Shown here: positions 1-64,000 of the stretch, piece by piece | Layout of the letters: each line of letters opens with the position of its first letter | Position numbering within the stretch: the stretch's first letter is position 1 | Assembly (NCBI GenBank): GCA_965206705.1 | Contig: CBDBKJ010000006.1 | Span: 1,849,355-1,913,354 of the forward strand | Reading direction: 5' to 3' | DNA: 64,000 nt | Source: Vicinamibacterales bacterium | GTDB taxonomy: Bacteria; Acidobacteriota; Vicinamibacteria; Vicinamibacterales; UBA8438 | Translations under genes and position numbers: made by a program | Notes under the pieces: model-generated | What the model was told of the DNA's origin: nothing | The model's input: only the letters and a program-made list of their open reading frames with translations | The model's database searches: none

Positions 1-160
1 TCCGGCAACCGTTTCCCGGCCGGCCAGCACCGCCGAAGCCCAAACCAAGGTACCGCCCCGCGTTCCGTCTGGTCGACGACGACGGAGGAGAGGGGTTGCG
101 CCCCGCCGTCCTGCTCCCAGGCATTCGCCGCCTGGGGTGCCCCGTGGGGCATGGCGACCG

Positions 161-1345
161 CTACACCACCCGGGCGGCGCGCAGGGCCGCGATCTCGGCC
201 GCCGCGTACCCGAGCTCGCCGAGAACCTCGGCGGTGTGCTCGCCGAGGGCCGGCGCCCGCGTCCGGATGCCGGCCGCCCCCGCGGACAGCGAGAACGGCG
301 TGTCGGCGACCGGGGCCGGGGCCGGGGCGCCCGGAAACCCCAGCGCCTTCAGGGCTCCGACCGCCGCCACGTGCGGGTCGTCGAGAGCCTGCTGCGGCGA
401 CAACACCGGGCCGGCGGGAATGCGAACCTCCTCCAGCGCCGCCAGCGCCTCCGCCGTCGTGCGCTCGGCGCACCACGCGGCCATCCGGCCGCTGATGACC
501 TCGCCGTGGTCGCCGCGCGCCATGTCGTCCCGGAACCGGGGGTCGTCGACCCACTCCGGCACGCCGACCAGCACCGCCCACTTTTCGAACAGCGGCTGGC
601 CGATGGTCTGCACGAGGATCCAGCCGTCGCGCGTCCGGTGGGTGTCGGACGGGGCCGACACCTGGCTCCGGTTGAGCGAGGCGACCCGATCGGGCGCCTG
701 CACCGCCTGTTCGATCAGGGCCGCGTTGGCGACGGTGAGCGCCGCCCCGAGCAGGGATCCCCGGACCTCCTGGCCGCGGCCGGTCCGCTCGCGCGCCATG
801 AGGGCGGCCAGCGTGCCGGCGAAGGCGGAGAGCGCGGTCAGGAAATCCACCCACGGCACGTAGCTCTTGGTGGGCTGGCCCGGCTGCCCCGACAGGTACA
901 TGGCCCCCGACATCGCCTGGCCGATGCCGTCGAAGCCGACCTTGTCCGAGTACGGCCCCCCCGCCCCGAACGCCGACACACTGGTCAGGACGATGCGGGG
1001 GTTCACCTCCGCGAGCGACGCGTAGTCGAGCCCCAGCGCCCGCAGGGCCGGGTCGGGCAGGTTGGCGACGACCACGTCCGCCCCCGCGGCCAGCCGCCGC
1101 AGCACCTCGCGTCCCGCCGGCTTCATCGGGTTCAGGGTCATCCCGCGCTTGTTCCGGTTGACCTGCATGAAGAGCGCGCCGTCGCCGGCCGCGTTCAGCG
1201 GCACCAGGAAGCGGTCTTCCCCGCCGCGGACCTTCTCGACCCGCACGACGTCGGCCCCGAGGTCCGCGAGCAGGGCCGCGCAGAACGGCCCCGCGATGTA
1301 GCGGCCGAAATCGAGCACCCGGACGCCGTCGAGAACACCTGACAT
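161..1345 (-). CDS. Family III CoA-transferase (CaiB/BaiF type)
   Basis: ORF 161..1375. The N-terminus MSGVLDGVRVLDFGRYIAGPFCAALLADLGADVVRVE is the typical family III CoA-transferase start. Start trimmed to the ATG at 1345. Confidence 0.85.
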   Translation of the reverse strand: MSGVLDGVRVLDFGRYIAGPFCAALLADLGADVVRVEKVRGGEDRFLVPLNAAGDGALFMQVNRNKRGMTLNPMKPAGREVLRRLAAGADVVVANLPDPALRALGLDYASLAEVNPRIVLTSVSAFGAGGPYSDKVGFDGIGQAMSGAMYLSGQPGQPTKSYVPWVDFLTALSAFAGTLAALMARERTGRGQEVRGSLLGAALTVANAALIEQAVQAPDRVASLNRSQVSAPSDTHRTRDGWILVQTIGQPLFEKWAVLVGVPEWVDDPRFRDDMARGDHGEVISGRMAAWCAERTTAEALAALEEVRIPAGPVLSPQQALDDPHVAAVGALKALGFPGAPAPAPVADTPFSLSAGAAGIRTRAPALGEHTAEVLGELGYAAAEIAALRAARVV

Positions 1346-1864
1346 CGGCAGCGCTGCCTCCCCTGAGCACACCAACTACGGAACCGACCGGCTTCGACCG
1401 GGGCGCCGTCTTCCCCGCGGGGCGGCCGGCGGGGCGCGGGCGCCGGCCGGACCCCGTCCGCCGGCACGGTCTCACGGAGACTCGAGGAAGGCAAGCAGCC
1501 CGCGCGGAATGTGGGCGACCCGGAGGACCCGTCGCGCAGAACGGTCACTTCCCGGGTGCGTCGACCGACGACGGCGGCCGCGACGAGCCCCGGGGTCGGC
1601 TTCGACACCCGCAGCGTGCCGTTCGCACACCCCGAGGTAGAGCCGGGCCGCCACGAGATGCTGGTCGGGCGCCGGCCGCGATGACCGCACGCGCCGTGCC
1701 CCGCCGACGGTTGTTCCGGGTGACGCCTGGACCTGTCACGGAACAGGCAGGTCTCGTCAGGATCGTAGCGCTCGAGCTGATGCAGCTTTCCGGAGACGGA
1801 GAGTCTTCGGTATGGCCCGCATCGTTGCGCCACCGTGTCATTCCGGCGTTGCCGGCTCTGCTCA

Positions 1865-2332
1865 CTACGCGCTCTCCGCCTCACGGGCCGGATCGCGCAC
1901 CGTGAGGACCGGACAGGGCGCACGCCGCACGACCTCCGCCGCCACGCTGCCGAGCAGCAGTTGCTCGACCGCCCCGCGCCCGCGGGTTCCCATGACGATC
2001 AGGTCGATGCGATGCTCGCCCGCGTACCGCAGGACGCCGTCCGCCGTCGGCCCGACCTCGACCGCCGCGCGTACCGCGAACGCCGCCTGCTCTTCCGCCG
2101 GGCAGAGGCTCGCGAGCTTCGCCGTCGCCTCGTCGACCCAGCCCCGCTGAACCTCGGTCTCGGAGAACCCCCACAGCGCCTCGGTCCCCGGGCTGACGTC
2201 GGCATCGGCAACGACGTGCAGGAGGTGGAGGGTCGAATCGAATCGTCGAACCAACTCCTTCGCGTAGGTCAGGGCCAGCCCGGACGCGTCGCTGAAGTCG
2301 GTCGGAACGAGAATGGTCTTCGGGGGAATCAT
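1865..2332 (-). CDS. Universal stress protein (UspA family)
   Basis: MIPPKTILVPTDFSDAS... and ...VMGTRGRGAVEQLLLGSVAAEVVRRAPCPVLTV match the UspA fold and its nucleotide-binding motif. Confidence 0.85.
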   Translation of the reverse strand: MIPPKTILVPTDFSDASGLALTYAKELVRRFDSTLHLLHVVADADVSPGTEALWGFSETEVQRGWVDEATAKLASLCPAEEQAAFAVRAAVEVGPTADGVLRYAGEHRIDLIVMGTRGRGAVEQLLLGSVAAEVVRRAPCPVLTVRDPAREAESA

Positions 2333-2880
2333 GGTCGGGGCGGAAAGGCGCTTCGCGCGGCCAGCAGCCTGCTGACCGCCGGCCGGTCGGCGGGTCCGAG
2401 GCCGACATGGTGGAACCGGACCAGACCCGCCGGATCGATCAGCACGTTGCCCCCCTGCTGCGCCGTATCCGCGCGCGGCAGGCGGGGAAACCGTCCGAGC
2501 AGGGCCTCACGCCCGTAGGCGCGCCACGTGGCCGGCCCGAGCAGATGCCGCAGCCGAGCCTTCCCCATGCCGTAGGCATGATAGAGGCGGCGCTCGGTGT
2601 CGACGAGCAACGGCCAGCGCAGCCCCGTCTCGGCCACGTACGCGCGGGCCGCGTCCGCGCCTTCGAACGTGACGGCCAGCAGCTGCACGCCGAGTCGTTC
2701 GAGCTCGTCCTCCGCCTGCCGCAACTGCAGCAGATGCCGCCGGCACGGCAGTCAGAAAAGATGCCGGTGCAGCACCAGCAACAGCCACCGGCCGCGGTAC
2801 CCGTCGAGCCGGTGCGCCCGATCCCGGGTGTCGCGCAACTCGAAGGGGACCGCCGGCCGGCCGACGAGCGGCGACGTCAT
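2329..2880 (-). CDS. Peroxiredoxin-like (AhpC/TSA, CxxC-type) protein with an in-frame TGA at 2752-2754; candidate selenoprotein (UxxC), otherwise a nonsense pseudogene
   Basis: The frame opened by the ATG at 2880 reads ...YRGRWLLLVLHRHLF-TGA-LPCRRHLLQLRQAEDELERLGVQLLAVTFEG... and continues in the same frame to the stop at 2329. The two halves together make a full-length thioredoxin-fold protein. Confidence 0.6.
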
Positions 2881-2970
2881 CTCGAATCGACCGCCGCGCC
2901 GCCAGTTTCGCTTCCCGCCAACCGACCCTCCCGGAGTGTCTGTTGCGCGCCGCCGACGCCCTCGGAGCCT

Positions 2971-2990
2971 GCGCGACCGTAAGGTCGCGC
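2971..2990. repeat. GC-rich hairpin GCGCGACC-GTAA-GGTCGCGC; a second copy in inverted orientation lies at 12792-12811
   Basis: Perfect 8-bp stem read directly from the sequence. It overlaps the stop codon of the NHL gene. 19 of 20 nt are identical to the reverse complement of 12792-12811. Confidence 0.7.
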
Positions 2991-3991
2991 TAGTTCTTGA
3001 CGTACTTGTGCAGCGCCGGCCGCACGGTGTCGGCCACGAAGATGTCCCCGTTCGGCGCCATCGTCATGTAGTGCGCCTCGCCGAACTCGCCGAGGCCCCT
3101 GCCCGGCTGACCGTTTGCCCCGAGGGCCTTGCCGTTCTCGTCGAGCTTGAGAATCTCGCCCGCGAACCCGCTCACCATGTACATCTGCCCGTCGGTGTGG
3201 ATGTGCAGGCCGCACGGCAGGCCCTTGTAGGCCCACTCCTTGATGTAGGCGCCGTCGGCGTCGAAGATCTGCACCCGGCGGTTCTGCCGATCCGCCACGT
3301 AGATCAGCCCCGCCTCGTCGACCACGATCGAGTGCGGCGTGTCGAACTTGCCCGGCTCCGTGCCCTGGCCGCCCCACGCCTTGATCAGGGATCCGTCGGA
3401 GGCGAACTTCACCAGCCGCGGCGTGCCGCGTCCGTGTCCGACCAGCACGAAGATCTCGCCGGCCGCGTTCACGGTCAGGTCCGTCGGCTCGGTCAGCAGC
3501 CCGTCCTCGGGCTCGCCGGCCTTGCCGTGGGTGCCGATGGTCATCAGCACCTTGCCGTCCGGGTCCATCTTGGTGACGGTGTTCCCGTTGACGTCGGTGG
3601 TCCAGATGTTGCCGTCGGGGTCGAGCCGCATGCCGTGGGGCCGGATGTACTCGCCCTGCCCCCACGACCGCACGAAGCTGCCGTCGGGATTGAACTCCAT
3701 CAGCGGGTTGGGCCCGCGGTTGAAGACGAGCAGGGTGTTCTTCGTGGTCCAGACGGCGCTGGACGGCGCGCCCATCTCCTGATCAGCGGGAATCTGCAGG
3801 CCGTGGGGCACCGGGTGGTACCCGAGGTCCGGCGCGTCCTCCATCTGGGCGGGATCCGGCGCGTCGAGGACCTGGGCCCCGGCGACGGCGGCGACTCCCA
3901 GCACGGCGGCGAAGACAAGCGCGAGCGTCCGGGCAAGGCGGACTGGCAGCATGGCGGCTCCTCGGAAAATGGTCCTGCGAATCGTCCGCAT
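2990..3991 (-). CDS. Secreted NHL-repeat beta-propeller protein
   Basis: Signal peptide MLPVRLARTLALVFAAVLGVAAVAGAQ (alternative start at 3952). Repeated NHL-like blades are visible (VADRQNRRVQIFDADG, APNGDIFVADT, DPDGNIWTTD). Confidence 0.8.
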   Translation of the reverse strand: MRTIRRTIFRGAAMLPVRLARTLALVFAAVLGVAAVAGAQVLDAPDPAQMEDAPDLGYHPVPHGLQIPADQEMGAPSSAVWTTKNTLLVFNRGPNPLMEFNPDGSFVRSWGQGEYIRPHGMRLDPDGNIWTTDVNGNTVTKMDPDGKVLMTIGTHGKAGEPEDGLLTEPTDLTVNAAGEIFVLVGHGRGTPRLVKFASDGSLIKAWGGQGTEPGKFDTPHSIVVDEAGLIYVADRQNRRVQIFDADGAYIKEWAYKGLPCGLHIHTDGQMYMVSGFAGEILKLDENGKALGANGQPGRGLGEFGEAHYMTMAPNGDIFVADTVRPALHKYVKN

Positions 3992-4145
3992 TGTAGCACC
4001 GTCGCCGGGGTGGTCCAGGGCGCCGGCCGACCCTGGCCGGCGCGAGTCCCGCGGCGACTGGAGGACCTGGGCGTGACGGGTCCGGTACAGGCGGACGGCC
4101 CCCGGCCGGCGCGACGTCCACGCGGCGACCGACAGTCCCGTCCCG

Positions 4146-5435
4146 TCAGCGCTTCGAGTCGCGTCGCCGGCGCCTGCGCGTGATCCGGCGGGCAGTACGG
4201 CTCTCGGTATGGTCGAACGCGGGTTCGTAACGCTCGATCTCCCGCGCGGTCATGCCCGCCGCCGCGCAGCACGCCCGCCACCGTTCATCGATGGTCGACG
4301 CCATGCGGGACAGCATCACGACCGCGGCGGCGCGCTCGACGTCGAAGAAGGGCGCGGCGTCCACCGCCGCCTCGATGGAGGCGTCGTGTCCGCTGAGCTC
4401 GCTGATGCCCGTCTCGAGGTGTCGCCGGCGGAGCGGCTGCGGATTGACGTCGAAGGCGGGCGAGAGCACCCAGCGTCCCCCGCCCGCATGCAGCAGGCCG
4501 TGGTTCTTCAGGTGGTCGTCGTTGTTCGAGACGAGAATCGTGAACAGCACGCGCCGGTACAGCTCGGTCAGTTGCGCCGTCGGGTCGAGCGCGTGCGCGC
4601 GCAACGCGTCCGCGATGTCCGTATAGTACGCGCTGGTACCGGCCTCGGCGCCGATGAAGGACTGCGCCGAGAGATAGTGGACGCGGTCACCGGCCGCCCG
4701 GTCGAAACGCTTGATCAGCGCCACAGGCTTGTCCGTGGATCCAAGCTCGATCCGCGCCAGCGCCGCGTTCACGCCGGCAACCCGGGCGAGGGCCAGCGTC
4801 GCCACCTCGACCCGCTCCACGGGCATGGTGTCGCGGTCCGAGGTGAACTTCGCGATCGCGAGGTCGCCACCGCGATCGCGCACGTTCGCCTTGGGCCGAG
4901 CCCCCCCGAGAGAGCTGGCGCTGCCCACCAGCCGGTCCCGCATCGTCGGAAGCCCGTTCGGGTCGTCTTCGGCCGCCCCGGCTTCGGCCGCCCCGGCCAG
5001 CCGCCGCAGCTCGTCGAGATCGCTCAACCGGGGCACAGGCGGGTAGGTGCGCGCCAGCGGCTTCCCGTCGTCGTCGAGGTACCGCAGTGTGCCCTGGCGA
5101 GTCTCGTCGTCGACGGCGAGCAGATAGTGCAGCTCCGTGAGGGAGCCGGGGAACGACTTGCGCAGGAGTCCGCGTCCCCAGGAATCCGGCGCGCCGTCAC
5201 CGAACGGTCCCAACAGCGCCGAACGGGGACGCTCCCGCGACGCCGACGCATGGAACGGCGATTCCGACAACGGCATGGTCGGGGCGATGGCGAAACCCTC
5301 TGGCCCGTTGCGCCATTCGTCCGCATAGCGGAACATGCTCGCCTGCCGCCTGCCGTCGGCCTCGAACACGAGCTCGCCGACCGGCCGCAGCCGTTCGCCG
5401 AACGCCACCCGCACGCGCCGCGTCGTCTTGGGCAT
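4146..5435 (-). CDS. hipA: HipA-family serine/threonine kinase toxin
   Basis: 429 aa. HipA N- and C-terminal regions are present, including the catalytic-loop motif LVSNNDDHLKNHGLL. It sits 14 nt downstream of an XRE-type HTH gene. Confidence 0.85.
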   Translation of the reverse strand: MPKTTRRVRVAFGERLRPVGELVFEADGRRQASMFRYADEWRNGPEGFAIAPTMPLSESPFHASASRERPRSALLGPFGDGAPDSWGRGLLRKSFPGSLTELHYLLAVDDETRQGTLRYLDDDGKPLARTYPPVPRLSDLDELRRLAGAAEAGAAEDDPNGLPTMRDRLVGSASSLGGARPKANVRDRGGDLAIAKFTSDRDTMPVERVEVATLALARVAGVNAALARIELGSTDKPVALIKRFDRAAGDRVHYLSAQSFIGAEAGTSAYYTDIADALRAHALDPTAQLTELYRRVLFTILVSNNDDHLKNHGLLHAGGGRWVLSPAFDVNPQPLRRRHLETGISELSGHDASIEAAVDAAPFFDVERAAAVVMLSRMASTIDERWRACCAAAGMTAREIERYEPAFDHTESRTARRITRRRRRRDSKR

Positions 5436-5448
5436 GCCGGCGGCCTCC

Positions 5449-5769
5449 TCACCCGAGCCTGGGCTTCCGCCGCCGGATGCGCTGCGGCAAGTTGTCGAGG
5501 TCGAGCAACAGGCCGGTATCGTCGCGCGAGACGTCCAGGAGGTCCTCCAGCCTGTGCAGCTCGCCCAGGGCCAGAAGCGCCATGGCGAACGCCCCGATCG
5601 ACACGCCGGCCTCGCCCTTCTCGAGGCGGACCAGGGTTCCCTGCGACACGCCCATGCGCGCCGCGAAGTCCGCCACCGGCATGCGCCGCTTCCGGCGTGC
5701 GATGCCGATGTCGCGACCCAGCGCCCGCAGCGCGCGCTGAACGGACGGCGTGTAGACCCTGCGGTTCAT
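5449..5769 (-). CDS. hipB: XRE-family HTH antitoxin (HipB-like)
   Basis: RKRRMPVADFAARMGVSQGTLVRLEKGEAGVSIGAFAMALLALG is a classic Cro/C1-type HTH. It lies immediately upstream of hipA. Confidence 0.8.
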   Translation of the reverse strand: MNRRVYTPSVQRALRALGRDIGIARRKRRMPVADFAARMGVSQGTLVRLEKGEAGVSIGAFAMALLALGELHRLEDLLDVSRDDTGLLLDLDNLPQRIRRRKPRLG

Positions 5770-5792
5770 TGATTACAATATATTGCAATCAA
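5769..5792. promoter_or_regulatory. AT-rich near-palindrome TTGATTACAATATATTGCAATCAA; candidate hipBA operator
   Basis: 24-nt inverted repeat with one mismatched pair, overlapping the hipB start codon. It is strikingly AT-rich against the GC-rich background. Confidence 0.5.
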
Positions 5793-5921
5793 TGGGCCAT
5801 AAACACCAATTTTGGAGTGTTTGACTGCTGACGATATCCCGTCGACGCTCCGGCCCGGGTGGGTTTCGGGGCGCTTGGAAGAACGGCAACGACAACGACG
5901 GCGGCCGACTCCACGGTGTAG

Positions 5922-7298
5922 ATGGCGGTGTACCATGGGCCGATTCCGGCTCGCTGCCCGCTCCAGGCGAGGAGAGGGGATTGCAGCATGGAGATGAAGA
6001 GCAAGGCCGAACGTCTCCGGCTTCTCCACGAACGCGGACGACTCGGCCGCGGAATCCGACACGGCGGAGTCCGATACTGGATCGGTCACCACCGGCAGAT
6101 GGGGCTCCTGATATTCGACCCCCACGCACAACGAGAAGTCGAGACCGGGAAGGTCCGGCTGTTCAACGTGACCCATCACGAGAGCCGCCTGTTCATGCTG
6201 AACATGGCCGGAACCGGATCGCTCTGGTCATCGCCAGGCGACCAAGGCGCGAGGACCGATTTGGTCCGAATCGCGGAGCAATTGACAGCGTCAGCCCCCA
6301 GAGCGGAGCCGACGGCGGAGGGGCTTGCGCTGACGCGCCCGGTCGAGACGGCCATCCGGTCGTATATCGGGGAACAGGGCGGGGCACTCGGCGAAGAAAT
6401 CGAGCGTTGCTTCGGCGTCGACGCTGGCAGCCGTCTGGTCCGCGAGGGATTGCGGTGTGCGCGAATCCAGCTTCGACACGCGGTCGAGGGGGTCTCCGAG
6501 CCGGCAGAGCACGAACTGACCTTCGATGACGAGGGATGGAGGTTCCTGTCGACTTTTCCCGATGGTATTCGAATTCGAGGCGATCGCTATCGGCGGTTGT
6601 TTGCTCGCCTGTTGATCCCGAGGCAGGGATCCCAAAACGTTCGCTTTCGCCAGACGTGGGACGCCGTCGAGGCGCTGGCCCTCGCAGTCCTGCCGGACCC
6701 ACGTCCTGCGTTCTATCTCCCCGCGGACAGGACTGGTCTGATGAATGCCCACCGCGCCATCGTGAGCGCCCTCATCCGGAGCGCGACGATGGCCAGTATT
6801 CGTGGCGCCGACGCTGTGCCGACGCTGTCCGGCGTGCGCGGTGACTTCCTGGAGCAACTGGTGGAGACGGTATCCGACCGGCGGCAGCGACCACGACGCG
6901 AACGCCTCGAAGAACTCGGGAAGCATATCGAAGACGGGATTCTCCGCGGCGCAGTCAAGGTCGGGACATTGCCCGGCGTCGCGTATCCGCACTTCACCTA
7001 TCGCCCGAGCGGATGGGAATCCGACCTGCCTCTGACCAACACGTCCTCCATGGTGTCGGAGCTTGCACCGGTAGTGCTGTACTTGCGTGGTGTGGCTGTT
7101 CGAACCGGCCGAGAACGACAGCGGCTCGACGGTGAAGGAGATCGCCCTGGATGCCGATACCGGCCTCTATCCGTCGGGATTCGCCGCCGTCGCGGCGGCC
7201 CTGCACAACGACTGGGCAGAGATCGCAGAACCGCACGGGGACGCGGAGTGAACGGGTTCGCCGACGATGCGGTGACGAAGATCGCGGCGGCCGACTGA
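5922..7298 (+). pseudogene. Decayed AAA/ABC-type ATPase-like gene (abortive-infection or OLD-like ATPase architecture)
   Basis: The middle part (FYLPADRTGLMNAHRAIVSALIRS, NTSSMVSELAPVVLYLRG) resembles ATP-binding proteins of the AAA_15/AAA_21/DUF3696 type. No intact P-loop is present (only MLNMAGTGS). No Walker B/EEPExHLHP segment follows LYLRG. A plausible C-terminus (LFEPAENDSGSTVKEIALDADTGLYPSGF...) continues in another frame and ends at 7251. Confidence 0.45.
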
Positions 7299-7310
7299 TC
7301 GGCGCGGCGC

Positions 7311-8771
7311 CTACTGCGCGGACACCCGGGGAGAGGGGCGGGCGCCGAGCTCGAGCAGCAGCCGCTCCATCTCGGGCCACCGCTTGCCGGTGTTCGAGTA
7401 GAACACCCCCTCGGCCATGATCAGGGGGGTCCAGCCCTTGCCGTTGACCGCTTCCAGGTCGGCCCCCTGATCGAGGAGGAACCGCACCAGCGGCTCGGAC
7501 CCGCGGATGATCGCGCCGTGCAGGGCGGTGTCGCCGTTGGCGTCGACGGTGGTCACGACGTCGCCCAGCTCGAGCATCAGCTCAACCGCGGCGAGCGCCT
7601 CCTCGTTGGTGCCGGGGCTCTCCCCCACCGCCCAGATGCCGACCCCTGCCGCGACCATCAGCGGCGTCGTGCCGTCCTCGTTCGGCAGCCGCGGATCGGC
7701 GCCCAGGGCCACCAGCAGCCGCATCAGATCGACGTCGACGGCCTTGGCAGCGAGCAGGAACGGTGTCGCGCCCACCCGGTTCAGCACGTTCCGGTAGCCG
7801 CCGCCGGTGCCTGACCCGTCGCCTCCCCGCGGCTCCTTCGTCTCGCGCGCATCGAGATCGGCGCCGTGGGCGGCGAGGGCGCGGACGAAGTCGAGGTCGG
7901 AGACGAGGCCGGTCGGAATGGGCGCAGGGTTGTTGAAGCCGAGGTTCGGCCGGCGGGCCCAGACGAGCTGGTGCAACGCCGTCCATCCCTGCTCGCCGGC
8001 GTTCGGGTCGGCCCCCTGCTCGAGCAGCCAGACCCCGGCGTCGTAGTGCGCGTTCAGGGTCGCGAGGCACAGGGCACTCATGCCGTCGGGCAGGGTGTCG
8101 TTCACGTCGGTGCCGGCCGCCGCGAGCACCCGCAGCACGTCCTGCCGGTTGTGGCGGACCCCGAACAACAGGGGGGTGAAACCGCCGGCGGAGCGCGCGT
8201 GCACGTCGGCGCCGGCCGCGACGAGCTCCAGGGCGGCCGCGTCGTTCCCCTCGATGGCGGCCCACATCAGCGCGGTCTGCCCGCGCCACTGCTCGGCCGC
8301 GTCGACCTCGGCCCCGTGGCGCAGCAACGCCCGGACCGCGCCGACCCGGCCGTTGCGGGCCGCCCGCATCAGCGGGGTCTCCCCCTCGGGCAGCCCTACG
8401 TTCGGATCGGCCCCCGCCGCGAGCAGCATCTCCAGCATCTCGCCGCTGCCGTTGGTGGCGGCCACCAGCAACGGAGTCGCGCCGTAGCGGTTCGCGGCGC
8501 CGGCGCGGGCGCCGGCCTCGAGCAGCAGGCGGGCCGAGTCCAGGTCGTCCCGGTTGGCCGCCCAATGCAGCGCGGTGGTGCCGTCGAGGGCCGGCTGATC
8601 CGGATCGGCGGCCCCCGCGAGCAGCGCGCGGACCTCGGCGACGTCGCTGGCGCGCACCGCGTCGATCAACGGCGCCTCGACCCGCGCCGAGGCGGGCGCC
8701 GCCGCCAGACACGCCGCCACCAACACCAGGCAGACCGCCGCAACCGCCGATAGACGCATGCGCACGCGCAT
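7311..8771 (-). CDS. Exported ankyrin-repeat protein (module 1)
   Basis: Start trimmed to MRVRMRLSAVAAVCLVLVAACLAAAPASA (signal peptide). Many G-TPLH/ALMWAA-type ankyrin repeats are present. It is a full-length paralog of 45956..47953 but lacks the heme domain. Confidence 0.85.
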   Translation of the reverse strand: MRVRMRLSAVAAVCLVLVAACLAAAPASARVEAPLIDAVRASDVAEVRALLAGAADPDQPALDGTTALHWAANRDDLDSARLLLEAGARAGAANRYGATPLLVAATNGSGEMLEMLLAAGADPNVGLPEGETPLMRAARNGRVGAVRALLRHGAEVDAAEQWRGQTALMWAAIEGNDAAALELVAAGADVHARSAGGFTPLLFGVRHNRQDVLRVLAAAGTDVNDTLPDGMSALCLATLNAHYDAGVWLLEQGADPNAGEQGWTALHQLVWARRPNLGFNNPAPIPTGLVSDLDFVRALAAHGADLDARETKEPRGGDGSGTGGGYRNVLNRVGATPFLLAAKAVDVDLMRLLVALGADPRLPNEDGTTPLMVAAGVGIWAVGESPGTNEEALAAVELMLELGDVVTTVDANGDTALHGAIIRGSEPLVRFLLDQGADLEAVNGKGWTPLIMAEGVFYSNTGKRWPEMERLLLELGARPSPRVSAQ

Positions 8772-8896
8772 CACCCCATGGGTTTCCCGCCGGTTCCGGA
8801 TCGACCGCCGACGGCGCCCGCCCCCGCCACTCGCGGACGCGCCGCCGTCAGGGAACGGGCGCACCGCTCGCGGCGTCACACCCGCCCAGGCCGACA

Positions 8897-10246
8897 TCAG
8901 ATGTTCGCCAGCTCCTTGATCCGCCCCGTCGCGTCGCCGAAGTTCCCGGCCGAGACCCCGGCCTTGTCGAGCAGGCTGACGAGCAGGTTGTTCACCGGCG
9001 TGTCCTTCGGGTACAGCAGGTGCCGCCCGCCCTCGAGGCGTCCGGCGCCGCCGCCCACCACGATCTCCGGCAGATCGAAGTGCGCGTGGTCGTTGCTGTC
9101 TCCGAGCCCGCCGCCGTACATCACCATCGCATGGTCCAGCACCGAGCCCGCCCCGTCCGGGGCCGTCCGCAGGTTCTCGAGCAGGTGGGTGAACAGGCTC
9201 ACGTGATACGTGTTGATTCTCGCGAGCTTGTCGAGCTTCTCCGGATCGTTTCGATGATGCGACAACCCGTGATGGGGGTCGGGCACCCCGAGGTGCGGAT
9301 AGGTCCGCCCCCCCAGCTCCCGGCCGAGCATGAAGGTGAAGACGCGGGTGATATCCGCCTGCCACGCCAGCGAGACCAGATCGAACATCAGCCTGACGTG
9401 GTCCTCGAAGTTGTCGGGAATGCCGACGGGACGGGCCAGCGCCGGCAGCTCGGCGTCGGCGCTCTGCGCCTCGGACAACGTGATGCGGTGTTCGAGGGCC
9501 CGGATGGAGTCGAGATACTGATCGAGCCGGGCCCGGTCACCCGCCCCGATGGAGCGTTCGAGGCCCGCGAGATCGTCGGTGACCGAATCGAGAATGCTGC
9601 GATCCCGCCGCATCTCGGCCACGCGCTGCTCGGTCGTTCCCCCGTCGCCGAAGAGCCGCTCGAACACCACGCGGGGGTTGTTCTCCATCGGCAGCGGCGT
9701 CGTCGGCGACCGCCAGGCGACGGTGTTCAGATAAACGCAGCTGTAGCCGTTCTCGCAGTTCCCGACGAGCCCGTCGAGATCGATAGCGAGCTCCAGCGAC
9801 GGCAGCGGCGTGTCCCGGCCGATATGCTGCGCGGCCAGCTGGTCCGCGGTCGTCCCGGCCTGCACGTCCGAGCCTTCGGTCTGCCTCGGGTGAATCCCGT
9901 TCAGCCACGTCGAGCTGGCCCGCGAATGCTCGCCGTTCCCGTCTCCGAGCGGCTCGGCCTGCCCGTGGGCGAGGCCGCTCACCACCGTGAGCTGATCGCG
10001 ATACGGCGCCAGCGGCTGCAGGATGGGCGACAGCTCGAAGCCGGGCCCGGTCCCGGCCGGCGTCCACTGCTGCATCACCGCCCCGTTGGGGATGTAGATG
10101 AACCCGAGCCGCCGGACGGGACGCGCCGCGGTCCGGGCCTCCGCCGTCAGCGCCGGCACCATGGCGTCGAGCAGGGGCAGGGCGACGGTCGCGCCCAAAC
10201 CGCGCAGGAACGTCCGGCGGGGCAGCGACAGCTTTCTGATCATCAT
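8897..10246 (-). CDS. DUF1552 domain protein, TAT-exported (module 1)
   Basis: MMIRKLSLPRRTFLRGLGATVALPLLDAMVP (twin-arginine signal). Contains the GVPDPHHGLSHH motif. The start overlaps the stop of the upstream DUF1592 gene (TAATG). Confidence 0.85.
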   Translation of the reverse strand: MMIRKLSLPRRTFLRGLGATVALPLLDAMVPALTAEARTAARPVRRLGFIYIPNGAVMQQWTPAGTGPGFELSPILQPLAPYRDQLTVVSGLAHGQAEPLGDGNGEHSRASSTWLNGIHPRQTEGSDVQAGTTADQLAAQHIGRDTPLPSLELAIDLDGLVGNCENGYSCVYLNTVAWRSPTTPLPMENNPRVVFERLFGDGGTTEQRVAEMRRDRSILDSVTDDLAGLERSIGAGDRARLDQYLDSIRALEHRITLSEAQSADAELPALARPVGIPDNFEDHVRLMFDLVSLAWQADITRVFTFMLGRELGGRTYPHLGVPDPHHGLSHHRNDPEKLDKLARINTYHVSLFTHLLENLRTAPDGAGSVLDHAMVMYGGGLGDSNDHAHFDLPEIVVGGGAGRLEGGRHLLYPKDTPVNNLLVSLLDKAGVSAGNFGDATGRIKELANI

Positions 10247-12678
10247 TACCGGGTTCTCCTCATCTGGAAGGGCGGGCTCTTGATGACACCCAGGATGAGC
10301 GACGAGAAACGATGTCCGTCCGCGGCGGCCTCGCGCGTGATGGCGCGGATGGCCGGCGCATCGTGATGTTCGACCCCGCGGCCGAGGGCATAGATCAGCA
10401 GCTTCTCGGTCAGGGTGGTGACGAACAGATCGGGACGGCCGAGGAGCGCGTCGCGCAACCCCGCGGCCCCTTCGAACGCGGTGCCGTCCGGGAGCACGCC
10501 GGAGGCGTCGATCGGGGTATTGGCCTCGTTGCGGGTGCGATAGCGCCCCACCGCGTCGAACTGCTCGAGGGCGAAGCCCGGCGGGTCCATCAGCCGGTGG
10601 CAGCTCGCGCACACCGGGTTGGCCCGGTGCTGCTCCATCGCCTCGCGCATCGACAGCGCCGCCCCGTCGCCGGTGGTCTCCTCGAGCGACGGCACGTCGG
10701 GCGGGGGCAGCGGGGGCGGGGTGCCGAGCAGGTTCTCGAGCACCCACTTGCCGCGCAACACCGGAGACGTCCGGGTGGGGTACGCCGTCGCCGCGAGAAT
10801 GCTGCCCTGGCCCAGCAGCCCCCGGCGCGAGGCGTCGGGCAGCGTGACGCGCCGGAAATGGCTGCCGTAGACGTTCGGCAGACCGTAATGGCGGGCCAGC
10901 CGTTCGTTGACGAAGGTGTAGTCCGCGGTCAGGAAGTCGAGCACGCTGCGGTCCTCGCGCAGCACGCTGCCGAAGAACAGCTCGGTTTCCCGCTGGAACG
11001 ACCGCCGCAGCGCCTCGCCGAAGTCCGGAAACCGATCTTCGTCGGGGGTCAGCGCCCGCACGTTGCGCAGATACAGCCACTGCCCCGCGAAGTTCTCGAC
11101 CAGCGCCTCGGCCCGCGGGTCGGCGAGCATCCGGCGGGTCTGCGCCTCGATCACCTCGGGCCGGTGCAGCGTCCCCGCGGCGGCGAGGTCGAGCAGCTCG
11201 TCGTCGGGGATGCTGCTCCACAGGAAGAAGGAGAGCCGCGACGCGAGCTCGACGTCGGGGACGCGGTACGGCGTGCCGGGCGCCGCGTCGGCCGGGTCCC
11301 GCTCGACCCGGAACAGGAACTCGGGGCTCGCCAGCAATCGCCGGAGCCCCAGCTCGACCCCCGCCTCGAATCCGCCGTCGGCGCGCCCCTGTGCGTAGAA
11401 ATCGAGGAGCACCGCCAGATCGCGCTCCGTGACCGGCCGGCGATAGGCGCGCCGGGCCAGCGTCGAGAAAATCTCCCGCGCGCAGGCGGCCTCGTCATCG
11501 GCGCCGCCGGAAGCCGGACGGCAGACGAAGATGCGATCCCGGCTGGGAGTGCCCTCGACCGGCCGCGCCCCGCTCGCCTCGAACGGACCGGCGACGGTGA
11601 CGCTGCCGACGTAAGGCTGATACCGCGTATCGCCCCCGGTGATGCTCGTGTACGGACGCAGGAACGGCTGCCGCAGCGTCTCCGCATAGGCGGACGTCTT
11701 CTGGTGGAACGTCACCTGCACGGTGTGCGGACCCGCCCGTACCGGCACCCGGACCTCCCAGGCGTCGTCGAGCGCCCGCTGGCGGGCCAGCCACTCCCGA
11801 TATTCGGGGCTGCTGCGCGGTCCCGGCGGCGGGGGCTCGCCCGCGGTGAACGTCTGCAGCGGCTCGCCGTCCAGGCTCACCTCGAGCTGGTGCGGGGTGT
11901 CGAACGGCTTCAGGGTACCGCTGGCATCGCGGGAGAGCTGGACTCGGATGCCGTACACCGCATCTTCCGGAAACGTGAAGTCGAAACTCGTCCCGCCGCG
12001 GGTGCCGAACGGCAACCCGTCGACCCGGACGTCCTGGGTCAGGTCGGTGACGAGGCGGTACGTCTCGGCCGTCGCCGACGGGGCCGGTCGCCCGATGGCC
12101 AGCCGGCTGATCTTCTTCGCGGCCGACAGATAGCGTTCCAGCAGCGTCGGCGAGATGCCGAGCACCCCCGCGATGTTGTCGAACCCGTAGCTGCCGTCGT
12201 CGGCCGGCAGCAGCGCCGCGACGTCGACCTCGAGGTCCAGGAGATCCCGGATGACGTTGTGATACTCGCTGCGATTGAGCCGATGGAAGGTGTCGGTGCG
12301 CCCGGGATCGGGATTCCGCGCCGCCGCCGCGTCGAGCTCGGTCTCGAGCCAGGCGGTGAACCCCTCGTAGGCCGCCGGATCCGGGCGCGGCCGGGGGGCG
12401 GGGGGCATGGCGCCGGCCCGCAGCCTCCGCACCACCTTCTCCCAGATCTCGGGGTGGGCGCCGACGTCGGCGACGTCGGCGGTGTCGAGGGTCAGGTCCG
12501 CGACCCGCAGCCGCTCGTTGTGACAGGTGACGCAGTAGCGGTCGAGCAGGGCCCGCTCGGCCGACGCGGCGCCGCCCGACGCCGGCTGCCCCGCCGCGGC
12601 GCCCGCGCCGAAGACGGCCGAGCCGACCGTGAACGCCGCGGCCATCCGTACCAGGAGCATCCGCATCGATCCGCTCAC
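10246..12678 (-). CDS. DUF1592/DUF1588/DUF1585-type protein with PSCyt-like heme motifs (module 1)
   Basis: Signal peptide, then LLDRYCVTCHN and later ANPVCASCHRLMDPPGFALEQFD (two CxxCH motifs). Paralogs lie at 38915..41320 and 49340..51850. Confidence 0.85.
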   Translation of the reverse strand: MSGSMRMLLVRMAAAFTVGSAVFGAGAAAGQPASGGAASAERALLDRYCVTCHNERLRVADLTLDTADVADVGAHPEIWEKVVRRLRAGAMPPAPRPRPDPAAYEGFTAWLETELDAAAARNPDPGRTDTFHRLNRSEYHNVIRDLLDLEVDVAALLPADDGSYGFDNIAGVLGISPTLLERYLSAAKKISRLAIGRPAPSATAETYRLVTDLTQDVRVDGLPFGTRGGTSFDFTFPEDAVYGIRVQLSRDASGTLKPFDTPHQLEVSLDGEPLQTFTAGEPPPPGPRSSPEYREWLARQRALDDAWEVRVPVRAGPHTVQVTFHQKTSAYAETLRQPFLRPYTSITGGDTRYQPYVGSVTVAGPFEASGARPVEGTPSRDRIFVCRPASGGADDEAACAREIFSTLARRAYRRPVTERDLAVLLDFYAQGRADGGFEAGVELGLRRLLASPEFLFRVERDPADAAPGTPYRVPDVELASRLSFFLWSSIPDDELLDLAAAGTLHRPEVIEAQTRRMLADPRAEALVENFAGQWLYLRNVRALTPDEDRFPDFGEALRRSFQRETELFFGSVLREDRSVLDFLTADYTFVNERLARHYGLPNVYGSHFRRVTLPDASRRGLLGQGSILAATAYPTRTSPVLRGKWVLENLLGTPPPLPPPDVPSLEETTGDGAALSMREAMEQHRANPVCASCHRLMDPPGFALEQFDAVGRYRTRNEANTPIDASGVLPDGTAFEGAAGLRDALLGRPDLFVTTLTEKLLIYALGRGVEHHDAPAIRAITREAAADGHRFSSLILGVIKSPPFQMRRTR

Positions 12679-12791
12679 CCCTCAGTCTCGCAATCGGGAA
12701 ATCGCCGCCCGCAGCTCCGTCGCCGCCTGGCGGAGCCGACGCCTCAACCAAGCCCGCCAGAGCCGGAAACGCGCAGGGTGATCCTACACCA

Positions 12792-12837
12792 GCGCGACCT
12801 TACGGTCGCGTTGGAAGTTTCGCTGACGCGAAACTTC
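12792..12837. repeat. Two adjacent perfect hairpins in the divergent intergenic region
   Basis: CGCGACC-TTAC-GGTCGCG (12793-12810) is a copy of the hairpin at 2971-2990. GAAGTTTCGC-TGAC-GCGAAACTTC (12814-12837) has a 10-bp perfect stem. Confidence 0.7.
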
Positions 12838-13120
12838 TGCGGCGCAGGCTCCCAGCTTCACCGGCGTGTCCGGGGAAAACCGTTTCGAGGCGTTGGACGG
12901 CATGTGGGGCGACCCGGCTTCAGCGGCGCGTCCCGGGAAACCGTCCCCTCGTCCGGCCTTCGCCGACAGCTCCTCGGCAACCTCTGGCGCCCCGCCGTCG
13001 ACCCCTGTCTCTCCCCGTCCCCGGCGTCACCGTCCCGCGGCCGGCCCGGACCGCTGTTTTCGGTATGATAGGCACGATCACATCAGTCAGCGGACTACAA
13101 CTCCACGAGGAAGATACGCC

Positions 13121-13999
13121 ATGACGACCAGCACACGCCCGCGGCTCGCGGTCTCGCTCGCCTTCTCCGCCGTTGCGGCGCTCACCGTGGCCGCCGGGAT
13201 CGGGGCGCAACCCGATTTTTCCGCGGTCGAGATCTCGACGCACCACGTCGCCGGCACCGTGCACTATCTGCAGGGGCAGGGCGGCAACATCGGCCTCTCG
13301 ATCGGCGATCAGGGCGTGGTCATGATCGACGACCAGTTCGCGCCGCTCAGCGAACGCATCGCCGCCGCCATCGGGGGCATCTCGAACGGTGACATCCGGT
13401 TCCTCATCAACACCCACGTCCACGGGGACCACACCGGCGGCAACGCGAACTTCGCGGCGATGGGCATCCCGATTCTCGCCCAGGATCGGGTCCGCAGCCG
13501 CCTCGCCGCGAACCGGCCGCCGGAGGCCCTGCCCGTCCTGACCTACAGCGAGGACGTCACCATCCACCTCAACGGCGAGGAGGTGCACGTCATCCCGACG
13601 CCGCCGGCGCATACCGACGGCGACAGCATCATCCACTTCGTGGACTCCGACGTCATCCACACCGGCGACATGTTCCGCACCGTGGCGTTCCCGGTCATCG
13701 ACCGCGGCAACGGCGGAACCCTGCCCGGCACGATCGAGGCGCTCGGGATCCTGGCCGGCATGGCGGGACCGGACACGAAGATCCTCCCCGGCCACGGGGT
13801 GGTGTCGGGCCGCGCGGACGTCATCGAGTTCCGCGACATGGTCATCACCGTCGCCGGCCGCGTCGAGGCGCTGGTCGAGGGGGGCGCCGGCAGCTACGAC
13901 GAGGTCGCCGCCGCCGACCCGACGGCGGAGTTCAACGACAAGTGGGGCGACCCGAACCGTTTCCTCACCGCGGTCTACGAGGAGCTGGCCGGAGACTGA
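13121..13999 (+). CDS. MBL-fold metallo-hydrolase, secreted
   Basis: Signal peptide followed by LINTHVHGDHTGGN (the HxHxDH zinc motif). Confidence 0.85.
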   Translation: MTTSTRPRLAVSLAFSAVAALTVAAGIGAQPDFSAVEISTHHVAGTVHYLQGQGGNIGLSIGDQGVVMIDDQFAPLSERIAAAIGGISNGDIRFLINTHVHGDHTGGNANFAAMGIPILAQDRVRSRLAANRPPEALPVLTYSEDVTIHLNGEEVHVIPTPPAHTDGDSIIHFVDSDVIHTGDMFRTVAFPVIDRGNGGTLPGTIEALGILAGMAGPDTKILPGHGVVSGRADVIEFRDMVITVAGRVEALVEGGAGSYDEVAAADPTAEFNDKWGDPNRFLTAVYEELAGD

Positions 14000-14185
14000 T
14001 TCCGGCGGCCGGCCCGCGCGGCCGGCTCGCCGCCTGGAGCCCGTGGTGACACCCCTCGTTGAACCGATCGCGTGCAGCGGGGCCTTTCACCACGGGCTCC
14101 GGGTCCGTGGCAGGACCGCGGAGCCTCTTGTCACGGGCTGCCGAAGGTCCGGCCGACAGCGCCTCTCTCGGGAACGGGAGATGAC

Positions 14186-16243
14186 ATGCAAGGTCTGCGA
14201 ATGCGGGAAGTCGTTGTCGTCGCCGGCGCGGCGCTCGTCCTCGCGGCCGGCCTGAGCCGGGCGCAGGACGCGGCGTCCCCGCGGGTCCTGTCGGCGCGCG
14301 ATACGCTGCGCATCAACCAGGTCGGCGGCCCCGAGCTGTCGCCCGACGGCGAGTGGGTCGTCTACACGGTGCGGTCGCGCGACATGGACGACCCCGACCT
14401 CGAGGCGGTCACCCACGTCTGGCGCGTGCGCGCCGCCGGCGCCGGCAACCGCCAGCTCACTCGCGGCCCGAAGAGCGCCACCTCGCCGGCGTGGTCGCCC
14501 GACGGCACGACCATCGCCTTCCTCGCCGCCCGCAGCGAGGGGGAGGATGCGAAGACGCAGGTGCACTTCCTGTACGCCGACGGCGGCGAGGCGTGGCAGG
14601 TCACCGAGCACGACGAGTCGGTGGGATCCTTCGAGTTCGCGCCGGACGGCTCCGCTCTCCTGTTCACGGCACGCGACCCTCTCCCGGAAGAGGAGGAGGA
14701 GCGGCGCAAGGAAGAAGGCGACGCCGAGGTGGTGGACGAGTCGTTCCGGATGACCCATCTCTGGCTGCACGATCTGGAGACGGACGAGACAAGGCGGCTG
14801 ACCGAGGGCGACTTCACGGTCGGCAGCCCCGACTGGTCGCCCGACTCGCGGCAGATCGCGTTCGTGACCCGGCCGAACCCCACTGCCAACGACGGCTGGC
14901 GGAGCGACGTGTGGGTGGTCGACGCGGCGACCGGCGAGCGGCGGCTCCTCCACGAGAACGGCGGCAGCGACACGTCTCCGCGCTGGTCGCCCGACGGGCG
15001 CACCATCGCGTTCGCCTCGAACGCGACCGCGTCGAGCAATACACGGCACGACAAGCTGTACCTCGCCAGCCCGGACGGCGGGCCGACGCGCGTGCTCCTC
15101 GAGGACGTCGACCGGCAGTTCACCGCCCCCATCTGGTCGGCGAACGGACGTTACGTCTTCTGGCCGACGGGCGAAGGTACCTCGACCGGCCTGTTCCGGG
15201 TCAGCATCGAGTCGGGCGCGGTGATCACCGCGTCGGCCCCCGGCGGCCGCAACGGCGCGTGGTCGCTCTCCGACGACGGGACGCGGTGGGCGTGGGTCCG
15301 CACCGGCCCCGACCGGCCCGGCGAGATCTACACCGCGACGGCCGATGGCGAGCCGGTCCGGCTGACCGACGCGAACAAGTGGCTCCGTGACGAGGGCGTG
15401 CAGCTCGGCGCGGTCGAGACCGTGCGCTGGACGAACAGCGGCGGCGAGACGATCGAAGGGGTGCTGACGAAGCCCGTCGGCTACGAGGAAGGCCGCGCCT
15501 ATCCGTTCATCGTCAATCCCCACGGCGGCCCGACCGGCGCGTCGCTCGAAGCCTTCAACACCGCCGCCCAGTTCTTCGCCGGCAACGGCTACGTCGTCCT
15601 CCAGCCGAACTTCCGCGGCAGCACCAACTACGGTCAGGCGTTCGTGAGCGCCAACATCGACGCCTGGGGCGTCACCGACTACGACGACGTCATGACCGGG
15701 GTGGACCACGCCATCGCCATGGGGTGGGCCGACCCCGACCGCCTCATCTGCTACGGGTGGAGCTACGGCGGGTACCTGTCGGCGTGGATCGTGACCCAGA
15801 CCGGCCGGTTCAAGGCGGTGTCGCCGGGCGCAGGCCTCACCAACCTGTTCAGCATGTACAGCACGAACGACATCCAGGACTATCTGGCGTCGTTCTTCGG
15901 CGGGACGCCGTGGACCGCCACCGAGAACTACCGCGAGCACTCGCCCATCACCCACGTGGCCGGCGTGACGAGCCCGGTGCTGCTGATGCACGGCGGCAGC
16001 GACACCCGGGTGCCGCCCGAGCAGTCGGTCGAGTTCTTCCGGGCGCTGAGGGACCTCGGGAAGGACGTCACGTTCGTCCGATTCCCGCGCGAGGGGCACG
16101 GCATCGCCGAGCCGCTCCACCAGATGGACCGGCTGCGGCGCTACGCCGCGTTCTTCGGCGAGCACGTGGACAACCCGCCTGTCAGCGAGAGCCAGCCGCA
16201 CGAGGCGGAGACCACCGAGGACGAGGACAGCGAGGGACAGTGA
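14186..16243 (+). CDS. S9-family serine peptidase (prolyl oligopeptidase / dipeptidyl aminopeptidase type)
   Basis: N-terminal beta-propeller (repeated SPDG/WSPDG blades) and a C-terminal alpha/beta hydrolase with GWSYGGYLS and LLMHGGSDTRVP. Confidence 0.9.
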   Translation: MQGLRMREVVVVAGAALVLAAGLSRAQDAASPRVLSARDTLRINQVGGPELSPDGEWVVYTVRSRDMDDPDLEAVTHVWRVRAAGAGNRQLTRGPKSATSPAWSPDGTTIAFLAARSEGEDAKTQVHFLYADGGEAWQVTEHDESVGSFEFAPDGSALLFTARDPLPEEEEERRKEEGDAEVVDESFRMTHLWLHDLETDETRRLTEGDFTVGSPDWSPDSRQIAFVTRPNPTANDGWRSDVWVVDAATGERRLLHENGGSDTSPRWSPDGRTIAFASNATASSNTRHDKLYLASPDGGPTRVLLEDVDRQFTAPIWSANGRYVFWPTGEGTSTGLFRVSIESGAVITASAPGGRNGAWSLSDDGTRWAWVRTGPDRPGEIYTATADGEPVRLTDANKWLRDEGVQLGAVETVRWTNSGGETIEGVLTKPVGYEEGRAYPFIVNPHGGPTGASLEAFNTAAQFFAGNGYVVLQPNFRGSTNYGQAFVSANIDAWGVTDYDDVMTGVDHAIAMGWADPDRLICYGWSYGGYLSAWIVTQTGRFKAVSPGAGLTNLFSMYSTNDIQDYLASFFGGTPWTATENYREHSPITHVAGVTSPVLLMHGGSDTRVPPEQSVEFFRALRDLGKDVTFVRFPREGHGIAEPLHQMDRLRRYAAFFGEHVDNPPVSESQPHEAETTEDEDSEGQ

Positions 16244-16245
16244 CG

Positions 16246-17244
16246 ATGACGCTCAACAAGAAGGTAAGGCGATTCGTGCCGACGCTCCCAGGGACGGTTC
16301 TCGGAGTCATCGTCGGATTCCTGGTTCTTGCTTCGACGATGGGCGGCGCCGCGGCACAGACGAGCCAGCCGGGCCTGCGCCTCGATCTCGACGAGATCCG
16401 GGCCATCGCCAACCGCGTGCGGGCCGGCCGCAGCCTGCAGCCCGCATCATGGCCGAACGGCGCCCGCGTCGCGGTGATGATCTCGTTCGACGTCGACAAC
16501 GACACCATCCAGATCGCGCGCAACGCCGAGCCGTCGATCGGGGCGATGTCGCAGGGCGAGTACGGCGCGCGGGTCGGCCTGCAGCGGGTCGTCGACCTGA
16601 TGGACCACCACGAGATTCCGGCGTCGTTCTTCATCCCCGCCGTCAGCCTCGTGCTGCGGCCCGAGATGGTGGACATCATCCAGGCCTCGGGACGGCACGA
16701 GTTCGCGGTGCACGGCTGGATCCACGAGCTGAACAGCGAGCTCGACGTCGAGACCGAGCGCGACCTCGTCATCCGGGCCACGAACTACCTGGAGCAGGTC
16801 ACGGGAAGCCGCCCCGTGGGCTACCGCGCCCCGTCGTGGAACTTCAGCCCCAACACCCTCGACATCATCCGGGGCCTCGGGTTCCTGTACGACAGCTCGC
16901 TGATGGCCGACGACCGCCCCTACGAACTGCTGCAGAACGGCGAGGCGACCGGGATCGTCGAGCTGCCGGTGGAGTGGATTCTCGACGACGCCCCGCTGAT
17001 GAACCCGCGCGGCAACAGCTATACGCCGCCGCGAGAGCTGCTGCAGGTGTACATCGACGAGTTCGACAAGGCCTGGGAGGAAGGCACCATGTTCCTCCTC
17101 ACGACGCACCCGCACATCATCGGCCACCGCTCGCGCATGGTGATCCTCGAGGAGCTCGTCGACCACATCGAGGCGAAGGGCGACGTGTGGTTCGCGACCC
17201 ACGAGCAGGTCGCGCGCTACGTCAAGGAGCAGGCCGGGCTGTGA
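16246..17244 (+). CDS. Polysaccharide deacetylase family protein (PuuE-like)
   Basis: Starts 3 nt after the peptidase stop. Membrane anchor, then ARVAVMISFDVDNDT...HGWIHE...YRAPSW, typical of the NodB/PuuE fold. Confidence 0.8.
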   Translation: MTLNKKVRRFVPTLPGTVLGVIVGFLVLASTMGGAAAQTSQPGLRLDLDEIRAIANRVRAGRSLQPASWPNGARVAVMISFDVDNDTIQIARNAEPSIGAMSQGEYGARVGLQRVVDLMDHHEIPASFFIPAVSLVLRPEMVDIIQASGRHEFAVHGWIHELNSELDVETERDLVIRATNYLEQVTGSRPVGYRAPSWNFSPNTLDIIRGLGFLYDSSLMADDRPYELLQNGEATGIVELPVEWILDDAPLMNPRGNSYTPPRELLQVYIDEFDKAWEEGTMFLLTTHPHIIGHRSRMVILEELVDHIEAKGDVWFATHEQVARYVKEQAGL

Positions 17245-17623
17245 GCCCGTGGCAAGACCCGGGTCCCACCGAGACGGGCGGCGGGCCGAACGCGCCCGTG
17301 CGTCGAGACGTGACGAGGGAGCGTATCCGAAGGGCAGAGCGCATCGCCGATCGACGCAGCGGGCTCGGCCACTGCTCCTGGCCCGAATCCGGCTCCGGTG
17401 CGCGGTGAACGCCGGGGAACACGCCCTCGTATAATAATCCGGGTGTGGCTTGGCAGCGCGTGGTGGCACCCTGCGTTGCACCGAGAGTGGCGAGGCGCCC
17501 GCCTGGCAAAGCGTGAGGAGGGCGCATATTGGTCGTATGCAACCGACGAACAAAGCAGTCAGGCGGAGCGCATCGCCGCTCGAATGCAGCGGGGACGTTC
17601 GCCACGGGCCAGAGGGGGTGTTC

Positions 17624-18388
17624 ATGTTGCGAATGTGCGCGCGGATTCTGATTCTCGGGGTGGCCGGCGGTTTCGCGGCGGCGCAGCCGGCGGCCGGGCA
17701 GACCGATCCGCTGGAGATCATCGACCGGATCGACCGCCTGATGCGCGGCGACTCGAGCCGCGGCGTGGCGACGATGGAGGTGGTGACCGAGCACTGGGAG
17801 CGCGAGATGACCATGGAGATCTGGTCGCTCGGCACCGAGTACTCGCTCGTGCGCCTGCGGGCCCCGCGGCGCGACGCGGGCACCGCGACCCTGATGGCCG
17901 AGGACGACATCTGGAACTACCTGCCGAAGGTCGATCGCACCATCAAGATCCCCGCCTCGATGATGGGCGGCGCGTGGATGGGCTCGCACTTCACGAACGA
18001 CGACCTGGTCAAGGAGAGCCGGCTGATCGACGACTACGACGTCGAGATCGCCTTCGAGGGCGACCGCGACGGCACCGACGTCTGGGAGCTCCGCCTGACC
18101 CCGAAGCCGGAGGCGGCCGTCGTCTGGGGTCATATGGAGTTCCAGGTCCGGCAGCGGGACTCGATGCCGCTGTGGGCGCGGTACTACGACGAGGACGGCG
18201 AGCTGGCGCGCACCATGGAGTACAGCGCGTTCGCCGAGATGGGCGACCGCATCATCCCCGGCGTGATGGACATGCGCCCGTCCGACAAGCCGGGGGAGCG
18301 GACCACCATCCGCTACGAGGAGCTGGAGTTCGACGTCGACCTCGACACCTCCTTCTTCTCCCTCCGCACCCTGCAGCGCGGGAGATAG
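17624..18388 (+). CDS. Outer-membrane lipoprotein-sorting (LolA-like) protein
   Basis: Signal peptide MLRMCARILILGVAGGFAAAQPAAG, then IIDRIDRLMRGDSSRGVATMEVVTEHWEREMTMEIW...DDIWNYLPKVDRTIKI, typical of the LolA-like family found with FtsX-type ABC systems. Confidence 0.8.
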   Translation: MLRMCARILILGVAGGFAAAQPAAGQTDPLEIIDRIDRLMRGDSSRGVATMEVVTEHWEREMTMEIWSLGTEYSLVRLRAPRRDAGTATLMAEDDIWNYLPKVDRTIKIPASMMGGAWMGSHFTNDDLVKESRLIDDYDVEIAFEGDRDGTDVWELRLTPKPEAAVVWGHMEFQVRQRDSMPLWARYYDEDGELARTMEYSAFAEMGDRIIPGVMDMRPSDKPGERTTIRYEELEFDVDLDTSFFSLRTLQRGR

Positions 18389-18394
18389 CCGCCG

Positions 18395-19654
18395 ATGCGC
18401 GAACGGCCCTGGCCCCGCATCGGGTGGCGCAACATCGGCCGGAACCCCCGGCGCACGGTGCTGACCGCCCTCGGCCTCGCCGTCGGCTTCTTCGCGGTGG
18501 TCTTCATGATCGGCTGGATGCGGGGGATCACGGCCGAGCTGGTCGAGAACGCCACCTCCCTCGTCAGCGGGCAGATCGAGATCCACCACGCGGAGTACCG
18601 GCCCGACCGGAGCATGTACGACACCCTCGGCGGGCGCGAGGGCGTCGACGTCGAGGCGATGCTGCGGGCCATCGACGACGACGAGGCGGTGACGGCGGCG
18701 GCCCCGCGGGTGTACGCGGGCGGGCTCGTCAGCTCGGGCGAGGCGACCTCGGCGGGGATGTTCATGGGGGTCGACCCCGAGCGCGAGGTGGCGTTGACCC
18801 GCTTCCTCGACGAGCTGGTCGAGGGGCGGCTGCCCGAGCCCGGCCGCTACGAGCTGCTGATCGGCGACGAGATGGCCCGGCAGCTGGCCGCGGGCGTCGG
18901 CGACGAGCTGGTGCTGGTGGGGTCGGCCGCCGACGGCTCGATGGCCAACGACCTCTACACCGTGGCCGGCGTCTTCCGGACCGGGCTGGTCGAGTTCGAC
19001 GCCCGCACCGCGGTGCTGGCCATCGACGATCTGCAGGCGCTGATCTACCTCGACCCGGACCGCATCCACGAGATCGCGGTCGCCACCGCCGATCCGGGGG
19101 AGGCCGACGCGGCCGCCGCGCGGCTCGCCGCGGCAATCGAGGCCGACAGCCGGGAGATCGAGGTGGCGTCCTGGACCGTGCTCAACCCGGTGCTGGTCGA
19201 CTACGTCGGCCTCGCCGAGTCGATCTACTGGGTCTTCATCGTCATCATCTTCGCCATCGCCAGCTTCGGCGTCGCCAACACCATGCTGATGGCGACCTTC
19301 GAGCGGCGGCGGGAGTTCGCGGTCATGCTGGCCCTCGGGGCGACGCCGCGGGCGGTCATGGGCACGGTGCTGTCCGAGGCGGTGGCCATTGGCGTCCTCA
19401 GCCTCGCCATCGGCTCGGCGATCACCTTCCCCCTGATGGTCTGGTGGGCCACCGCGCCCCCCAGCCTGGAGTGGCTCTTCGGCAGCGTCACCCTGCAGGG
19501 CGCGCTGCTCGAGCCCAGCCTGCGGGTCGGCTACGACCCGGCGGGGTGGACCTGGTCGGGGCTCGGGCTGCTGCTGACCGCCCTCCTCGCGGCCATCTAT
19601 CCCGCCGCCAAGGCGGCGCGGGTGCCGCCGGCCGACACCCTGTCGGGGTTGTGA
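18395..19654 (+). CDS. FtsX-like ABC transporter permease
   Basis: RIGWRNIGRNPRRTVLTALGLAVGFFAVV at the N-terminus, a large periplasmic loop, and a C-terminal FtsX 3-TM bundle. Confidence 0.85.
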   Translation: MRERPWPRIGWRNIGRNPRRTVLTALGLAVGFFAVVFMIGWMRGITAELVENATSLVSGQIEIHHAEYRPDRSMYDTLGGREGVDVEAMLRAIDDDEAVTAAAPRVYAGGLVSSGEATSAGMFMGVDPEREVALTRFLDELVEGRLPEPGRYELLIGDEMARQLAAGVGDELVLVGSAADGSMANDLYTVAGVFRTGLVEFDARTAVLAIDDLQALIYLDPDRIHEIAVATADPGEADAAAARLAAAIEADSREIEVASWTVLNPVLVDYVGLAESIYWVFIVIIFAIASFGVANTMLMATFERRREFAVMLALGATPRAVMGTVLSEAVAIGVLSLAIGSAITFPLMVWWATAPPSLEWLFGSVTLQGALLEPSLRVGYDPAGWTWSGLGLLLTALLAAIYPAAKAARVPPADTLSGL

Positions 19655-19656
19655 CC

Positions 19657-20955
19657 ATGCCCAGGCCCTCCGCGCCGGCCCGCCCGATGCACGCCCGGGT
19701 GCTGGTGCTGCTGGCGATGCGCAACCTGCGCCGCCACGTGCGGCGCTCGGTGCTGACGGCGTCGGCGATGCTCGTCGGCGGCGCCCTGCTCATCTTCACT
19801 TTCGCGTTGGGCGACGGGTATCACGAGCAGTGGATCGATTCCGGGGTCCGCCTCGGCGAGGGGCACGTCACCATCGAGCGCCCCGAGTTCCGCGTGAGCC
19901 GGCGCATCGAGGACCGCCTGCCGGCCGAGGTGCGGCGCGCGGCCGAGGAAGCGTTCGCGTCGCCCGAGATCGCGCCGAGCGTGGTGGCGACGACCGCGAA
20001 GCTCGCCGTCACCGGCCTCGCGAGCTCGGCCGCGGGCGCGCGGCCGGCCCAGATCGTCGCGGTCGACCCGGTGGCGGAGGCGGAGTTCAGCCCCATCGAC
20101 GACCGGTTGATCGAGGGACGATACCTGGCGCCCGGCGATCGGCTGGCCGCCTACGTCGGGGTCGAGCTGGTCGACAGCCTCGAGCTGCGGCTCGGCTCGC
20201 GCTTCGTGGTGCAGGCGCAGGACGCCGAGCGGGAGATCGCGGGGCAGCTGCTGCGGGTGGTGGGCATCTTCGAGAGCGGCGTGCCCGAGGTGGACCAGTC
20301 GCTCGTGCACATTCCCCTGGCCACCGCCGCCGAGTGGCTCGGGTCGGCGGGCGACGTCACCAACGTCGGGGTGGTGCTGGTCGACAGCACCGCGACGGCC
20401 GCGGTCGCCGGCCGCCTCGAACGCGCGCTGGAGGGGCCGATCGCCCGCGGGGACGTGCGGGTGATGGGCTGGCGCGAAGCGAACCCCGCCCTCGGCGCGG
20501 CGGTGGCCATCGACGACTTCGGCAACTACCTGACCCAGGGGTTCATCTTCACGATCATCGCGTTCGGCATCGTCAACACCGTGCTGATGTCGGTGCTGCA
20601 CCGCCGCCGCGAGTTCGCGGTGCTGCGGGCGCTCGGACTGACGCCGGGACAGACCGGCACCATCGTGCTGCTCGAGGGCCTGACCCTGACCGCGGCCAGC
20701 GGCTTCATCGGCGTGGGCATCGGGCTCGCCGTCACCGGGCTCATCGCCGCCAACGGCCTGGACTTCTCGGCCCTGATGGACGAGATGACCTTCTCGGGCG
20801 TCCTCATCGAGCCGGTCGCGTACCCGTTGCTGCGGACCGCGCGCATCGCGCAGGTGCTGCTGTTCATCCTGTTCATCGGCGCGGCGGCGTCGGTCTATCC
20901 GGCCCTGCGGGCGGCGCGGCTCGACGTGGCCGAGGCGATGAAGTTCGACCGGTGA
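19657..20955 (+). CDS. FtsX-like ABC transporter permease (second copy)
   Basis: The real start is inside the 1185-aa track ORF, at the ATG at 19657 (LAMRNLRRHVRRSVLTASAMLVGGALLIF). The C-terminus reads EFAVLRALGLTPGQ..., an FtsX motif. Confidence 0.85.
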   Translation: MPRPSAPARPMHARVLVLLAMRNLRRHVRRSVLTASAMLVGGALLIFTFALGDGYHEQWIDSGVRLGEGHVTIERPEFRVSRRIEDRLPAEVRRAAEEAFASPEIAPSVVATTAKLAVTGLASSAAGARPAQIVAVDPVAEAEFSPIDDRLIEGRYLAPGDRLAAYVGVELVDSLELRLGSRFVVQAQDAEREIAGQLLRVVGIFESGVPEVDQSLVHIPLATAAEWLGSAGDVTNVGVVLVDSTATAAVAGRLERALEGPIARGDVRVMGWREANPALGAAVAIDDFGNYLTQGFIFTIIAFGIVNTVLMSVLHRRREFAVLRALGLTPGQTGTIVLLEGLTLTAASGFIGVGIGLAVTGLIAANGLDFSALMDEMTFSGVLIEPVAYPLLRTARIAQVLLFILFIGAAASVYPALRAARLDVAEAMKFDR

Positions 20956-20978
20956 CGCCGGCGATCGCGAGCGACTCC

Positions 20979-21680
20979 ATGACCGACATCGAAACCGCCG
21001 CGGTCCGGACCGACGGCGTCTGGAAGATCTTCCACCAGGAAGCCGAGGAGGTGCAGGCGGTCCGCGACGTCAGCCTGACCATCGGGCGCGGCGAGTTCAC
21101 CGCCCTCGCGGGACCGTCGGGGTCGGGCAAGACGACGCTCCTCAACCTGATCGGCGGCCTGACCCGCCCCAGCGAGGGCCGCGTCGAGGTGGCGGGCCGC
21201 GACGTGACCGCGATGTCGAACCGCGAGCTCGCCCAGCTCCGGCTCGACCAGGTCGGCTTCGTCTTCCAGGCCTACAACCTGCTGCCGGTGCTGACGGCCC
21301 TGGAGAACGCCGAGTTCCCGATGCTGCTCCAGGGCGTCGCCGCCGACGAGCGCCGGGCGCGGGTGCACGAGCTGTTCGAGCGGACCGGCATGGTCGGGCT
21401 CGAGGACCGCCGGCCGGGGAAGCTCTCGGGAGGGCAGCAGCAGCGGGTGGCGGTGGTGCGGGCGGTGGCGAGCCGGCCCGCGCTGGTGCTGGCGGACGAG
21501 CCGACCGCGAACCTCGACTCGGCGGCGAGCGCCGCGCTGCTCGACGTCATGGCCGATCTGAACCGCGAGCTGGGCGTGACGTTCGTCTTCGCCACCCACG
21601 ACGCGCGGGTGATGGACAGATCCCGGCGCCTCGTCCGGATGGTCGACGGCCGCATCGACTCGGACGAGACCCGCGCATGA
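20979..21680 (+). CDS. ABC transporter ATP-binding protein (MacB/LolD-like)
   Basis: Walker A GPSGSGKTT, signature LSGGQQQRV, Walker B LVLADEPT. An alternative GTG start at 20952 overlaps the upstream stop. Confidence 0.9.
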   Translation: MTDIETAAVRTDGVWKIFHQEAEEVQAVRDVSLTIGRGEFTALAGPSGSGKTTLLNLIGGLTRPSEGRVEVAGRDVTAMSNRELAQLRLDQVGFVFQAYNLLPVLTALENAEFPMLLQGVAADERRARVHELFERTGMVGLEDRRPGKLSGGQQQRVAVVRAVASRPALVLADEPTANLDSAASAALLDVMADLNRELGVTFVFATHDARVMDRSRRLVRMVDGRIDSDETRA

Positions 21681-21826
21681 TCCCCCGCGCGCGCGGCCTG
21701 CTCCTCGACGGAGTCGTCGGCGGGGCAGATTGCCGGCATGATCCGCCGCGCTCGAGGCCTGCTGTCTCGGTCGATCGGACGGACAACGGGAAACTCGACA
21801 TGATTCCCCGGGCGCGCGGCCTGCTC
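21677..21826 (+). repeat. Three tandem copies (period 61-62 nt) of the start region ATGATYCSCCGNGCNCGMGGCCTGCT
   Basis: Copies begin at 21677, 21738 and 21800. The first overlaps the ATPase stop (ATGA), the second is out of frame, and the third precedes a proper signal peptide. Confidence 0.75.
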
Positions 21827-23002
21827 GTCGCCGCCGCGGTGCTCGGCCTCGCCGCGATCGGACCGCACCCCGCGCGCGCGCAGTCGAGCTGGCTGACCGG
21901 CTATCTCCAGACAGTCCCGCTCTTCGCCGGCCCGACCCCCTTCACCGACGCCAGCGCCAGCGCCTTCAATCGCCTCCGGTTGACGACCGAGCCGGTCTTC
22001 GGCCCCTTCGCGGTCGAGATCGCCTACGACCACGCCCTCACCGTCCGGCAGGACGCCACCGACTTCAGCCTCCTGGGCGGGTTGGGCGCAGTCCCGGGGG
22101 GCGGCGAGTGGCTCGATCTGCAGCGGACCGTCGTCGACCGGGACCACTTCCAGTGGCATCACCGACTGGACCGCCTCAACGTTGCGTGGCAGCCGAACGA
22201 GACGGTCGAGCTGAGCGTCGGGCGGCAGGCGGTGTCCTGGGGCACCACGCTGTTCCTCACCCCCGCCGACCCGTTCATTCCGTTCAGCCCCGCCGACCCG
22301 TTCCGCGTCTACCGGGGCGGCATCGACGCCGCGCGCGCCCGCATCTATCCCGGCCCCCTGAGCGAGATCGACGTCGTGGTCCGGCCCAGCCGCACCCTCG
22401 TCGGCGAGGAGACGACGGCGCTGGCGCGCGGCCTCACCACGTGGCGGAACTGGGAGGTCTCGGGCTGGGGCGGCACCCTCTACGGCGACGCCGCCGGCGC
22501 CGTCGGCGCCGCGGGGGGACTGGGGGCGTGGGCGATCCGGTTCGAGGCGGTGGTCCGGGACTTCCAGGGCGCCGTCACCGGGCGGGGCACCATCGGCCTC
22601 GACCGGCGGCTGTCGGTCTACGGCCGCGACATGGGCCTCGTCGTCGAGTACCAGCACGACGGGCGGGGCGCCGCCGCCCCGGACGACTTCGCCCGCATCT
22701 TCCAGTCGCCGGAGTTCCTGCGGGCCGAGTACCAGGTGTACGGCCGCGACGAGGCGGCGGTGCAGGCGTCCTACCAGCTCCACCCGCTGCTGAGCGTCGC
22801 CGGCCTCTGGCTCTGGAACATCAACGACGGGAGCGCCATCGTGGCGCCCAGCTTCTCCTACTCGGCGGGGGACGAGACCTCCATCGCCGGCGGGATGTTC
22901 TTCGGCGTCGGCGCCGACACCGTCACCAGCGGCCAGCTCCTGCCCTCCGAATACGGCCTGCTGAGCGCCGTCGGCTACGTGTCGCTCACCTGGTTCTTCT
23001 GA
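21800..23002 (+). CDS. Putative outer-membrane beta-barrel protein
   Basis: Signal peptide MIPRARGLLVAAAVLGLAAIGPHPARAQ, alternating beta-strand-like composition, and a C-terminal ...GYVSLTWFF (terminal aromatic OMP signature). It is the last gene of the ABC cluster. Confidence 0.6.
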   Translation: MIPRARGLLVAAAVLGLAAIGPHPARAQSSWLTGYLQTVPLFAGPTPFTDASASAFNRLRLTTEPVFGPFAVEIAYDHALTVRQDATDFSLLGGLGAVPGGGEWLDLQRTVVDRDHFQWHHRLDRLNVAWQPNETVELSVGRQAVSWGTTLFLTPADPFIPFSPADPFRVYRGGIDAARARIYPGPLSEIDVVVRPSRTLVGEETTALARGLTTWRNWEVSGWGGTLYGDAAGAVGAAGGLGAWAIRFEAVVRDFQGAVTGRGTIGLDRRLSVYGRDMGLVVEYQHDGRGAAAPDDFARIFQSPEFLRAEYQVYGRDEAAVQASYQLHPLLSVAGLWLWNINDGSAIVAPSFSYSAGDETSIAGGMFFGVGADTVTSGQLLPSEYGLLSAVGYVSLTWFF

Positions 23003-23186
23003 CGGCGGCCCCCGGGGGCCGCCATAAGTGCCGATTCGGGGTCGGCGACGCGGTCTGGGCGTCGATCAGAAGGTCGAGATCGAAGGTCGCGCGGGGCACG
23101 CCGTGCAGGACGGCGGCGATGCCGCCGATGACAAGACGGCGAACTTCCCGCCGCCCCGCCCACGATTCCCGTCCGGACACACGCGC

Positions 23187-23942
23187 TCAGCAGCCGCCGC
23201 CGTAGACGCGGTGGACGATGCGGCCCCGGTCTCCGTCGATTTCCACCACCAGCCAGCCCTCGCCTTCGTAGCCGCGGTCGTTCACGACGCCGATGATGAC
23301 GCCGTTATCCAGCCGATAGAAGCCCAGCCAGACGAAGCTTCCGGACAGGGTCGGGTCGTCGGGATCGCTCGAGTCGACCAATCCGAGCTCGGCACTTAGC
23401 CGGTCGAGCTCGGGAATCTCGTCCTCGGCCGACACGACCTCTCGGGGGCGATTGAACGCGACGCCGGCAACCGCGGGGGTCCCCTCGACCCGGAACAGCT
23501 CGCGCTCCTCGAATCCCAGCGCCCACTGCATCATGCAATGGGCTTCTACGAGCAGCAGCCGCGCCACCGTGAGCCCCGCGCCGCGTTCCGTCTGCGAGTA
23601 GAAGCTCCACCCCAGCGGCGCGGCGATTCTGCCGCCCCCCGGATCCCGCATGTCCATGGGCGGCACCGGCAGGGTCCACGAGTCCCCGCCCAGCCAAGGG
23701 GGTGGCCCCACCTCTCCCGTCGGATCGAGAGCGGCGGTCTCTTGGTCGAACGGCGCCGGCCACGGAAGGTCCCACACGCCGCCGTCGTGGCGGGCGATGG
23801 GAATCAGGACGCCGTCTGTCTGTACGACCGCGACCCACAGCGGCTCACGCCCCATCGGAGGCGCGGACGGCTCGGGGCCGCAGGCCAGGCAGACGGTCGT
23901 CAGGCCGATCGCAACGGCACGCAGCACGCCTATGCGTAGCAC
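23187..23942 (-). CDS. Hypothetical lipoprotein
   Basis: Signal peptide with the lipobox-like LTTVCLAC-G. I recognise no family. Confidence 0.55.
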   Translation of the reverse strand: MLRIGVLRAVAIGLTTVCLACGPEPSAPPMGREPLWVAVVQTDGVLIPIARHDGGVWDLPWPAPFDQETAALDPTGEVGPPPWLGGDSWTLPVPPMDMRDPGGGRIAAPLGWSFYSQTERGAGLTVARLLLVEAHCMMQWALGFEERELFRVEGTPAVAGVAFNRPREVVSAEDEIPELDRLSAELGLVDSSDPDDPTLSGSFVWLGFYRLDNGVIIGVVNDRGYEGEGWLVVEIDGDRGRIVHRVYGGGC

Positions 23943-23981
23943 GCGCGAGAAAATCCGTCAAGGAATGCGGCGGTCTTCGAT

Positions 23982-24509
23982 TCAGTAGATGATGAACTCG
24001 AGCAGGTTCTCGTCCGGGTCCCGGATGTAGTGGCTGGTGCCGCCGGCGGTGCCGCCGGCGCGACCGCCCGTGCGGGGCACCGGCCCGACGATGACCTCGA
24101 CCCCGGCCCGCTCCAGCGTCTGTCGCAACGCCACCTCGGTTCCGTCCCAGACGAAGCAGAAGTCGCCGCAGGGCGGCTCGGCCGCCGGAGCGCGCAGCGT
24201 GAAGCTCGGGTCCTGCCACGCCACCGGCCGATGAAAGTTGATCTTGCTGTCGCCGAAGTGCACGGAGCAGATCCGCGGCCCCTCCATCACACCGAAACCC
24301 AGGGCACGGTAGAACTCCACCATGGCGTCGGTATTCCGCATCGGCACCGCAACGTGATCGAACGATCGGATGGGGCCGCCCACCTGCGCGGCCGGGCGCG
24401 CGCCGCCCGCCACCCCGGCCATCGACGCCCCGAGCCCGCCGCCGAGGGCCCCGCGAATGAACCGCCGCCGAGACTGTGTTCGGACCGTTTCGTTGCCCTG
24501 GGTGCCCAT
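23982..24509 (-). CDS. TAT-exported VOC (glyoxalase/bleomycin-resistance/dioxygenase) family protein
   Basis: Start trimmed to MGTQGNETVRTQSRRRFIRGALGG (twin-arginine signal). SFDHVAVPMRNTDAMVEFYRALGF and SHYIRDPDENLLEF are VOC-fold hallmarks. Confidence 0.75.
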   Translation of the reverse strand: MGTQGNETVRTQSRRRFIRGALGGGLGASMAGVAGGARPAAQVGGPIRSFDHVAVPMRNTDAMVEFYRALGFGVMEGPRICSVHFGDSKINFHRPVAWQDPSFTLRAPAAEPPCGDFCFVWDGTEVALRQTLERAGVEVIVGPVPRTGGRAGGTAGGTSHYIRDPDENLLEFIIY

Positions 24510-24619
24510 CGGCCTGCCTCCCTTCGGATGATGCGCCGTCAGTGTACCGTATCGGCCGCCGCGTCGAATCGCCGTCATCCCCTCCACCACCACCGTGTAG
24601 CGCGAGCGCGCCGTACAGG

Positions 24620-24651
24620 CGAAGGGCCGAGCCAATCGAGGCCCGGCCCTT
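24620..24651 (-). terminator. Hairpin downstream of the Mo-hydroxylase operon
   Basis: GAAGGGCCG-N14-CGGCCCTTC gives a 9-bp stem 30 nt past the stop of the FAD subunit. There is no U-tract, so it is only a candidate. Confidence 0.35.
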
Positions 24652-24681
24652 CGGTGGTTCCCGGTCGAACGACGCGGTGTG

Positions 24682-25695
24682 CTACACCTCGTTCATCGGT
24701 TCGTCGCGAATCGACCGCTTCACCAGGTTCTTCATCAGGTTCACCTTGAACCCGTTGTGGGTCAGCGGCGCCACGCCCTGAATGGAGACGTCGCCGGCGC
24801 GAGTCGCGGTCTGCTCGTTGCGGACCTGACCCCGGATGGCGTTCTCGACCGCGGTCAGCCGGACCGGGGTCGGGGCCACGCCGTTGACGACGACGCGCGC
24901 ATCCTGGATGACCCCGCCGCTCTCCTGCAGGGCGGTCGCCACGTTGACGAGGGCGAAGTCCCACGTGTCGCGGTCACGGACCTTCTCGAAGTAGACCCGC
25001 GCCCCGGACCACGTCGACGGCACCCGAATCGACATCAGCAGATCGCCCGGCTCCAGCGCCGTCATCCGCTCGATGTCGATCTCCGGACCGACGAAGAACT
25101 CTTCGGCCGGAATCACCCTCTCCGCTCGACCCCGCCGCACGACCATCTGTGCGTCGAGCGCGACGAGCGCGGGCGCGGTATCGGACGGGTTGACCGCCAC
25201 GCACCGGCTCGCACCGAGAATGCAGTGCTCGCGGTTCATCGCGGTCGGCGGGCTGGCATAGCAGATGTTGCCGCCGGCCCGATAGCAGGTCCACCCGTCC
25301 CGGTAGTACCAGCAGCGCGTGTCCTGCCCCACGTTGCCGCCGATGGTGCCCTGGTTCCGAATCTGCGGCGACGCCGCCGACTTGGCCGCGAACGCCAGCG
25401 CGGGGAACCGCGCCTGGATGTCCGGGTGATTGACGACATCGATCAGCCGGGCCATCGCCCCGATCTCGATCCCGTCGGCCGTCGACCGGATCTCGCGCAT
25501 CGACTCGACGCCACCCAGGTCCACGACCACGCGCGGCCGCTTCACCCGATCCTTGAGCCAGTCGAGCGTGTCGAGCCCGCCGGCATACACCCACGCATCA
25601 GACCCGTGCTCTGCCAGCAACGCCAGCGCATCGTCCGCACTGGTCGGCTGGAACAGCTCGAGTTGAGGTATTACGTCGCGAATTAGCCCCTTCAT
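24682..25695 (-). CDS. Xanthine dehydrogenase-family FAD-binding subunit (CoxM/PaoB-like)
   Basis: AYAGGLDTLDWLKDR...IRNQGTIGGNV are FAD-binding (PCMH-type) motifs. It lies downstream of the Moco subunit. Confidence 0.85.
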   Translation of the reverse strand: MKGLIRDVIPQLELFQPTSADDALALLAEHGSDAWVYAGGLDTLDWLKDRVKRPRVVVDLGGVESMREIRSTADGIEIGAMARLIDVVNHPDIQARFPALAFAAKSAASPQIRNQGTIGGNVGQDTRCWYYRDGWTCYRAGGNICYASPPTAMNREHCILGASRCVAVNPSDTAPALVALDAQMVVRRGRAERVIPAEEFFVGPEIDIERMTALEPGDLLMSIRVPSTWSGARVYFEKVRDRDTWDFALVNVATALQESGGVIQDARVVVNGVAPTPVRLTAVENAIRGQVRNEQTATRAGDVSIQGVAPLTHNGFKVNLMKNLVKRSIRDEPMNEV

Positions 25696-25714
25696 GGTGA
25701 TCGCCTCCCCTTCC

Positions 25715-28156
25715 TCAGACGTGAGCCGTCAGCCGATCGTGACCCGTCGGGGCCTGCTCGAGCTTCGTCAGAATCATGTCGCGTGTTACCGGCGAACGGT
25801 GGAAGTCGCCCTGGCCTTCGCCCAACGACTCGAGAGCGTCGGCGATGGCATTGACGACCGCACCGGACCCGGCGCCCTGCGCCGCCTCACCGATACCCTT
25901 CGCACCCAGCGGGTTGAACGGATCCGGCAGGTCGGCATTGCCCCACTTCATGGGCTGTTCGTGCGGCACGTCGAGCATGGCCGGAGGCCGGTTGCTGTAG
26001 AACCGCTTGGCCACCAGCAGCCCCCAACGCCGGTCGTAGACCCACTTGGAGCTCAGTGCGACGGAGAACCCTTGAATCGCACCACCGAAGATCTGCCCTT
26101 CGTAGGTCTTGGGGTGGAGGATGGTGCCGGCGTCCGACCCGGCCGCGTAGTCGATGACCTTGATGTTGCCGGTCTCGATGTCGACCTCGACTTCCGCGAA
26201 CCCGGCAACGAACGACATCCGCCGCCCGCCTTCCTCGAAGTTGTCCTTGGCGACACCCATGAGCCCCTGTCCGGCCAGCGCGGTCGCCGACGCGGTCGTC
26301 ATCCCATTGATGTCCTCGGGCAACTCATGCCCGTCGAACTTCCCGCCAAGGTCGATGGCCCGCTGCGCCACTCTGGCAAAGCTCAGCCCCTGCGACCGGT
26401 TGCCTCGGCGGTAGACCCGCTCGCCGCTGATCTCGTAGTCCTCGGGAGCACCGCCGAGATCCTGCGCGGCGATTTCGCGAATCTTCTGCGTGGCATCCTG
26501 CACGGCCGCCCAGTTCGCCCGCGTATGGGCGTGGGTCGTCGAGCTGCCGCCCTGCGAAGCGCTCCAGGGCAGATGCAGGCTGCTGTCACCCCAGGCGACT
26601 TCGCACTTCTCCCAGGGCATGTCCAGGCCTTCGGCGGCGGCCCGCATGGTGTCGAAGGTCGACCCGGTCCCGAGGTTTCCGACCCCGGACTGGATATACA
26701 GCCGGCCGTCCGGCCTGAGCACGAACAACCCGTCGACACCGGAGGCGCCGGCCGAGTAGGCGCTCAACGCCATGCCGACGCCGGTGACCTTCGGGCCGTT
26801 GCGCAGGCCGCTGCGCTCCTTGCGCTCGGTCCAGTTGAAGAGCTCGGCGCCCTTGTCGATCGCCTCTCTCGCGAACGCGCTCGACACGTTGCCCTGCTCG
26901 CCGTCGCGCCCCGGCGGGCCGAACTTCGCCTGCCCCTCGGGAGCGTTGATCTTGTGCACGTCGACCTGGTCGAGCCCCAGCTGCTTCGCCGCCTTCTGGA
27001 CGATCGGCTCGAGCATGGTCATCGACTGCACACCGCCCGGCGCGCGCTGCGGCCCCCGCGGCGGGGTGTTGGTGTACACGTTGGTGCCGCGCATGCGGCA
27101 CGCCAGCGGCTGGTAGCAGAGCGACCCGATGCCGGCCACGTTCATGGCGTCGCCGGACCGGCCGTAGGGGCCCTGGTCGCCGATGCCGTGCACGTCGAGC
27201 GCGGTGATGCGGCCGTCGGCGCGCATTCCGAGCCGGATGCGGGCCTGAACGCCGGGCCGGGCGCGGCCGATGGCGTTCTCTTCACGCCGGGTGATGCGCA
27301 TCATCACCGGCTTGCCGATCTTCTTCGACAGCAGGATCGGAATCTGGGCATGCACATAGCCGCTGATCTTGCCGCCGAAGCCGCCGCCGGTGAACTCGTT
27401 GATGAGCACGACGTTGGACGGCTCGATGCCGGCCCAGCGGGCCATCGGGCCCACGCTGCGCGCGGTGCTCTGCACCGACGGATAGACGTAGAGCTTGCCG
27501 CCCTCCCAGTACGCCATCGTCGTCCGGCTCTCGAGCGGCTGGTGCGACGTGGACTGGTTGTAGGAGTGCTCTTCGACGATGACGTCCGCCGCGGCGAACC
27601 CGGCTTCCAGGTCACCGAACGACCACTCCGCGGCCGCCTCCGCCTCCATCGGGATTTCGCCCGCCGCCAGCCCCGCGAGATCGCTGGCGGACCACTTGAT
27701 CTCGCCGATCTCACGACCGATCGTGGTGTTGCCGTCGGTGCGGCCGTTCGGGCCGTCCGGCTTGAGGCTGTCGAGCGGATCGAGCACGAACGGCAGCGGC
27801 TCGAGGTCGATGTCGATCAGCTCGATGGCGTCCGACGCGATCTGCTCGCTGACCGCCGCCACCGCGAGAATCGGCTCGCCCTCGTAGCGCGGCTCGTTCG
27901 TGAGCGCTGCCTCGTTCGGCGCTTCGACCTCGTCCGGCAGGTCATCGGCGGTCAGAATGCCCACGACGCCGGGAAGCGCCAGGGCCGCATCGGCGTCGAT
28001 CGACCGCACGCGGGCGTGCGGCATGGGGCTGACAAGCAGCTTCGCGAACACCATGCCCTCGGCACGGTGGTCCTCGGCATACTTGGAACGCCCGGTCACC
28101 TTCGCGTAGAGGTCGGGCGTCTGATAGTTCTTTCCGAGCAGTTTGTAATCAGCCAC
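25715..28156 (-). CDS. Xanthine dehydrogenase-family molybdopterin-binding large subunit (aldehyde oxidoreductase-like)
   Basis: 813 aa. YAEDHRAEGMVFAKLLVSPMPHARV at the N-terminus, GGGFGGK, and a C-terminal GAKGIGE motif. Confidence 0.9.
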   Translation of the reverse strand: MADYKLLGKNYQTPDLYAKVTGRSKYAEDHRAEGMVFAKLLVSPMPHARVRSIDADAALALPGVVGILTADDLPDEVEAPNEAALTNEPRYEGEPILAVAAVSEQIASDAIELIDIDLEPLPFVLDPLDSLKPDGPNGRTDGNTTIGREIGEIKWSASDLAGLAAGEIPMEAEAAAEWSFGDLEAGFAAADVIVEEHSYNQSTSHQPLESRTTMAYWEGGKLYVYPSVQSTARSVGPMARWAGIEPSNVVLINEFTGGGFGGKISGYVHAQIPILLSKKIGKPVMMRITRREENAIGRARPGVQARIRLGMRADGRITALDVHGIGDQGPYGRSGDAMNVAGIGSLCYQPLACRMRGTNVYTNTPPRGPQRAPGGVQSMTMLEPIVQKAAKQLGLDQVDVHKINAPEGQAKFGPPGRDGEQGNVSSAFAREAIDKGAELFNWTERKERSGLRNGPKVTGVGMALSAYSAGASGVDGLFVLRPDGRLYIQSGVGNLGTGSTFDTMRAAAEGLDMPWEKCEVAWGDSSLHLPWSASQGGSSTTHAHTRANWAAVQDATQKIREIAAQDLGGAPEDYEISGERVYRRGNRSQGLSFARVAQRAIDLGGKFDGHELPEDINGMTTASATALAGQGLMGVAKDNFEEGGRRMSFVAGFAEVEVDIETGNIKVIDYAAGSDAGTILHPKTYEGQIFGGAIQGFSVALSSKWVYDRRWGLLVAKRFYSNRPPAMLDVPHEQPMKWGNADLPDPFNPLGAKGIGEAAQGAGSGAVVNAIADALESLGEGQGDFHRSPVTRDMILTKLEQAPTGHDRLTAHV

Positions 28157-28157
28157 G

Positions 28158-28802
28158 TCAGGCCCCCCGCGTGATTTCCGCCGCCCGCTGGACGGACGTC
28201 AGGATCTTGTCGTAGTCGGCGCACCGACACAGGTTGCCCGAGAGCCACTCGGCCGCCTGCTTCCGAGTCGGATTCTGGTTCTCGTTCAGCAACGCCACGG
28301 TGTTCATGATGAACCCGGACATGCAGAACGCGCACTGGAATCCCTGCTCCTCCAGCACCGCCTGCTGCATCGGATGCAGCGTGCCGTCCTCGGCCTCGAG
28401 ACCCTCGATGGTCGTGACCTCGCGCCCGCGCACCGAATGCGTGAGCACGGAACAGCCGTATTGCGGAGTCCCGTCGATGAGTACCGTGCACGCGCCGCAT
28501 TCGGACCGGTCGCAGCCGATCTTCGTCCCGGTCAGACCCAGCTTGTAGCGCAACGTCGTGGCAAGCGTCTCCATGGGAGGCACTTCGATGCGCCGGCTCC
28601 GGCCGTTGACGGCCACGGTGATGAGCCGCTCGACGGCCCCCGCCGCGGGGGTCTGGGCCAGCAACGTTCCGCCGTTGGCGCGGAACAGATAGTTGGTCGA
28701 CGACACGGCCGCGCTCGCGGCGATGGCGCCCTTGATGAAACTTCGTCTGGAAACACCCTGCTGGGTCGTCTCCTCTGTCACCTCGATGATCTCCTGGTTC
28801 AT
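28158..28802 (-). CDS. (2Fe-2S)-binding small subunit with TAT signal (PaoA-like)
   Basis: VSRRSFIKGAIAASAAV (TAT signal), CDRSECGACTVLIDG, and CAFCMSGFIM...CRCADY Fe-S motifs. Confidence 0.9.
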   Translation of the reverse strand: MNQEIIEVTEETTQQGVSRRSFIKGAIAASAAVSSTNYLFRANGGTLLAQTPAAGAVERLITVAVNGRSRRIEVPPMETLATTLRYKLGLTGTKIGCDRSECGACTVLIDGTPQYGCSVLTHSVRGREVTTIEGLEAEDGTLHPMQQAVLEEQGFQCAFCMSGFIMNTVALLNENQNPTRKQAAEWLSGNLCRCADYDKILTSVQRAAEITRGA

Positions 28803-29055
28803 GGGACGATCACCTCCCTCGTTACTAACCGAAGTCCTCGAAGGCCGCAATGCCGGTCGGCCTCGCTGTGGCGCGCACCGAAGAGACCATGCCGCAGTCG
28901 ACACGTGTCTACACCAGCGAATTGTCGATCACTTGGCCGTCGGTTGCAAGGGGTAAATTACATAATCTCTACCTCCGGGGCCACATCCCGGCGCGATGCG
29001 GCCAACCGTTGCGCGGGTGAATCGCGGACGGCGGGCGGAAGTCGCCATTTTCCGG

Positions 29056-30135
29056 CTATGGATTGCGCCCGGTCGGATTCTCGGGGGTGCCGCACTCCTC
29101 GCCGAGATAGCCGTTCCCGCCGCAGTACCGCGCGTCCTGGAGCTGGAGCAGGATGCCGTCCGGATCGGTGAAGTAGAGCTCCGGGGTGCCGCCGGGGGCG
29201 CCGCCGCGATCGGGCATGCGCATCGTCACATACGACTGCAACGGACCGGCCGGACCCGGCGCCTCGCCGCGGGGAGTGACGCCGTAGCTTTCGAGCACCC
29301 CGAGGATGCGGTCGACGTCGAAGTCGTCCACGCTGAGAGAGACGTGGTGGATGAACGGCCCGGTCGGCCCGCCGCCGGCCCCGGCCAGCGCCAGGAACTG
29401 GTTGCCGGACCCGACCCGGAGCACCGGCAGCGCGCCCTGGTAGGTGTCGATGGGCATGCCGAAGAGCTGCTGATAGAGCGCGATGGAGCGCTGCTGATCG
29501 GTCACGAAGATCGTGAAGTGGTTGTAGTCGCGCACGTGCAGCAGGCCTTCGGTCGGCGCCGGCTCCACGGGATCGAGGCAGACGTCGCCCAGCACGCCCT
29601 CGCCGCCGCAGTACGTGCTGTCCTGCAACTGCACGACGACGCCGTCGGGGTCTCCGAAGTACAGCTCGGGGGTCCCCTCGGGGGCGCCGCCGAACTCCGC
29701 ACCGCGCATCCGGATGCGCACCTCCATCGGGCCCGACGTCGGCGACGACGCCACGCCGTGCTCGCCCAGGATGCCCACGAGGCGGTCGGCGTCGAAGCCA
29801 TCGACGGAGAGACAGAAATGACCGATGCCGGGGTTGGCGCTCGATCCGCCGCCGATCGCCAGGAACTGCGGTCCGTCGCCCACCCGCAGGATCACGGTGT
29901 TGGCCTGCCGGGCCGCGATCGGCAGGCCGAACAGCCCCTGATACCAGGCGAGCGACCGCGCCGGGTCGGATACGCCGATCGTCATGTGGTTGAGCGCAGT
30001 GACGGGAATCGGCGGCGTACCCTGCGCGAGCGCTCGCGGGGCCACCGCCGCCGCCGCGAGGGTGCCGAGAAACGCACGCCGGGACACGCGACTCTGCTCG
30101 TGCGCAGTCAGCAACCGTTCGACATCAGTCTGCAT
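29056..30135 (-). CDS. TAT-exported tandem-VOC-domain protein
   Basis: SRRAFLGTLAAAAVAPRALA signal. An internally duplicated VOC unit is visible (...GTPELYFGDPDGVVVQLQDSTYCGG... and ...GTPELYFTDPDGILLQLQDARYCGG...). Confidence 0.75.
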   Translation of the reverse strand: MQTDVERLLTAHEQSRVSRRAFLGTLAAAAVAPRALAQGTPPIPVTALNHMTIGVSDPARSLAWYQGLFGLPIAARQANTVILRVGDGPQFLAIGGGSSANPGIGHFCLSVDGFDADRLVGILGEHGVASSPTSGPMEVRIRMRGAEFGGAPEGTPELYFGDPDGVVVQLQDSTYCGGEGVLGDVCLDPVEPAPTEGLLHVRDYNHFTIFVTDQQRSIALYQQLFGMPIDTYQGALPVLRVGSGNQFLALAGAGGGPTGPFIHHVSLSVDDFDVDRILGVLESYGVTPRGEAPGPAGPLQSYVTMRMPDRGGAPGGTPELYFTDPDGILLQLQDARYCGGNGYLGEECGTPENPTGRNP

Positions 30136-30240
30136 CGTGACACTCCTCGATTCCATCAAGGTTCAAGACGAATCCGCCGCACATACCGGCTTGGGTACCC
30201 TCCGGCGAGCAGCTTTCGAAGGTGGTGCTCCTGTACAACA

Positions 30241-31485
30241 TCACCGGCCCGCCCGCAGCGGCCGGAAGAAGTCGCGCAGGTCGCTCACCAGGACCTCCGG
30301 CTGCTCCATCGCCGCGAAGTGGCCGCCGCGCTCGACCTCGGTCCAGTGGGTGATGTTGTACGACGCCTCGGCCCAGCGGCGCGGGGTGATGAACAGCTCG
30401 TAGGGAAAGATGATGGCGCCGGTCGGCACCTCGATCCGCCCCATCGCCCGCGAGGTCGGGGCGTTGCGGCTCTCGTAGTAGAGCCGGGCCGAGGAGGTCG
30501 CGGTGCCGGTCACCCAGTAGATGGTGATGTTGGTGAGGAGCTCGTCCCGCGTGAAGACCGACTCGGGGTCGCCGTCGCAGTCGCACCACGCGCGGAACTT
30601 CTCGACGATCCAGGCCGCCTGCCCCGCCGGCGAGTCGTTCAGGGCATAGCCGAGGGTCTGCGGCTTGGTGCCCTGAATCTGGGCGTAGCCGCTCTCCGCG
30701 GTGGTGTAGAACGACCGTCGCGCCTCGGACCGCTGGAGCTCTTCGGGCGGCACCCCGTCGGTCGGATCGACGCCCGGCGGCGGCCCCCCGGTCAGCATGT
30801 TGAGGTGCACGCCCACGGCCCGATCGGGATGGTTGAACGCGTGCCAGCGGCTGACGATGGAGCCCCAGTCGCCGCCCTGGATGCCGTAGCGCTCGTAGCC
30901 GAGCCGCGCCATGAGCGCGGCGCCCACCTCGGCGATCTGCTCGGGGCCGAACCCGGGCGCGCGCGGCTTGTCCGAGAACCCGTAGCCGGGCATGGACGGC
31001 GCCACCACATGGAACGCATCCTCGGCCCGCCCGCCGTGGGCGACAGGATCGGTCAGGGGACCGATGATCTTCATGAACTCGGCGATCGAGCCGGGCCAGC
31101 CGTGGGTGATGATCAGCGGCAGCGCGTCCGGCTCGGGCGACCGCTGGTGGATGAAGTGGATGTCGAGATCGCCGATGACGGTCTTGAACTGATCGAACGC
31201 GTTGAGCTGCCGTTCCTGCTCGCGCCAGTCGAACTCGTCCCGCCAGTAGGTGATGAGCTCGGTCACGTAGTCGAGCTCGGCCCCGTAGTCCCAGCCCGCG
31301 CCGTCGAGCTGATCCGGCAGGCGGGTCATCTCGAGGCGGCGGCGCAGGTCGTCGAGCACCTCGTCGGGCACCGCGATCTCGAACGGCCTTAGCTCCGCGT
31401 CGTCGCCGGCCCCGCCCGCCTGTGCCATCACCGCGAGGGGCGTCAGCGCCGCGATGGCGGCCAGCCCCGCAATCCGAATCAGCAT
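30241..31485 (-). CDS. Secreted epoxide hydrolase (alpha/beta hydrolase with EH N-terminal domain)
   Basis: Signal peptide MLIRIAGLAAIAALTPLAVMAQA. RPFEIAVPDEVLDDLRRRLEMTRLP...HFIHQRSPEPDALPLIITHGWPGS is the microsomal-type EH signature. Confidence 0.85.
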   Translation of the reverse strand: MLIRIAGLAAIAALTPLAVMAQAGGAGDDAELRPFEIAVPDEVLDDLRRRLEMTRLPDQLDGAGWDYGAELDYVTELITYWRDEFDWREQERQLNAFDQFKTVIGDLDIHFIHQRSPEPDALPLIITHGWPGSIAEFMKIIGPLTDPVAHGGRAEDAFHVVAPSMPGYGFSDKPRAPGFGPEQIAEVGAALMARLGYERYGIQGGDWGSIVSRWHAFNHPDRAVGVHLNMLTGGPPPGVDPTDGVPPEELQRSEARRSFYTTAESGYAQIQGTKPQTLGYALNDSPAGQAAWIVEKFRAWCDCDGDPESVFTRDELLTNITIYWVTGTATSSARLYYESRNAPTSRAMGRIEVPTGAIIFPYELFITPRRWAEASYNITHWTEVERGGHFAAMEQPEVLVSDLRDFFRPLRAGR

Positions 31486-31825
31486 CGTCACGTTCCTCTC
31501 GTCAAGCAGCCGCAGAGCACCGCGACCGACATCGCCGCGGGGCATCTCCCTGGAAACCTCTCTCGCGGGAGTTCACGGGAAGCGGCGAGCCGTCCGGGTT
31601 CGTATCATACCAAGGCCCCGAGACCGGCCCGCCAAGGCGCCGGCCGAACCGGGTGCACGCCAGATTCGTGAGATGGGCTCTCAGGCGGCCCTTGCGGCTC
31701 GTCGCTCCCAGAAATCCTCCTTGGAACCAGCTTTTCCGTCCGCTCGCTGGCTTGCCGTCCAGGAAGCGGCGAGGAACGGCCCATATCATGGGCAGCTTCT
31801 CTTCAAGACAGTCCCCTAGCTATAG

Positions 31826-32635
31826 CTAGAGCACCACCGCGAGGGCGATGCCCGACACCACCGCGGTGGTGAGCCCCACGAGGGCGATCCGCAGGCCGTG
31901 CCGCCGCTCGAACCAGTCGGCGAATGGCCAGAAGACCCACCGCACGGCCCGCCTGAACCTCGCGAGGGCCAGCCCGAGCCCCAGCCACCAGGTGCCGGCG
32001 GCCAGCGTGACGAGGAGGGTCGCGCCGAGCCAGTACGGGGCCGGGAGCCACCCGAAGAGAAAGTCGCGCGTGGCGTGCAGTTCCGGTGGCAGCTCCGGAT
32101 CGGCGGCAAGCCCCCCCAAGAGGACGGGAGGGAGAATGACGGCAACGATAGCCAGGGCCACGTAGATGAACACGAGCGGCGGATACAGCAGCCACTTGCG
32201 GGCGCCGACCGGTTCGCTCCGTTCCTCGATCAGCGCCGCCCCGGCGCGGGCGATCAGAATGCTGGCGAAGAAGGCCAGAGGAGCGGCGGAGCCGAGAAGC
32301 GGACACCCGAGGAAGAGGCCCAGCGTCAGATACGCGAGCCGCCAGTCCTCCCGTCCCGAGCTGAGCTGGAGCAGCAGCTTCCGCCACGCCGGCAGCTCGT
32401 CGGTCGGCACCCAGTCGCCGGGGCTGCCGAGCCGGTCGAGCACACCGCGCAGACGCTCGGCCGTAACGGGCGCGGACGCGCCTTCCAGCTCCGCCTCGAT
32501 GTGCCCCCGGATCTCGCGCTCCACGTCGTCGGCATCGACCGACGGGTGCGGTCGCAGCGCGCTGTTGACGCGGCCGAGGTACCGTTCGAGGTCGCTCTGC
32601 GCGTCCTCGGTGAAGATCGGTAGCGCTGTCATCAT
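31826..32635 (-). CDS. Membrane protein co-transcribed with PadR (DUF1700/HAAS-like sensor partner)
   Basis: The start ATGATGA overlaps the padR stop. The soluble N-terminus (YLGRVNSAL...REIRGHIEAELE) is followed by several TM helices. Confidence 0.65.
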   Translation of the reverse strand: MMTALPIFTEDAQSDLERYLGRVNSALRPHPSVDADDVEREIRGHIEAELEGASAPVTAERLRGVLDRLGSPGDWVPTDELPAWRKLLLQLSSGREDWRLAYLTLGLFLGCPLLGSAAPLAFFASILIARAGAALIEERSEPVGARKWLLYPPLVFIYVALAIVAVILPPVLLGGLAADPELPPELHATRDFLFGWLPAPYWLGATLLVTLAAGTWWLGLGLALARFRRAVRWVFWPFADWFERRHGLRIALVGLTTAVVSGIALAVVL

Positions 32636-32973
32636 GATGGAACCTCCTTGCCGAGTGCGTCCATGCCCCGCTTCAGGACCTCCCAATAGGCGTTCATCTC
32701 CCCGCGCACCTGATCGCCGCGGGGGGTGAGCTCGTAGTACTTCCGGGCCGGGCCTTCGGGCGATTCCTGGAGCGATGTGCTCACCAGGCCGTCTCGCTTG
32801 AGACGGCTGAGGATGGGGTAGACCGTGCCCTCGCGGATGACGAGGGCGTCGATGCTGCGGAGCCGCTTGACGATGTCGTAGCCGTAGACCGGCGCCTGGC
32901 CCACGACGTTCAGCACGCACAGCTCCAGCACCCCTTTCCTCAATTGCGTCGTCCAGTTGTCTGTGACGTCCAT
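32632..32973 (-). CDS. PadR-family transcriptional regulator
   Basis: LRKGVLELCVLNVVGQAPVYGYDIVKRL...EGTVYPILSRLKRDGLV...RKYYELTPRG is the canonical PadR winged HTH. Confidence 0.9.
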   Translation of the reverse strand: MDVTDNWTTQLRKGVLELCVLNVVGQAPVYGYDIVKRLRSIDALVIREGTVYPILSRLKRDGLVSTSLQESPEGPARKYYELTPRGDQVRGEMNAYWEVLKRGMDALGKEVPS

Positions 32974-33284
32974 GAGCCAACTATATTTCAATGCATAGTA
33001 GCTGTCAAATAAGTGTAGACGAGAAAGGCGGGACGGCCGATGGACGGGGTCGGCACGAGGACGACCTGGCACGCGCGGGCGTGGCGGTCGAGGATGAGGC
33101 GGGTCAGCAGGCGGATGTACCGACCTGATGCGCGCACGGGTGGTAGCGGACCGAGGCGATGACCGGCTTGCCGGCCGGCATCGCCCTGGATGGGGGCGTC
33201 CCGTCAGGCCGCGACGCCGGGCGGATAGCCCGCGTTACCCTGGGGTGCCGCACCGTATCGGCAGCTACGCTGAAGCACGAATAT

Positions 33285-33298
33285 GACCAGATATGGTC
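33285..33298. promoter_or_regulatory. Inverted repeat GACCA-N4-TGGTC upstream of the phd-type antitoxin
   Basis: Perfect 5-bp arms, 11 nt upstream of the ATG at 33309, inside an AT-richer stretch. Candidate autoregulatory operator. Confidence 0.35.
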
Positions 33299-33308
33299 TA
33301 ATGAGGAC

Positions 33309-33566
33309 ATGAACCAGGTCGTGAAGGTATCGGAGCTGAAGGCGAAGCTGAGCGGCTACCTCGCCCGCGTTCGAGGCGGCGCTACCGTCACGGTCTGCGA
33401 TCGTCGGACACCGATCGCGAAGCTGGTACCCTTCGACGACGATCCCGGCGGGATCGAGGTGCGGGAACCGATCGATGCCGCCGGTCTGCCCGTCGCACCG
33501 CGCATCGCACTCCGGAAACGGATCGACGTCGTGGAGCTACTGCTGGCGGACCGGGAGCATCGGTGA
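33309..33566 (+). CDS. Phd/YefM-type antitoxin
   Basis: MNQVVKVSELKAKLSGYLARVRGGATVTVCDRRTPIAKLVP is the typical Phd/YefM N-terminus. Its stop overlaps a GTG that opens a VapC-like N-terminus. Confidence 0.75.
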   Translation: MNQVVKVSELKAKLSGYLARVRGGATVTVCDRRTPIAKLVPFDDDPGGIEVREPIDAAGLPVAPRIALRKRIDVVELLLADREHR

Positions 33567-34092
33567 CGGTCTACCTGGACACCAGCGTCGTGTTGCGCGC
33601 ACTGATCGACCTGCAGGTCCTGGCGTTCGAATCGGACCTGACCCGCATGATCACCTTCATGATCGGCAAGGAGCTGAGCAACCGCACGTTCCCCGAGATC
33701 GGGGTGCCCGACCAGCACCACCCCCTGTCGCACCATCAGAACAACCCCGAGAGCCTCGAGAAGCTCACCCGGGTGCAGATGTTCCAGACCGGGTTGCTGG
33801 CATACTACCTGGAACGCCTCGCGGCGACCGCCGACGGCGACGGCTCGCTCCTGGATCAGATCACGCTGCTCTACGGCAGCGGCATGAGCGACAGCAACCT
33901 GCATATCCCGCTCGGGCTGCCGATCCTGGTCGGGGCGGCGGCGCCGGCACCCTGAAGGGCGGCCGTCACCTCCGGTATCCGGACGGCACCCCGCTGTCGA
34001 ACCTGTACCAGACGCTGCTGAACAAGCTCGGCGTGCCCGTCGAGCGGATCGGCGACAGCACCGGGACGTTCAGGGAGCTGTCGGCCGTCTAA
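33563..34092 (+). pseudogene. Chimeric remnant: the first ~13 codons of a PIN/VapC toxin fused to the 3' half of a DUF1552 gene, which is itself frameshifted
   Basis: VTVYLDTSVVLRAL (PIN N-terminus) switches abruptly to DLQVLAFESDLTRMITFMIGKELSNRTFPEIGVPDQHHPLSHHQ... (mid-DUF1552). The tail GGGAGTLKGGRHLRYPDGTPLSNLYQTLLNKLGVPVERIGDSTGTFRELSAV is in another frame (ORF 33475..34092). Confidence 0.75.
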
Positions 34093-34174
34093 GAGTCAGC
34101 GCCTCGGGATTGGGGCCTTCTTGACGTAGGAAGCCGCGTTTGCGGGGTCGGTCTCGATGCCGTACAGCGGCCCG

Positions 34175-34489
34175 TCAGCCGCCGTCGCCGGCGCCCCCGT
34201 CGCCGAAGCCCCCGCCGTCGCCGGAACCGCCGGCGCCACTGTCCCCGCCGTCAGCCGCGAGATCGTCCCCCTGCATCGCGGCGAGCATGGCGGAGGTGTT
34301 CCCGTCGGCGTTCCCCGCGGCCTTTCCGTCCGGCCGGCCGGCGGTCCCGGACTCGCCGGTTCGGCGAGCCCACCAGGTTTCCAGCTTCGCGGCCAGCGGC
34401 GCCACCCTCGACACGGCCGCCGCGACGATCAGCGCTCCCGCCGTCAGGACGGCCAAGACCACGGCTACCGCGGCGGCGAATCTCAGCAT
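34175..34489 (-). CDS. Small membrane-anchored protein with a Gly/Asp-rich tail (hypothetical)
   Basis: MLRFAAAVAVVLAVLTAGALIVAAAV (TM helix) followed by ...DGGDSGAGGSGDGGGFGDGGAGDGG. It is the last ORF of the co-directional cluster. Confidence 0.4.
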   Translation of the reverse strand: MLRFAAAVAVVLAVLTAGALIVAAAVSRVAPLAAKLETWWARRTGESGTAGRPDGKAAGNADGNTSAMLAAMQGDDLAADGGDSGAGGSGDGGGFGDGGAGDGG

Positions 34490-34566
34490 TCCGCACCCGG
34501 ACCCTTCGGCTTCATCCGTTCCAGCTTCCCAGGTCCGCCGGCGCGCCCGGGGGCGCAACGCCTGGC

Positions 34567-36648
34567 CTACCGGGCCAGCGGGTCCGGCCTCATCTGGAAC
34601 TTGACGGCCTTGCCCAGCACGCCGTCGCCGCCTTCGCCGCGGCCGCCCTCGATGTGCCAGGTTGCATAGGTCGAGAAGCTGGCCCAGTAGCCCCGGCCCT
34701 TCCAGCCGGCGTCGGGGTCGTCGACCCGGCCGTTCCCCGAGCGGGGGAAGAACCCGAGCGGATAGGGCACCCGCAGCGTGACGTAGCGCCCGAGATTCGG
34801 CGAGAACACCTCCATGGCGTCGGTGTTCACCGACCCGTAGATCGGCGCGTCGGCCCCGAGCCCCAGCGTGTCGTGGAAGTCCATGTGGGCCAGATAGCTC
34901 TCGTTGGCATGGAAGAAGCTGTCGCCGTAGGTCGGATCGTCCTTCCGCCGATAGGACCACCCCTGGGGACAGCTCTGCCCCGTCGCCTGAGGATCGCTCG
35001 TCGTATCGCACAACGAGCGGTCGAACCCGGAGAAGTGGCCGCTGACCCGCCAGTTCTGCCACGCCACCCCCCCGCCGTCGACCTCGACGCCCCCGGATCC
35101 GATGACGTCCGGGTCGAGCCCCGGCGGCGGCTCGTAGTACTCGGCCTGACAGGTCTCGGGGGGGTTGTCGCCCTTTTCGAGCCGCACGAGCCGCCGGTCG
35201 CCGCGGCCGATGCCCGAGCACCACAGGCTGCCGTCGGCATGACTCACCGCCACCGAATAGCAGCCGAAGGCGATGCGGTGGTCCATCCCCGGCGACACCG
35301 GCTCGTCCGGCTCGGTCCATTCGATGATGACGCCGTCGCCGGTGGTGTCGATGACGGCCGGGCACCAGCCCTGGGACGCCTCGGCGTCGTGGGTCTCGTC
35401 CCACATGTCCATGTCGATCCACCCGATGGCGCCGTTCTGCCCGAAGTACAGGAAGTCGTCGTCGCTCATCTGGTTGTGGTCGGCGCTGAAGCAGGTGTCG
35501 ATCTGCTCGAACTCGCCGGTATCCGGGTCGTACAGCGATACCTGGCGGCTCGCCCGCTGCAGGGGATAGTTGGCGGCGAAAGGGTTCTCGTCCGACGTGC
35601 AGAACGCCGGCTGCTGCTCCGGATCCCGCACCCGCGACGCCATCCAGACGCGCCCCCGGCCGTCGACGGCCGAGCTCCGCACGTCGGCCCGGCGCGCCCA
35701 GACGTCGTCGCCGTAGTGGGGCGACCGGGTCGGCGACGCGTTGAACCCCCCCACGAGGGGCGGGGCCGTGGACGGCACCGTCACCACCGACGCGGTATGG
35801 GTCACGGGGTCGAGCACCGTCAACGAATCGGTCATCTCGGCGACGCCGTAGACGGGACCGTCGGCGTTCACCGTCCCGTCCCGGATGTCGGCCGCCGCCA
35901 TGTCGGTGCGCCCGTCGATCTCCGAGCCCCAGTCCCACAGCGTGATCACCAGGTTGCGCTCCGCTCCGGCGGGACGGGGCGGGGCCTCGGCCGGCGCCAC
36001 GCCCGCCGCCACGCGATCCGACCAGTCGGCGAGGGCCTGCCGCATGTCGCCCAGCGCCCGGAACTGCTGCGCCATGCCCGGTCCGGACGGCCCCACCCCG
36101 GTGCGCCGGGTCCAGGCGTCGAGGGTCGAGCCGGCGCCCCGCATGGCCGGCAGCATCTCGCGGGTCGCCTTGTTGCCCACCTGGTGGCAGTCGTAGCACT
36201 GCTTCATGGTCAGGGCGAAGTCGAGCTGGGCGGCGGGGTCGGCCGGGGGCTCGACCATCGTCAGCCACCACCCGGCCGGGTACACCTGCGCCGCCGCCCG
36301 CGCGTCCGGGGCGAGGGTCGCCTCGATGTCGACCTGATCGCCGGGGCCGGCCGGCACCCGGGCCGAGTCGAGCAGCCCATAGCCCCGCACGAACAGCTCG
36401 TAGCGCGCTGCCGGCAGATCCGGTACGACGTAGCGGCCCTCGTCGTCGGTGACGACGATGCGGGCGAGCTTCGTGGGCAGATCGGTGGTCTCGGCAATCA
36501 CCCAGACCCCCGCCTCCGGACCATCGGCGCTGGTCACCACCCCGCCGATGTCGTCCGCATCGATGGGAACCCCGGTCTGCGCGGCGACCCACACCAGCGA
36601 ACCGGCCAGCCCCGCCGCGACCACCAGCGCACGTTTCCACACGGGCAT
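34567..36648 (-). CDS. Secreted carboxypeptidase-regulatory-like domain protein with one CxxCH heme motif and a large C-terminal region of unassigned fold
   Basis: Start trimmed to MPVWKRALVVAAGLAGSLVWVAAQ. GVVTSADGPEAGVWVIAETTD...DDEGRYVVPDLPAARYELFVRG is a CarboxypepD_reg-like fold. It also contains MKQCYDCHQVGNK. Confidence 0.75.
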   Translation of the reverse strand: MPVWKRALVVAAGLAGSLVWVAAQTGVPIDADDIGGVVTSADGPEAGVWVIAETTDLPTKLARIVVTDDEGRYVVPDLPAARYELFVRGYGLLDSARVPAGPGDQVDIEATLAPDARAAAQVYPAGWWLTMVEPPADPAAQLDFALTMKQCYDCHQVGNKATREMLPAMRGAGSTLDAWTRRTGVGPSGPGMAQQFRALGDMRQALADWSDRVAAGVAPAEAPPRPAGAERNLVITLWDWGSEIDGRTDMAAADIRDGTVNADGPVYGVAEMTDSLTVLDPVTHTASVVTVPSTAPPLVGGFNASPTRSPHYGDDVWARRADVRSSAVDGRGRVWMASRVRDPEQQPAFCTSDENPFAANYPLQRASRQVSLYDPDTGEFEQIDTCFSADHNQMSDDDFLYFGQNGAIGWIDMDMWDETHDAEASQGWCPAVIDTTGDGVIIEWTEPDEPVSPGMDHRIAFGCYSVAVSHADGSLWCSGIGRGDRRLVRLEKGDNPPETCQAEYYEPPPGLDPDVIGSGGVEVDGGGVAWQNWRVSGHFSGFDRSLCDTTSDPQATGQSCPQGWSYRRKDDPTYGDSFFHANESYLAHMDFHDTLGLGADAPIYGSVNTDAMEVFSPNLGRYVTLRVPYPLGFFPRSGNGRVDDPDAGWKGRGYWASFSTYATWHIEGGRGEGGDGVLGKAVKFQMRPDPLAR

Positions 36649-36949
36649 CGACTCCTCCTGACTCGTTTCCGAACGCCCGGCCTCTCCCCGGGGCCCCCGC
36701 GGTTTCGTCGGCGGGAACGGGTGTGGGCCGGCTTGTGCGAGAACGGGACCGCAAGAGTATCCGCCCCGGTGCAGGAAGTCGGGAAACGCAGGTATCCGGC
36801 CGACCCGACCGGGCTCTTGTGGCAAACAGGCCCAAGCCTCTTCCTCGACCCCGCCCACCCGAAGCGCCGACTCGAGGGGGGCTCGACCGGTACCGGCCGA
36901 GGCCGGGCCGCCGACGGCGCGCAGTAGTGCGCCGCCGCGGCGCCGCTCC

Positions 36950-37411
36950 TCAGGGGAGGGCGCTCGAATTGACCCGGTAGCCGCCGTCTCCGTCCGGCTC
37001 GCGGTACACCGCGTGACAGGCGATGCAGCCTTCGGTAGCCTCGCTCGCGATCGCGGCGGCCGCCGCGGCGTCCACCGACTCGGCCGAGAGCGCGGTGTCG
37101 AGCGCATCCAGCCGCTCCAGGGCCGTCCGCAGCCACGCCACCGCATCCTGCCGGTCGCGATCGCGCCAGAACGTGACGGTGGTGGCCAGCTGCTCGCGGG
37201 ACCGGATGGCCCGTTCCTTGGCGGTGGAGAAGTCGCCCGCCGCCAACGCCGCCCGCACGCCGGCGACGTTCGGGCCGAGCGTCGTCATGATGGCGTCGAG
37301 ATGCGCCGCGGTGAAGATTGGATAGGGCCCGTCCTGCCCGGCCGCCGCCGCAGGCAGCGAGAGCAGGACGGCGACCGTCAGGGCAGGTCCGACCGCACGT
37401 GGCCAGGGCAT
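36950..37411 (-). CDS. Class II cytochrome c (cytochrome c' / c556-like four-helix bundle)
   Basis: Signal peptide, helical composition, and a single CIACH heme motif about 25 residues from the C-terminus. It lies 24 nt downstream of the DUF1552 gene. Confidence 0.7.
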   Translation of the reverse strand: MPWPRAVGPALTVAVLLSLPAAAAGQDGPYPIFTAAHLDAIMTTLGPNVAGVRAALAAGDFSTAKERAIRSREQLATTVTFWRDRDRQDAVAWLRTALERLDALDTALSAESVDAAAAAAIASEATEGCIACHAVYREPDGDGGYRVNSSALP

Positions 37412-37435
37412 GTCGCGATTCCAGGCGCCCGAGAG

Positions 37436-38794
37436 TTACACGCCGGTCAACCGGCCGAGCCGACCGGTGCTGTCGCCGAACGCCTCCACCGGCGTCCCCA
37501 GCTTCTCGAGAATCGTGACGTGCAGATTGGCGAGCGGCGTGTCCTGGGGATAGCGGACGTATCGGCCGCCGGTGATGCCGGCGTTCTTCCCCCCGACGAG
37601 GGCCACCGGCAGATCGTCGTGGAAGTGCGTATTGCTGTCGCTGATGCCGGTGCCGTAGAGGAACAGGGTGGAGTCGAGCATCGACCCGTCCCCCTCGGGA
37701 ATGGCGTCGAGCTTCGCCACGAGGTAGGCGAACTGCCGGAAATGGTACTCGTTGATGAGATGCAGCCGGTTGAGCTTGGCCGGCTCGTCCTGGTGGTGCG
37801 ACAGCGGATGGTGCGAGTCGGGCACGCCAATCTCCGGATAGGCGCGTCCGCTGACCTCTCGCGCCAGCATGAAGGTGCTGATGCGGGTCAGGTCGGTCTG
37901 GTAGGCGAGCGCCAGCAGGTCCATCATCAACGTCGCGTGCTCGAGGTAGTCGCTCGGCACCCCGATCGGCTGGTCGACGACCGGCAGCTCGCGGGTGTTC
38001 TGCTCCTCGGCCATCGCGATCCGCCGCTCGATGTCCCGGACCGCCTCGGCGTACTCGTCGAGCTTGGCCCGGTCGCCCGGTCCCACGACCTGTCCCAGCC
38101 CGCGCAGCTCGTCGTTCACCAGATCGAGGATGCTCCGGTCGCGCCGCATCCGCGCCAGCCGCGCCGCCGGGTCGGTACTGCCGCTGGTGCCGAACAGCCG
38201 CTCGAACACCGCGCGCGGGTCGTTCTCGATCGGCAGCGGGGTGGTCGGCGTCCGCCAGGCGATGGTGTTGGTATAGGCGCAGCTCGCACCGCCGTCGCAG
38301 TTCCCGACCATCGCGTTCGACTCGATGCCCAGCTCGAGCGACGCCAGCTGGGTTTCCTTCTCCAGCTCGCGGGCCGCGATCTGGTCCACCGAGATCGCAT
38401 TGGAGACGTCGGCCCCGTTGGTCATCTTGTAGGGCACGCAGGTCAGGAAGGTGCCGGCAGACCGGGCGTGGTCGCCGCCGCCCTTGACGAGGTTGGCCGA
38501 CTCGTCGTCGAGGCCGCCGCAGATGACCACCTTGTCCCGGAACGCCTCCAGCGAGCCCATCGTCGGCGGCAGGCTCTCCAGCTTCCCCGGCTCGTGCCGC
38601 GGGTACCAGTAGGGCATCGACATTCCGTTCGGCACGTAGAACACGCCGAAGCGCTTGATCGGCGCGGCGGCGGTCCGGCTCTGCGCGGTCAGGGCCGGGA
38701 CCATGCCGTCGAGCAACGGGAGGGCCACGGTGGCGCCGAGACCGCGCAGGACGGTGCGACGAGGCAGATGCATTCGCGTGATGAACATGGCCAC
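37436..38794 (-). CDS. DUF1552 domain protein, TAT-exported (module 2)
   Basis: MFITRMHLPRRTVLRGLGATVALPLLDGMVP and GVPDSHHPLSHHQ. Paralog of 8897..10246 and 47970..49343. Confidence 0.85.
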   Translation of the reverse strand: MAMFITRMHLPRRTVLRGLGATVALPLLDGMVPALTAQSRTAAAPIKRFGVFYVPNGMSMPYWYPRHEPGKLESLPPTMGSLEAFRDKVVICGGLDDESANLVKGGGDHARSAGTFLTCVPYKMTNGADVSNAISVDQIAARELEKETQLASLELGIESNAMVGNCDGGASCAYTNTIAWRTPTTPLPIENDPRAVFERLFGTSGSTDPAARLARMRRDRSILDLVNDELRGLGQVVGPGDRAKLDEYAEAVRDIERRIAMAEEQNTRELPVVDQPIGVPSDYLEHATLMMDLLALAYQTDLTRISTFMLAREVSGRAYPEIGVPDSHHPLSHHQDEPAKLNRLHLINEYHFRQFAYLVAKLDAIPEGDGSMLDSTLFLYGTGISDSNTHFHDDLPVALVGGKNAGITGGRYVRYPQDTPLANLHVTILEKLGTPVEAFGDSTGRLGRLTGV

Positions 38795-38914
38795 TCTCCA
38801 GAAGTACCGAAACGCAAGGGCCCGCAGGCCGCTCGCCCGGACAGCGCGCCTTGCGGCTTCGCTGCCCGCCCAACCGATCCTACAGGAACCCGTGCCCGTC
38901 CGGGGCGCGGATTC

Positions 38915-41320
38915 CTACGGCTGGGCGTCCACCAGGGTTTCCACCGCCTGGGGCGCGCGGCGCATCAGGAACGGCTCGCTCGTGACGACGCCGAGAACCA
39001 GCGACGACCAGCGGTAGTCGTCGTGCTCCAGGTTCCGCACTATCCGTCGCAGGGTCGGCGCATCGTAGTAGTCGACGCCGCGGCCCAGCGCATAGATCAG
39101 CAGCTTCTCGGCCACGGTGTGCACGAACTCGTGCCCGGACGCGAGCAACCCCTCGCGGAACGCGCGGGGGTTGTCGACGGTCGCGCCGTTCCACTCGATC
39201 GTCGCGTTGATCTCGGCCCCGCCGTCGCTCTCCCGCCAGCGTCCGATGGCGTCGAAGTGCTCCATCGCGAAGCCCAGCGGGTCCATCCGGGTGTGACAGC
39301 TCGCGCAGACCGGGCTGCTGCGATGCTGCTCCATCCGCTCGCGCAGCGACGTCGGACGGGCGCGGTCGCTCTCGGGCAGCGGCGGCACGTTGGCCGGCGG
39401 GGGCGGCGGCGGCGCGCCGAGCAACGTCTCGAGCACCCACAGGCCGCGCAGCACCACCGACGTCCGGTTCGCGTAGGAGGTGACGGTCAGCAGGCTCGCG
39501 TGCCCCAGCAGCCCGTGCCGGCGGTCGTCGTTCCATTGGTGGCGCCGGAAGTGGCTGCCGTAGATGTCGTCCACGCCGTAGTGGCGCGCGAGCTGCTCGT
39601 TCAGGAACGTGTAGTCGGCCCGCAACAGGTCCTGCAACGGGCGGTCCTCCCGTAGCTGGCTCTGGAAGAACAGCTCCGTCTCGCGGACCATCGCCTTGCG
39701 CAGCGAATCGTTGAACCCCGCGAAGAGCGCGCCGTCGGGGTCCTGCGAATAGAGGTTCCGCACCTGCAGCCACTGGCCCGCGAAGTCGTCCATGAACCGC
39801 GTGGCCCGCGGGTCGGCGAGCATCCGGCCCACCTGCCCGGCGAGTGTATCGGGGTCGCTCAGGGCGTCCCGCTCGGCCAGCTCGAGCAGCTCGTCGTCGG
39901 GAACGCTCTTCCACAGGAAGAACGACAGCCGGGTCGCCAGTTCGAGGTCGGTCAGGCGGTAGATGGCGCCGGCCGGGGTGTCCACGGGCTGCCGCTCGAC
40001 CCGCATCAGGAACTGCGGCATCGAGAGCAGGGCCTCGAGCGCCCGCTCTATCCCCGCCTCGAAGTCTCGTTCCCGCCGTCCCTCGCGGTAGATGCCCATC
40101 AGCGGCTCGACGTCATCCGAGCCGACCGGGCGGCGGTAGGCCCGGCGGGCAAGCTGGGCGATGATCGCGCGCGCACAGGGCTCTTCGTCCTCCGCCCGGT
40201 CCGGCCGGCACGTGAAGATGCGCCTGCGGCTGGGGGTATCGTCCGGCACCGCGCCGTCGAACGGTCCGGAGACGAAGACCTGGTGGATGCCCGGCAACAG
40301 ACCGGGGGGATGCGGAGACGGCGCCGAGTCGGTGAACGCGACCGACAGCAGCCGGGTCCCCGCCTCGACCGGCACCCGGACCTCCAGCGCGCGGTCCGCG
40401 GTCATCCGGTACTCGTGCAGCCGCTGCCCCTCGACGTCGTCTTCCGGGACCGCGATCAGCGAGCCGGGGTCGGGGCCGGGATACTGCCCCCCGATGGCGA
40501 ACTGCTCGACCAGGGCATGGTCGATCCGGATCTCGATCTCGTGCTCGCTCTCGGCGATGCCGTCGATCGTCTCGATGGTCTCGTTGCGCTTGAGCCGGAT
40601 GGCGAAGAGGTACTCGCCGTCCAGGGGGAAATGGTGTCGAACGGCCAGCCCGCCGTGGGTGGCGAACGGCAGATCCTCACCCGCCCGCACGTCACGCTGC
40701 TCGTAGCCCACCTCGTAGAGCTGCATGACCGGACGGGTGTCCGGGCTGCCGACGGCGGCCCGGCTGATCTTCGTCGCGGCCGCGATGTAGCGGGCCATCA
40801 ATCCCGGCGTGACCGACAGCACGTCGGCGTTGTTGTCGAAGCCGAATCCCGCCATGTCCGACGGCAGCAGCTCCTCGCCGTTGACCTCGAGGCCCAGCAG
40901 ATCCTCGATGACGTTGACGTACTCGACGCGGTTCAACCGCCGCGACGCCACCCGCCCCGGATTCGGGTCGGCCGCCGCCACCCGATCGAGCGCGTGCTCG
41001 AGGGACGTCACGAAGGCGTCGACCACCGCGCCGTCGGGGCGTGGCCGTCCCTCCGGCGGCATCTGTCCGCTGCGCAGCTTGTGGACGACCTTCTCGAGGA
41101 TCGGCGCGTGAGCTGCGGCCTGCGTGGGATCCACCTCGCCGAGGTCGAGCCCGCCGGTCAGCAGGCGCGGGTTGTGGCAGGTGACGCAGTAGCGGTCGAA
41201 CAACTCGCGGGACGGCGGGTCGGCATCCCCTTGACCGGCGGCCACCGCCACCGGCCATGCCGCGAACGCCACTCCCAACGCCAGGGTCGCACGGATGACT
41301 CGCTCGAGCATGGCCGCCAC
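38915..41320 (-). CDS. DUF1592/DUF1588/DUF1585-type protein with two CxxCH motifs (module 2)
   Basis: LFDRYCVTCHNPRL and SSPVCASCHTRMDPLGFAMEHFD. Collinear with the other two paralogs. Confidence 0.85.
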   Translation of the reverse strand: MAAMLERVIRATLALGVAFAAWPVAVAAGQGDADPPSRELFDRYCVTCHNPRLLTGGLDLGEVDPTQAAAHAPILEKVVHKLRSGQMPPEGRPRPDGAVVDAFVTSLEHALDRVAAADPNPGRVASRRLNRVEYVNVIEDLLGLEVNGEELLPSDMAGFGFDNNADVLSVTPGLMARYIAAATKISRAAVGSPDTRPVMQLYEVGYEQRDVRAGEDLPFATHGGLAVRHHFPLDGEYLFAIRLKRNETIETIDGIAESEHEIEIRIDHALVEQFAIGGQYPGPDPGSLIAVPEDDVEGQRLHEYRMTADRALEVRVPVEAGTRLLSVAFTDSAPSPHPPGLLPGIHQVFVSGPFDGAVPDDTPSRRRIFTCRPDRAEDEEPCARAIIAQLARRAYRRPVGSDDVEPLMGIYREGRRERDFEAGIERALEALLSMPQFLMRVERQPVDTPAGAIYRLTDLELATRLSFFLWKSVPDDELLELAERDALSDPDTLAGQVGRMLADPRATRFMDDFAGQWLQVRNLYSQDPDGALFAGFNDSLRKAMVRETELFFQSQLREDRPLQDLLRADYTFLNEQLARHYGVDDIYGSHFRRHQWNDDRRHGLLGHASLLTVTSYANRTSVVLRGLWVLETLLGAPPPPPPANVPPLPESDRARPTSLRERMEQHRSSPVCASCHTRMDPLGFAMEHFDAIGRWRESDGGAEINATIEWNGATVDNPRAFREGLLASGHEFVHTVAEKLLIYALGRGVDYYDAPTLRRIVRNLEHDDYRWSSLVLGVVTSEPFLMRRAPQAVETLVDAQP

Positions 41321-41389
41321 CTCTTCACTCTCCGGGTCCGGGACCCCAGTATAACGCCAGACGGTCCCCGAATCCGCGTGCGTACGGAT

Positions 41390-42562
41390 TCAGGCGACCA
41401 TCACGGTTCTCGGGAACTGCGAGTTGTCCTCGAGGCCGGTCTGCTTGATGGCCGACAGCTCGTCGCTCGTCGGCTGCACGTTGCCGTTCACGTCGGTGAC
41501 GCGGGACACCAGGGTGTGCTCGCCCGACGAGGCCCCGGTCCACGTGAACCGGAACAGCTTCCACGAGTACTGACCGCTGGTCGACGGGTCCAGCGTCGCC
41601 GCCTGCCACGCCCCGTCGTCCACCTTGACCTGCACCCCGCGCAGCGGCGTGCCGTCGTGCAGGACGAAGCCGAGCACCTCGTGACGGTCGCCGACCCGGG
41701 TCACCCGCGCGATCACCGACTTGACGCGCAGGCGAGAGACCTCGGTCTCGTGCCACACCGTTTCGCCGCCGATCTCCTCGGACCACAGGGTGCGATACCA
41801 CCGCGCCTGCCACTTGCCGACGAACCGCTCCGACTGCAGGCGGATGTGGGAGAGCCACTTCACGTTGCTCACGCCGTACCAGCCGGGCACCAGCAGCCGC
41901 AACGGCGAACCCTGCTCCAGCGTCAGCGGCGCCCCGTTCAGCGCATAGGCCAGCAGCGGTCCCGTGGTCATTCCGTCGGCCAGCGACAGGCTGCGGGCGA
42001 ACGGCTGATCGACCTCGTGCGGGGTCCCCCGGAAGTCGACGGTCTCCGGTCCCTTGTCGGCGCCGAAGAAGACGACCTCGCGAGCCGACGGCTTCACCCC
42101 GACCAGATCGAGCACCGCGCGCAGCGGCACGCCCGTCCACCGGCCGTTGCTCGCCAACCCCTGGATGAGCCGGCGCGAGTTGCCCGAGCATTCGTAGCCG
42201 GCGTCGATCTCGATGCTGTCCATGCCCCGCAGATCGTCGAGACTCAGCCCCGCGGGCCGATCGACGAGACCGGACACCCCCAGGCTGAACCCGGCCGGAT
42301 CGACGACCGGCTTGTCGAAGTGCTGAATCGTGTAGAAGGAATCGGCCGGGGTGTACGGGCCGTCGATGTTCCGGACGTCGTAGATGCGGATGGCGGCGGC
42401 GGGGTTCGGCTGCCCGAAGTTCTCCGGCACGTCGGTGAACGGCACCGGCGTCTCGCCCTGAGCCAGGGCCGGCAGCGCCCACCCGGGCACGCCGATCACC
42501 CCCGCGCCGGCCAACGCCAGACTCTGCTTCATCATCTCCCGCCGGGTCGTTCCATTCGTCAT
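41390..42562 (-). CDS. Sulfite-oxidase-family molybdopterin oxidoreductase (SorA-like), TAT-exported
   Basis: MTNGTTRREMMKQSLALAGAGV (TAT signal), Moco-Cys motif GYECSGNSRR, LLVPGWYGVSNVKWL, and a C-terminal Ig-like dimerisation domain. Confidence 0.85.
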   Translation of the reverse strand: MTNGTTRREMMKQSLALAGAGVIGVPGWALPALAQGETPVPFTDVPENFGQPNPAAAIRIYDVRNIDGPYTPADSFYTIQHFDKPVVDPAGFSLGVSGLVDRPAGLSLDDLRGMDSIEIDAGYECSGNSRRLIQGLASNGRWTGVPLRAVLDLVGVKPSAREVVFFGADKGPETVDFRGTPHEVDQPFARSLSLADGMTTGPLLAYALNGAPLTLEQGSPLRLLVPGWYGVSNVKWLSHIRLQSERFVGKWQARWYRTLWSEEIGGETVWHETEVSRLRVKSVIARVTRVGDRHEVLGFVLHDGTPLRGVQVKVDDGAWQAATLDPSTSGQYSWKLFRFTWTGASSGEHTLVSRVTDVNGNVQPTSDELSAIKQTGLEDNSQFPRTVMVA

Positions 42563-42612
42563 CGCGCGCTCCTTGCCGGCATCGCGGGCCGGCGGGTCTT
42601 GCCGCTTCCGGA

Positions 42613-42745
42613 ACCGGCGCTCTTGCGCCGGCGTGCCGTCCGGGCCGGCGTGTCGTGCCGGACCGGCGTCTCGTCCTGGGCCGGGCCGGCGTATCGTTAC
42701 CGAGCCGGCGTCTCGTGACCGAGCGTTACCGAGCCGGCGTCTTAC
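42613..42745. repeat. Degenerate tandem array (6-7 units, 17-29 nt spacing) of RCCGGCGT-NTCGTNNCCG
   Basis: GCCGGCGT (or ACCGGCGT at 42662) occurs at 42627, 42644, 42662, 42685, 42704 and 42733, with a weaker copy at 42613. The array fills the spacer between two co-directional genes. Confidence 0.7.
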
Positions 42746-43728
42746 TGGGACCCGTCCTCCGCGCTGACGGCCGCGCCGGCGAGGATGTTGAACAGGCCGT
42801 AGTTGCCTTCGTGGCAGGCGTACTCGTACAGCGGATACTGATTGCGCTGCATCGGCACCGAGTAGGTCCAGGGCCGGGTCCAGACCGTCGGATCGTCGAC
42901 CGTCACGTCGTACTGCAACGTGTCGCCGTCCACCCGGGTGAAACGCTCGATCAGCGTCAGACTGGGGGTGGTCGCGCCTCGCTGGAAGTTCGTTTCGCGG
43001 AGGAAGTTGGTGGTCTCGACGACCAGGGTGTCGCCATCCCACCGGCCGCGCGAATCACCGGTCCACTGCCGGACGGAGCCTTCGAGATGGTCGCGCCCGT
43101 CCAGCGGCACGACGCGGGCGTTGTGGTTCATCTCTGCGAAGAGGACGACCGTATCCTCGGTCTGGAACACCTGCAGGTTGTTGTTGTAGGCGCTCGGGGC
43201 CATCGGCGGACCCGAGTTGAAGCCGAGGATGCAGCGCACCTGCAGCCCGCCGGGACCCAGATCCTCGACGAAGCCCCCGGGCGTCGGCTCGTGGTTCGAC
43301 ACGCCGCTGCGCGCCTCCGCCAGGGCTTCCTGCCGCTGCCGGGCCTCTTCGGTCAGGGGCGGGATGCGGCCGTCGGGGGGATCGACGATCAGCGACGTGC
43401 GCTCGGTGGTTACCGAGGTCCCCTCATCGAACCAGAAATCGTTGTACGGCACCACGCGGTCCGAGGTGTCGTTGTCGCGGCTCCTCCGCTGAATGGTCGC
43501 AGCCGCGAACTCCGCCGCCTGCTCGGCCGAGAAGCGCTCATCCCCCGCCAGCTCCTCCGGGCGCTCCATCGGGGTCAGGCTGCGAAAATCCCAGACACCC
43601 TGCAGATCCGGGGCGCCCCACGCGGTGCGGGGCGCGGCCGGCGCCTCGGTCTGGGCGCCGGCGCCGGCCGGCGCCAACGTCCCGAGCGCCACCGCGGTCA
43701 GCGAACAGGCGATCAATCGACAATCCAT
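42742..43728 (-). CDS. Secreted conserved hypothetical protein ('YEYACHEGNYG' family), copy A
   Basis: Signal peptide MDCRLIACSLTAVALGTLAPAGAGAQ. It is collinear with 55155..56078 (PDLQGVW, NDFWF, SLIVDPPDGRIPP, GDSRGRWDGDTLVVETTNF, ERFTRVD, YEYACHEGNYG). Confidence 0.75.
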   Translation of the reverse strand: MDCRLIACSLTAVALGTLAPAGAGAQTEAPAAPRTAWGAPDLQGVWDFRSLTPMERPEELAGDERFSAEQAAEFAAATIQRRSRDNDTSDRVVPYNDFWFDEGTSVTTERTSLIVDPPDGRIPPLTEEARQRQEALAEARSGVSNHEPTPGGFVEDLGPGGLQVRCILGFNSGPPMAPSAYNNNLQVFQTEDTVVLFAEMNHNARVVPLDGRDHLEGSVRQWTGDSRGRWDGDTLVVETTNFLRETNFQRGATTPSLTLIERFTRVDGDTLQYDVTVDDPTVWTRPWTYSVPMQRNQYPLYEYACHEGNYGLFNILAGAAVSAEDGSQ

Positions 43729-44045
43729 CTTCCACCTCCATGACAGCCCGGGGTGACGGCCCACCCGGGGCGCGAGACCACGACACCGGTGTCTCCGGCG
43801 CAGACGGAGGGTGTTCGCCGCACGGGACGGGCACCCGCGACCGACGTTGCCAACCGTATATGTATACCCCATGTCCGCCTCTGGCGGCGGCACCATCCGG
43901 TCGGCGGCGGCAGGAGCCCCGGCCCGCGGCATCGGTGTTGCCGGTCGCCGGTGCCGGCGCGGCGCCCTCCCGGCCGGCGACAGGAGCCTGCCCGACGAGC
44001 CGGTCCGGCGGCGGGATGACGACCGCGACGGCGGTCATCGCGCCC

Positions 44046-44939
44046 TCACCGGTCCGGCCACGCCCGCTCGACCACCCGATCGAACGGGCGCGCCACGCGT
44101 TGCATCCGGTAGGCCTGCCGGCGGCGCAGGTCGTATCGATCCCCGGCCCCCAGGAAGTAGAACCGCCCCCCCGAGTCGAGCAGCCGCTGATGGTCGTAGA
44201 TGACGACGTAGCTGCGTCCCATCACCTCGAACTGATCGCCCTCGACGACGATCGCCGTATCCTCGTCGAGCCCGATGCCCAGCAGATGGGGATGGGCCTC
44301 GATCACCTCGATGAGGTCGAACTGACGATTGCGCCGCAGCAGGTGCTGGTCGATCGCGGTGTCGCGCAGGAAACCGAAGCCGACCTCGTGGTCGCCCATC
44401 ATGACCGTGTTGGTGGCGGTGTCGCCGCGGGCGAGATAAGAGCCCAGGATCGTCGCGCCGGCCGACGAGCCTCCGACCACCCCGCCGCGCCGGAGCACCC
44501 CGGCGACCTCTTCCTGCACGAGCGTGTCGAGATAGGCATCGGCGAGGCGCCACTGCCGCCCCCCCGGAAACCACACCCCGCGCGCCTGCCGCAGCGGAGC
44601 GCTGAACGCCGGGTCGTCGGCCACCGCGCGATCCGTCGTGTGCAGCACCGTCAGGTTGGCGGCCCCGGCCTCCCTGAATGCGCTAAGTCCCGGATAGTGC
44701 TCATCGTAGGTCTCGCCGCCGCCGGCCGTCGGAATGACCACGATCGGAGCCTCGGGCCCACCCGCCAGCTGGACGAACCGCTCGACGATCGCCGGATCCT
44801 GCATCGCGCCGCCGACGATCACCAGCGCCCCCCGCGCCGGTCCCACCTCCTGAGCCGCGGGCCGGGCCTGCGCCAGCCAGCCGATGGTCCAGACCGCGAC
44901 GACGACGCTCGCACCGACCCAGGCTCTGCTCCGCATCAT
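44046..44939 (-). CDS. Peptidase S51 / cyanophycinase-like protein, secreted
   Basis: ALVIVGGAMQ..., VIPTAGGGE, GGSSAGATILG (nucleophile elbow), and DQHLLRRNRQFDL. Confidence 0.8.
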   Translation of the reverse strand: MMRSRAWVGASVVVAVWTIGWLAQARPAAQEVGPARGALVIVGGAMQDPAIVERFVQLAGGPEAPIVVIPTAGGGETYDEHYPGLSAFREAGAANLTVLHTTDRAVADDPAFSAPLRQARGVWFPGGRQWRLADAYLDTLVQEEVAGVLRRGGVVGGSSAGATILGSYLARGDTATNTVMMGDHEVGFGFLRDTAIDQHLLRRNRQFDLIEVIEAHPHLLGIGLDEDTAIVVEGDQFEVMGRSYVVIYDHQRLLDSGGRFYFLGAGDRYDLRRRQAYRMQRVARPFDRVVERAWPDR

Positions 44940-45091
44940 CCGCCCTTCGCAGGAATGAAATCGAAGCGGAATTGTATAACGGCGCCACGAACTGGCTGGC
45001 ATTCTGGACGCGGAAAGTCTGCCGGGTTGCCGGCCTTCCGGCGGGGAGGTTGCAGGACCATCGACAGCGCGATCGAGGAAACCGTGTGGAC

Positions 45092-45490
45092 TCAGGGCAC
45101 GAGGGCAGAGTGGTTGCCGCGGGCCGATCGCCGATCGAACGTATAGGTGCATGTACACCCATGCGCGTGGTTGCGATGGGCGATCAGATAGTCCGCGAAG
45201 TCGGCGGCGCCGAATTCGAACTCGCGCAATGCAGCCCAGACGGTGTCGCGATCCTCGACCGCGAACTCGGCCGTCCGCAGGATTTGGCGCATCACCGGGA
45301 TGACGACGGCCTTTTCTTGGTGGTAGGCGGTCGTCAGGACCCACACCAACTCGACCAGCACGGGCACGCTGACGTAGCCGGGCGACTGCGCCGTGCAGCC
45401 CCCTTCGATGAGGCGCACCACGGCGGCCGCCTGCTCGGGATCGTCCTGCACGATGTAGCGCACCAGGATGTTCGTGTCGAGACCGATCAT
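45092..45490 (-). CDS. vapC: PIN-domain VapC-family toxin
   Basis: MIGLDTNILVRYIVQDDPEQ... with downstream acidic PIN residues. The start overlaps the stop of the antitoxin gene (ATGA). Confidence 0.8.
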   Translation of the reverse strand: MIGLDTNILVRYIVQDDPEQAAAVVRLIEGGCTAQSPGYVSVPVLVELVWVLTTAYHQEKAVVIPVMRQILRTAEFAVEDRDTVWAALREFEFGAADFADYLIAHRNHAHGCTCTYTFDRRSARGNHSALVP

Positions 45491-45732
45491 CGGATTAACG
45501 AGCGGCGGGCGGCCGCCTTCGCGATGGCTGCGTCCATCTCCTGCAGGCTGACCGGGACTGCCGGTTTCGGCACCATGCCCTTCAGTTGCGTCACCGACGC
45601 GGTGACGGGCGTGACTCGCAGGCCGTCGCCTTCCAGCATGAAGTCGATCTTGTCGCCCGGTTTGAGGTGAAGCTTGTCCCGAATCGGTTTGGGCAGGGTC
45701 ACCTGCCCCTTGCTGGTAATCGTCGCCTGCAT
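45487..45732 (-). CDS. AbrB/MazE/SpoVT-family antitoxin
   Basis: MQATITSKGQVTLPKPIRDKLHLKPGDKIDF is the swapped-hairpin AbrB-type DNA-binding motif. Confidence 0.85.
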   Translation of the reverse strand: MQATITSKGQVTLPKPIRDKLHLKPGDKIDFMLEGDGLRVTPVTASVTQLKGMVPKPAVPVSLQEMDAAIAKAAARRSLIR

Positions 45733-45750
45733 TACATTCTCCCCGCAATC

Positions 45751-45766
45751 CTTACATATAGGTAAG
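45751..45766. promoter_or_regulatory. Inverted repeat CTTAC-ATATAG-GTAAG upstream of abrB-vapC
   Basis: Perfect 5-bp arms, 19 nt upstream of the antitoxin start codon, AT-rich. Candidate operator or -10 region. Confidence 0.35.
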
Positions 45767-45955
45767 ATACAGCCGGGTGGAAGCTGAGGTCAAGGACGGG
45801 TCGCCCGGACCCGTTCCCGTCTCGGGGCGCCATGCTGGCCGACCTGCGCACCGTGATGACGCCCTGGAGCGGGAATCGGCGGAGACCGAGGAACGGGCGG
45901 TGGCCTGTGTGGCGGCGACGCGGGCGAAGAGAGTTTGCTGGTCTGCGGATATCCG

Positions 45956-47953
45956 CTACCGGAGGCTCCTGAGAAAGTTCACCAGATTCCAGAGGTCCGC
46001 CTCGGCGAGCCGGTCGCCGAAGGCGTCCATGGCGAAATCGGGGCCGATGCCGTCGCGGATGACCGCGAAGATCTCGCCGTCGCTGCCGCCGTGCTGCCAC
46101 GTCGGGTCGGCGAGATTCGAGGGACGCGGCCCGTAGGCCGCCGCCGCGGCGGCGAGCGCGCCGTCGCCCCGGCCGGTGGACCCGTGGCAGGCGGCGCAGT
46201 GGGCCGCGTAGGCGGCGGCGCCCGCTGCAGCCGATTCCGGCGTGCCCGCCGCCGGGTTGGAAAGCTCCCGCGCCTCGGGATGGGCGTGCGGAGCGGCGGG
46301 ATGGGCGGGCGCCGCGTCCTCCAGGGTGCGCAGCAGCGCCGCCGTGGCCTCGCGGACGTAGCGGTCGCCGGCGATGCCGTCGGCGTAGACGGCGAGGTCG
46401 GCCGGCGTCTGGCCGCGCCGGTTCTCGGCGTGGAGGTCGGCGCCGCGGTCCGTCAGCAGCGCGATGACGCGGTTCATGCCGTGGGAGGCGGCGGCGTGGA
46501 GGGCGGTGTCGCCGGCGGCGTTGGCGGCGTTCACGCGGGCGCCCAACGCAAGGGCCGCCGCGACCGTCTCCAGGGTCCGCCGCTCCTCCGCGGCGGGGAT
46601 GGCGGACCCGAGCGCGGCCGACTCGACCGGGTTGTAGGACGAGAAGTCGCGGCGGTCCCGGATGAACGCGCTGCCGCCGCCCCGGTTGTAGCCCAGCCCG
46701 GCCGCGGCCATCAGCGGCGTGGTGCCGGCGCGGCTCGGCGCGCGCGGGTCCGCGCCCGCGGCGGCGAGCACCTGCATCAACTCCGTCTCGAGAAAGTGGG
46801 CCGCGAGCCAGAACGGAGTCGCGCCGACCCACCGGTCCATGAACGCGAAGTCGTGGCTCCAGCGCCGCACCGGCGTGCCCTTGACGAGGCGCGCGTCCGG
46901 ATTCGCACCGTGCGCGAGCAGCGCGCGCACGAGCGCCGCGCCGGCGCCGGCATCGTCGTTGACGACGCCGCGGTCGCGCAGCGTGCCCCGCAGCACCGCC
47001 GCGTGAACCGCCGTGTAGCCGAGGGGCGCCGCGTTCGGGTCGGCCCCGGCGCGGAGCAGCAGCGCCGCCAGGGAACCGTGGCCGCTGTGGGCGGCGATGA
47101 CGAGGGCGGTGTTGCCGTCGGCGGCGGTGTCGTGCACGTCCGCGCCGGCCGCGATCAGCAGGCGGGCCGACTCGACGTCGCCCGACCGGGCCGCGAACAG
47201 CAGCGCGGTGCTCCCGCCCTCCACAACCTCTTCGAGAGCGATGCCCCCCGACGCCGACCCGGCCGACCGGCTGCCGCCCATGTTGAAGACCCGCCGGCGG
47301 GTCGTGGTCCGGGCCCCGGCGTCGGCGCCGGCGTCCAGCAGCGCCCGCGTGACCGCCGGACGCCGGTTCGCGACGGCCCACATGAGGGCGGTCTGGCCGC
47401 GTGCCGCTTCGGCTGCGTTCACGCGCGCGCCGCGCGCCAGCAGAGCGTTCACCGCCGCCAGGCTGCCGGCGCGAGCTGCCGCCATCAGCGCGGTCTCGCC
47501 GCTCGGGAGGGCCGCGTTCGCGTCCGCACCGGCCGCGAGCAACCGCTCGACCAGGACCCCGTGCCCGCGCCGCGCGGCCATGAGCAACGAGGTGACCCCG
47601 AGGTCGTTGGCCGCGCTCACGTCGGCTCCCGCGCCAATCAGCAGGTCCGCGGCGACCGCGTCCTCGTGGTGCACCGCCCAGTGGAGGGCCGTCGCGCCGT
47701 CCGGCTGCCGCGCATTCACGTCGACCGGTCCGGCCAGCCGGGCGCTCAACTCCGCCGCGTCGCCGTTGCGCACCGCCGTGATCAACGGAGACACGCCGGA
47801 TGCCGCGGTCGTCTGGGCGCGGGCAGCGCCGGACCCGGCGCAAAGCGCCACGGCCAGCAGCACGGTCAATGGAGCCCGCGGCCGGCGCCGCCGCGCCGAA
47901 CCTGCACCCGTGGGCCTGTGAGTCGTCATCCCGGATGTCGCCAAACCGTGCAT
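45956..47953 (-). CDS. Exported ankyrin-repeat protein fused to a C-terminal c-type cytochrome domain (module 3)
   Basis: RR-containing signal peptide (SARRRRPRAPLTVLLAVALCAGSGAARAQ), ankyrin repeats over about 500 aa, and a C-terminal AAHCAACHGSTGRGDG...LWNLVNFLRSL (monoheme cytochrome c fold). Confidence 0.85.
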   Translation of the reverse strand: MHGLATSGMTTHRPTGAGSARRRRPRAPLTVLLAVALCAGSGAARAQTTAASGVSPLITAVRNGDAAELSARLAGPVDVNARQPDGATALHWAVHHEDAVAADLLIGAGADVSAANDLGVTSLLMAARRGHGVLVERLLAAGADANAALPSGETALMAAARAGSLAAVNALLARGARVNAAEAARGQTALMWAVANRRPAVTRALLDAGADAGARTTTRRRVFNMGGSRSAGSASGGIALEEVVEGGSTALLFAARSGDVESARLLIAAGADVHDTAADGNTALVIAAHSGHGSLAALLLRAGADPNAAPLGYTAVHAAVLRGTLRDRGVVNDDAGAGAALVRALLAHGANPDARLVKGTPVRRWSHDFAFMDRWVGATPFWLAAHFLETELMQVLAAAGADPRAPSRAGTTPLMAAAGLGYNRGGGSAFIRDRRDFSSYNPVESAALGSAIPAAEERRTLETVAAALALGARVNAANAAGDTALHAAASHGMNRVIALLTDRGADLHAENRRGQTPADLAVYADGIAGDRYVREATAALLRTLEDAAPAHPAAPHAHPEARELSNPAAGTPESAAAGAAAYAAHCAACHGSTGRGDGALAAAAAAYGPRPSNLADPTWQHGGSDGEIFAVIRDGIGPDFAMDAFGDRLAEADLWNLVNFLRSLR

Positions 47954-47969
47954 GGGGCAATGCCGATCG

Positions 47970-49343
47970 CTACAGGTCCAGCCGCCCGGTGCTGTCGTGG
48001 ATGCGGTCGGCGCGCATCCCCAGCTTCTCCAGCACCGTCACGTGCAGGTTGGCCAGGGGGGTGCCGCCGTCGACCGAACGGCCGGCGCCGGTCGCGCCGT
48101 CGTACCGGATGTGCCGCCCGCCGTGGAGCCGTCCCGCGGCGCCGCCGGCCACGACCATCGGCAAATTCCACGGCCGGTGGTCGCCCTCGGCCATGCCCGC
48201 CCCGTAGTAGAGAACGGCGTGATCGAGCAGCGACCCGTCGCCGTCCGGGGTCGCGGCGAGCCGGTCGAGGTAGTAGGCGAACTGCTCGGCGTGGTGCTTG
48301 TTGATGCGAATCAACTGCTCGCGGCTCGCGGCGCTGCCCTCGTGCGACAGCGGGTGGTGCCCGCCGGGGGCGCCGATCTCCGGATAGGTGCGGCTGCTGA
48401 ACTCGCGGCCGACCATGAACGTGATGACCCGGGTCAGGTCGCTCTGCCACGCGAGCACCTGCAGGTCGAACATCAGCCGCGCATGGTCCGCGAAGGCCGC
48501 GGGGACGCCGGCCGGCTGATCGAACGCCGGCAGCTCGCGCGCCGCCTGCGTCTCGACCCGCTGGATGCGCCGCTCGATGTCGCGGACCGCGTCGAGATAC
48601 TCACCCAGCCTCGCGGCGTCGCTCGGGCCGAGGCCGCGCGTCAGGGCCGCGGCCTTGTCGCGGACCGAATCGAGGAGGCTTCGCCTGCGTTCGGCCCGGG
48701 CCTGGCGCGCGGCGGGGTCGGTGCTGCCGCCGTCCCCGAACATCCGTTCGAACACCACCCGCGGGTTGTGCTCCATCGGCAGCGGGGTGCGCGGCCCGCG
48801 CCAGGCGATGGTATGGCTGTAGGTGCAGCTGTAGCCGCCGTCGCAGGTTCCCGCTCCCTTGTCGCCCGACTCCAGGGACAGCTCGAGCGACCCGATCGGC
48901 GTCTCGCCGCCGATCTCGCGCGCGATGAGCTGATCGAGGGAGACGTCGGCGAGAAAGTCGTTCCCTTCCTGCCCGAACGGCCGCGGAATCGCGCCGGTGA
49001 GGAACTTGGTCGCGCACCGGCCGTGGACCGCGCCGCTTCTCGCGGTCAGGCCGTTCACGTTCTGGGTCAGCCCGCTCAGCACCAGCAACCGGTCGCGAAA
49101 CGGCGCCAGGGGGGCGAGGATGGGCGAGAACGCGAACCCCGCGCCGTCGGTTTCCGGGGTCCACTGATCGAGCACGACCCCGTTCGGGACGTAGACGACG
49201 CCGAACCGCCGGATCGGGCGCGCCGCGGTCCGGGCGAGCGCGGTCGCCGCCGGCACCATGCCGTCGAGCAGCGGCAGCGCCACCACCGCCCCGACCCCGC
49301 GCAGCACCGTCCGGCGGGGAATCGCCTTCCTGGTGATGATCAT
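47970..49343 (-). CDS. DUF1552 domain protein, TAT-exported (module 3)
   Basis: MIITRKAIPRRTVLRGVGAVVALPLLDGMVP and GAPGGHHPLSHE. ATGA overlap with the upstream DUF1592 gene. Confidence 0.85.
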   Translation of the reverse strand: MIITRKAIPRRTVLRGVGAVVALPLLDGMVPAATALARTAARPIRRFGVVYVPNGVVLDQWTPETDGAGFAFSPILAPLAPFRDRLLVLSGLTQNVNGLTARSGAVHGRCATKFLTGAIPRPFGQEGNDFLADVSLDQLIAREIGGETPIGSLELSLESGDKGAGTCDGGYSCTYSHTIAWRGPRTPLPMEHNPRVVFERMFGDGGSTDPAARQARAERRRSLLDSVRDKAAALTRGLGPSDAARLGEYLDAVRDIERRIQRVETQAARELPAFDQPAGVPAAFADHARLMFDLQVLAWQSDLTRVITFMVGREFSSRTYPEIGAPGGHHPLSHEGSAASREQLIRINKHHAEQFAYYLDRLAATPDGDGSLLDHAVLYYGAGMAEGDHRPWNLPMVVAGGAAGRLHGGRHIRYDGATGAGRSVDGGTPLANLHVTVLEKLGMRADRIHDSTGRLDL

Positions 49344-51850
49344 GACTCCGACCTCCGCATCCGGAACGGCGTGCTCTCGACGATGCCCAGGATCAGCGAC
49401 GACCACCGGTAGTCGTCGGCTTCCGCCGCGCGCACGATGCCCCGGATCACCGGGCGATCGTACGACTCGATGCCGCGGCCGAGGGCATAGACGAGAAGCT
49501 TCTCGGTGACCGTCTCGACGAACTGCCCGGAGCGTTCGAGCAGCACCCGCCGCAGCCCGCCGGGACCCTCGAACGTGGTGAGCCCGTCGGCGAGCACGGC
49601 CGAGGCGTCGATGGGCAGCCCGGCATCGCGCTCCCGCCACTGCCCGAGGGCGTCGAAGTTCTCGAGCGCGAAACCCAGCGGGTCCATCGGCGCATGACAA
49701 GCGGCGCAGGCCGGATTCCGCCGGTGCTGCGCGAGCCGTTCGCGCACCGTGCGGGGCTCGCCGGCGGCGCCGCCGGCAGGCAGCGGCGGGATGTCCGGCG
49801 GGGGCGGCGGGGGCGGGGTGCCCAGGACGTTCTCGAGCAGCCACTTCGCGCGGAGCACCGGCGAGGTGCGGTTGCCGTAGGAGGTCACGGCGAGGATGCT
49901 CCCGTGGCCGAGCAGGCCGACGCGCCGGGCCGCGGCGGGTCCCTGGCGGCCGAGGGTCACCCGCCGGTAGCGGCTGCCGGTGACGCCGGGAATGCCGTAG
50001 TGCCGGGCCAGCCGCTCGTTCAGGAACGTATAGTCCGCGCCGAGCAGGTCGATGACGCTGCGGTCCTCGCGCAGCTGGCTCTCGAAGAACAGCTCGGTCT
50101 CGTGCCGGAACGCCTCGCGGAGGTTCTCGTCGAAACCGGGAAAGAGATTCGGATCGGGCACGATGCCGCCGACGCTGCGCAGCGACAGCCACTGGCCCGC
50201 GAAGTTGTCGACGAGGGCCGACGCGCGGGCGTCGGCCAGCATGCGCCGCACCTGGCCCTCGAGCACGCCGGGGTCCGAGAGACGGCCCCGCTCCGCTGCT
50301 TCGAGGAGCTCGTCGTCCGGGATGCTGCTCCAGAGGAAGAACGACAGCCGCGAGGCCAGCTCGAGGTCGGTCAGCAGGTAGGGGGCGCCGGGCGCCGCGC
50401 CCTCCTGATCGCGCTCGATGCGGAACAGGAACTCCGGGTCGATCAGGAGACGCTCGATCGCGGTCTGGATGCCGGCCTCGAAACCGCGGACCGCCCGCCC
50501 CTCCCGGTAGAAGGCCAAGAGCGGCTCGAGGTCGCCGCCGCCGACCGGCCGGCGATAGGCGCGCCGGGCGAGCCGGGCGAGAATCGTCCGGGCGCAGCGT
50601 TCGCCGCCGGCATCCTCGCCGTCGGGCCGGCAGACGAAGATCCGGGATCGGCTGGCGGTCTCACCGGGTCCCGTCACCCCGTAGGGTCCGTCGATGGTGA
50701 CGCTCTCCAGGCCGGGTCCTTCCGGCCGGGACGAGGTGTCGGTGGTTTCCGTGACGGTGGCGCCGTACTCGCGGAGCGCCGGCTGGAGCACCCCCTCGTG
50801 CTCCCACGACTTGTCGGCGAACGACACGCCGACCACCCGGGTGCCGGCCCGCACCGGGATGCGCACCACGAGGCCCGCGTCCGCCCCGGTGCGGTAGTCG
50901 TCCCAGTCCTGGGTCGGATACTCGGAGGCGCCGGCGGCCACGAACGTGCCCGAGAAGCTGACCGGCGCCGGCTTCCCCGGCTCGGCGCCCCCGACGGTGA
51001 ACCGGGCCGCCCGCCGGCCGTCGATCCGCACGTCGAGATCGTGGGCCTCGTCGAGGTTGACGATGTACTCGTACACGCTCCGTTTCAGCCGCACGGTGAC
51101 GACGTACTCGCCGTCGAGGGGGAAGCGATGGCGCACCGCGAGACCGCCGCGCGACCCGAACGGCAGCGCCTCGCTCATCCGGTCGTTCTGGGCCATCGCG
51201 ATCGGGACCGTGTAGCTGCGCGAGGTCAGGCCCGGACCGATCGTGGGGTCCCCGACCGCGAGGCGGCTGATGCGCCGGGCCGCCGACAGGTAGCGCTCCA
51301 TCAACGCCGGCGAGAGGGCGAGGGTGCCCGCGAGGTTGTCGAACCCGTGGCCGGTGTCGTCGGCCGGCAGCAGCGCCGCCGCGTCGACGTCGAGGGCCAG
51401 GAGGTCGCGGACGGCGTTGGCGTACTCGGCCCGGTTCAGCCGGTGGGTCGGCACCCGGCCCGGCTCGACGGTCGAGGCGGCGGCGCGGTCGAGCTCGGCC
51501 TCGAGCCATGTGCGGAACTCGTCGAGGGCCGCCCCGCCGGGACGCGGCCGACCGGCCGGGGGCATCATGCCCCCGCGCAGCTTCAGGACCACCGCCTCCC
51601 AGACGCCGGGCGCCTCGCCGACGCGGGACAGGTCCGCGACGTCGAGGGCGAGGTCCCCCGTCCGCAGCCGCTGGTTGTGGCAGGTGACGCAGTAACGGTC
51701 GAGGAGGGCGCGCTGCGGCGCCGGCGCAGGCGCGATGCTCTGCGCCGGGTTCCCTGCCCCGGGTTGCGGGCGCGGGCCGGCCGCACCGGCGCCGGCGGGG
51801 GCGGCCCCGGCCAGCACCGCGACCAGGGCGGCGGCAACGGCTCGCACCAT
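49340..51850 (-). CDS. DUF1592/DUF1588/DUF1585-type protein with two CxxCH motifs (module 3)
   Basis: LLDRYCVTCHNQRL and RNPACAACHAPMDPLGFALENFD. Confidence 0.85.
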   Translation of the reverse strand: MVRAVAAALVAVLAGAAPAGAGAAGPRPQPGAGNPAQSIAPAPAPQRALLDRYCVTCHNQRLRTGDLALDVADLSRVGEAPGVWEAVVLKLRGGMMPPAGRPRPGGAALDEFRTWLEAELDRAAASTVEPGRVPTHRLNRAEYANAVRDLLALDVDAAALLPADDTGHGFDNLAGTLALSPALMERYLSAARRISRLAVGDPTIGPGLTSRSYTVPIAMAQNDRMSEALPFGSRGGLAVRHRFPLDGEYVVTVRLKRSVYEYIVNLDEAHDLDVRIDGRRAARFTVGGAEPGKPAPVSFSGTFVAAGASEYPTQDWDDYRTGADAGLVVRIPVRAGTRVVGVSFADKSWEHEGVLQPALREYGATVTETTDTSSRPEGPGLESVTIDGPYGVTGPGETASRSRIFVCRPDGEDAGGERCARTILARLARRAYRRPVGGGDLEPLLAFYREGRAVRGFEAGIQTAIERLLIDPEFLFRIERDQEGAAPGAPYLLTDLELASRLSFFLWSSIPDDELLEAAERGRLSDPGVLEGQVRRMLADARASALVDNFAGQWLSLRSVGGIVPDPNLFPGFDENLREAFRHETELFFESQLREDRSVIDLLGADYTFLNERLARHYGIPGVTGSRYRRVTLGRQGPAAARRVGLLGHGSILAVTSYGNRTSPVLRAKWLLENVLGTPPPPPPPDIPPLPAGGAAGEPRTVRERLAQHRRNPACAACHAPMDPLGFALENFDALGQWRERDAGLPIDASAVLADGLTTFEGPGGLRRVLLERSGQFVETVTEKLLVYALGRGIESYDRPVIRGIVRAAEADDYRWSSLILGIVESTPFRMRRSES

Positions 51851-51986
51851 GCGCCGATCTTACACCCGCGGAACGACGGTCAGCGGGGGGCGCCGGGTCG
51901 ATCTGCCCGCGCCGCTCGGTTCCAGCTCCTCGGGCCCCCGGCGAGCCCCGGGCGCCGGCAAACCGGCGGTGGTCCGGGCAGCCGCC

Positions 51987-52157
51987 CCCCGGAGCCCGCG
52001 GCAATCCCGTTTACAACTTGTGCGCCCCCTGCGACTCGTGGCCCGCACCCCGGAACCCGGGGCAGGCTGGATGCAATTTGCCACCTGCCAGCGTCGTCGA
52101 AGCGGTCGGGGTCGGGCATCCCCGGAGCCCGGGGCAGGCCCGATGCGATTTCGCCAC
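51987..52157. repeat. Three dispersed copies of CCCCGGAGCCCGGGGCAGGC...GATGCRATTT(C)GCCAC in a divergent promoter region
   Basis: R1 (52048-52084) and R2 (52120-52157) differ at about 5 of 38 positions. R0 (51987-52026) shares only the first ~16 nt. Each unit contains the mini-palindrome CCCCGG-N3-CCGGGG. Confidence 0.65.
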
Positions 52158-52302
52158 GGGCTCCGGTGCTCCTATACTGAGGGCCGGACAGTCAATGGGA
52201 CCATCGCCGGTGTCGCCCGGAGCGCCCGTGGCGAGAGTTCCGCGTCGCTCCTGGACCAGAGTGGAAACCGGCGGCGATGATGCCCGAGACCGAGGTGACA
52301 CG

Positions 52303-54087
52303 ATGTCGAAGCAACCACGAACCAACGGCGTCCGGCGTCTCGTCGGCGCGGCAGTCGCGGTGGCGGCAACCCTGCTCGTCGGCGCCGCCTCCCCCGCCGG
52401 GGTTGCCCTCGCCCAGGACGGCAGCGGCGCTGGCGTGATTGCGGGCCGGGTGACGGCCGACCACGGCGAGGTTCGCGCCCTCCGCGTGAAGGCGCACGAC
52501 ACCGTCCACCGCATCGCCTACACCGTCTACACCCGGGACGGCGGCTACCGCATCTACAACCTGCCGCCGAGCACCTACGACGTTTCGGTGGTCGAGGAGG
52601 CGTTCGAGTCACCGGTCGCGACGGTAGAGGTGCGGGCCGGTGGGACGACAACCGTCGATCTCGCGCTGACGGCCCTCGGGGCGGGCCCCGAGCAGGGCGC
52701 GGCGGCGCGGGGAGCGACGGCGCAACGCAACTACGGCGGCGGCGCCGCGGACGACCGGGCGGCGGAGATCGTCGATTTCGACACCCTCTATCCGCCCCAT
52801 CCCGCCCGCGACGTCATGCTGCGGTCCTGCTTCGGCTGCCACGGACCGGCCGGCTTCCACCGCCGCGGGCCGCGGAACGAGAACGGGTGGCGGCAGGCGG
52901 TCGACCGGATGTTCGACGTCGACGGCCGCGTGGCCAACATGGCCCCCGGGGTGCCGCAGGTGACGCACGACCTCGTGTCGGTGGACGAGAAGGAGCTGAT
53001 CATCCAGTACCTGACCGCCAACTTCGGACCCGGGTCGCAGCCCCGCGACCTCGAGCTCGACCCCCTCGTCCGCGACGAGGAGGCGCTGTCCAAGGCGGTC
53101 TACATCGAGTACGAGCTGAACCGCGGACCGCGGCGCCTGCTCTCGAACGGCGCGCCGCCGCGCGGCAGCATTCACAGCGTCTTCGCGAGCGTGGCCGAAC
53201 CGGGCGTCATCTGGGTATCCGGCAACGGCTCGAACTCCATCATTCGCATGGACAGCCGAAATCCCGACTTCGAGACGCGCACGCGGGAGCTCTGGATCGA
53301 GAACCCCGAGAACATCAACGTCACGCCGCACGGCATCGTCGAGTATGGCGGGCGCGTGTACTGGGTCGAGCTGACCGGCGACCACTTCGGCGAGCTCGAT
53401 CCGGCCACCGGCGAGATGACCCGCCATGCGCTGCCGACGACCGGCGCCGGACCGCACAGCCTCTGGGTCGACTCCCGCGGCCAGTTCTGGTACACCTACT
53501 TCGCCTCGGCCGGCCGAATCGGCCGCTACGATGCCACCGCGAACGACTTCACCGAGTGGGAGCCGCTGGCCGGGTTCAGCGGCTACGGCATCGTCGTCGA
53601 CCGGCAGGACCGCGTCTGGGCGGTGGGCCTGCACACCCCCGCGATCTTCATGTACAACCAGGAAACGGCCGAGTGGCGGTCGTACCCCCTCGCCAATCCG
53701 GCGCGCCGCCCCGCCATCGACGCCAACGGCAAGGTCTGGGCGGCGCACTACTTCGGCAACGCCATCTCGAAGATCGACCCGGTGACGGGGACCGTCACCG
53801 AGTTCGAGCTGCCCCTCAAGGACGGGAACCCCTACGACGTCTGGCCGGACGCCGAGGACAACCTGTGGGTCGAGAACGGCATCTACAACGCGCTGGTGCG
53901 GTTCGATCAGAAGACGAACGCCTTCACCTACTTCCCGTTCCCCGAGCTCCAGGCGCATACGCCGAAGCTCGACCGCGACGGGGAGGGCACGCTCTGGTTC
54001 ACGCTGCGCGGGCCGTCCGGACCGGGGGTGGCCGCGCTCAAGCCGAACGGCAACGTGCCGCCGAGTCGGGTGAGCGCCGGCCAGTAG
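52303..54087 (+). CDS. Secreted carboxypeptidase-regulatory-like domain / CxxCH / Vgb-like beta-propeller protein
   Basis: Signal peptide; GRVTADHGEVRALRVKAHD...GGYRIYNLPPSTYDVSV; LRSCFGCHGPAG; and a C-terminal repeated propeller (GPHSLWVDSRGQFWYT, GYGIVVDRQDRVWAV, NLWVENGIYN). Confidence 0.8.
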   Translation: MSKQPRTNGVRRLVGAAVAVAATLLVGAASPAGVALAQDGSGAGVIAGRVTADHGEVRALRVKAHDTVHRIAYTVYTRDGGYRIYNLPPSTYDVSVVEEAFESPVATVEVRAGGTTTVDLALTALGAGPEQGAAARGATAQRNYGGGAADDRAAEIVDFDTLYPPHPARDVMLRSCFGCHGPAGFHRRGPRNENGWRQAVDRMFDVDGRVANMAPGVPQVTHDLVSVDEKELIIQYLTANFGPGSQPRDLELDPLVRDEEALSKAVYIEYELNRGPRRLLSNGAPPRGSIHSVFASVAEPGVIWVSGNGSNSIIRMDSRNPDFETRTRELWIENPENINVTPHGIVEYGGRVYWVELTGDHFGELDPATGEMTRHALPTTGAGPHSLWVDSRGQFWYTYFASAGRIGRYDATANDFTEWEPLAGFSGYGIVVDRQDRVWAVGLHTPAIFMYNQETAEWRSYPLANPARRPAIDANGKVWAAHYFGNAISKIDPVTGTVTEFELPLKDGNPYDVWPDAEDNLWVENGIYNALVRFDQKTNAFTYFPFPELQAHTPKLDRDGEGTLWFTLRGPSGPGVAALKPNGNVPPSRVSAGQ

Positions 54088-54240
54088 CGCCGGCAGACCG
54101 GGGTTCGGGAAACGCCGGCCGGAGCGGGCGGGAAGGTGAGGGCGGGGCCGCCGATCCCCGGGCGCCGGGTCCGGCCGCCACCGCCGTTGCGGGATTGCGG
54201 CGTCCGACCGATGCCGCGGGACAGCAGAGAGGGGCATGCG

Positions 54241-55134
54241 ATGAGATGGTGGGCAGCCGCGAGTGCGGCAGCGTTGATGGGCATCCTGGTTCAGCCGGCC
54301 GCGGGGCAGACCACCAGCCTGGCCGGAGTCATCGACTTCCACGTGCATTCCGGCCCGGACTCGAGACCCCGGTCGGTAAGCGACCTTGAGATCGCGCGCA
54401 TCGGGAAGCGGGCGGGCATGCGCGGGCTCGTCTTCAAGAACCACTTCACGATGACCGCGGACCGCGCCTGGCTGGCGATGCAGGAGGTGCCCGGCATCGA
54501 GATCTTCGGGGGGGTCGCGCTCAACCACTCCGTCGGCGGGCTCAACGCAGAGGTCGTCCGGCAGATGGTGGCGTTCTCCGGCGGGCGCGGCAAGGTGGTG
54601 TGGCTGCCGACCTTCGACGCCGAGTTCTGGATGACCCGCGCGGGCGACCCCGGCGCGTTCGTGCCGGTCATGCGCGACGGCGTGATGGACCCGGCCCTCG
54701 GCGAGATCTTCGACCTGATCGCCGAGCACGACCTCGTGCTGGCGCTGGGGCACTCGTCGCCCGAGGAGGTGGTGGCCCTGATTCCCGAGGCGCGCGCCCG
54801 CGGCGTCGAGCAGATTCTCGTCACCCACGGGCTCGGTCAGTCGCCGACCGCCGCCCAGCTCCGGGCGATGGCCGATCACGACGTGGTCATCGAGCTGGTC
54901 TGGCTGGCGGTCATGAACGGCGAGTTCACCTACGCCGACTACGCCGAGGCCATCCTCGAGTACGGCGCCGACCACTTCCTGCTGTCGTCCGACCTCGGAC
55001 AGGCGGGAAACCCGCTGCACCCCGACGGCCTGAACGCCCTCATGGACGGGCTGCGCGGCGAAGGCATCAGCGACGCGGACATCGACGTGATGATCCGCGA
55101 GAACCCGGCCCGGCTCCTCGGCCTCGACCCGTAG
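54241..55134 (+). CDS. Secreted amidohydrolase-superfamily (TIM-barrel metal hydrolase) protein
   Basis: Signal peptide MRWWAAASAAALMGILVQPAAGQ, then GVIDFHVHSGPD (HxH metal motif) and ...ILVTHG.... Confidence 0.65.
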   Translation: MRWWAAASAAALMGILVQPAAGQTTSLAGVIDFHVHSGPDSRPRSVSDLEIARIGKRAGMRGLVFKNHFTMTADRAWLAMQEVPGIEIFGGVALNHSVGGLNAEVVRQMVAFSGGRGKVVWLPTFDAEFWMTRAGDPGAFVPVMRDGVMDPALGEIFDLIAEHDLVLALGHSSPEEVVALIPEARARGVEQILVTHGLGQSPTAAQLRAMADHDVVIELVWLAVMNGEFTYADYAEAILEYGADHFLLSSDLGQAGNPLHPDGLNALMDGLRGEGISDADIDVMIRENPARLLGLDP

Positions 55135-55154
55135 GAGGGACCTGGGAGGTCCAC

Positions 55155-56078
55155 ATGATTCGAAGGAGTTTCTCGCTGGCGGTGCTGGCGGCGGCCCTCG
55201 CGGCGCCCGGCGCCGCATTCGCACAGGACGGATGGACCGCGCCGCGCACCGTCGACGGCCAGCCGGACCTGCAGGGGCTCTGGACGAACTCGACGACCAC
55301 CCCGCTCGAACGCCCGCGGGACGTGGCGGACCGGGCCGTCTACACGGACGAGGAAATCGCGGCCATCGACGCCGCGAACGTCGGCCGCAACGACCGCCCG
55401 CCGCCGGCCGGAGACCCCGGCACCTACAACGACTTCTGGTGGGAGCGCGGGACCGCCCTCGCCCGGACGTCGCTCGTCATCGACCCGCCGGACGGCCGGC
55501 TGCCGCCGCGGACGCCGGCCGGGGACGCGCGGGCGGGATGGACCCGCGGCGCCGACGCCTGGACCGACCGCGCCATGGCCGAGCGCTGCGTCACCCGCGG
55601 CGCGCCGAAGCGGCCCGGCGGCTACAACAACCACTTCCTGGTCCTGCAGACGCCGGGGTACGTCGTGATGCTGCAGGAGATGATCCACGAGCCGCGCATC
55701 ATCCCCCTCGACGGCGGCCCGCCGGTCGACGCACGGATCCGGCTCTGGATGGGCGACTCGCGCGGCCGCTGGGAGGGCGACACGCTGGTCGTCGAGACCA
55801 CGAACTTCCGCGACGAGATCTACACCAACTCGTTCAACTGCTGCCCCGGGGCGAGCGGCGCCCTGACGATGGTGGAGCGCTTCACCCGGGTCGACGCCGA
55901 CACCATCGACCACCACTACACCGTGAACGACCCCGACACCTATACGCGCCCGTGGACCGCGTCCATCCCGATGCGCCGCTTCGCCGGCCCGATGTACGAG
56001 TACGCCTGTCACGAGGGCAACTACGGGATGGAGAACCTGCTGCGCGGGGCGCGCGTCCAGGAGGGCGCGGAACGATAG
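55155..56078 (+). CDS. Secreted conserved hypothetical protein ('YEYACHEGNYG' family), copy B
   Basis: Signal peptide MIRRSFSLAVLAAALAAPGAAFAQ. Collinear paralog of 42742..43728. Confidence 0.75.
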   Translation: MIRRSFSLAVLAAALAAPGAAFAQDGWTAPRTVDGQPDLQGLWTNSTTTPLERPRDVADRAVYTDEEIAAIDAANVGRNDRPPPAGDPGTYNDFWWERGTALARTSLVIDPPDGRLPPRTPAGDARAGWTRGADAWTDRAMAERCVTRGAPKRPGGYNNHFLVLQTPGYVVMLQEMIHEPRIIPLDGGPPVDARIRLWMGDSRGRWEGDTLVVETTNFRDEIYTNSFNCCPGASGALTMVERFTRVDADTIDHHYTVNDPDTYTRPWTASIPMRRFAGPMYEYACHEGNYGMENLLRGARVQEGAER

Positions 56079-56330
56079 CCCGCGACCTCGTCTCGTCCCC
56101 GAGGAATCTCGAATGCCAGCGGGTTCACGCGCACCGCGCGGGTGACCTTCAGCGCAGGTCGTCGCCGTGGCCGTCGCCACCCCGGAGGCAGGCGGCGGGG
56201 GGGGCGCGCTCGGCGAGGCCCGCGCCCCCGCCCGGCCGGAATAGCGCCCCGAACGACCGGCACGCGCCGAATCCGTCCCGCCCCGAACGTGGCGCCGAGG
56301 GAATGCGGCAAGAGGCGTCGACGGGGCGCG

Positions 56331-57143
56331 CTACGACGCGCGCCCGCGCGACTTCCGGGCAGCGGGCCACTCGCGCAGCACCGGCGGCGTGACCCGACGA
56401 GCCGCGCGCACCACCGCGGCGGCCGATCGCAAGCGCCGGGCGTCTTTCGCGCGCCACGGGAATCCGTAGGCGTCGCGGACGGACGGCGGCAGCAGACCGA
56501 CGGTGGTCAACCGGCCGAGCCACAGCGCGGGGGCGACCCATCGTCTCCCCGGCGGCGCGAGCAGGGCCCCCGCGAGCCGTCGCGCGCACGCGCCGACCGC
56601 GAGGCGATCGTCCTGTTGCATCCGATCCAGGTAGCGGTCGAGGCTGTCCTTCGTGTCGGGCAGCGCGTCCGCCGGAACCCCGAGCAGCGGGCCGATCTGC
56701 GCCGCCTCGGCGCAGTAGCGGTCCTCGTCGTACGGCGCCAGCGGTCCGACGAACAGGGCGTAAGTGCGAAGCTGGCTGTCGACGAGGGTGGCATGGACCC
56801 AGGCGAGCAGCGCCGGGTCCGTGGCGTCGTACGGCGTGCCCGCCGCGTAGCCGCCGACCGCGCAGTCCAGCCGGCCGTGCACGCGGTGGTGGATCGCGTT
56901 GATGCGGTCGGCCGTCTGCCGAATCTCCGACTCGGTGCCGAAGGTGAGCGAGAGCATCGACCCGATGGTCCGGCGCATGCGCCGGACGTAGGCCAGCGCC
57001 CCGGCGTCGAAGCCGCTGTGGGCGCCGACGCCGGCCGCCACGAGGGGATGCGCGAGCTGCAGGAGAATCGCGCGGCCCCAGCCCAGCACCACCACCGCCT
57101 CGCGGTTGACGCGGTGGGACACCCGCATCGGACCCGAGCCCAT
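56331..57143 (-). CDS. MpaB/DUF2236-family oxygenase-like protein
   Basis: NREAVVVLGWGRAILLQLAHPLVAAGV...INAIHHRVHG...DPALLAWVHATL are DUF2236 hallmarks. The start is uncertain (57143 or 57128). Confidence 0.7.
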   Translation of the reverse strand: MGSGPMRVSHRVNREAVVVLGWGRAILLQLAHPLVAAGVGAHSGFDAGALAYVRRMRRTIGSMLSLTFGTESEIRQTADRINAIHHRVHGRLDCAVGGYAAGTPYDATDPALLAWVHATLVDSQLRTYALFVGPLAPYDEDRYCAEAAQIGPLLGVPADALPDTKDSLDRYLDRMQQDDRLAVGACARRLAGALLAPPGRRWVAPALWLGRLTTVGLLPPSVRDAYGFPWRAKDARRLRSAAAVVRAARRVTPPVLREWPAARKSRGRAS

Positions 57144-57403
57144 CGGCAACCCCTGCGCCCGACCGGGGGGGGCGAGGCAGTGGGGTGGTTGCCGAGGTCG
57201 CGGCTCGAATTCCATGACGGGTCCGGCGTTCGACCGGAATGGCAAGGCGCCGGCTGGGCAGTGCACGACGAGGGCCCGGTCAGACGCGGGCGTCCGGGAT
57301 CGAGAAGGGCCCGCGAGCGTTGCATCTCCGGTCGATTGCAGCGGCGATCTCACCGCGGTTCCCAGGGTACCGGATTCCGCCGACTTGCAGGTAAGATGCC
57401 CGC

Positions 57404-58882
57404 GTGTCCATTCTGCAACGAATCGGCGCCGCCTTCGTCCTCTTCCTGACCGCCGCGGGCGCCGCCGGCGCCCAGCCGGCGGAGCGGCCCAACGTCGTCC
57501 TGATCATCGCCGACGACCTGGGCTACGGCGACCTCGGCAGCTACGGCAGCCCCATCATGCGGACGCCGCGGCTCGACCGGCTGGCCGGGCGGGGGGTTCG
57601 CTTCAGTGCCGCGTACGTCGCGGCCGCCGTGTGCAGCCCATCACGGGCGGGGCTGATGACCGGACGCTACCCGCAGCGCCACGGCTACGAGTTCAACACC
57701 TCGGGCCGGGACGTGGAAATCGGACTCTCGACGGACGAACGGACCCTCGGCGACCTGATGCGGGGCGCCGGCTATGCGACGGGATACGTCGGCAAGTGGC
57801 ATCTCGGCCGGCGGCCGGCCCAGCAGCCGCTATCGCGCGGCTTCGGCGAGTACTTCGGCGTGCTCACCGGGGGAACGACCTATTTCAGCGACAGCCACCC
57901 CGAGGCGGTGCTCGATCCGGATCGCCCGGCCGGCACGCGCGCCGGGCGCGAGATCTACCGCGGGCGCGACGTGGTCGAGATCGACGACTATCTGACCGAC
58001 GTGTTCACGCGAGAGGCCGTCGACTTCATCGACCGTCACGCGGGAGGCGATGACCCGTTCTTCCTCGTCCTCTCGTACAACGCGCCCCATACGCCCCTGC
58101 AGGCGACGCGCGAGTACCTCGAGACCGTCGCCCACGTCGAGGACTTCCGCACCCGCATCTACGCGGCCATGGTGTCGTCGGTCGACCGCGGCGTCGGAAC
58201 GGTCGTCGACCGGCTCGCCGCGCATGGCGTCGACGACAACACCCTCATCGTTTTCATGAGCGACAACGGCTGCGTCGGCTACGCCGCGATCGCGTGCAGC
58301 AACGGACCGTTCAGCGGAACCAAGCGCTTCCACCTGGAGGGCGGCATCCGCATTCCGTTCATCATGCACTGGCCGGACGGCCTGGAAGGCGGACAGGTCT
58401 ACCGCGAGCCGGTCATCAGCCTCGACCTCTTCGCGACCTTCGCGGGCCTCGCCGGCGCCGCGCTCGACGACGGCGTGGTGCGTGACGGCGTCAACCTCCT
58501 GCCCTATCTGACCGGCGGCGCCGCCGGCTCCCCGCACGACGTCCTCTACTGGCGCGCCGGACCCAACCGGGCGATTCGCCTGGGCCGCTGGAAGCTCTTC
58601 GAGGTCAACCGCGCCGACCCCGCGGCGTCCCACGGGCGCGGCCGGCTGCTCCCCCTGCAGGACTATCCGGACGCATCGCCCCACGGGCAGGTCTCGCTGC
58701 TCTACGACCTCGCGGACGACACCGGCGAGCGCACCAACCGCGCCGACCAGCTTCCCGAGCGCCTGCGCGATCTCCAGGAGCGGCTCGACCGGTGGGAAGG
58801 TTCCCTCGCCCAGCCGGTGTGGCCGTCGAACCGGTCCACGATCACCGAGATCGACGGCGAGCTGGTTCAGCTGTTCTTCTGA
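57404..58882 (+). CDS. Arylsulfatase-family sulfatase, secreted
   Basis: PNVVLIIADDLGYGDLG and AVCSPSRAGLMTGRYP (the C-x-P-x-R formylglycine motif). Confidence 0.9.
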   Translation: MSILQRIGAAFVLFLTAAGAAGAQPAERPNVVLIIADDLGYGDLGSYGSPIMRTPRLDRLAGRGVRFSAAYVAAAVCSPSRAGLMTGRYPQRHGYEFNTSGRDVEIGLSTDERTLGDLMRGAGYATGYVGKWHLGRRPAQQPLSRGFGEYFGVLTGGTTYFSDSHPEAVLDPDRPAGTRAGREIYRGRDVVEIDDYLTDVFTREAVDFIDRHAGGDDPFFLVLSYNAPHTPLQATREYLETVAHVEDFRTRIYAAMVSSVDRGVGTVVDRLAAHGVDDNTLIVFMSDNGCVGYAAIACSNGPFSGTKRFHLEGGIRIPFIMHWPDGLEGGQVYREPVISLDLFATFAGLAGAALDDGVVRDGVNLLPYLTGGAAGSPHDVLYWRAGPNRAIRLGRWKLFEVNRADPAASHGRGRLLPLQDYPDASPHGQVSLLYDLADDTGERTNRADQLPERLRDLQERLDRWEGSLAQPVWPSNRSTITEIDGELVQLFF

Positions 58883-59160
58883 TGTCCCGCTTGCCCACCC
58901 CGTCGGCAGCGACCGTGCTCGGCAGCCCGTGGTGCCATCAACGCTATACGTCCGCGGCGATAGACGACATGATCGCACGCGGCCGTTGGGCCGACTGGGC
59001 CGACCTGGGCCGAGCCATCCGCGCCGATGCGTTCGTCATGGATCGGGTTGAGCGCATCTGTCGCGCTCATATCCGGGACCACGCCCCTCACTCGACGTTG
59101 AGCGCCAGCCTGCTGGCGGGCTGCGGACCTGGCCCACACGAGCAATGGAGGTCGTTTTGA
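58882..59160 (+). CDS. Hypothetical small protein
   Basis: The ATG overlaps the sulfatase stop (TGATG). I recognise no family. Composition is slightly AT-richer than the neighbours. Confidence 0.3.
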   Translation: MSRLPTPSAATVLGSPWCHQRYTSAAIDDMIARGRWADWADLGRAIRADAFVMDRVERICRAHIRDHAPHSTLSASLLAGCGPGPHEQWRSF

Positions 59161-59171
59161 CGGATCGTACG

Positions 59172-59886
59172 ATGGCACTTCGTTCGGGCCTGAGCCTCGT
59201 CTTTTGCCTGGCACTCGCCGGTGGCACTTTGATGGCGCAGGATGCACCCCGGACCGAGCTGGGGGCGCGACTGGCCGAGCATCACGGCGACGGCGCCTTC
59301 CACCGCCTGGAGGAAGTGAAGCTGCGGCCCGCCGTCGCCTACCCGGACGAGACAGCGTTCTTCGGTCTCAAGACTCCCACAGCCGCCTACCTGGCCTATC
59401 TGGCGGGCCTGCGTGCGGTCGAGGAAGAGGCCGGCGTGACGACCATGCTCGTGAACAACGTCCTGCGGCGGACTCGACCGGGTCGCCCAGAGGACTGGCC
59501 CATCAAACCCTACTGCGACTGGGACATGGTGGTGTTGAAGCACTACCCGAGCTGGCGGGCGTGGGAGGCGGTGGAGGGGAGCGCAGCGAATGAGGCGGCA
59601 GTCGTGCATCGCGAGGCCGCGGTGGCGGACGAGCACGTGGTGATTACCCCGGCGCCGCAGGTACCCGCAACGCCGCGGCAGGTTACCTCCGACGACCCGA
59701 CCGACACGGTAATGTATGTGGTGAACCTGATCCGGCTCCGCGACGAGGCCTACTACCCGGACGGCGAGTATCCCCCCTCGTCCGGCCTCGAAGCCTACAG
59801 ACGTTACCAGGGTGGCGGGGAGCTGGCGACGCTGGACCGCGTGCGATTTGTCGGCGCCGAGGTGCCCCACGACCTCAACCCTCCCG
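59172..59886 (+). pseudogene. 5' part of a secreted tandem DUF1330-like gene, interrupted by IS66 insertion
   Basis: Signal peptide MALRSGLSLVFCLALAGGTLMAQ and a DUF1330-like CDWDMVVLKHYPSWRAWEAV. The second domain starts at MYVVNLIRLRDE and is cut at 59886. The present ORF reads 7 codons into the IS before stopping at 59906. Confidence 0.7.
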
Positions 59887-61744
59887 GTATTCGTTTACAG
59901 GGGTAGTACGGGCCTGAAATGGGCTTGAAACGTCGGATTTCGGAGCAGCGCCGACGTTGGTTCGGCCGACGGTGGGTCTCAAATGGGCTGCCTCCACCGT
60001 TACCGTGACGTGGCAGGAGTCGGGTGCACGGGCGTCGACCGGTCGGCGGCGTCCGTCGTCGGCCGAGCCGTCCGCCGCGTACTGGCGAGCCCATCCGGCA
60101 GCCGACTCGCACGGTCAACGTTTCGGCACTTGACCCGTCCGGCGGTGAGCCGCAGGAACCGGGCGCGCTTCTGAAGTGGTGGTTTGGGTGTCGCCAGCCT
60201 ATGCGGGCGGCGGTGGGAGCCCGAAGGCTTGGGGAACAACTGGGTCGCGGGCGCGCAACATCTCGGCGATCACCGAAGGCAGGTCAAGGCCGCGCTGGCG
60301 GGCGGTGCGCACGACGCTGGACAGCACCTGCTGGGTGTCGGCGCCCTTGCGGGTGCGGTTGCCGCCGCACACCTTGCGGATGACCACCGCGGGCCGGATG
60401 GCCTGTTCAGCCCGCCAGTTGGTGGCGTCTATCGACGGGTCTCGCAGGAAGAGGAACACGGCCGGGAATTCGTTGGCCAAGTGCTTGGCGAAGCGCTTGG
60501 CGTCTTGCAACCACGGCGGCGTGTCGACGAGCCGAGCAAGCTGGGCCTCGAGTCGGCCGCGAAGGGAGTCGAGACCGCGCCTGTTCAATTCGCCGGCTCG
60601 GCAGCGGTCCCGCACGTCGAGGCCGGCCTGAAGGACGGCCTTGATCTTCGCGGCCCAGGCACTGTAGGGGTGGTTTTCCTGCAGTTCCTTGGCCCGGCGG
60701 ACCAGGTGAGTGAGGCAACTTTGGTGCAACGAGCGCTTGTAGCACCGGTACACCTGCCACCCGTCGCGCACGAGCACGCCGGCGTAATCGGTCCCCAGCA
60801 CGGTGGCCGCGTCGGCGAACCCGCGGCCGGGGCAGATGGCGTAGACGGTGGTCTCCGGGGTGGTGTACGCCCACAGCCAAGAAGGCAGGCCGCCGACGCG
60901 CCAGCCGGTTTCATCCGGGGTGACCACCGGTGCGTTGCGAACCTGCTCGCAGAGCTCCCGGTAGGCCGGCGCGGCGTCGCGGGCCGCGCGGTGGAGCACG
61001 TGGGCGAGACCGCCCCGGGTGACGTGGAGGCCGAACGTGTGGCGCAGCACGTGGGCGACCTTTGCCAGCGGGACACCCATCTCGTTGTGCAGCTCGACGA
61101 CGAGGGCCACGACCTCGGGGCCGAGCTGCACGCCGGCCGCCCCCAGCGCGTCGGAGGTCTGCAACCGGTGTCGGCCCTGCACACGCCGTTGACAGTGCGC
61201 GCAGTGGCCGATTTCGATGTCGAAGCGGCGCACGAGGGGGCTGACCTTGGGGAGGTCTTCCTGATATTGCGAGGCAACGTGGTCGACTTCGACAGTGCCG
61301 CCGCAGTCGGGACACGCCGACGGGGCCGGGGCCCGGTGGGTCTCGTCCACCTTCGGCGGGCGCGGGCGGCGTCCCTGCCGGCCGTAGCTTGCACCGGCCC
61401 GCCGGCCGGGGCGCCCGCCGCGTCCCTGCCGCCGGTTCTTGGCGAAGGGCGCGGCCTGGCGGCGGCCGGCACGACGCGCCTCGTCGAGTTGCTTCTTGAG
61501 GTCCTCGCTACGACGCTTCCATCGGTCCCGGTCGCGGATGGTGCGCGCCAAGTCATCGGTCAATTTCTCGTTCTCGCGCTCAAGCTCCTTGACGCGCTTG
61601 TCCTGCGGATCCCGCTCGGGCCGACGCGTCTTCGAACCACCGCGTTCCCCCATCATGCGCGCCATACTTCAGGTATCGGCACATGTGCCCCGAACCTGCA
61701 CGCCACTTCACGGATTTTCTCGTCGATACCCGGTAAACAAAGAC
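59887..61744 (-). mobile_element. IS66-family insertion sequence (single-ORF type, 1858 bp) with 8-bp target-site duplication
   Basis: The direct repeat CCCTCCCG occurs at 59879-59886 and 61745-61752. Terminal inverted repeats are GTATTCGTTTACAGGG (left) and GTCTTTGTTTACCGGG (right, reverse complement), matching at 13 of 16 positions. Confidence 0.85.
60199..61665 (-). CDS. IS66-family transposase
   Basis: Coiled-coil N-terminus (KELERENEKL), zinc-finger CPDCGG...CAHCQ, and a DDE core (VVTPDETGWRV..., VLVRDGWQVY, RKVCGGNRT). Confidence 0.9.
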   Translation of the reverse strand: MARMMGERGGSKTRRPERDPQDKRVKELERENEKLTDDLARTIRDRDRWKRRSEDLKKQLDEARRAGRRQAAPFAKNRRQGRGGRPGRRAGASYGRQGRRPRPPKVDETHRAPAPSACPDCGGTVEVDHVASQYQEDLPKVSPLVRRFDIEIGHCAHCQRRVQGRHRLQTSDALGAAGVQLGPEVVALVVELHNEMGVPLAKVAHVLRHTFGLHVTRGGLAHVLHRAARDAAPAYRELCEQVRNAPVVTPDETGWRVGGLPSWLWAYTTPETTVYAICPGRGFADAATVLGTDYAGVLVRDGWQVYRCYKRSLHQSCLTHLVRRAKELQENHPYSAWAAKIKAVLQAGLDVRDRCRAGELNRRGLDSLRGRLEAQLARLVDTPPWLQDAKRFAKHLANEFPAVFLFLRDPSIDATNWRAEQAIRPAVVIRKVCGGNRTRKGADTQQVLSSVVRTARQRGLDLPSVIAEMLRARDPVVPQAFGLPPPPA

Positions 61745-61752
61745 CCCTCCCG

Positions 61753-61928
61753 ACGTCCGCTGGTGGCGCATGAACATCGTGAAATACCCCAGCTTGCGCG
61801 ACTTCATGGAGATAGAACTGACCCCCGAGTTCCGCAGCATCTACCGCCACAAGGTGGCGGGCCTGAATCCGATCTGCAGCCCGGCCACCGTGCCCACCCT
61901 GCCCGAGTCATCGCTGGGTGACGGGTAG
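61753..61928 (+). pseudogene. 3' part of the IS66-interrupted DUF1330-like gene
   Basis: Removing the IS and one TSD copy joins ...VPHDLNPP to DVRWWRMNIVKYPSLRDFMEIELTPEFRSIYRHKVAGL... in frame. This is a DUF1330-type C-terminus. Confidence 0.7.
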
Positions 61929-62050
61929 CGGGGGGTACCTGGACGGTCGGTACTTGTTTTAGCGCGGTGGATTCTTGCGCGCGAGATCCAACATTTTGAA
62001 CTTGTACTTTCGTCTTCCAGGCGCCGCGAGCGTGCCGACATCCCGCTCGG

Positions 62051-62380
62051 CTACCCATCGCATCCCGTGGCGATCGCCAGCGCGCGGCATAGCTGGCGCA
62101 TCTTGTCCGGAGCAAGCGTGCCGACAAAGCCCTTCAGTTGACTCCGGGGCACCGTGAAGAGGTTGCACAGGTTCACGCAGGACGCCTGCTTCAGGCCTTC
62201 CTCCACGCCGACGGATACCTCGGTTGGCGCTCCGCGCGAAGTGGTCGTCACCGGAGCAACGATCACCGTATGAAGGAGAGGTATCAGAGAGGACCGGCTG
62301 AGGACCACGACCGGTCTGCGCTTGTCCGGATGCGGCCGGTGCAGACGCCAGATCTCGCCGCGATTCACTCTGGCGGCCAT
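62051..62380 (-). CDS. mazF: MazF/PemK-family endoribonuclease toxin
   Basis: RGEIWRLHRPHPDKRRPVVVLSRSS...VIVAPVTTTSRG is the PemK/MazF signature. It overlaps the upstream RHH gene. Confidence 0.85.
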   Translation of the reverse strand: MAARVNRGEIWRLHRPHPDKRRPVVVLSRSSLIPLLHTVIVAPVTTTSRGAPTEVSVGVEEGLKQASCVNLCNLFTVPRSQLKGFVGTLAPDKMRQLCRALAIATGCDG

Positions 62381-62607
62381 TCCTGGGCATCCATCAGGTC
62401 ACTGATTTCCGCCAGCAGCTCGTCGGCGTGTCCGGCGTAGGCGTTCCTGAGCTGCTCGTCGATCTCCCGCCGCTGTCGGGCGCGCAGGTACATCTCGACC
62501 GCCGAGCGGATGAAGACCGATCTGCCCCGGCGGCGAACCTCGGGGTCCGCGTCGATGCGGCGCAGGAGCTCCGAATCCATCGAGATCTGGACAGGTCGAG
62601 CTGCCAT
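62365..62607 (-). CDS. Ribbon-helix-helix (CopG-type) antitoxin
   Basis: ISMDSELLRRIDADPEVRRRGRSVFIRSAVEMYL is an RHH motif. Confidence 0.8.
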   Translation of the reverse strand: MAARPVQISMDSELLRRIDADPEVRRRGRSVFIRSAVEMYLRARQRREIDEQLRNAYAGHADELLAEISDLMDAQEWPPE

Positions 62608-62766
62608 GTTGGGATGCTACCACATGTTCATGATGGCTAAATTGTTGCCCATCCCCATCAATGCTCGTCGCAGGGCACGGCGGGCGCACTCCCGCAGACG
62701 CTGCAGCAACAGGTCCTCTACAGGGCGCGCCTGACTGCACCGGGCGGGGCCGGAAGCTGTTCGAGG

Positions 62767-62898
62767 TTAACCGCGGCCGACCCCCGCGGATTCCCATGTA
62801 CGCGGTCGGCTGCTCCCCCCGCAGGGCTGAGCCATCACCGCCCTGTCGTCGCGTTCCACCGCGAGAAACGCGCCGCCGTCGAGCACCAACCCGCTCAC
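62767..62898 (-). pseudogene. Decayed PIN-domain toxin remnant
   Basis: The GTG overlaps the antitoxin stop (GTGA). VSGLVLDGGAFLAVERDDRAVMA is a PIN-toxin N-terminus, after which the frame degenerates and stops. Confidence 0.35.
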
Positions 62899-63089
62899 GC
62901 TGTCGGCTTCCCGGTTCGAAGACCGAGCTCGGCCTCCGCTCGACCGAGCTCGTCGGGGGTCAAAGCGCCATGATCGGTTTCCCAGCTGTCGAGAAACTCA
63001 CGCAACGCGTTGGGGTGGAGCTTCGCGGCCGCAGCCGCCGCCAACCAGGATGATAGGCCGGCGCCAGCCGCGTGCCCGGCCTGGCGCAC
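62895..63089 (-). pseudogene. N-terminally truncated TA antitoxin remnant
   Basis: ...GLSSWLAAAAAAKLHPNALREFLDSWETDHGALTPDELGRAEAELGL resembles the C-terminal part of RHH-type antitoxins. The expected N-terminal RHH strand and helix are missing, and the IS-type transposase gene ends only about 50 nt away. Confidence 0.4.
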
Positions 63090-63138
63090 CTCGTCTCCAA
63101 CAGCCCGTGGAAGAAGTCTGTTCGCTCAGCCGGCCTGT

Positions 63139-64000
63139 TCAGACAGCTTGGCGATGAGCGATTGAGCCGACGAGAGCTGTCGGCGTCCACTCGGCCCCCC
63201 AGAGGTCGATCAGACGCCCCCAGAGGTCGATCGGCCGCCCGACCAGTCCGCAAATCGGCGAAAGAGCCCGCCCCTGCAGCCTCCGGGGCGTGCCGACCCC
63301 CGTCAGACGCCGAAGCAGCAGACCAAGGTTGCACCCAGCCGCCTGGATAAGCACTCGCTTCCGAACATTCTCATGCCCGCGCACCCACACCCGCCGGAGA
63401 CCCCCGGTCTCGTACTCGTGCGCGAACGGTCGCTCCACCAGCTCCCCGCGGCGACGCTGGAGACGACGACCCCGGTCTCCACGAATGCGTCGGCGGTTCC
63501 CATACAGCGCCGCCTGGGCAGCACACTTCTCAGCCGGAGTCTCACCCGTCTTCTTGTCCTGCCAGCAACGCTGACCCCGCTCCGCCTCCGCTATGTAACT
63601 CCGAACCCCAAGCTCCTCAAGCGCCACCAGCGTCGCATCGCTGTGATACCCCTTGTCGGCCACCACCTCTTCGACGCCCTCACCGTCCGGCCGTACCGCC
63701 TCGACTCGTTCCGCCGCCATCGTCAGCGTCTCCGGAAACGTCGCCGTATCGCCCTCCGACGCGTCCTGCACTGTCACCGAGAGGATGGCTCCCGTCTCCA
63801 GGTCGACCCCGTGCTCCGCCTTGTGGGCCAGATGCGTCCGACCGTCCTTCATCTTCGCGATCTTCGCGTCCGGATCCTGAGGAGACTGCCACTCCTTGTT
63901 CGACGTCTTCCTGTCCTTCCGAGACCGGTCACACCGAGCCAACCCCGCGCGTTGGGCGTCTCAATTCCCGATGCCGCCGCCAACCCACGCACGAACGCCT
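63139..64000 (-). mobile_element. Partial IS1182/IS5-like element; the transposase gene runs off the window and is frameshifted near 63960
   Basis: ORF 63139..63942 encodes KMKDGRTHLAHKAEHGVDLETGAIL...VVADKGYHS...RRGELVERPFAHEYETGGLRR (DDE_Tnp_1-type C-terminal half). Upstream, ...GIETPN is in a different frame from ...LARCDRSRKDRKTSNKEW. Confidence 0.75.
63196..63237. repeat. In-frame 21-bp tandem duplication inside the transposase 3' end
   Basis: CCCCCAGAGGTCGATCAGACG / CCCCCAGAGGTCGATCGGCCG encodes ...GRPIDLWGRLIDLWG... on the minus strand. Confidence 0.8.

Follow-up and report, generated by a model that had tools for sequence, protein, structure and literature searches.

A DUF1592–DUF1552–class II cytochrome c gene trio, a candidate periplasmic heme-wired metalloenzyme in a composite neighbourhood of a Vicinamibacterales genome

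Introduction

Do seven consecutive genes for exported proteins, including a DUF1592/DUF1552 pair and a molybdoenzyme, make up one dedicated periplasmic system, or do only some of them belong together? This question is raised by a 9.5-kb stretch (34175..43728) of a 64,000-nucleotide segment, hereafter the window, from the genome of a Vicinamibacterales bacterium (Acidobacteriota; ~70% GC). Genes of the PSCyt3 type have been described to pair with a neighbouring, functionally uncharacterised family; Rhodopirellula baltica gave the first example of the pair encoding PSCyt3/PSD and DUF1552 (HXXSHH) proteins, and Verrucomicrobia followed (PMC5615132).

Results and Discussion

Gene content and layout of the locus

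Gene models were derived from GC3-based gene calling, and export signals were judged by inspection. Seven minus-strand genes occupy the stretch:

g1, 42742..43728, minus strand: protein with a Sec-type signal and a C-terminal YEYACHEGNYG
g2, 41390..42562, minus strand: sulfite-oxidase-family molybdoenzyme, predicted periplasmic, with the twin-arginine N-terminus TRREMMK
g3, 38915..41320, minus strand: Sec-exported multi-domain PSCyt/PSD (DUF1592) protein of ~800 aa, first gene of the conserved trio
g4, 37436..38788, minus strand: DUF1552/HXXSHH protein with the twin-arginine N-terminus LPRRTVLRG, second gene of the trio
g5, 36950..37411, minus strand: small Sec-exported protein, a predicted class II cytochrome c, with CIACH near the C-terminus, third gene of the trio
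g6, 34567..36648, minus strand: CarboxypepD_reg protein of 693 aa with one CxxCH (CYDCH), optional accessory gene after g5
g7, 34175..34489, minus strand: small ORF, a single transmembrane helix at the N-terminus and a tail rich in Gly and Asp

The gene calls and Pfam bear out the coordinates and gene content given in the initial annotation. That annotation had also counted four different heme-motif proteins; CxxCH motifs occur in g3, g5 and g6 only, and because g1 contains just an 'ACH' the count was wrong. All genes called between 22986 and 51850 lie on the minus strand, except for two unsupported short plus-strand calls, a DUF1552 pseudogene fragment and a 68-aa ORF (36721..36927). The shared direction of the seven genes is therefore little informative and, as the minus-strand run reaches far beyond the stretch, the limits of the group are arbitrary. 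The intergenic gaps are uneven: 317 bp between the S51 peptidase gene found upstream and g1, then 179 bp (g1–g2), 78 bp (g2–g3), 126 bp (g3–g4), 24 bp (g4–g5), 301 bp (g5–g6) and 77 bp (g6–g7). Comparative genomics gives no support for one seven-gene system, and the stretch is most likely a composite.

A conserved DUF1592–DUF1552–cytochrome c core

The g3 protein contains the Pfam domains PSD3, PSD5, PSD4 (DUF1592), PSCyt3 and PSD2 (E 1e-19 to 2e-46), the same set in the same order (DUF1587, DUF1595, DUF1592, DUF1588, DUF1585) as in the known PSCyt3/PSD–DUF1552 pair. Both CxxCH motifs of the latter are also present: CVTCH at residue 42 belongs to an N-terminal class-I-like cytochrome c motif (CVTCH ... 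MPP), whereas CASCH at residue 669 lies within the PSCyt3 domain. The two motifs are kept together in 69 of 73 homologous ORFs, the other four being cut by contig ends. As in the known pair, the DUF1552 gene g4 (PF07586, E 5.5e-98) follows immediately downstream on the same strand. The locus departs from that pair in its host, an acidobacterium rather than a member of the PVC group, in having no carbohydrate-binding modules and in the near-obligate presence of a class II cytochrome c gene.

This gene, g5, starts 24 bp after g4. The AF2 model of its product has four helices (pLDDT 78.6), and weak profile matches are mainly to cytochromes c' and b562. The match of g5 to PF01322 is below threshold (E 0.05; 15 against 26.5 bits), a point in which g5 differs from established class II cytochromes (c', c556, b562 fold), but PF01322 is recorded on the homologues P0199 and P0201. 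The g5 protein shares with the established cytochromes the four-helix bundle, the small size and a single CxxCH at the C-terminal end of helix 4. Neither this motif nor Met42 varies within the family, and the N-terminal Met lies at about the position of b562 Met7. We consider g5 to be a class II (four-helix-bundle) cytochrome c, probably His/Met-ligated and c556-like. Judging from their motifs, both g3 and g5 would bind heme. To our knowledge, no class II cytochrome gene has been reported to occupy a set place behind DUF1552.

Of 51 metagenome loci, 48 have DUF1552 immediately upstream of the g5 homologue, and DUF1592 precedes the DUF1552–cytochrome couple in 34 of 36, with g5 identity falling as low as 43%; the same gene order is seen in loci L086, L087 and L089. 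The conserved core thus consists of g3, g4 and g5, the class II cytochrome c being an almost obligate third gene in the orthologue group of this pair. Upstream in g5-centred loci, a divergent ankyrin gene was found in 18 of 25 cases and the molybdoenzyme in one.

Such an association might merely reflect descent, with only the known DUF1592/DUF1552 pair functionally related and g5 kept beside it by synteny in Vicinamibacteria. All g5-containing loci apparently come from related Acidobacteriota-like genomes, and epoxide-hydrolase-like and glyoxalase genes are likewise conserved next to the trio among nearer relatives, as this explanation would have it. However, at 43–50% g5 identity these neighbours are gone (0/10 loci) while the trio holds, the genes on either side being variable at low g5 identity. 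The short g4–g5 gap and the strong constraint on g4, which is 73–92% identical at every locus where g5 is present, also count against it, and we regard it as very improbable.

Paralogous pairs in the window

Like the known pair, which is multi-copy per genome, the pair studied here has paralogues. The window holds three DUF1592/DUF1552 pairs, each with a different third gene, and the remnant of a fourth:

Module 1 pair, 8897..12678, minus strand: DUF1592/DUF1552 genes with overlapping stop and start codons, 50% identical to g4 and 47% to g3
7311..8897: ankyrin-repeat protein after the module 1 pair, with Pfam ankyrin matches
Module 3 pair, 47970..51850, minus strand: DUF1592/DUF1552 genes, identities 51–52%
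45956..47953: ankyrin-repeat protein after the module 3 pair, with Pfam Ank and C-terminal Cytochrom_C matches
33593..34089, plus strand: DUF1552 pseudogene fragment, a fourth paralogue, 5'-truncated and frameshifted, covering the C-terminal ~165 aa

With tblastn, the pseudogene (PF07586, E 5e-22) is split into two HSPs that lie in different reading frames and show 48–57% identity to each of the three intact DUF1552 genes. It resides in a stretch (~31627..34536) that does not align to close relatives and is absent from syntenic ones. Exported hydrolases are plentiful in the window and in related loci (S9 peptidase, epoxide-hydrolase-like and glyoxalase-fold proteins); the window has a sulfatase gene at 57404..58882, and sulfatases also adjoin related trios.

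The molybdoenzyme, most likely a recent neighbour

SorA-type dehydrogenases of the sulfite oxidase family pass electrons to a c-type cytochrome acceptor, as in SorAB (PDB 2BLF); SorT/SorU and SoxCD were grouped with SorAB as related systems. The g2 protein (PF00174 Oxidored_molyb, E 5.4e-41) aligns with SorA of Starkeya novella over both the molybdenum and dimerisation domains (E ~1e-35), and retains the Mo-ligand Cys, the equivalents of Tyr236 and His57, and the CSGNSR motif. Its twin-arginine N-terminus, which scores 15.7 against a cut-off of 16.7 with the NCBIfam TAT model, fits a periplasmic enzyme, as for SorAB. The NCBIfam SorA score is only 161.8 bits against a cut-off of 600, and Ile79 replaces the substrate-binding arginine (SorA R55, chicken sulfite oxidase R138) throughout the g2 family. 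With scores far under the cut-offs and this Arg missing, g2 was rejected as a SorA, SorT or SoxC equivalog. The description of g2 as SorA-like thus holds for its two-domain architecture and fails on equivalog scores and the R55/R138 position.

A single periplasmic pathway has been conceivable in which all seven genes, the pair included, take part and the SorA-like g2 oxidises sulfite or another oxyanion, passing electrons to g5, g3 and g6. In its favour, the genes are co-directional and g2 is just 78 bp from g3. This Mo–g3 junction is kept in 13 of the 13 own-clade relatives having adjoining sequence, so that there may be a lineage-specific functional coupling. The g2-g3-g4 order is kept in 12 close relatives and in L091, g5 following g4 in all but L007. 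A c-type acceptor is to be expected for this enzyme type, and since no gene family recurs beside the Mo-enzyme orthologues, cytochrome or otherwise, a borrowed acceptor is plausible; unlike SorAB, the enzyme has no sorB-like cytochrome gene conserved beside it, and its context varies by lineage. However, adjacency of g2 and the pair is restricted to g2 orthologues of at least 84% identity, in 13 genome or metagenome loci and L091, which belong to one shallow Vicinamibacterales group with g2 orthologues 84–95% identical. A co-directional adjacent DUF1592/DUF1552 pair is missing from all 70 loci whose g2 orthologues show 56–77% identity, and on the 3.9-Mb contig ERZ28763718:ctg125454 the orthologues of the Mo-enzyme and the pair are >3 Mb apart. 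The near absence of the enzyme from g5-centred loci, its divergence from SorA, SorT and SoxC, the extent of the minus-strand run, the dispensability of g6 among close relatives and the background multi-copy nature of the g1 family (see below) likewise speak against a single pathway, which appears decidedly improbable.

We conclude that g2 is a recent neighbour outside the conserved core. The proposed tie of the pair to a defined SorA-type enzyme does not extend to the 70 distant loci or to 24 of 25 g5 loci, and a search for the association in other genomes found it limited to one shallow clade. Confined to so narrow a group, the position of g2 reveals nothing on the role of the pair. What stands of the earlier proposal of an extracytoplasmic electron-transfer pathway is the heme-based context, with g5 beside the pair's DUF1552 gene in nearly all loci; the link to a SorA-type enzyme does not.

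Other flanking genes

No match to g1 was found in Pfam, NCBIfam or PDB. Its family, defined by the C-terminal motif [YF]E[YH]ACHEGN, is very large and multi-copy (15,920 representative clusters match at E <= 1e-3), with a 45% identical paralogue in the window (55155..56078). A family member is close by in 10 of 48 Mo-enzyme loci and 5 of 23 g5 loci, which is the background frequency; g1 is a neighbour by chance or recent juxtaposition.

The g6 protein scores 31.5 bits with CarboxypepD_reg, just below the Pfam cut-off of 32.3, and has a C-terminal region of ~500 aa; a comparison with PDB sequences gave no match. Among close relatives, the gene is present in L005, L006 and L014; in the remaining loci of the close clade (L001, L004 and L007–L013), no g6 was detected following g5. 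It adjoins g5 in 7 of 39 metagenome loci, and likewise in L084 and L086, and all 14 homologues retain its CxxCH. Hence g6 is a recurrent but optional neighbour of the trio. In L084, g5 and g6 occur together and the DUF1592/DUF1552 pair is absent, so g6 may be no less a partner of g5 than the pair is. Weak g7 orthologues follow g5 directly in L011 and L013 only, and neither Pfam nor NCBIfam yielded a family match; g7 is poorly conserved and its relevance to the system is doubtful.

Redox or hydrolytic function of the DUF1552 protein

The best 120 homologues of g4 are 83–96% identical to it, a degree of conservation that suggests unusually strong constraint, and its paralogues share with it many invariant His, Asp and Cys residues. 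From its sequence, g4 is a probable metal-binding catalytic subunit. Its AF2 model is of low confidence (pLDDT 53), and a Foldseek search with this model returned nothing significant (best E 0.011, TM <= 0.34). The top 50 matches, none of them significant, are mostly alkaline-phosphatase-superfamily folds: sulfatases, phosphopentomutases, iPGM, LtaS and alkaline phosphatases. On this model, the core of g4 is possibly alkaline-phosphatase-superfamily-like.

DUF1552 might accordingly act as a sulfatase- or phosphatase-like hydrolase or transferase of that superfamily on an organic ester, in periplasmic scavenging and not in energy metabolism, the heme domains of g3 serving in substrate binding, sensing or maturation instead of respiratory electron transfer. 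Besides the Foldseek matches, the C-terminal motifs of g4 are collinear with those of a DUF1501 protein, exported hydrolases abound in the window and related loci, with sulfatases beside related trios, and sulfatase genes have been noted near PSCyt genes (PMC5615132). Against this, profile searches of g4 with PDB, a DUF1501 protein and a sulfatase were all negative, as non-significant as the structural matches, and g4 has no sulfatase signature, with no Pfam Sulfatase match and no profile similarity to the sulfatase of the window. The near-obligate cytochrome c and the two conserved heme motifs of g3 favour redox chemistry, and we judge the hydrolytic alternative unlikely.

An analogous arrangement exists in the PSCyt2/PSD1 (DUF1549/DUF1553)–DUF1501 pair, exemplified in L090, where a large heme-motif PSCyt/PSD protein is likewise followed by a Tat-signal protein. 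DUF1501 is classed as alkaline-phosphatase-like. The Pfam families of the two pairs differ, and hhalign of DUF1552 against DUF1501 was not significant.

A putative heme-wired periplasmic metalloenzyme

A working model for g3 and g4 is offered by Cbp2D of Cellvibrio japonicus, a secreted protein in which DUF1587 is combined with a c-type cytochrome domain (X183). It reduces lytic polysaccharide monooxygenases (PMC8981238) and is thus an electron donor to an extracytoplasmic metalloenzyme. Compared by description, both Cbp2D and g3 are exported multi-domain proteins combining PSD3/DUF1587, their one shared Pfam domain, with c-type heme; unlike g3, Cbp2D has carbohydrate-binding and FN3 domains and no DUF1552 partner.

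We favour, with a probability of roughly 0.65, the reading that g3–g5 encode a periplasmic heme-wired metalloenzyme set in a composite neighbourhood. The g2, g1 and S51 peptidase genes would have come to lie beside the trio in a single event, ancestral to a shallow Vicinamibacterales clade, and would not be required partners. DUF1552 (g4) would be the catalytic metalloprotein, and the DUF1592 protein g3, through its two hemes, a dedicated electron-transfer and scaffold subunit for it. The g5 cytochrome would link the g3/g4 complex to the respiratory chain as an electron shuttle, or pass electrons on to g6, the mono-heme CarboxypepD_reg protein encoded by an optional fourth gene. The third position in the paralogous modules is taken by an ankyrin-repeat protein, which in one of them carries a cytochrome c domain of its own.

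Gene content of the region around module 2

The stretch from 34175 to 43728, described in the initial annotation as seven minus-strand genes, holds those genes with the contents proposed for them, as judged from gene calls and Pfam. Genes were called by third-position GC; at the window's GC content of about 70%, automatic ORF listing yields a great many shadow ORFs. In transcription order the seven genes are:

42742..43728, minus strand: g1, protein ending in YEYACHEGNYG, without a match in Pfam or NCBIfam
41390..42562, minus strand: g2 (the Mo enzyme), Oxidored_molyb protein (PF00174, E 5.4e-41) with a twin-arginine N-terminus
38915..41320, minus strand: g3, protein with PSD3, PSD5, PSD4 (DUF1592), PSCyt3 and PSD2, carrying CVTCH and CASCH
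37436..38788, minus strand: g4, DUF1552/HXXSHH protein (PF07586, E 5.5e-98) with LPRRTVLRG
36950..37411, minus strand: g5, small class II cytochrome c with CIACH close to its C-terminus
34567..36648, minus strand: g6, CarboxypepD_reg protein with CYDCH
34175..34489, minus strand: g7, protein with a single transmembrane helix and a Gly/Asp tail

The gaps between them measure 179 bp (g1–g2), 78 bp (g2–g3), 126 bp (g3–g4), 24 bp (g4–g5), 301 bp (g5–g6) and 77 bp (g6–g7). CxxCH is confined to g3, g5 and g6, so that heme-motif proteins number three and not four as had been counted. The seven genes do share a strand, but so do all genes called from 22986 to 51850, save two short calls on the plus strand that lack support, and co-directionality therefore sets no unit boundary. 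Promoter and terminator scans of 33900..45000 returned counts at the level of shuffled sequence and are therefore uninformative on operon structure. Rfam families were not found in the window.

A conserved DUF1592–DUF1552–cytochrome c unit

Scanning metagenomes with the g5 alignment yielded 77 loci, from which counts were limited to those with enough flanking sequence. A DUF1552 gene was found immediately upstream of g5 in 48 of the 51 loci whose upstream sequence reaches 1 kb or more, and a DUF1592 gene next upstream of DUF1552 in 34 of the 36 that reach 3 kb or more. Further upstream, the 25 loci with at least 6 kb carried a divergent ankyrin gene in 18 cases and a g1-family gene in none. 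The next gene downstream of g5 (39 loci) was g6 in seven, a second DUF pair in eight and an epoxide-hydrolase-like gene in seven. Three loci with distant g5 members (58–68% identical) have the following orders: DUF1592–DUF1552–g5–g6–DUF1592–DUF1552–ankyrin (L086), DUF1592–DUF1552–g5–DUF1592–DUF1552–ankyrin–epoxide-hydrolase-like (L087), and g5–g6 with the DUF pair absent (L084). The trio of g3, g4 and g5 is still intact at g5 identities of 43–50%, at which synteny of the flanks has been lost.

The unit kept together by evolution is thus DUF1592–DUF1552–class II cytochrome c, with g6 optional. The initial annotation was largely sound as an observation, but its single system of seven genes is not supported, the trio alone being kept across loci. 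Since a small class II cytochrome c follows one orthologue group of pairs almost constantly, a redox role is supported. The uncharacterised DUF1592/DUF1552 pair was already known, and module 2 agrees with it in the order PSD3, PSD5, PSD4, PSCyt3, PSD2, in the downstream same-strand DUF1552 and in the CxxCH motifs of the large protein; the version with a class II cytochrome c as third gene is new.

Within the trio g4 is unusually constrained, being 73–92% identical even where g5, its neighbour, is only 43–67% identical; its best 120 database matches are 83–96% identical. The spacer between g3 and g4 varies from 1 to 572 bp across loci, and a conserved element within it was rejected. In several close relatives a 420–570-bp insert separates the DUF1592 and DUF1552 genes (L001:13777-14239 and the same place in L008, L010, L011 and L013). 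Within it lies an unrelated ORF of 88 aa, with repeats of 'EEMAAEFAAVRE' and a transmembrane helix, that is absent from the window, where the spacer is 126 bp.

The optional g6 was found in the window and in L005, L006 and L014, but no g6 was detected behind g5 in the remaining loci of the close clade (L001, L004, L007–L013); it had no match among PDB sequences. Weak orthologues of g7 occur in L011 and L013 only.

Several genes downstream of module 2 are syntenic with the trio in close relatives, among them a xanthine-dehydrogenase-family three-gene set (24682..28802, minus strand):

30241..31545: exported epoxide-hydrolase-like protein
29056..30159: TAT-signal tandem glyoxalase-fold protein
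28158..28802, minus strand: TAT-signal 2Fe-2S subunit of the xanthine-dehydrogenase-family set
25715..28156, minus strand: putative Mo-cofactor subunit of the same set
24682..25620, minus strand: putative FAD subunit of the same set

In its make-up the three-gene set resembles PaoABC-type aldehyde oxidoreductases of the periplasm. The epoxide-hydrolase-like and glyoxalase genes were considered as part of the core and rejected, being syntenic in 4 of 8 loci with g5 identity of at least 60% and in none of 10 deeper ones.

Features of the three proteins

The g3 protein matches PSD3, PSD5, PSD4, PSCyt3 and PSD2, in this order, with E values of 1e-19 to 2e-46. Its CVTCH and CASCH are putative heme-attachment motifs; 69 of 73 homologues retain the two of them, the four exceptions being cut by contig ends.

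For g4, an AF2 model built from homologues 83–96% identical and two paralogues was of low confidence (pLDDT 53). Alkaline-phosphatase-superfamily folds made up most of the top 50 Foldseek matches of this low-confidence model, at non-significant values (best E 0.011, TM at most 0.34). Alignments by hhalign with a DUF1501 protein and with a sulfatase were likewise non-significant, and a more diverse DUF1552 profile found nothing relevant among PDB sequences. Positions invariant across DUF1552 paralogues include two Cys and many His and Asp, which is compatible with a metal site. At the N-terminus (residues 1-35, window 38684..38788) the presumed Tat region is conserved beyond its RR, as 'PRRT-LRG-G----LP-L----P', with residues that vary little or not at all among paralogues whose overall identity is only 38–54%. 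Such conservation suggests a further function besides that of a targeting signal that is cleaved off. The RR is invariant in both the g2 and g4 families; against the NCBIfam TAT model g2 scored 15.7 (cut-off 16.7) and g4 gave no match.

The AF2 model of g5 is a four-helix bundle (pLDDT 78.6; helices 35–57, 61–84, 88–108 and 115–136), for which Foldseek returned four-helix bundles including cytochrome c' (1GQA), none significant. Its single CxxCH, at the end of helix 4 (C129, C132, H133), is invariant in 20 family members, as is a Met near the N-terminus that lies roughly at the position of b562 Met7 and suggests a low-spin His/Met electron carrier and not a five-coordinate cytochrome c'. Weak PDB profile matches (E 0.01–3) were mainly to class II cytochromes, c' and b562. 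The family is small (about 200 matches) and some members are annotated as cytochrome c556 or with PF01322, precomputed matches being recorded for the homologues P0199 and P0201. In its four-helix model and single CxxCH by the C-terminus g5 is like class II cytochromes c (c'/c556); its own PF01322 score is below threshold (E 0.05, 15 bits, cut-off 26.5).

The Mo enzyme as a recent neighbour

The initial annotation had placed g2 close to SorA and had suggested that the cluster ties DUF1592/DUF1552 to electron transfer or to oxidation of sulfite, another oxyanion or an organic substrate. Its assignment to the sulfite oxidase family stands: g2 aligns with SorA (PDB 2BLF chain A) at E ~1e-35 over residues 43–351 of 373, thereby covering both domains, including the Ig-like C-terminal dimerisation domain. 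C125 aligns with the Mo-ligand cysteine (SorA C104, chicken C185), and equivalents of chicken W204, Y322 and R190 are present. PF03404 does not match g2 itself and is recorded on its homologues P0061 and P0093. The narrower likeness to SorA fared less well, as g2 scores below every NCBIfam equivalog cut-off (SorA 161.8 against 600 bits, SoxC 140.7 against 420, SorT 129 against 570) and has Ile79 at the position of chicken R138 and SorA R55. This isoleucine is conserved across the family (consensus FYTIQHF). In the human enzyme, mutation of the corresponding arginine (R160Q) severely impairs sulfite oxidation, and sulfite is consequently not assured as the substrate of g2. Thus, while g2 has the Mo domain, Mo-ligand Cys and dimerisation domain in common with SorA, SorT and SoxC dehydrogenases, it differs from them by its sub-cut-off scores, by Ile in place of the pocket Arg and by having no conserved adjacent cytochrome gene of the sorB, sorU or soxD type.

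Homologues of g2 number in the thousands in Acidobacteriota. We fetched 80 genome loci around its orthologues and searched them with every protein of the window. The order S51 peptidase–g1–g2–g3–g4–g5 was found only where the Mo enzyme was at least 86% identical (13 loci, including L001), and one metagenome locus, L091, added a further case of adjacency with an 84% orthologue. Among the 70 loci with Mo orthologues 56–77% identical, none had a co-directional adjacent pair; three had, within 10 kb on the opposite strand, a pair that was paralogous and unrelated (39–48% identical). When all ORFs from these 70 distant loci were clustered, no neighbour of any kind proved to be conserved. The 77% Mo orthologue of a 6.6-Mb genome lies between PQQ-domain and lactonase genes, and on a single 3.94-Mb contig the g4 (87%) and g2 (76%) orthologues are more than 3 Mb apart. 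Viewed from g5, the Mo enzyme was upstream in one of the 25 metagenome loci with at least 6 kb of upstream sequence.

In the loci searched, the association of this sulfite-oxidase-family gene with DUF1592/DUF1552 is therefore absent outside close relatives, and the link to a SorA-type enzyme loses its support. In one clade the trio recently gained the Mo enzyme, g1 and the S51 peptidase as neighbours, and the 34175..43728 region is a lineage-specific juxtaposition. A sulfite or oxyanion pathway, for which the family membership of g2 and its adjacency in these close relatives would speak, could operate only as a clade-specific addition to the trio, and we regard it as unlikely.

The g1 family, of exported proteins, is very large (15,920 representative clusters at E of at most 1e-3), and no relatives were found in Pfam, in NCBIfam or, with the family profile, in the PDB. 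C141, C280, E277 and E282 are invariant, the C-terminal motif being [YF]E[YH]ACHEGN. Members form tandem arrays of up to five copies (L018, L019, L058), and a paralogue 45% identical to g1 lies at 55155..56078. Of all genes near the Mo enzyme g1 is the most frequent, but a specific association was rejected, since the family is so large and occurs at equal rates in Mo-centred (10/48) and g5-centred (5/23) long loci.

Other pairs and surrounding genes

The closest relatives of the window are MAGs labelled Vicinamibacterales (Acidobacteriota), with about 86–94% nucleotide identity across the aligned genes of the region. The window has three DUF1592/DUF1552 pairs, about 50% identical to each other, and the remains of a fourth DUF1552 paralogue. 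With some genes nearby they are:

8897..12678: module 1
37436..41320: module 2 (g3/g4)
47970..51850: module 3
33593..34089, plus strand: DUF1552 fragment, a 5'-truncated, frameshifted pseudogene
32632..32991: PadR regulator
31826..32635: HAAS-domain membrane protein
52303..54087, plus strand: CarboxypepD_reg–CxxCH–Vgb_lyase-propeller protein, divergent from module 3

In modules 1 and 3 stop and start codons overlap, and an ankyrin-repeat protein with a signal peptide comes directly after each pair (7311..12678 and 45956..51850 with the pairs); that at 45956..47953 has a C-terminal cytochrome c domain (CAACH). Given these positions and the ankyrin gene upstream of the g3-type pair in 18/25 loci, ankyrin genes look like recurrent partners of the pair in Acidobacteriota. 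The DUF1552 fragment and the PadR and HAAS-domain genes fall within a segment (~31627 to 34536) that does not align to the closest g6-carrying relatives.

On the plus strand, 52303..56078 encodes in order the propeller protein, a DUF6282/amidohydrolase protein and the g1 paralogue, domain themes that match the surroundings of module 2. The propeller protein was rejected as a g6 paralogue, being of similar build without significant sequence similarity. Also present, all on the minus strand, are a PIN/AbrB-MazE toxin–antitoxin pair (45092..45732), which has module 3 on one side and the S51 peptidase gene on the other, a HipA-like kinase preceded by a small regulator (4146..5769) and an IS66-family transposase (60199..61665). 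ARAGORN called a 'tRNA-???' with a two-base anticodon at 24342..24429 (minus strand); it falls within coding sequence (23982..24509) and is almost certainly spurious.

Possible function of the trio

According to one study, PSCyt3-type genes usually adjoin a gene family of unknown function, and nothing was known of what they do (PMC5615132); our literature search found no paper giving DUF1552 or DUF1592 a function. Cbp2D of Cellvibrio japonicus, which contains DUF1587, has a c-type cytochrome domain by which lytic polysaccharide monooxygenases are reduced (PMC8981238). Proteins of this type thus have a precedent as partners in electron transfer to metalloenzymes outside the cytoplasm. The most likely mechanism would have the DUF1552 protein act as a periplasmic metalloenzyme, while the hemes of the DUF1592 protein and of the small cytochrome would couple it to the electron-transport chain. 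We tentatively propose, with a probability of about 0.3, that the trio is a new kind of periplasmic oxidoreductase, in which a twin-arginine, alkaline-phosphatase-like DUF1552 protein would be wired by three c-type hemes to the respiratory chain; the clade of the window may add a sulfite-oxidase-family molybdoenzyme as an electron source.

DUF1592/DUF1552 is among the most abundant conserved pairs without an assigned function in Planctomycetota, Verrucomicrobiota, Acidobacteriota and related phyla, and the trio offers biochemistry a concrete target of three proteins. Recognising g2 as no more than a recent neighbour helps to stop a wrong label such as 'sulfite or oxyanion oxidation' being passed on through this large family. 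If the proposal is true, the trio would represent an enzyme class without a characterised member, although soil and marine bacteria carry DUF1552 genes by the tens of thousands.

Follow-up and report, generated by a model that had tools for sequence, protein, structure and literature searches.

Old and distinct DUF1592-DUF1552-ankyrin cassettes, probably periplasmic electron-transfer units, in a secreted-protein-rich island of a Vicinamibacterales genome

The window analysed here, a stretch of 64,000 nucleotides, comes from a Vicinamibacterales (Acidobacteriota) genome, and the region discussed is part of an island rich in secreted proteins; as read from the sequences, every protein of its modules 2 and 3 carries an N-terminal signal-like segment. 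Module 3 begins on the minus strand with DUF1592-3 (49340..51850), an exported multidomain protein of about 836 residues with the Pfam domain order PSD3-PSD5-PSD4-PSCyt3-PSD2, all matches lying over the gathering cut-offs. Its translation contains two CxxCH haem-c motifs, YCVTCH at the N-terminus and CAACH within PSCyt3, and its orthologues in L084, L085, L164-L167 and L171 are 72-94% identical. DUF1552-3 (47970..49343, minus strand; 457 residues; PF07586, 324 bits against a cut-off of 30) overlaps the stop codon of DUF1592-3 by 4 nt (ATGA). Starting 16 nt past it, the third minus-strand gene (45956..47953) encodes an exported ankyrin-cytochrome c protein, in which ankyrin repeats (Ank_2, 165 bits) are joined to a C-terminal class-I cytochrome c domain (Cytochrome_CBB3, 49.6 bits). 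Every module-3 orthologue has this fusion after DUF1552; the protein of the window is 41% identical to the ankyrin protein of module 1.

A divergent intergenic region of 452 nt (51851..52302) separates these genes from three genes on the plus strand. It holds a single predicted sigma-70-like site on the plus strand, TCGCCA-16-TATACT (52151-52178), as well as a 31-nt direct repeat peculiar to the window (52049-52079 and 52121-52151); conservation with locus L164 is restricted to a block around TATACT. The spacer between DUF1592 and its neighbour CPDprop varies in orthologous loci, measuring 124 bp in L167, and the two genes are co-directional in L085 and L166. CPDprop (52303..54087, plus strand) is an exported protein of 594 residues comprising a CarboxypepD_reg domain, a conserved CFGCH haem motif and a Vgb_lyase/SGL-type β-propeller, which is recognised by PF24684 (81 bits against a cut-off of 50) and matches PDB entries 2qc5 and 2z2n (E 1e-15 to 1e-16). 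An assignment as streptogramin lyase was rejected, as the NCBIfam models Vgb(A)/Vgb(B) gave 47-48 bits where 600 are required. Next on the same strand are an exported amidohydrolase-fold protein of 297 residues (DUF6282/Amidohydro_2; 54241..55134; PF19799, 192 bits), whose presence behind CPDprop is limited to L164 and L171, the closest relatives, and YEY_B (55155..56078), an exported 307-residue protein with an invariant E-Y-A-C-H-E-x-N motif. The layout given in the original prediction, with the minus-strand order DUF1592-3, DUF1552-3, ankyrin-cytochrome c and the divergent operon of propeller, amidohydrolase-fold and YEY genes, agrees with these coordinates and with the Pfam families.

Module 2 (34567-43728) lies entirely on the minus strand and its genes are transcribed in the order YEY_A, Oxidored_molyb, DUF1592-2, DUF1552-2, a 153-residue CxxCH protein (cytM2) and a CarboxypepD_reg/CxxCH protein (CPDheme); the families that had been listed for it are present, and the Oxidored_molyb gene had been left off. 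YEY_A (42742..43728) has an 88% orthologue at the matching position in L164. The second gene (41390..42562) encodes a sulfite-oxidase-family molybdoenzyme with a Tat signal (Oxidored_molyb, 140 bits), which is also found upstream of DUF1592 in L164 and L137. SorA, SorT and SoxC were considered as identities and rejected, their models scoring 162 bits (cut-off 600), 129 bits (570) and 141 bits (420). DUF1592-2 (38915..41311) and DUF1552-2 (37436..38788; PF07586, 329 bits against 30) follow. Directly after DUF1552, both here and in L124, L126, L131, L133 and L137, comes the exported cytM2 (36950..37411), whose haem motif (CIACHAVYRE) is close to the C-terminus, a feature of class II (four-helix, C-terminal haem) cytochromes c; CxxCHxxYRE is kept in 8/8 homologues. 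At E<=0.01 it matched nothing in Pfam or NCBIfam, curated families of class II cytochromes included. The exported CPDheme (34567..36648) combines CarboxypepD_reg and a CYDCH motif with a C-terminal region of about 500 residues for which no Pfam or PDB sequence match was found, and its orthologues adjoin module-2-type cassettes in L025, L126 and L110.

Two further features were absent from the original prediction. Module 1 (7311-12678) has the gene order of module 3, with DUF1592-1 (10246..12678), DUF1552-1 (8897..10246) and an ankyrin-repeat protein devoid of a cytochrome domain (7311..8771), all on the minus strand. A truncated fourth DUF1552 lies on the plus strand (33593..34089); it corresponds to residues ~285-450 (tblastn, 48-57% identity, E about 1e-38) and has a frame break near 33934-33955.

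All three DUF1592 genes of the window have an adjoining DUF1552 gene and contain PF07626, PF07637, PF07631, PF07627 and PF07624 in this order, each over its gathering score, along with predicted haem-attachment motifs, YCVTCH being paired with CAACH or CASCH. DUF1552-3 bears a twin-arginine signal, RRTVLRG, whose R10 and R11 are shared by all 43 homologues compared. In the same homologues H329, H330, S333 and H334 are invariant, and the final His of the HxxSHH motif is variable; copies 1 and 2 read HGLSHH and HPLSHH, and copy 3 reads HPLSHE. When the AF2 model of DUF1552-3 (pTM 0.80, pLDDT 71.8) was compared with known structures using Foldseek, the top matches all belonged to the alkaline-phosphatase superfamily (4uop, 3lxq, sulfatases), the best of them, LtaP 4uop, being weak (E 1.1e-4, TM 0.43-0.48, rmsd about 7 Å). 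On the basis of this model, DUF1552 is likely to have an alkaline-phosphatase-superfamily-like fold. Such a fold points to hydrolysis or transfer more than to redox chemistry, and in this respect counts against a redox role.

The YEY family comprises 25,387 clusters at 50% identity, its genes often occur in tandem arrays, and its members are plentiful in Acidobacteriota of soils and sponges. YEY_B gave no Pfam, NCBIfam or PDB sequence match. Its AF2 model (pLDDT 72.7) yielded weak matches to calycin/FABP-like barrels, the best with an E-value of 2.7e-3 and a TM-score of 0.27 when normalised by the query and 0.55 by the target; one homologue of the family is fused to a Lipocalin_5 domain.

The conservation of these neighbourhoods was studied in 173 loci, of which 80 anchored on DUF1552 were used for the core statistics; the metagenome loci are often short and were picked by similarity to DUF1552-3, and are not a random sample. 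DUF1592 was located directly upstream of DUF1552 in 71 of the 72 DUF1552-anchored loci with room for it, and an ankyrin gene adjoins the core in 26 of the 27 loci having at least 1.5 kb on both sides. The conserved unit is thus DUF1592, DUF1552 and an ankyrin protein. Around this unit, the accessories differ between subtypes. Those of the module-3 type are the haem-propeller protein and the ankyrin-cytochrome c fusion; CPDprop adjoins DUF1592 in all 7 module-3 orthologues examined (L164-L167, L084, L085 and L171; 68-96% identity), and for its distant homologues in L172 and L173 (52-62% identity) no DUF1592 or DUF1552 was found inside 8 kb. Those of the module-2 type are the sulfite-oxidase-like molybdoenzyme, the small C-terminal-haem cytochrome, the CPD-haem protein and an epoxide hydrolase, which recur beside module-2-clade cassettes in L025, L126, L137, L131, L124, L133 and L164. 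L025 itself is placed in the sister clade of the module-2 clade.

It may be asked whether such proximity is purely coincidental, expanded families being brought together by islands of secreted genes with no functional tie past the DUF1592/DUF1552 pair. The YEY family is not only huge but multi-copy within a genome, with several loci on one chromosome, DUF1592/DUF1552 pairs reach densities of 2-3 per 21 kb in L084, L085, L165 and L167, and CarboxypepD_reg and CxxCH are promiscuous. The density of YEY genes likewise shows no significant fall with distance from the cassettes (within 1.5 kb, 10 genes over 153 kb; further out, 9 over 239 kb; p=0.17), and the reciprocal YEY/cassette distance-decay test is also non-significant (p=0.22). 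However, the near-constant ankyrin neighbour speaks against coincidence, as does the confinement of CPDprop, the small cytochrome, CPDheme and the epoxide hydrolase to the first 1.5-3 kb beside cassettes, where they follow specific DUF1552 clades; although the counts are small, within the first 1.5 kb lie 5/5 small cytochromes, 5/6 CPDprop, 4/4 epoxide hydrolases and 2/2 CPDheme genes. Same-strand strings and tight spacing, with overlaps of 4 nt at the closest, are moreover kept across genomes at 70-95% identity. We therefore consider coincidence unlikely: the same partners recur in distant genomes, both for the core with its ankyrin protein and for the subtype accessories.

A second alternative, that a single conserved functional system of five families (DUF1592, DUF1552, YEY, CarboxypepD_reg/CxxCH and cytochrome c) is present twice, draws on the occurrence of YEY genes directly beside DUF1592/DUF1552/ankyrin in several unrelated loci (L025, L027, L028, L039, L044, L105, L112, L117, L120, L140, L141, L155 and L163). 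One YEY subclade is consistently cassette-adjacent, a YEY gene comes after CPDprop in L165 as well as in the window, and both modules hold a CarboxypepD_reg protein with a haem motif. Nevertheless, only three of the five families, DUF1592, DUF1552 and YEY, form true paralogue pairs. The alignment of CPDprop and CPDheme is limited to a 76-column (~80-residue) N-terminal domain (hhalign probability 97%, E 6.5e-11), BLASTP finding nothing significant between them, and the ankyrin-cytochrome c shows no homology to the 153-residue cytochrome (E 0.2). The lack of a significant distance decay also weighs against the inclusion of YEY. A DUF1592 gene is present in only 11-13 of 80 YEY-anchored loci, the commonest neighbours being other YEY copies (42/80) and PQQ-type propeller proteins (30/80). 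The nearest YEY_B orthologues outside this lineage come after a GSDH-CMD fusion, and while YEY_B is 97.7% conserved in L171, it is absent from the syntenic relative L164, where unrelated DNA takes its place. The association of YEY with the cassettes is loose and not separable from a regional co-enrichment of two highly expanded families, and a twice-present five-family system appears quite improbable.

A third alternative holds that one multi-gene neighbourhood was recently duplicated as a block and then rearranged. The same Pfam families inside 20 kb and weak nucleotide similarity (67-73%, about 68%) between the DUF1592, DUF1552 and YEY coding sequences could be cited for it, but it is refuted by the protein identities and the tree. 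Modules 2 and 3 are 52% identical in DUF1592, 51% in DUF1552 and 44% in YEY, and for DUF1592-1 the identity is 56% with copy 3 and 47% with copy 2, the paralogues ranging over 44-56%; no similarity was detected between copies in the intergenic DNA or the remaining genes. A tree of 104 DUF1552 proteins places the three copies of the window in three separate clades, each with external orthologues; DUF1552-2 belongs to the module-2 clade. Every copy is far closer to orthologues elsewhere in Vicinamibacterales (77-97% for module 3, 88-96% for module 2) than to the other copies of the window. In L164, too, modules 2 and 3 lie next to each other, the synteny extending over 37.6-57.1 kb at 85-93% nucleotide identity; L171 is syntenic over 45.5-59.1 kb at about 89-96%.

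Taken together, the original prediction was right to argue against a single segmental duplication: the paralogues are old, and no recent event of this kind gave rise to them. Its argument for functional linkage holds for the core and for the subtype accessories, and not for one five-family set: co-occurrence across genomes is borne out for DUF1592/DUF1552 with the ankyrin protein, that of YEY is not separable from regional co-enrichment, and the CarboxypepD_reg and cytochrome c pairs are different families. The semblance of a repeated set arises because the core pair is truly paralogous, because the CarboxypepD_reg domain and CxxCH motif are promiscuous, and because members of the hugely expanded YEY family are scattered as satellites through such islands. 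Each of modules 2 and 3 represents a conserved subtype of its own, served by its own helper genes, so the window does not contain a single five-gene set in two copies.

The window thus has three old copies of a cassette plus a remnant, modules 2 and 3 representing distinct subtypes of what is probably a periplasmic electron-transfer or oxidoreductase unit. The members of the cassette are a Sec-exported, predicted two-haem cytochrome (DUF1592), a translationally coupled, Tat-exported DUF1552 and an exported ankyrin-repeat protein, and the cassette is likely to function as a periplasmic redox module. In the proposed working, the partner enzymes (haem-propeller, molybdoenzyme) and/or DUF1552 would act on a periplasmic substrate, and electrons would travel on towards the respiratory chain by way of c-type haems, be it those of DUF1592, of the ankyrin-cytochrome c or of the small cytochrome. 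The ankyrin protein may serve as an adaptor or scaffold, and the YEY proteins, as putative calycin-like barrels, could possibly bind small hydrophobic ligands. The RNA evidence available for the cassette reading is not locus-specific.

Several known systems share parts of this organisation. Module 2 recalls the periplasmic sulfite dehydrogenases of the SorAB/SorT type, which have a cytochrome c partner, in that it encodes an Oxidored_molyb enzyme with a Tat signal and, nearby, c-type cytochromes; however, its score of 162 bits is far from the equivalog cut-off of 600, and the cytochrome comes after DUF1552, not beside the molybdoenzyme. CPDprop resembles the β-propellers of Vgb (virginiamycin/streptogramin B lyase) and quinohaemoprotein-type propeller dehydrogenases in its Vgb_lyase/SGL-type propeller with a haem-c motif, but differs in its export and in the CarboxypepD_reg domain at its N-terminus. 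DUF1501 is a sulfatase-like family. Gene pairs of DUF1501 with PSCyt1/PSCyt2/PSD1 occur in Planctomycetes and Verrucomicrobia (PMC5615132), and here too a Tat-type exported protein with a likely alkaline-phosphatase-superfamily fold stands beside a large multidomain c-type cytochrome; the Pfam families differ, and the likeness is one of logic, by analogy. Domain content is shared with the 'Planctomycete-specific' PSCyt3/PSD and DUF1552 pairs of Rhodopirellula and Verrucomicrobia, with PSD3-PSD5-PSD4-PSCyt3-PSD2 and CxxCH, an obligatory DUF1552 neighbour and a high copy number per genome (PMC5615132). A 2017 genomic survey of Verrucomicrobia noted that PSCyt3-type genes usually adjoin an unknown gene family and that nothing was known of their function (PMC5615132). 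The cassettes of the window differ in belonging to Acidobacteriota (Vicinamibacterales) and in having a near-obligatory ankyrin partner and subtype-specific redox accessories, of which no mention was found for PSCyt3/DUF1552 pairs in a limited literature search. In Cbp2D of Cellvibrio japonicus, a DUF1587-containing multi-cytochrome protein with a proposed extracytoplasmic electron-transfer role, one cytochrome domain reduces LPMOs in vitro (PMC8981238). It is, like the DUF1592 proteins, an extracytoplasmic multidomain protein with c-type cytochrome domains and DUF1587 (PSD3); unlike them it has CBM2, YceI-like and FN3 domains and lacks DUF1592/PSCyt3/PSD2, and the parts of the source consulted report no DUF1552 or ankyrin partner (PMC8981238). 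The window itself yielded no LPMO gene.

For annotation, the locus illustrates how promiscuous features such as CarboxypepD_reg and CxxCH can make unrelated neighbours resemble duplicated sets. It also draws attention to the YEY family (~25,000 clusters), in which a Cys-His motif is invariant and for which the searches of Pfam, NCBIfam and PDB sequences gave no match. In Planctomycetes, Verrucomicrobia and now Vicinamibacterales, few uncharacterised gene pairs are as strongly expanded as DUF1592/DUF1552. The ankyrin third partner, the likely DUF1552 fold with Tat export, and the partner oxidoreductases, which may indicate substrates, offer experimental starting points. A broader and rather doubtful extension is that the triad constitutes a widespread modular periplasmic enzyme system of Acidobacteriota and the PVC group, in which a Tat-exported alkaline-phosphatase-type protein would be wired to a two-haem cytochrome, the ankyrin protein would dock interchangeable oxidoreductases (haem-propeller, molybdoenzyme or small cytochromes) and YEY barrel proteins would deliver small ligands. 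If true, the triad would have diversified into dozens of substrate-specific paralogues per genome, as a redox equivalent of polysaccharide-utilisation loci.

Across the loci compared from other genomes and metagenomes, functional linkage stands for a core of DUF1592, DUF1552 and an ankyrin-repeat gene (the cassette) with clade-specific accessories, and not for the five-family unit that had been proposed from modules 2 and 3, two of the three window cassettes. The original prediction was a real observation overall, with genes lying where they had been placed and backed by Pfam, and the gene calls bear out its coordinates for module 3. The G+C content of the window is about 70 %, and genes were therefore picked by third-position G+C, the picks then being tested against Pfam.

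In module 3, DUF1592-3 (49340-51850, minus strand), with PSD3, PSD5, PSD4, PSCyt3 and PSD2 all above cut-off, overlaps DUF1552-3 (47970-49343, minus strand; PF07586, 324 bits) by 4 nt (ATGA), and DUF1592 is translationally coupled to DUF1552. Next comes an ankyrin-repeat protein carrying a cytochrome c domain at its C-terminus (45956-47953, minus strand). On the plus strand, 452 nt from DUF1592-3, lies CPDprop, a protein with CarboxypepD_reg, a CFGCH motif and a Vgb_lyase-type propeller (52303-54087), then a DUF6282/amidohydrolase-fold protein (54241-55134) and YEY_B (55155-56078), a member of the unannotated exported YEY family. Module 2 is a single minus-strand string consisting, in transcription order, of YEY_A (42742-43728), a Tat-signal Oxidored_molyb enzyme missing from the earlier gene list (41390-42562), DUF1592-2 (38915-41311), DUF1552-2 (37436-38788), a 153-aa CxxCH protein or small cytochrome (36950-37411) and, last, the CarboxypepD_reg/CYDCH protein CPDheme (34567-36648); an epoxide hydrolase gene (30241-31572) lies just beyond it. 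Module 1 comprises DUF1592-1 (10246-12678), DUF1552-1 (8897-10246) and an ankyrin gene (7311-8771), in an order identical to that of module 3. A signal-like segment is present at the N-terminus of every protein in modules 1-3, and the DUF1552 copies carry a twin-arginine motif of which both arginines are invariant in 43 homologues. A C-terminal DUF1552 remnant (33593-34089, plus strand) covers residues ~285-450, is broken in frame near 33934-33955 and could be what is left of a fourth cassette wrecked by insertion. This remnant sits directly after a weak Phd/YefM-like ORF (33147-33566, plus strand).

A recent block duplication as the source of the repeated neighbourhood is ruled out, as nucleotide similarity of module 3 to the rest of the window is low (67-73 %) and confined to DUF1592, DUF1552 and YEY coding sequence, every copy has far closer relatives in other genomes than within the window, and in a neighbour-joining tree of 104 DUF1552 proteins the three window copies form three separate clades, each with external orthologues. 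Paralogue identities and the DUF1552 tree, both named as checks in the original prediction, thus agree with its view that no single segmental duplication is involved. The closest relative, L171, matches window 45.5-59.1 kb at about 89-96 % nucleotide identity, with DUF1552-3 97 % and YEY_B 97.7 % identical. The syntenic relative, L164, is collinear with window 37.6-57.1 kb at 85-93 %, and the side-by-side placement of modules 2 and 3 is therefore inherited.

The claim that the two modules share five families holds for three of them. Full-length homology was found only between the DUF1592 copies (52 % identity for module 2 versus 3, 56 % for 1 versus 3 and 47 % for 1 versus 2), the DUF1552 copies (50-51 % in all pairs) and the two YEY proteins (44 %); the CarboxypepD_reg pair and the cytochrome pair fall away. 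CPDprop and CPDheme gave no significant BLASTP match, and their profile-profile alignment (hhalign) covers 76 columns of the N-terminal domain only (probability 97 %, E 6.5e-11), neither method detecting homology past that domain. CxxCH is kept in both proteins, and their remaining 450-500 residues appear unrelated within the reach of these profiles. No homology links the ankyrin-cytochrome c fusion to the 153-aa cytochrome (E 0.2). Promiscuous domains or motifs account for two of the five families that had seemed to be shared.

Linkage was approached from opposite directions, using 80 genome loci anchored on YEY, mainly from Vicinamibacterales and Bryobacterales MAGs, and 80 metagenome loci anchored on DUF1552. 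Around DUF1552, DUF1592 lies directly upstream in 71 of the 72 loci with room, and an ankyrin-repeat gene directly adjoins in 26 of the 27 loci having at least 1.5 kb on both sides. In the same 80 loci, YEY is found within 3.5 kb in 10, CPDprop in 5 and the small cytochrome in 5; epoxide hydrolase is found in 3, CPDheme in 2 and the molybdoenzyme in 1. When mapped onto the DUF1552 tree, the accessory genes track clades. CPDprop adjoins DUF1592, divergently or co-directionally, in all seven module-3 orthologues (L084, L085, L164-L167 and L171; DUF1552 77-97 % identical), and the ankyrin-cytochrome c fusion follows DUF1552 in 7/7; a C-terminal CxxCH is rare in ankyrin partners outside this clade (7/58). 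The module-2 clade has the order (molybdoenzyme), DUF1592, DUF1552, small cytochrome, (CPDheme or epoxide hydrolase), as seen in L124, L126, L131, L133, L137 and L164 and, in similar form, in L025 of the sister clade. On small counts, the small cytochrome (5/5), epoxide hydrolase (4/4) and CPDheme (2/2) all fall within the first 1.5 kb of a cassette, as do 5/6 CPDprop copies, the sixth lying within 3 kb. CPDprop homologues of 52-62 % identity stand alone, without a cassette. One such case is L172 (8001-11406), where a 62 %-identical homologue with no DUF1592 or DUF1552 nearby is followed by an Amidohydro_1 protein, echoing the CPDprop and DUF6282 pair of the window.

YEY is a very large family, with 25,387 clusters at 50 % identity (E<=1e-3), or 13,588 at E<=1e-10. 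It matched nothing in Pfam or NCBIfam, and a PDB sequence search gave only chance matches (E>=0.24). Its invariants are the E-Y-A-C-H-E-x-N motif and a second Cys. Tandem arrays of two to seven copies are common (42/80 YEY-anchored loci); after other YEY genes, the commonest neighbours are PQQ-type propeller proteins (30/80) and a DUF6152-like protein (17/80, assigned by eye), and DUF1592 occurs in 11-13 and DUF1552 in 8 of the 80. YEY genes in L001-L080 frequently adjoin PQQ, GSDH or NHL-type propeller proteins. YEY directly flanks cassettes in many loci across several clades of both trees, and one YEY subclade is always cassette-adjacent. The density of YEY does not fall away from cassettes: the 153 kb lying within 1.5 kb of one contain 10 genes, and the 239 kb beyond contain 9 (p=0.17). 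The reciprocal test of DUF1592 around YEY was not significant either (p=0.22). A specific YEY linkage is not claimed because both distance-decay tests are non-significant; given also the family size and the absence of YEY_B from L164, where 410 bp of unrelated DNA take its place, the proposed tie of YEY to the cassette is not established. YEY_B follows DUF6282 in L171 and probably also in L170; in other lineages, the nearest orthologues of YEY_B (81-83 %) come after a GSDH-CMD fusion or adjoin a cytochrome c-metallo-beta-lactamase fusion. In L171, a 600-bp insertion (10831-11430) with a glyoxalase-family gene on the opposite strand separates DUF6282 from YEY_B at the place of window 55135-55141. 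The more distant L164 has no YEY_B, and the junction is a gene-turnover hotspot. Our conclusion is that YEY genes recur as satellites in islands of this kind; a specific tie to the cassette is unproven.

The shared divergent control region that had been proposed is poorly conserved across orthologous loci. The 452-nt spacer contains one sigma-70-like site (52151-52178, plus strand), with a probable -10 block; it is the sole part of the spacer conserved with L164, the rest being poorly conserved. Elsewhere among the module-3 orthologues the spacer measures 124 bp, or the units are co-directional. Because spacer length and orientation vary and little is conserved, a conserved bidirectional control region is unsupported. 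The spacer also holds a 31-nt direct repeat, CCCGGRRCCCGGGGCAGGCNNGATGCRATTT, at 52049-52079 and 52121-52151 (plus strand), 72 nt apart. These are its two copies in the window, with none expected by chance; it is absent from L164 and may serve to bind a regulator or have arisen by local duplication. No Rfam family matched anywhere in the window.

A PDB sequence search with DUF1552 (as a profile), DUF1592 and CPDheme returned nothing at E<=1. The AF2 model of DUF1552-3 (pLDDT 71.8, pTM 0.80) matches only the alkaline-phosphatase superfamily, namely LtaP 4uop (E 1.1e-4, TM 0.43-0.48), 3lxq and sulfatases. The YEY_B model (pLDDT 72.7) gave weak matches to calycin/FABP-type barrels (best E 2.7e-3); its two worst-modelled segments contain or border the invariant Cys145, Cys285 and His286, a placement that would fit a ligand or cofactor site. 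Fusion partners of YEY, which offer weak hints, were Lipocalin_5, in one homologue, and a squalene-hopene-cyclase-like repeat only. CPDprop matches Vgb-type propellers in PDB (E 1e-15 to 1e-16). Its score is far under the streptogramin-lyase cut-offs, and that of the module-2 molybdoenzyme is far under the cut-offs of SorA, SorT and SoxC. The small cytochrome matched no curated family; its CxxCH lies near the C-terminus, followed by YRE, in 8/8 homologues, a position that would be typical of class II cytochromes.

At least five proteins across modules 2 and 3 carry c-type haem motifs, all cassette components have export signals, and the oxidoreductase-like accessories are subtype-specific, and the ankyrin partner is conserved. 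The cassette may be a periplasmic redox unit, in which partner enzymes, DUF1552 or both would act on a substrate in the periplasm, electrons would travel towards the respiratory chain through the haems of DUF1592, ankyrin-cytochrome c or the small cytochrome, and the ankyrin repeats would serve as a scaffold. The weak spot of this redox reading is the alkaline-phosphatase-type fold modelled for DUF1552, which suggests hydrolysis or group transfer over redox chemistry; an alternative role for DUF1552 could be substrate preparation, such as cleaving off a sulfate or phosphate ester. Cbp2D, which also has a DUF1587 domain, contains a cytochrome domain able to reduce LPMOs (PMC8981238). PSCyt3 genes, of which nothing is known, usually adjoin an unknown gene family (PMC5615132). 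The DUF1592/DUF1552 core pair belongs to a kind already described but functionally uncharacterised; in the sparse literature mentioning these families, no account was found of the ankyrin partner, the accessory sets of the subtypes, the fold assigned to DUF1552 or the size of the unannotated YEY family.

Other parts of the island were also noted. A vapBC-like pair, consisting of a PIN-domain toxin with its MazE/AbrB-type antitoxin (genes 45092-45490 and 45487-45732, minus strand), fills 979 bp (44977-45955), where L164 has 100 bp and L171 a MazE-like gene. An IS66 transposase gene (60199-61668, minus strand) lies inside about 3.2 kb (59072-62320) without a counterpart in L171, which suggests insertion in the lineage of the window, and another DDE transposase is encoded close to the end of the window (63139-63960, minus strand). 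A three-subunit molybdenum hydroxylase of the xanthine dehydrogenase/CO dehydrogenase type (FAD, MoCo and 2Fe-2S subunits; 24682-28928, minus strand), with a Tat signal on the iron-sulfur subunit and flanked by glyoxalase-fold genes and an epoxide hydrolase, reinforces the periplasmic redox character seen in the island. In the stretch from the epoxide hydrolase to the DUF1552 remnant, a PadR-family regulator (32632-33234) neighbours a membrane protein that weakly matches HAAS (31826-32980), both on the minus strand. A HipA-family kinase gene occurs at 4146-5765 (minus strand), and L171 also has a HipA gene near its module-3 region (16750-17782). Downstream of a 421-aa MacB/FtsX-type permease gene (18389-19654, plus strand), three successive same-frame ORFs split only by stop codons (19821-20894, minus strand; third-position G+C 0.95-0.98) may represent an interrupted gene or be an antisense artefact. 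At 20942-23065, long ORFs of 686 and 597 aa overlap on opposite strands, with a moderate coding signal and no Pfam match.

Contigs of four sponge-associated metatranscriptome runs were mapped onto the locus. At 90 % likeness these are mainly paralogues, and at 98 % only fragments of 50-220 nt, two of which cross the DUF1592-3/DUF1552-3 junction (49316-49371). This shows that these families are transcribed in sponge-associated communities, the operons at this locus being left undefined by these fragments. Among the sequencing runs with window sequence (47000-55500) or near relatives of it are sponge metagenomes and metatranscriptomes, so a sponge association is possible for the organism or its close relatives. 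The YEY family looks worth a family description of its own, and the exported ankyrin proteins are of interest in a sponge-associated setting.
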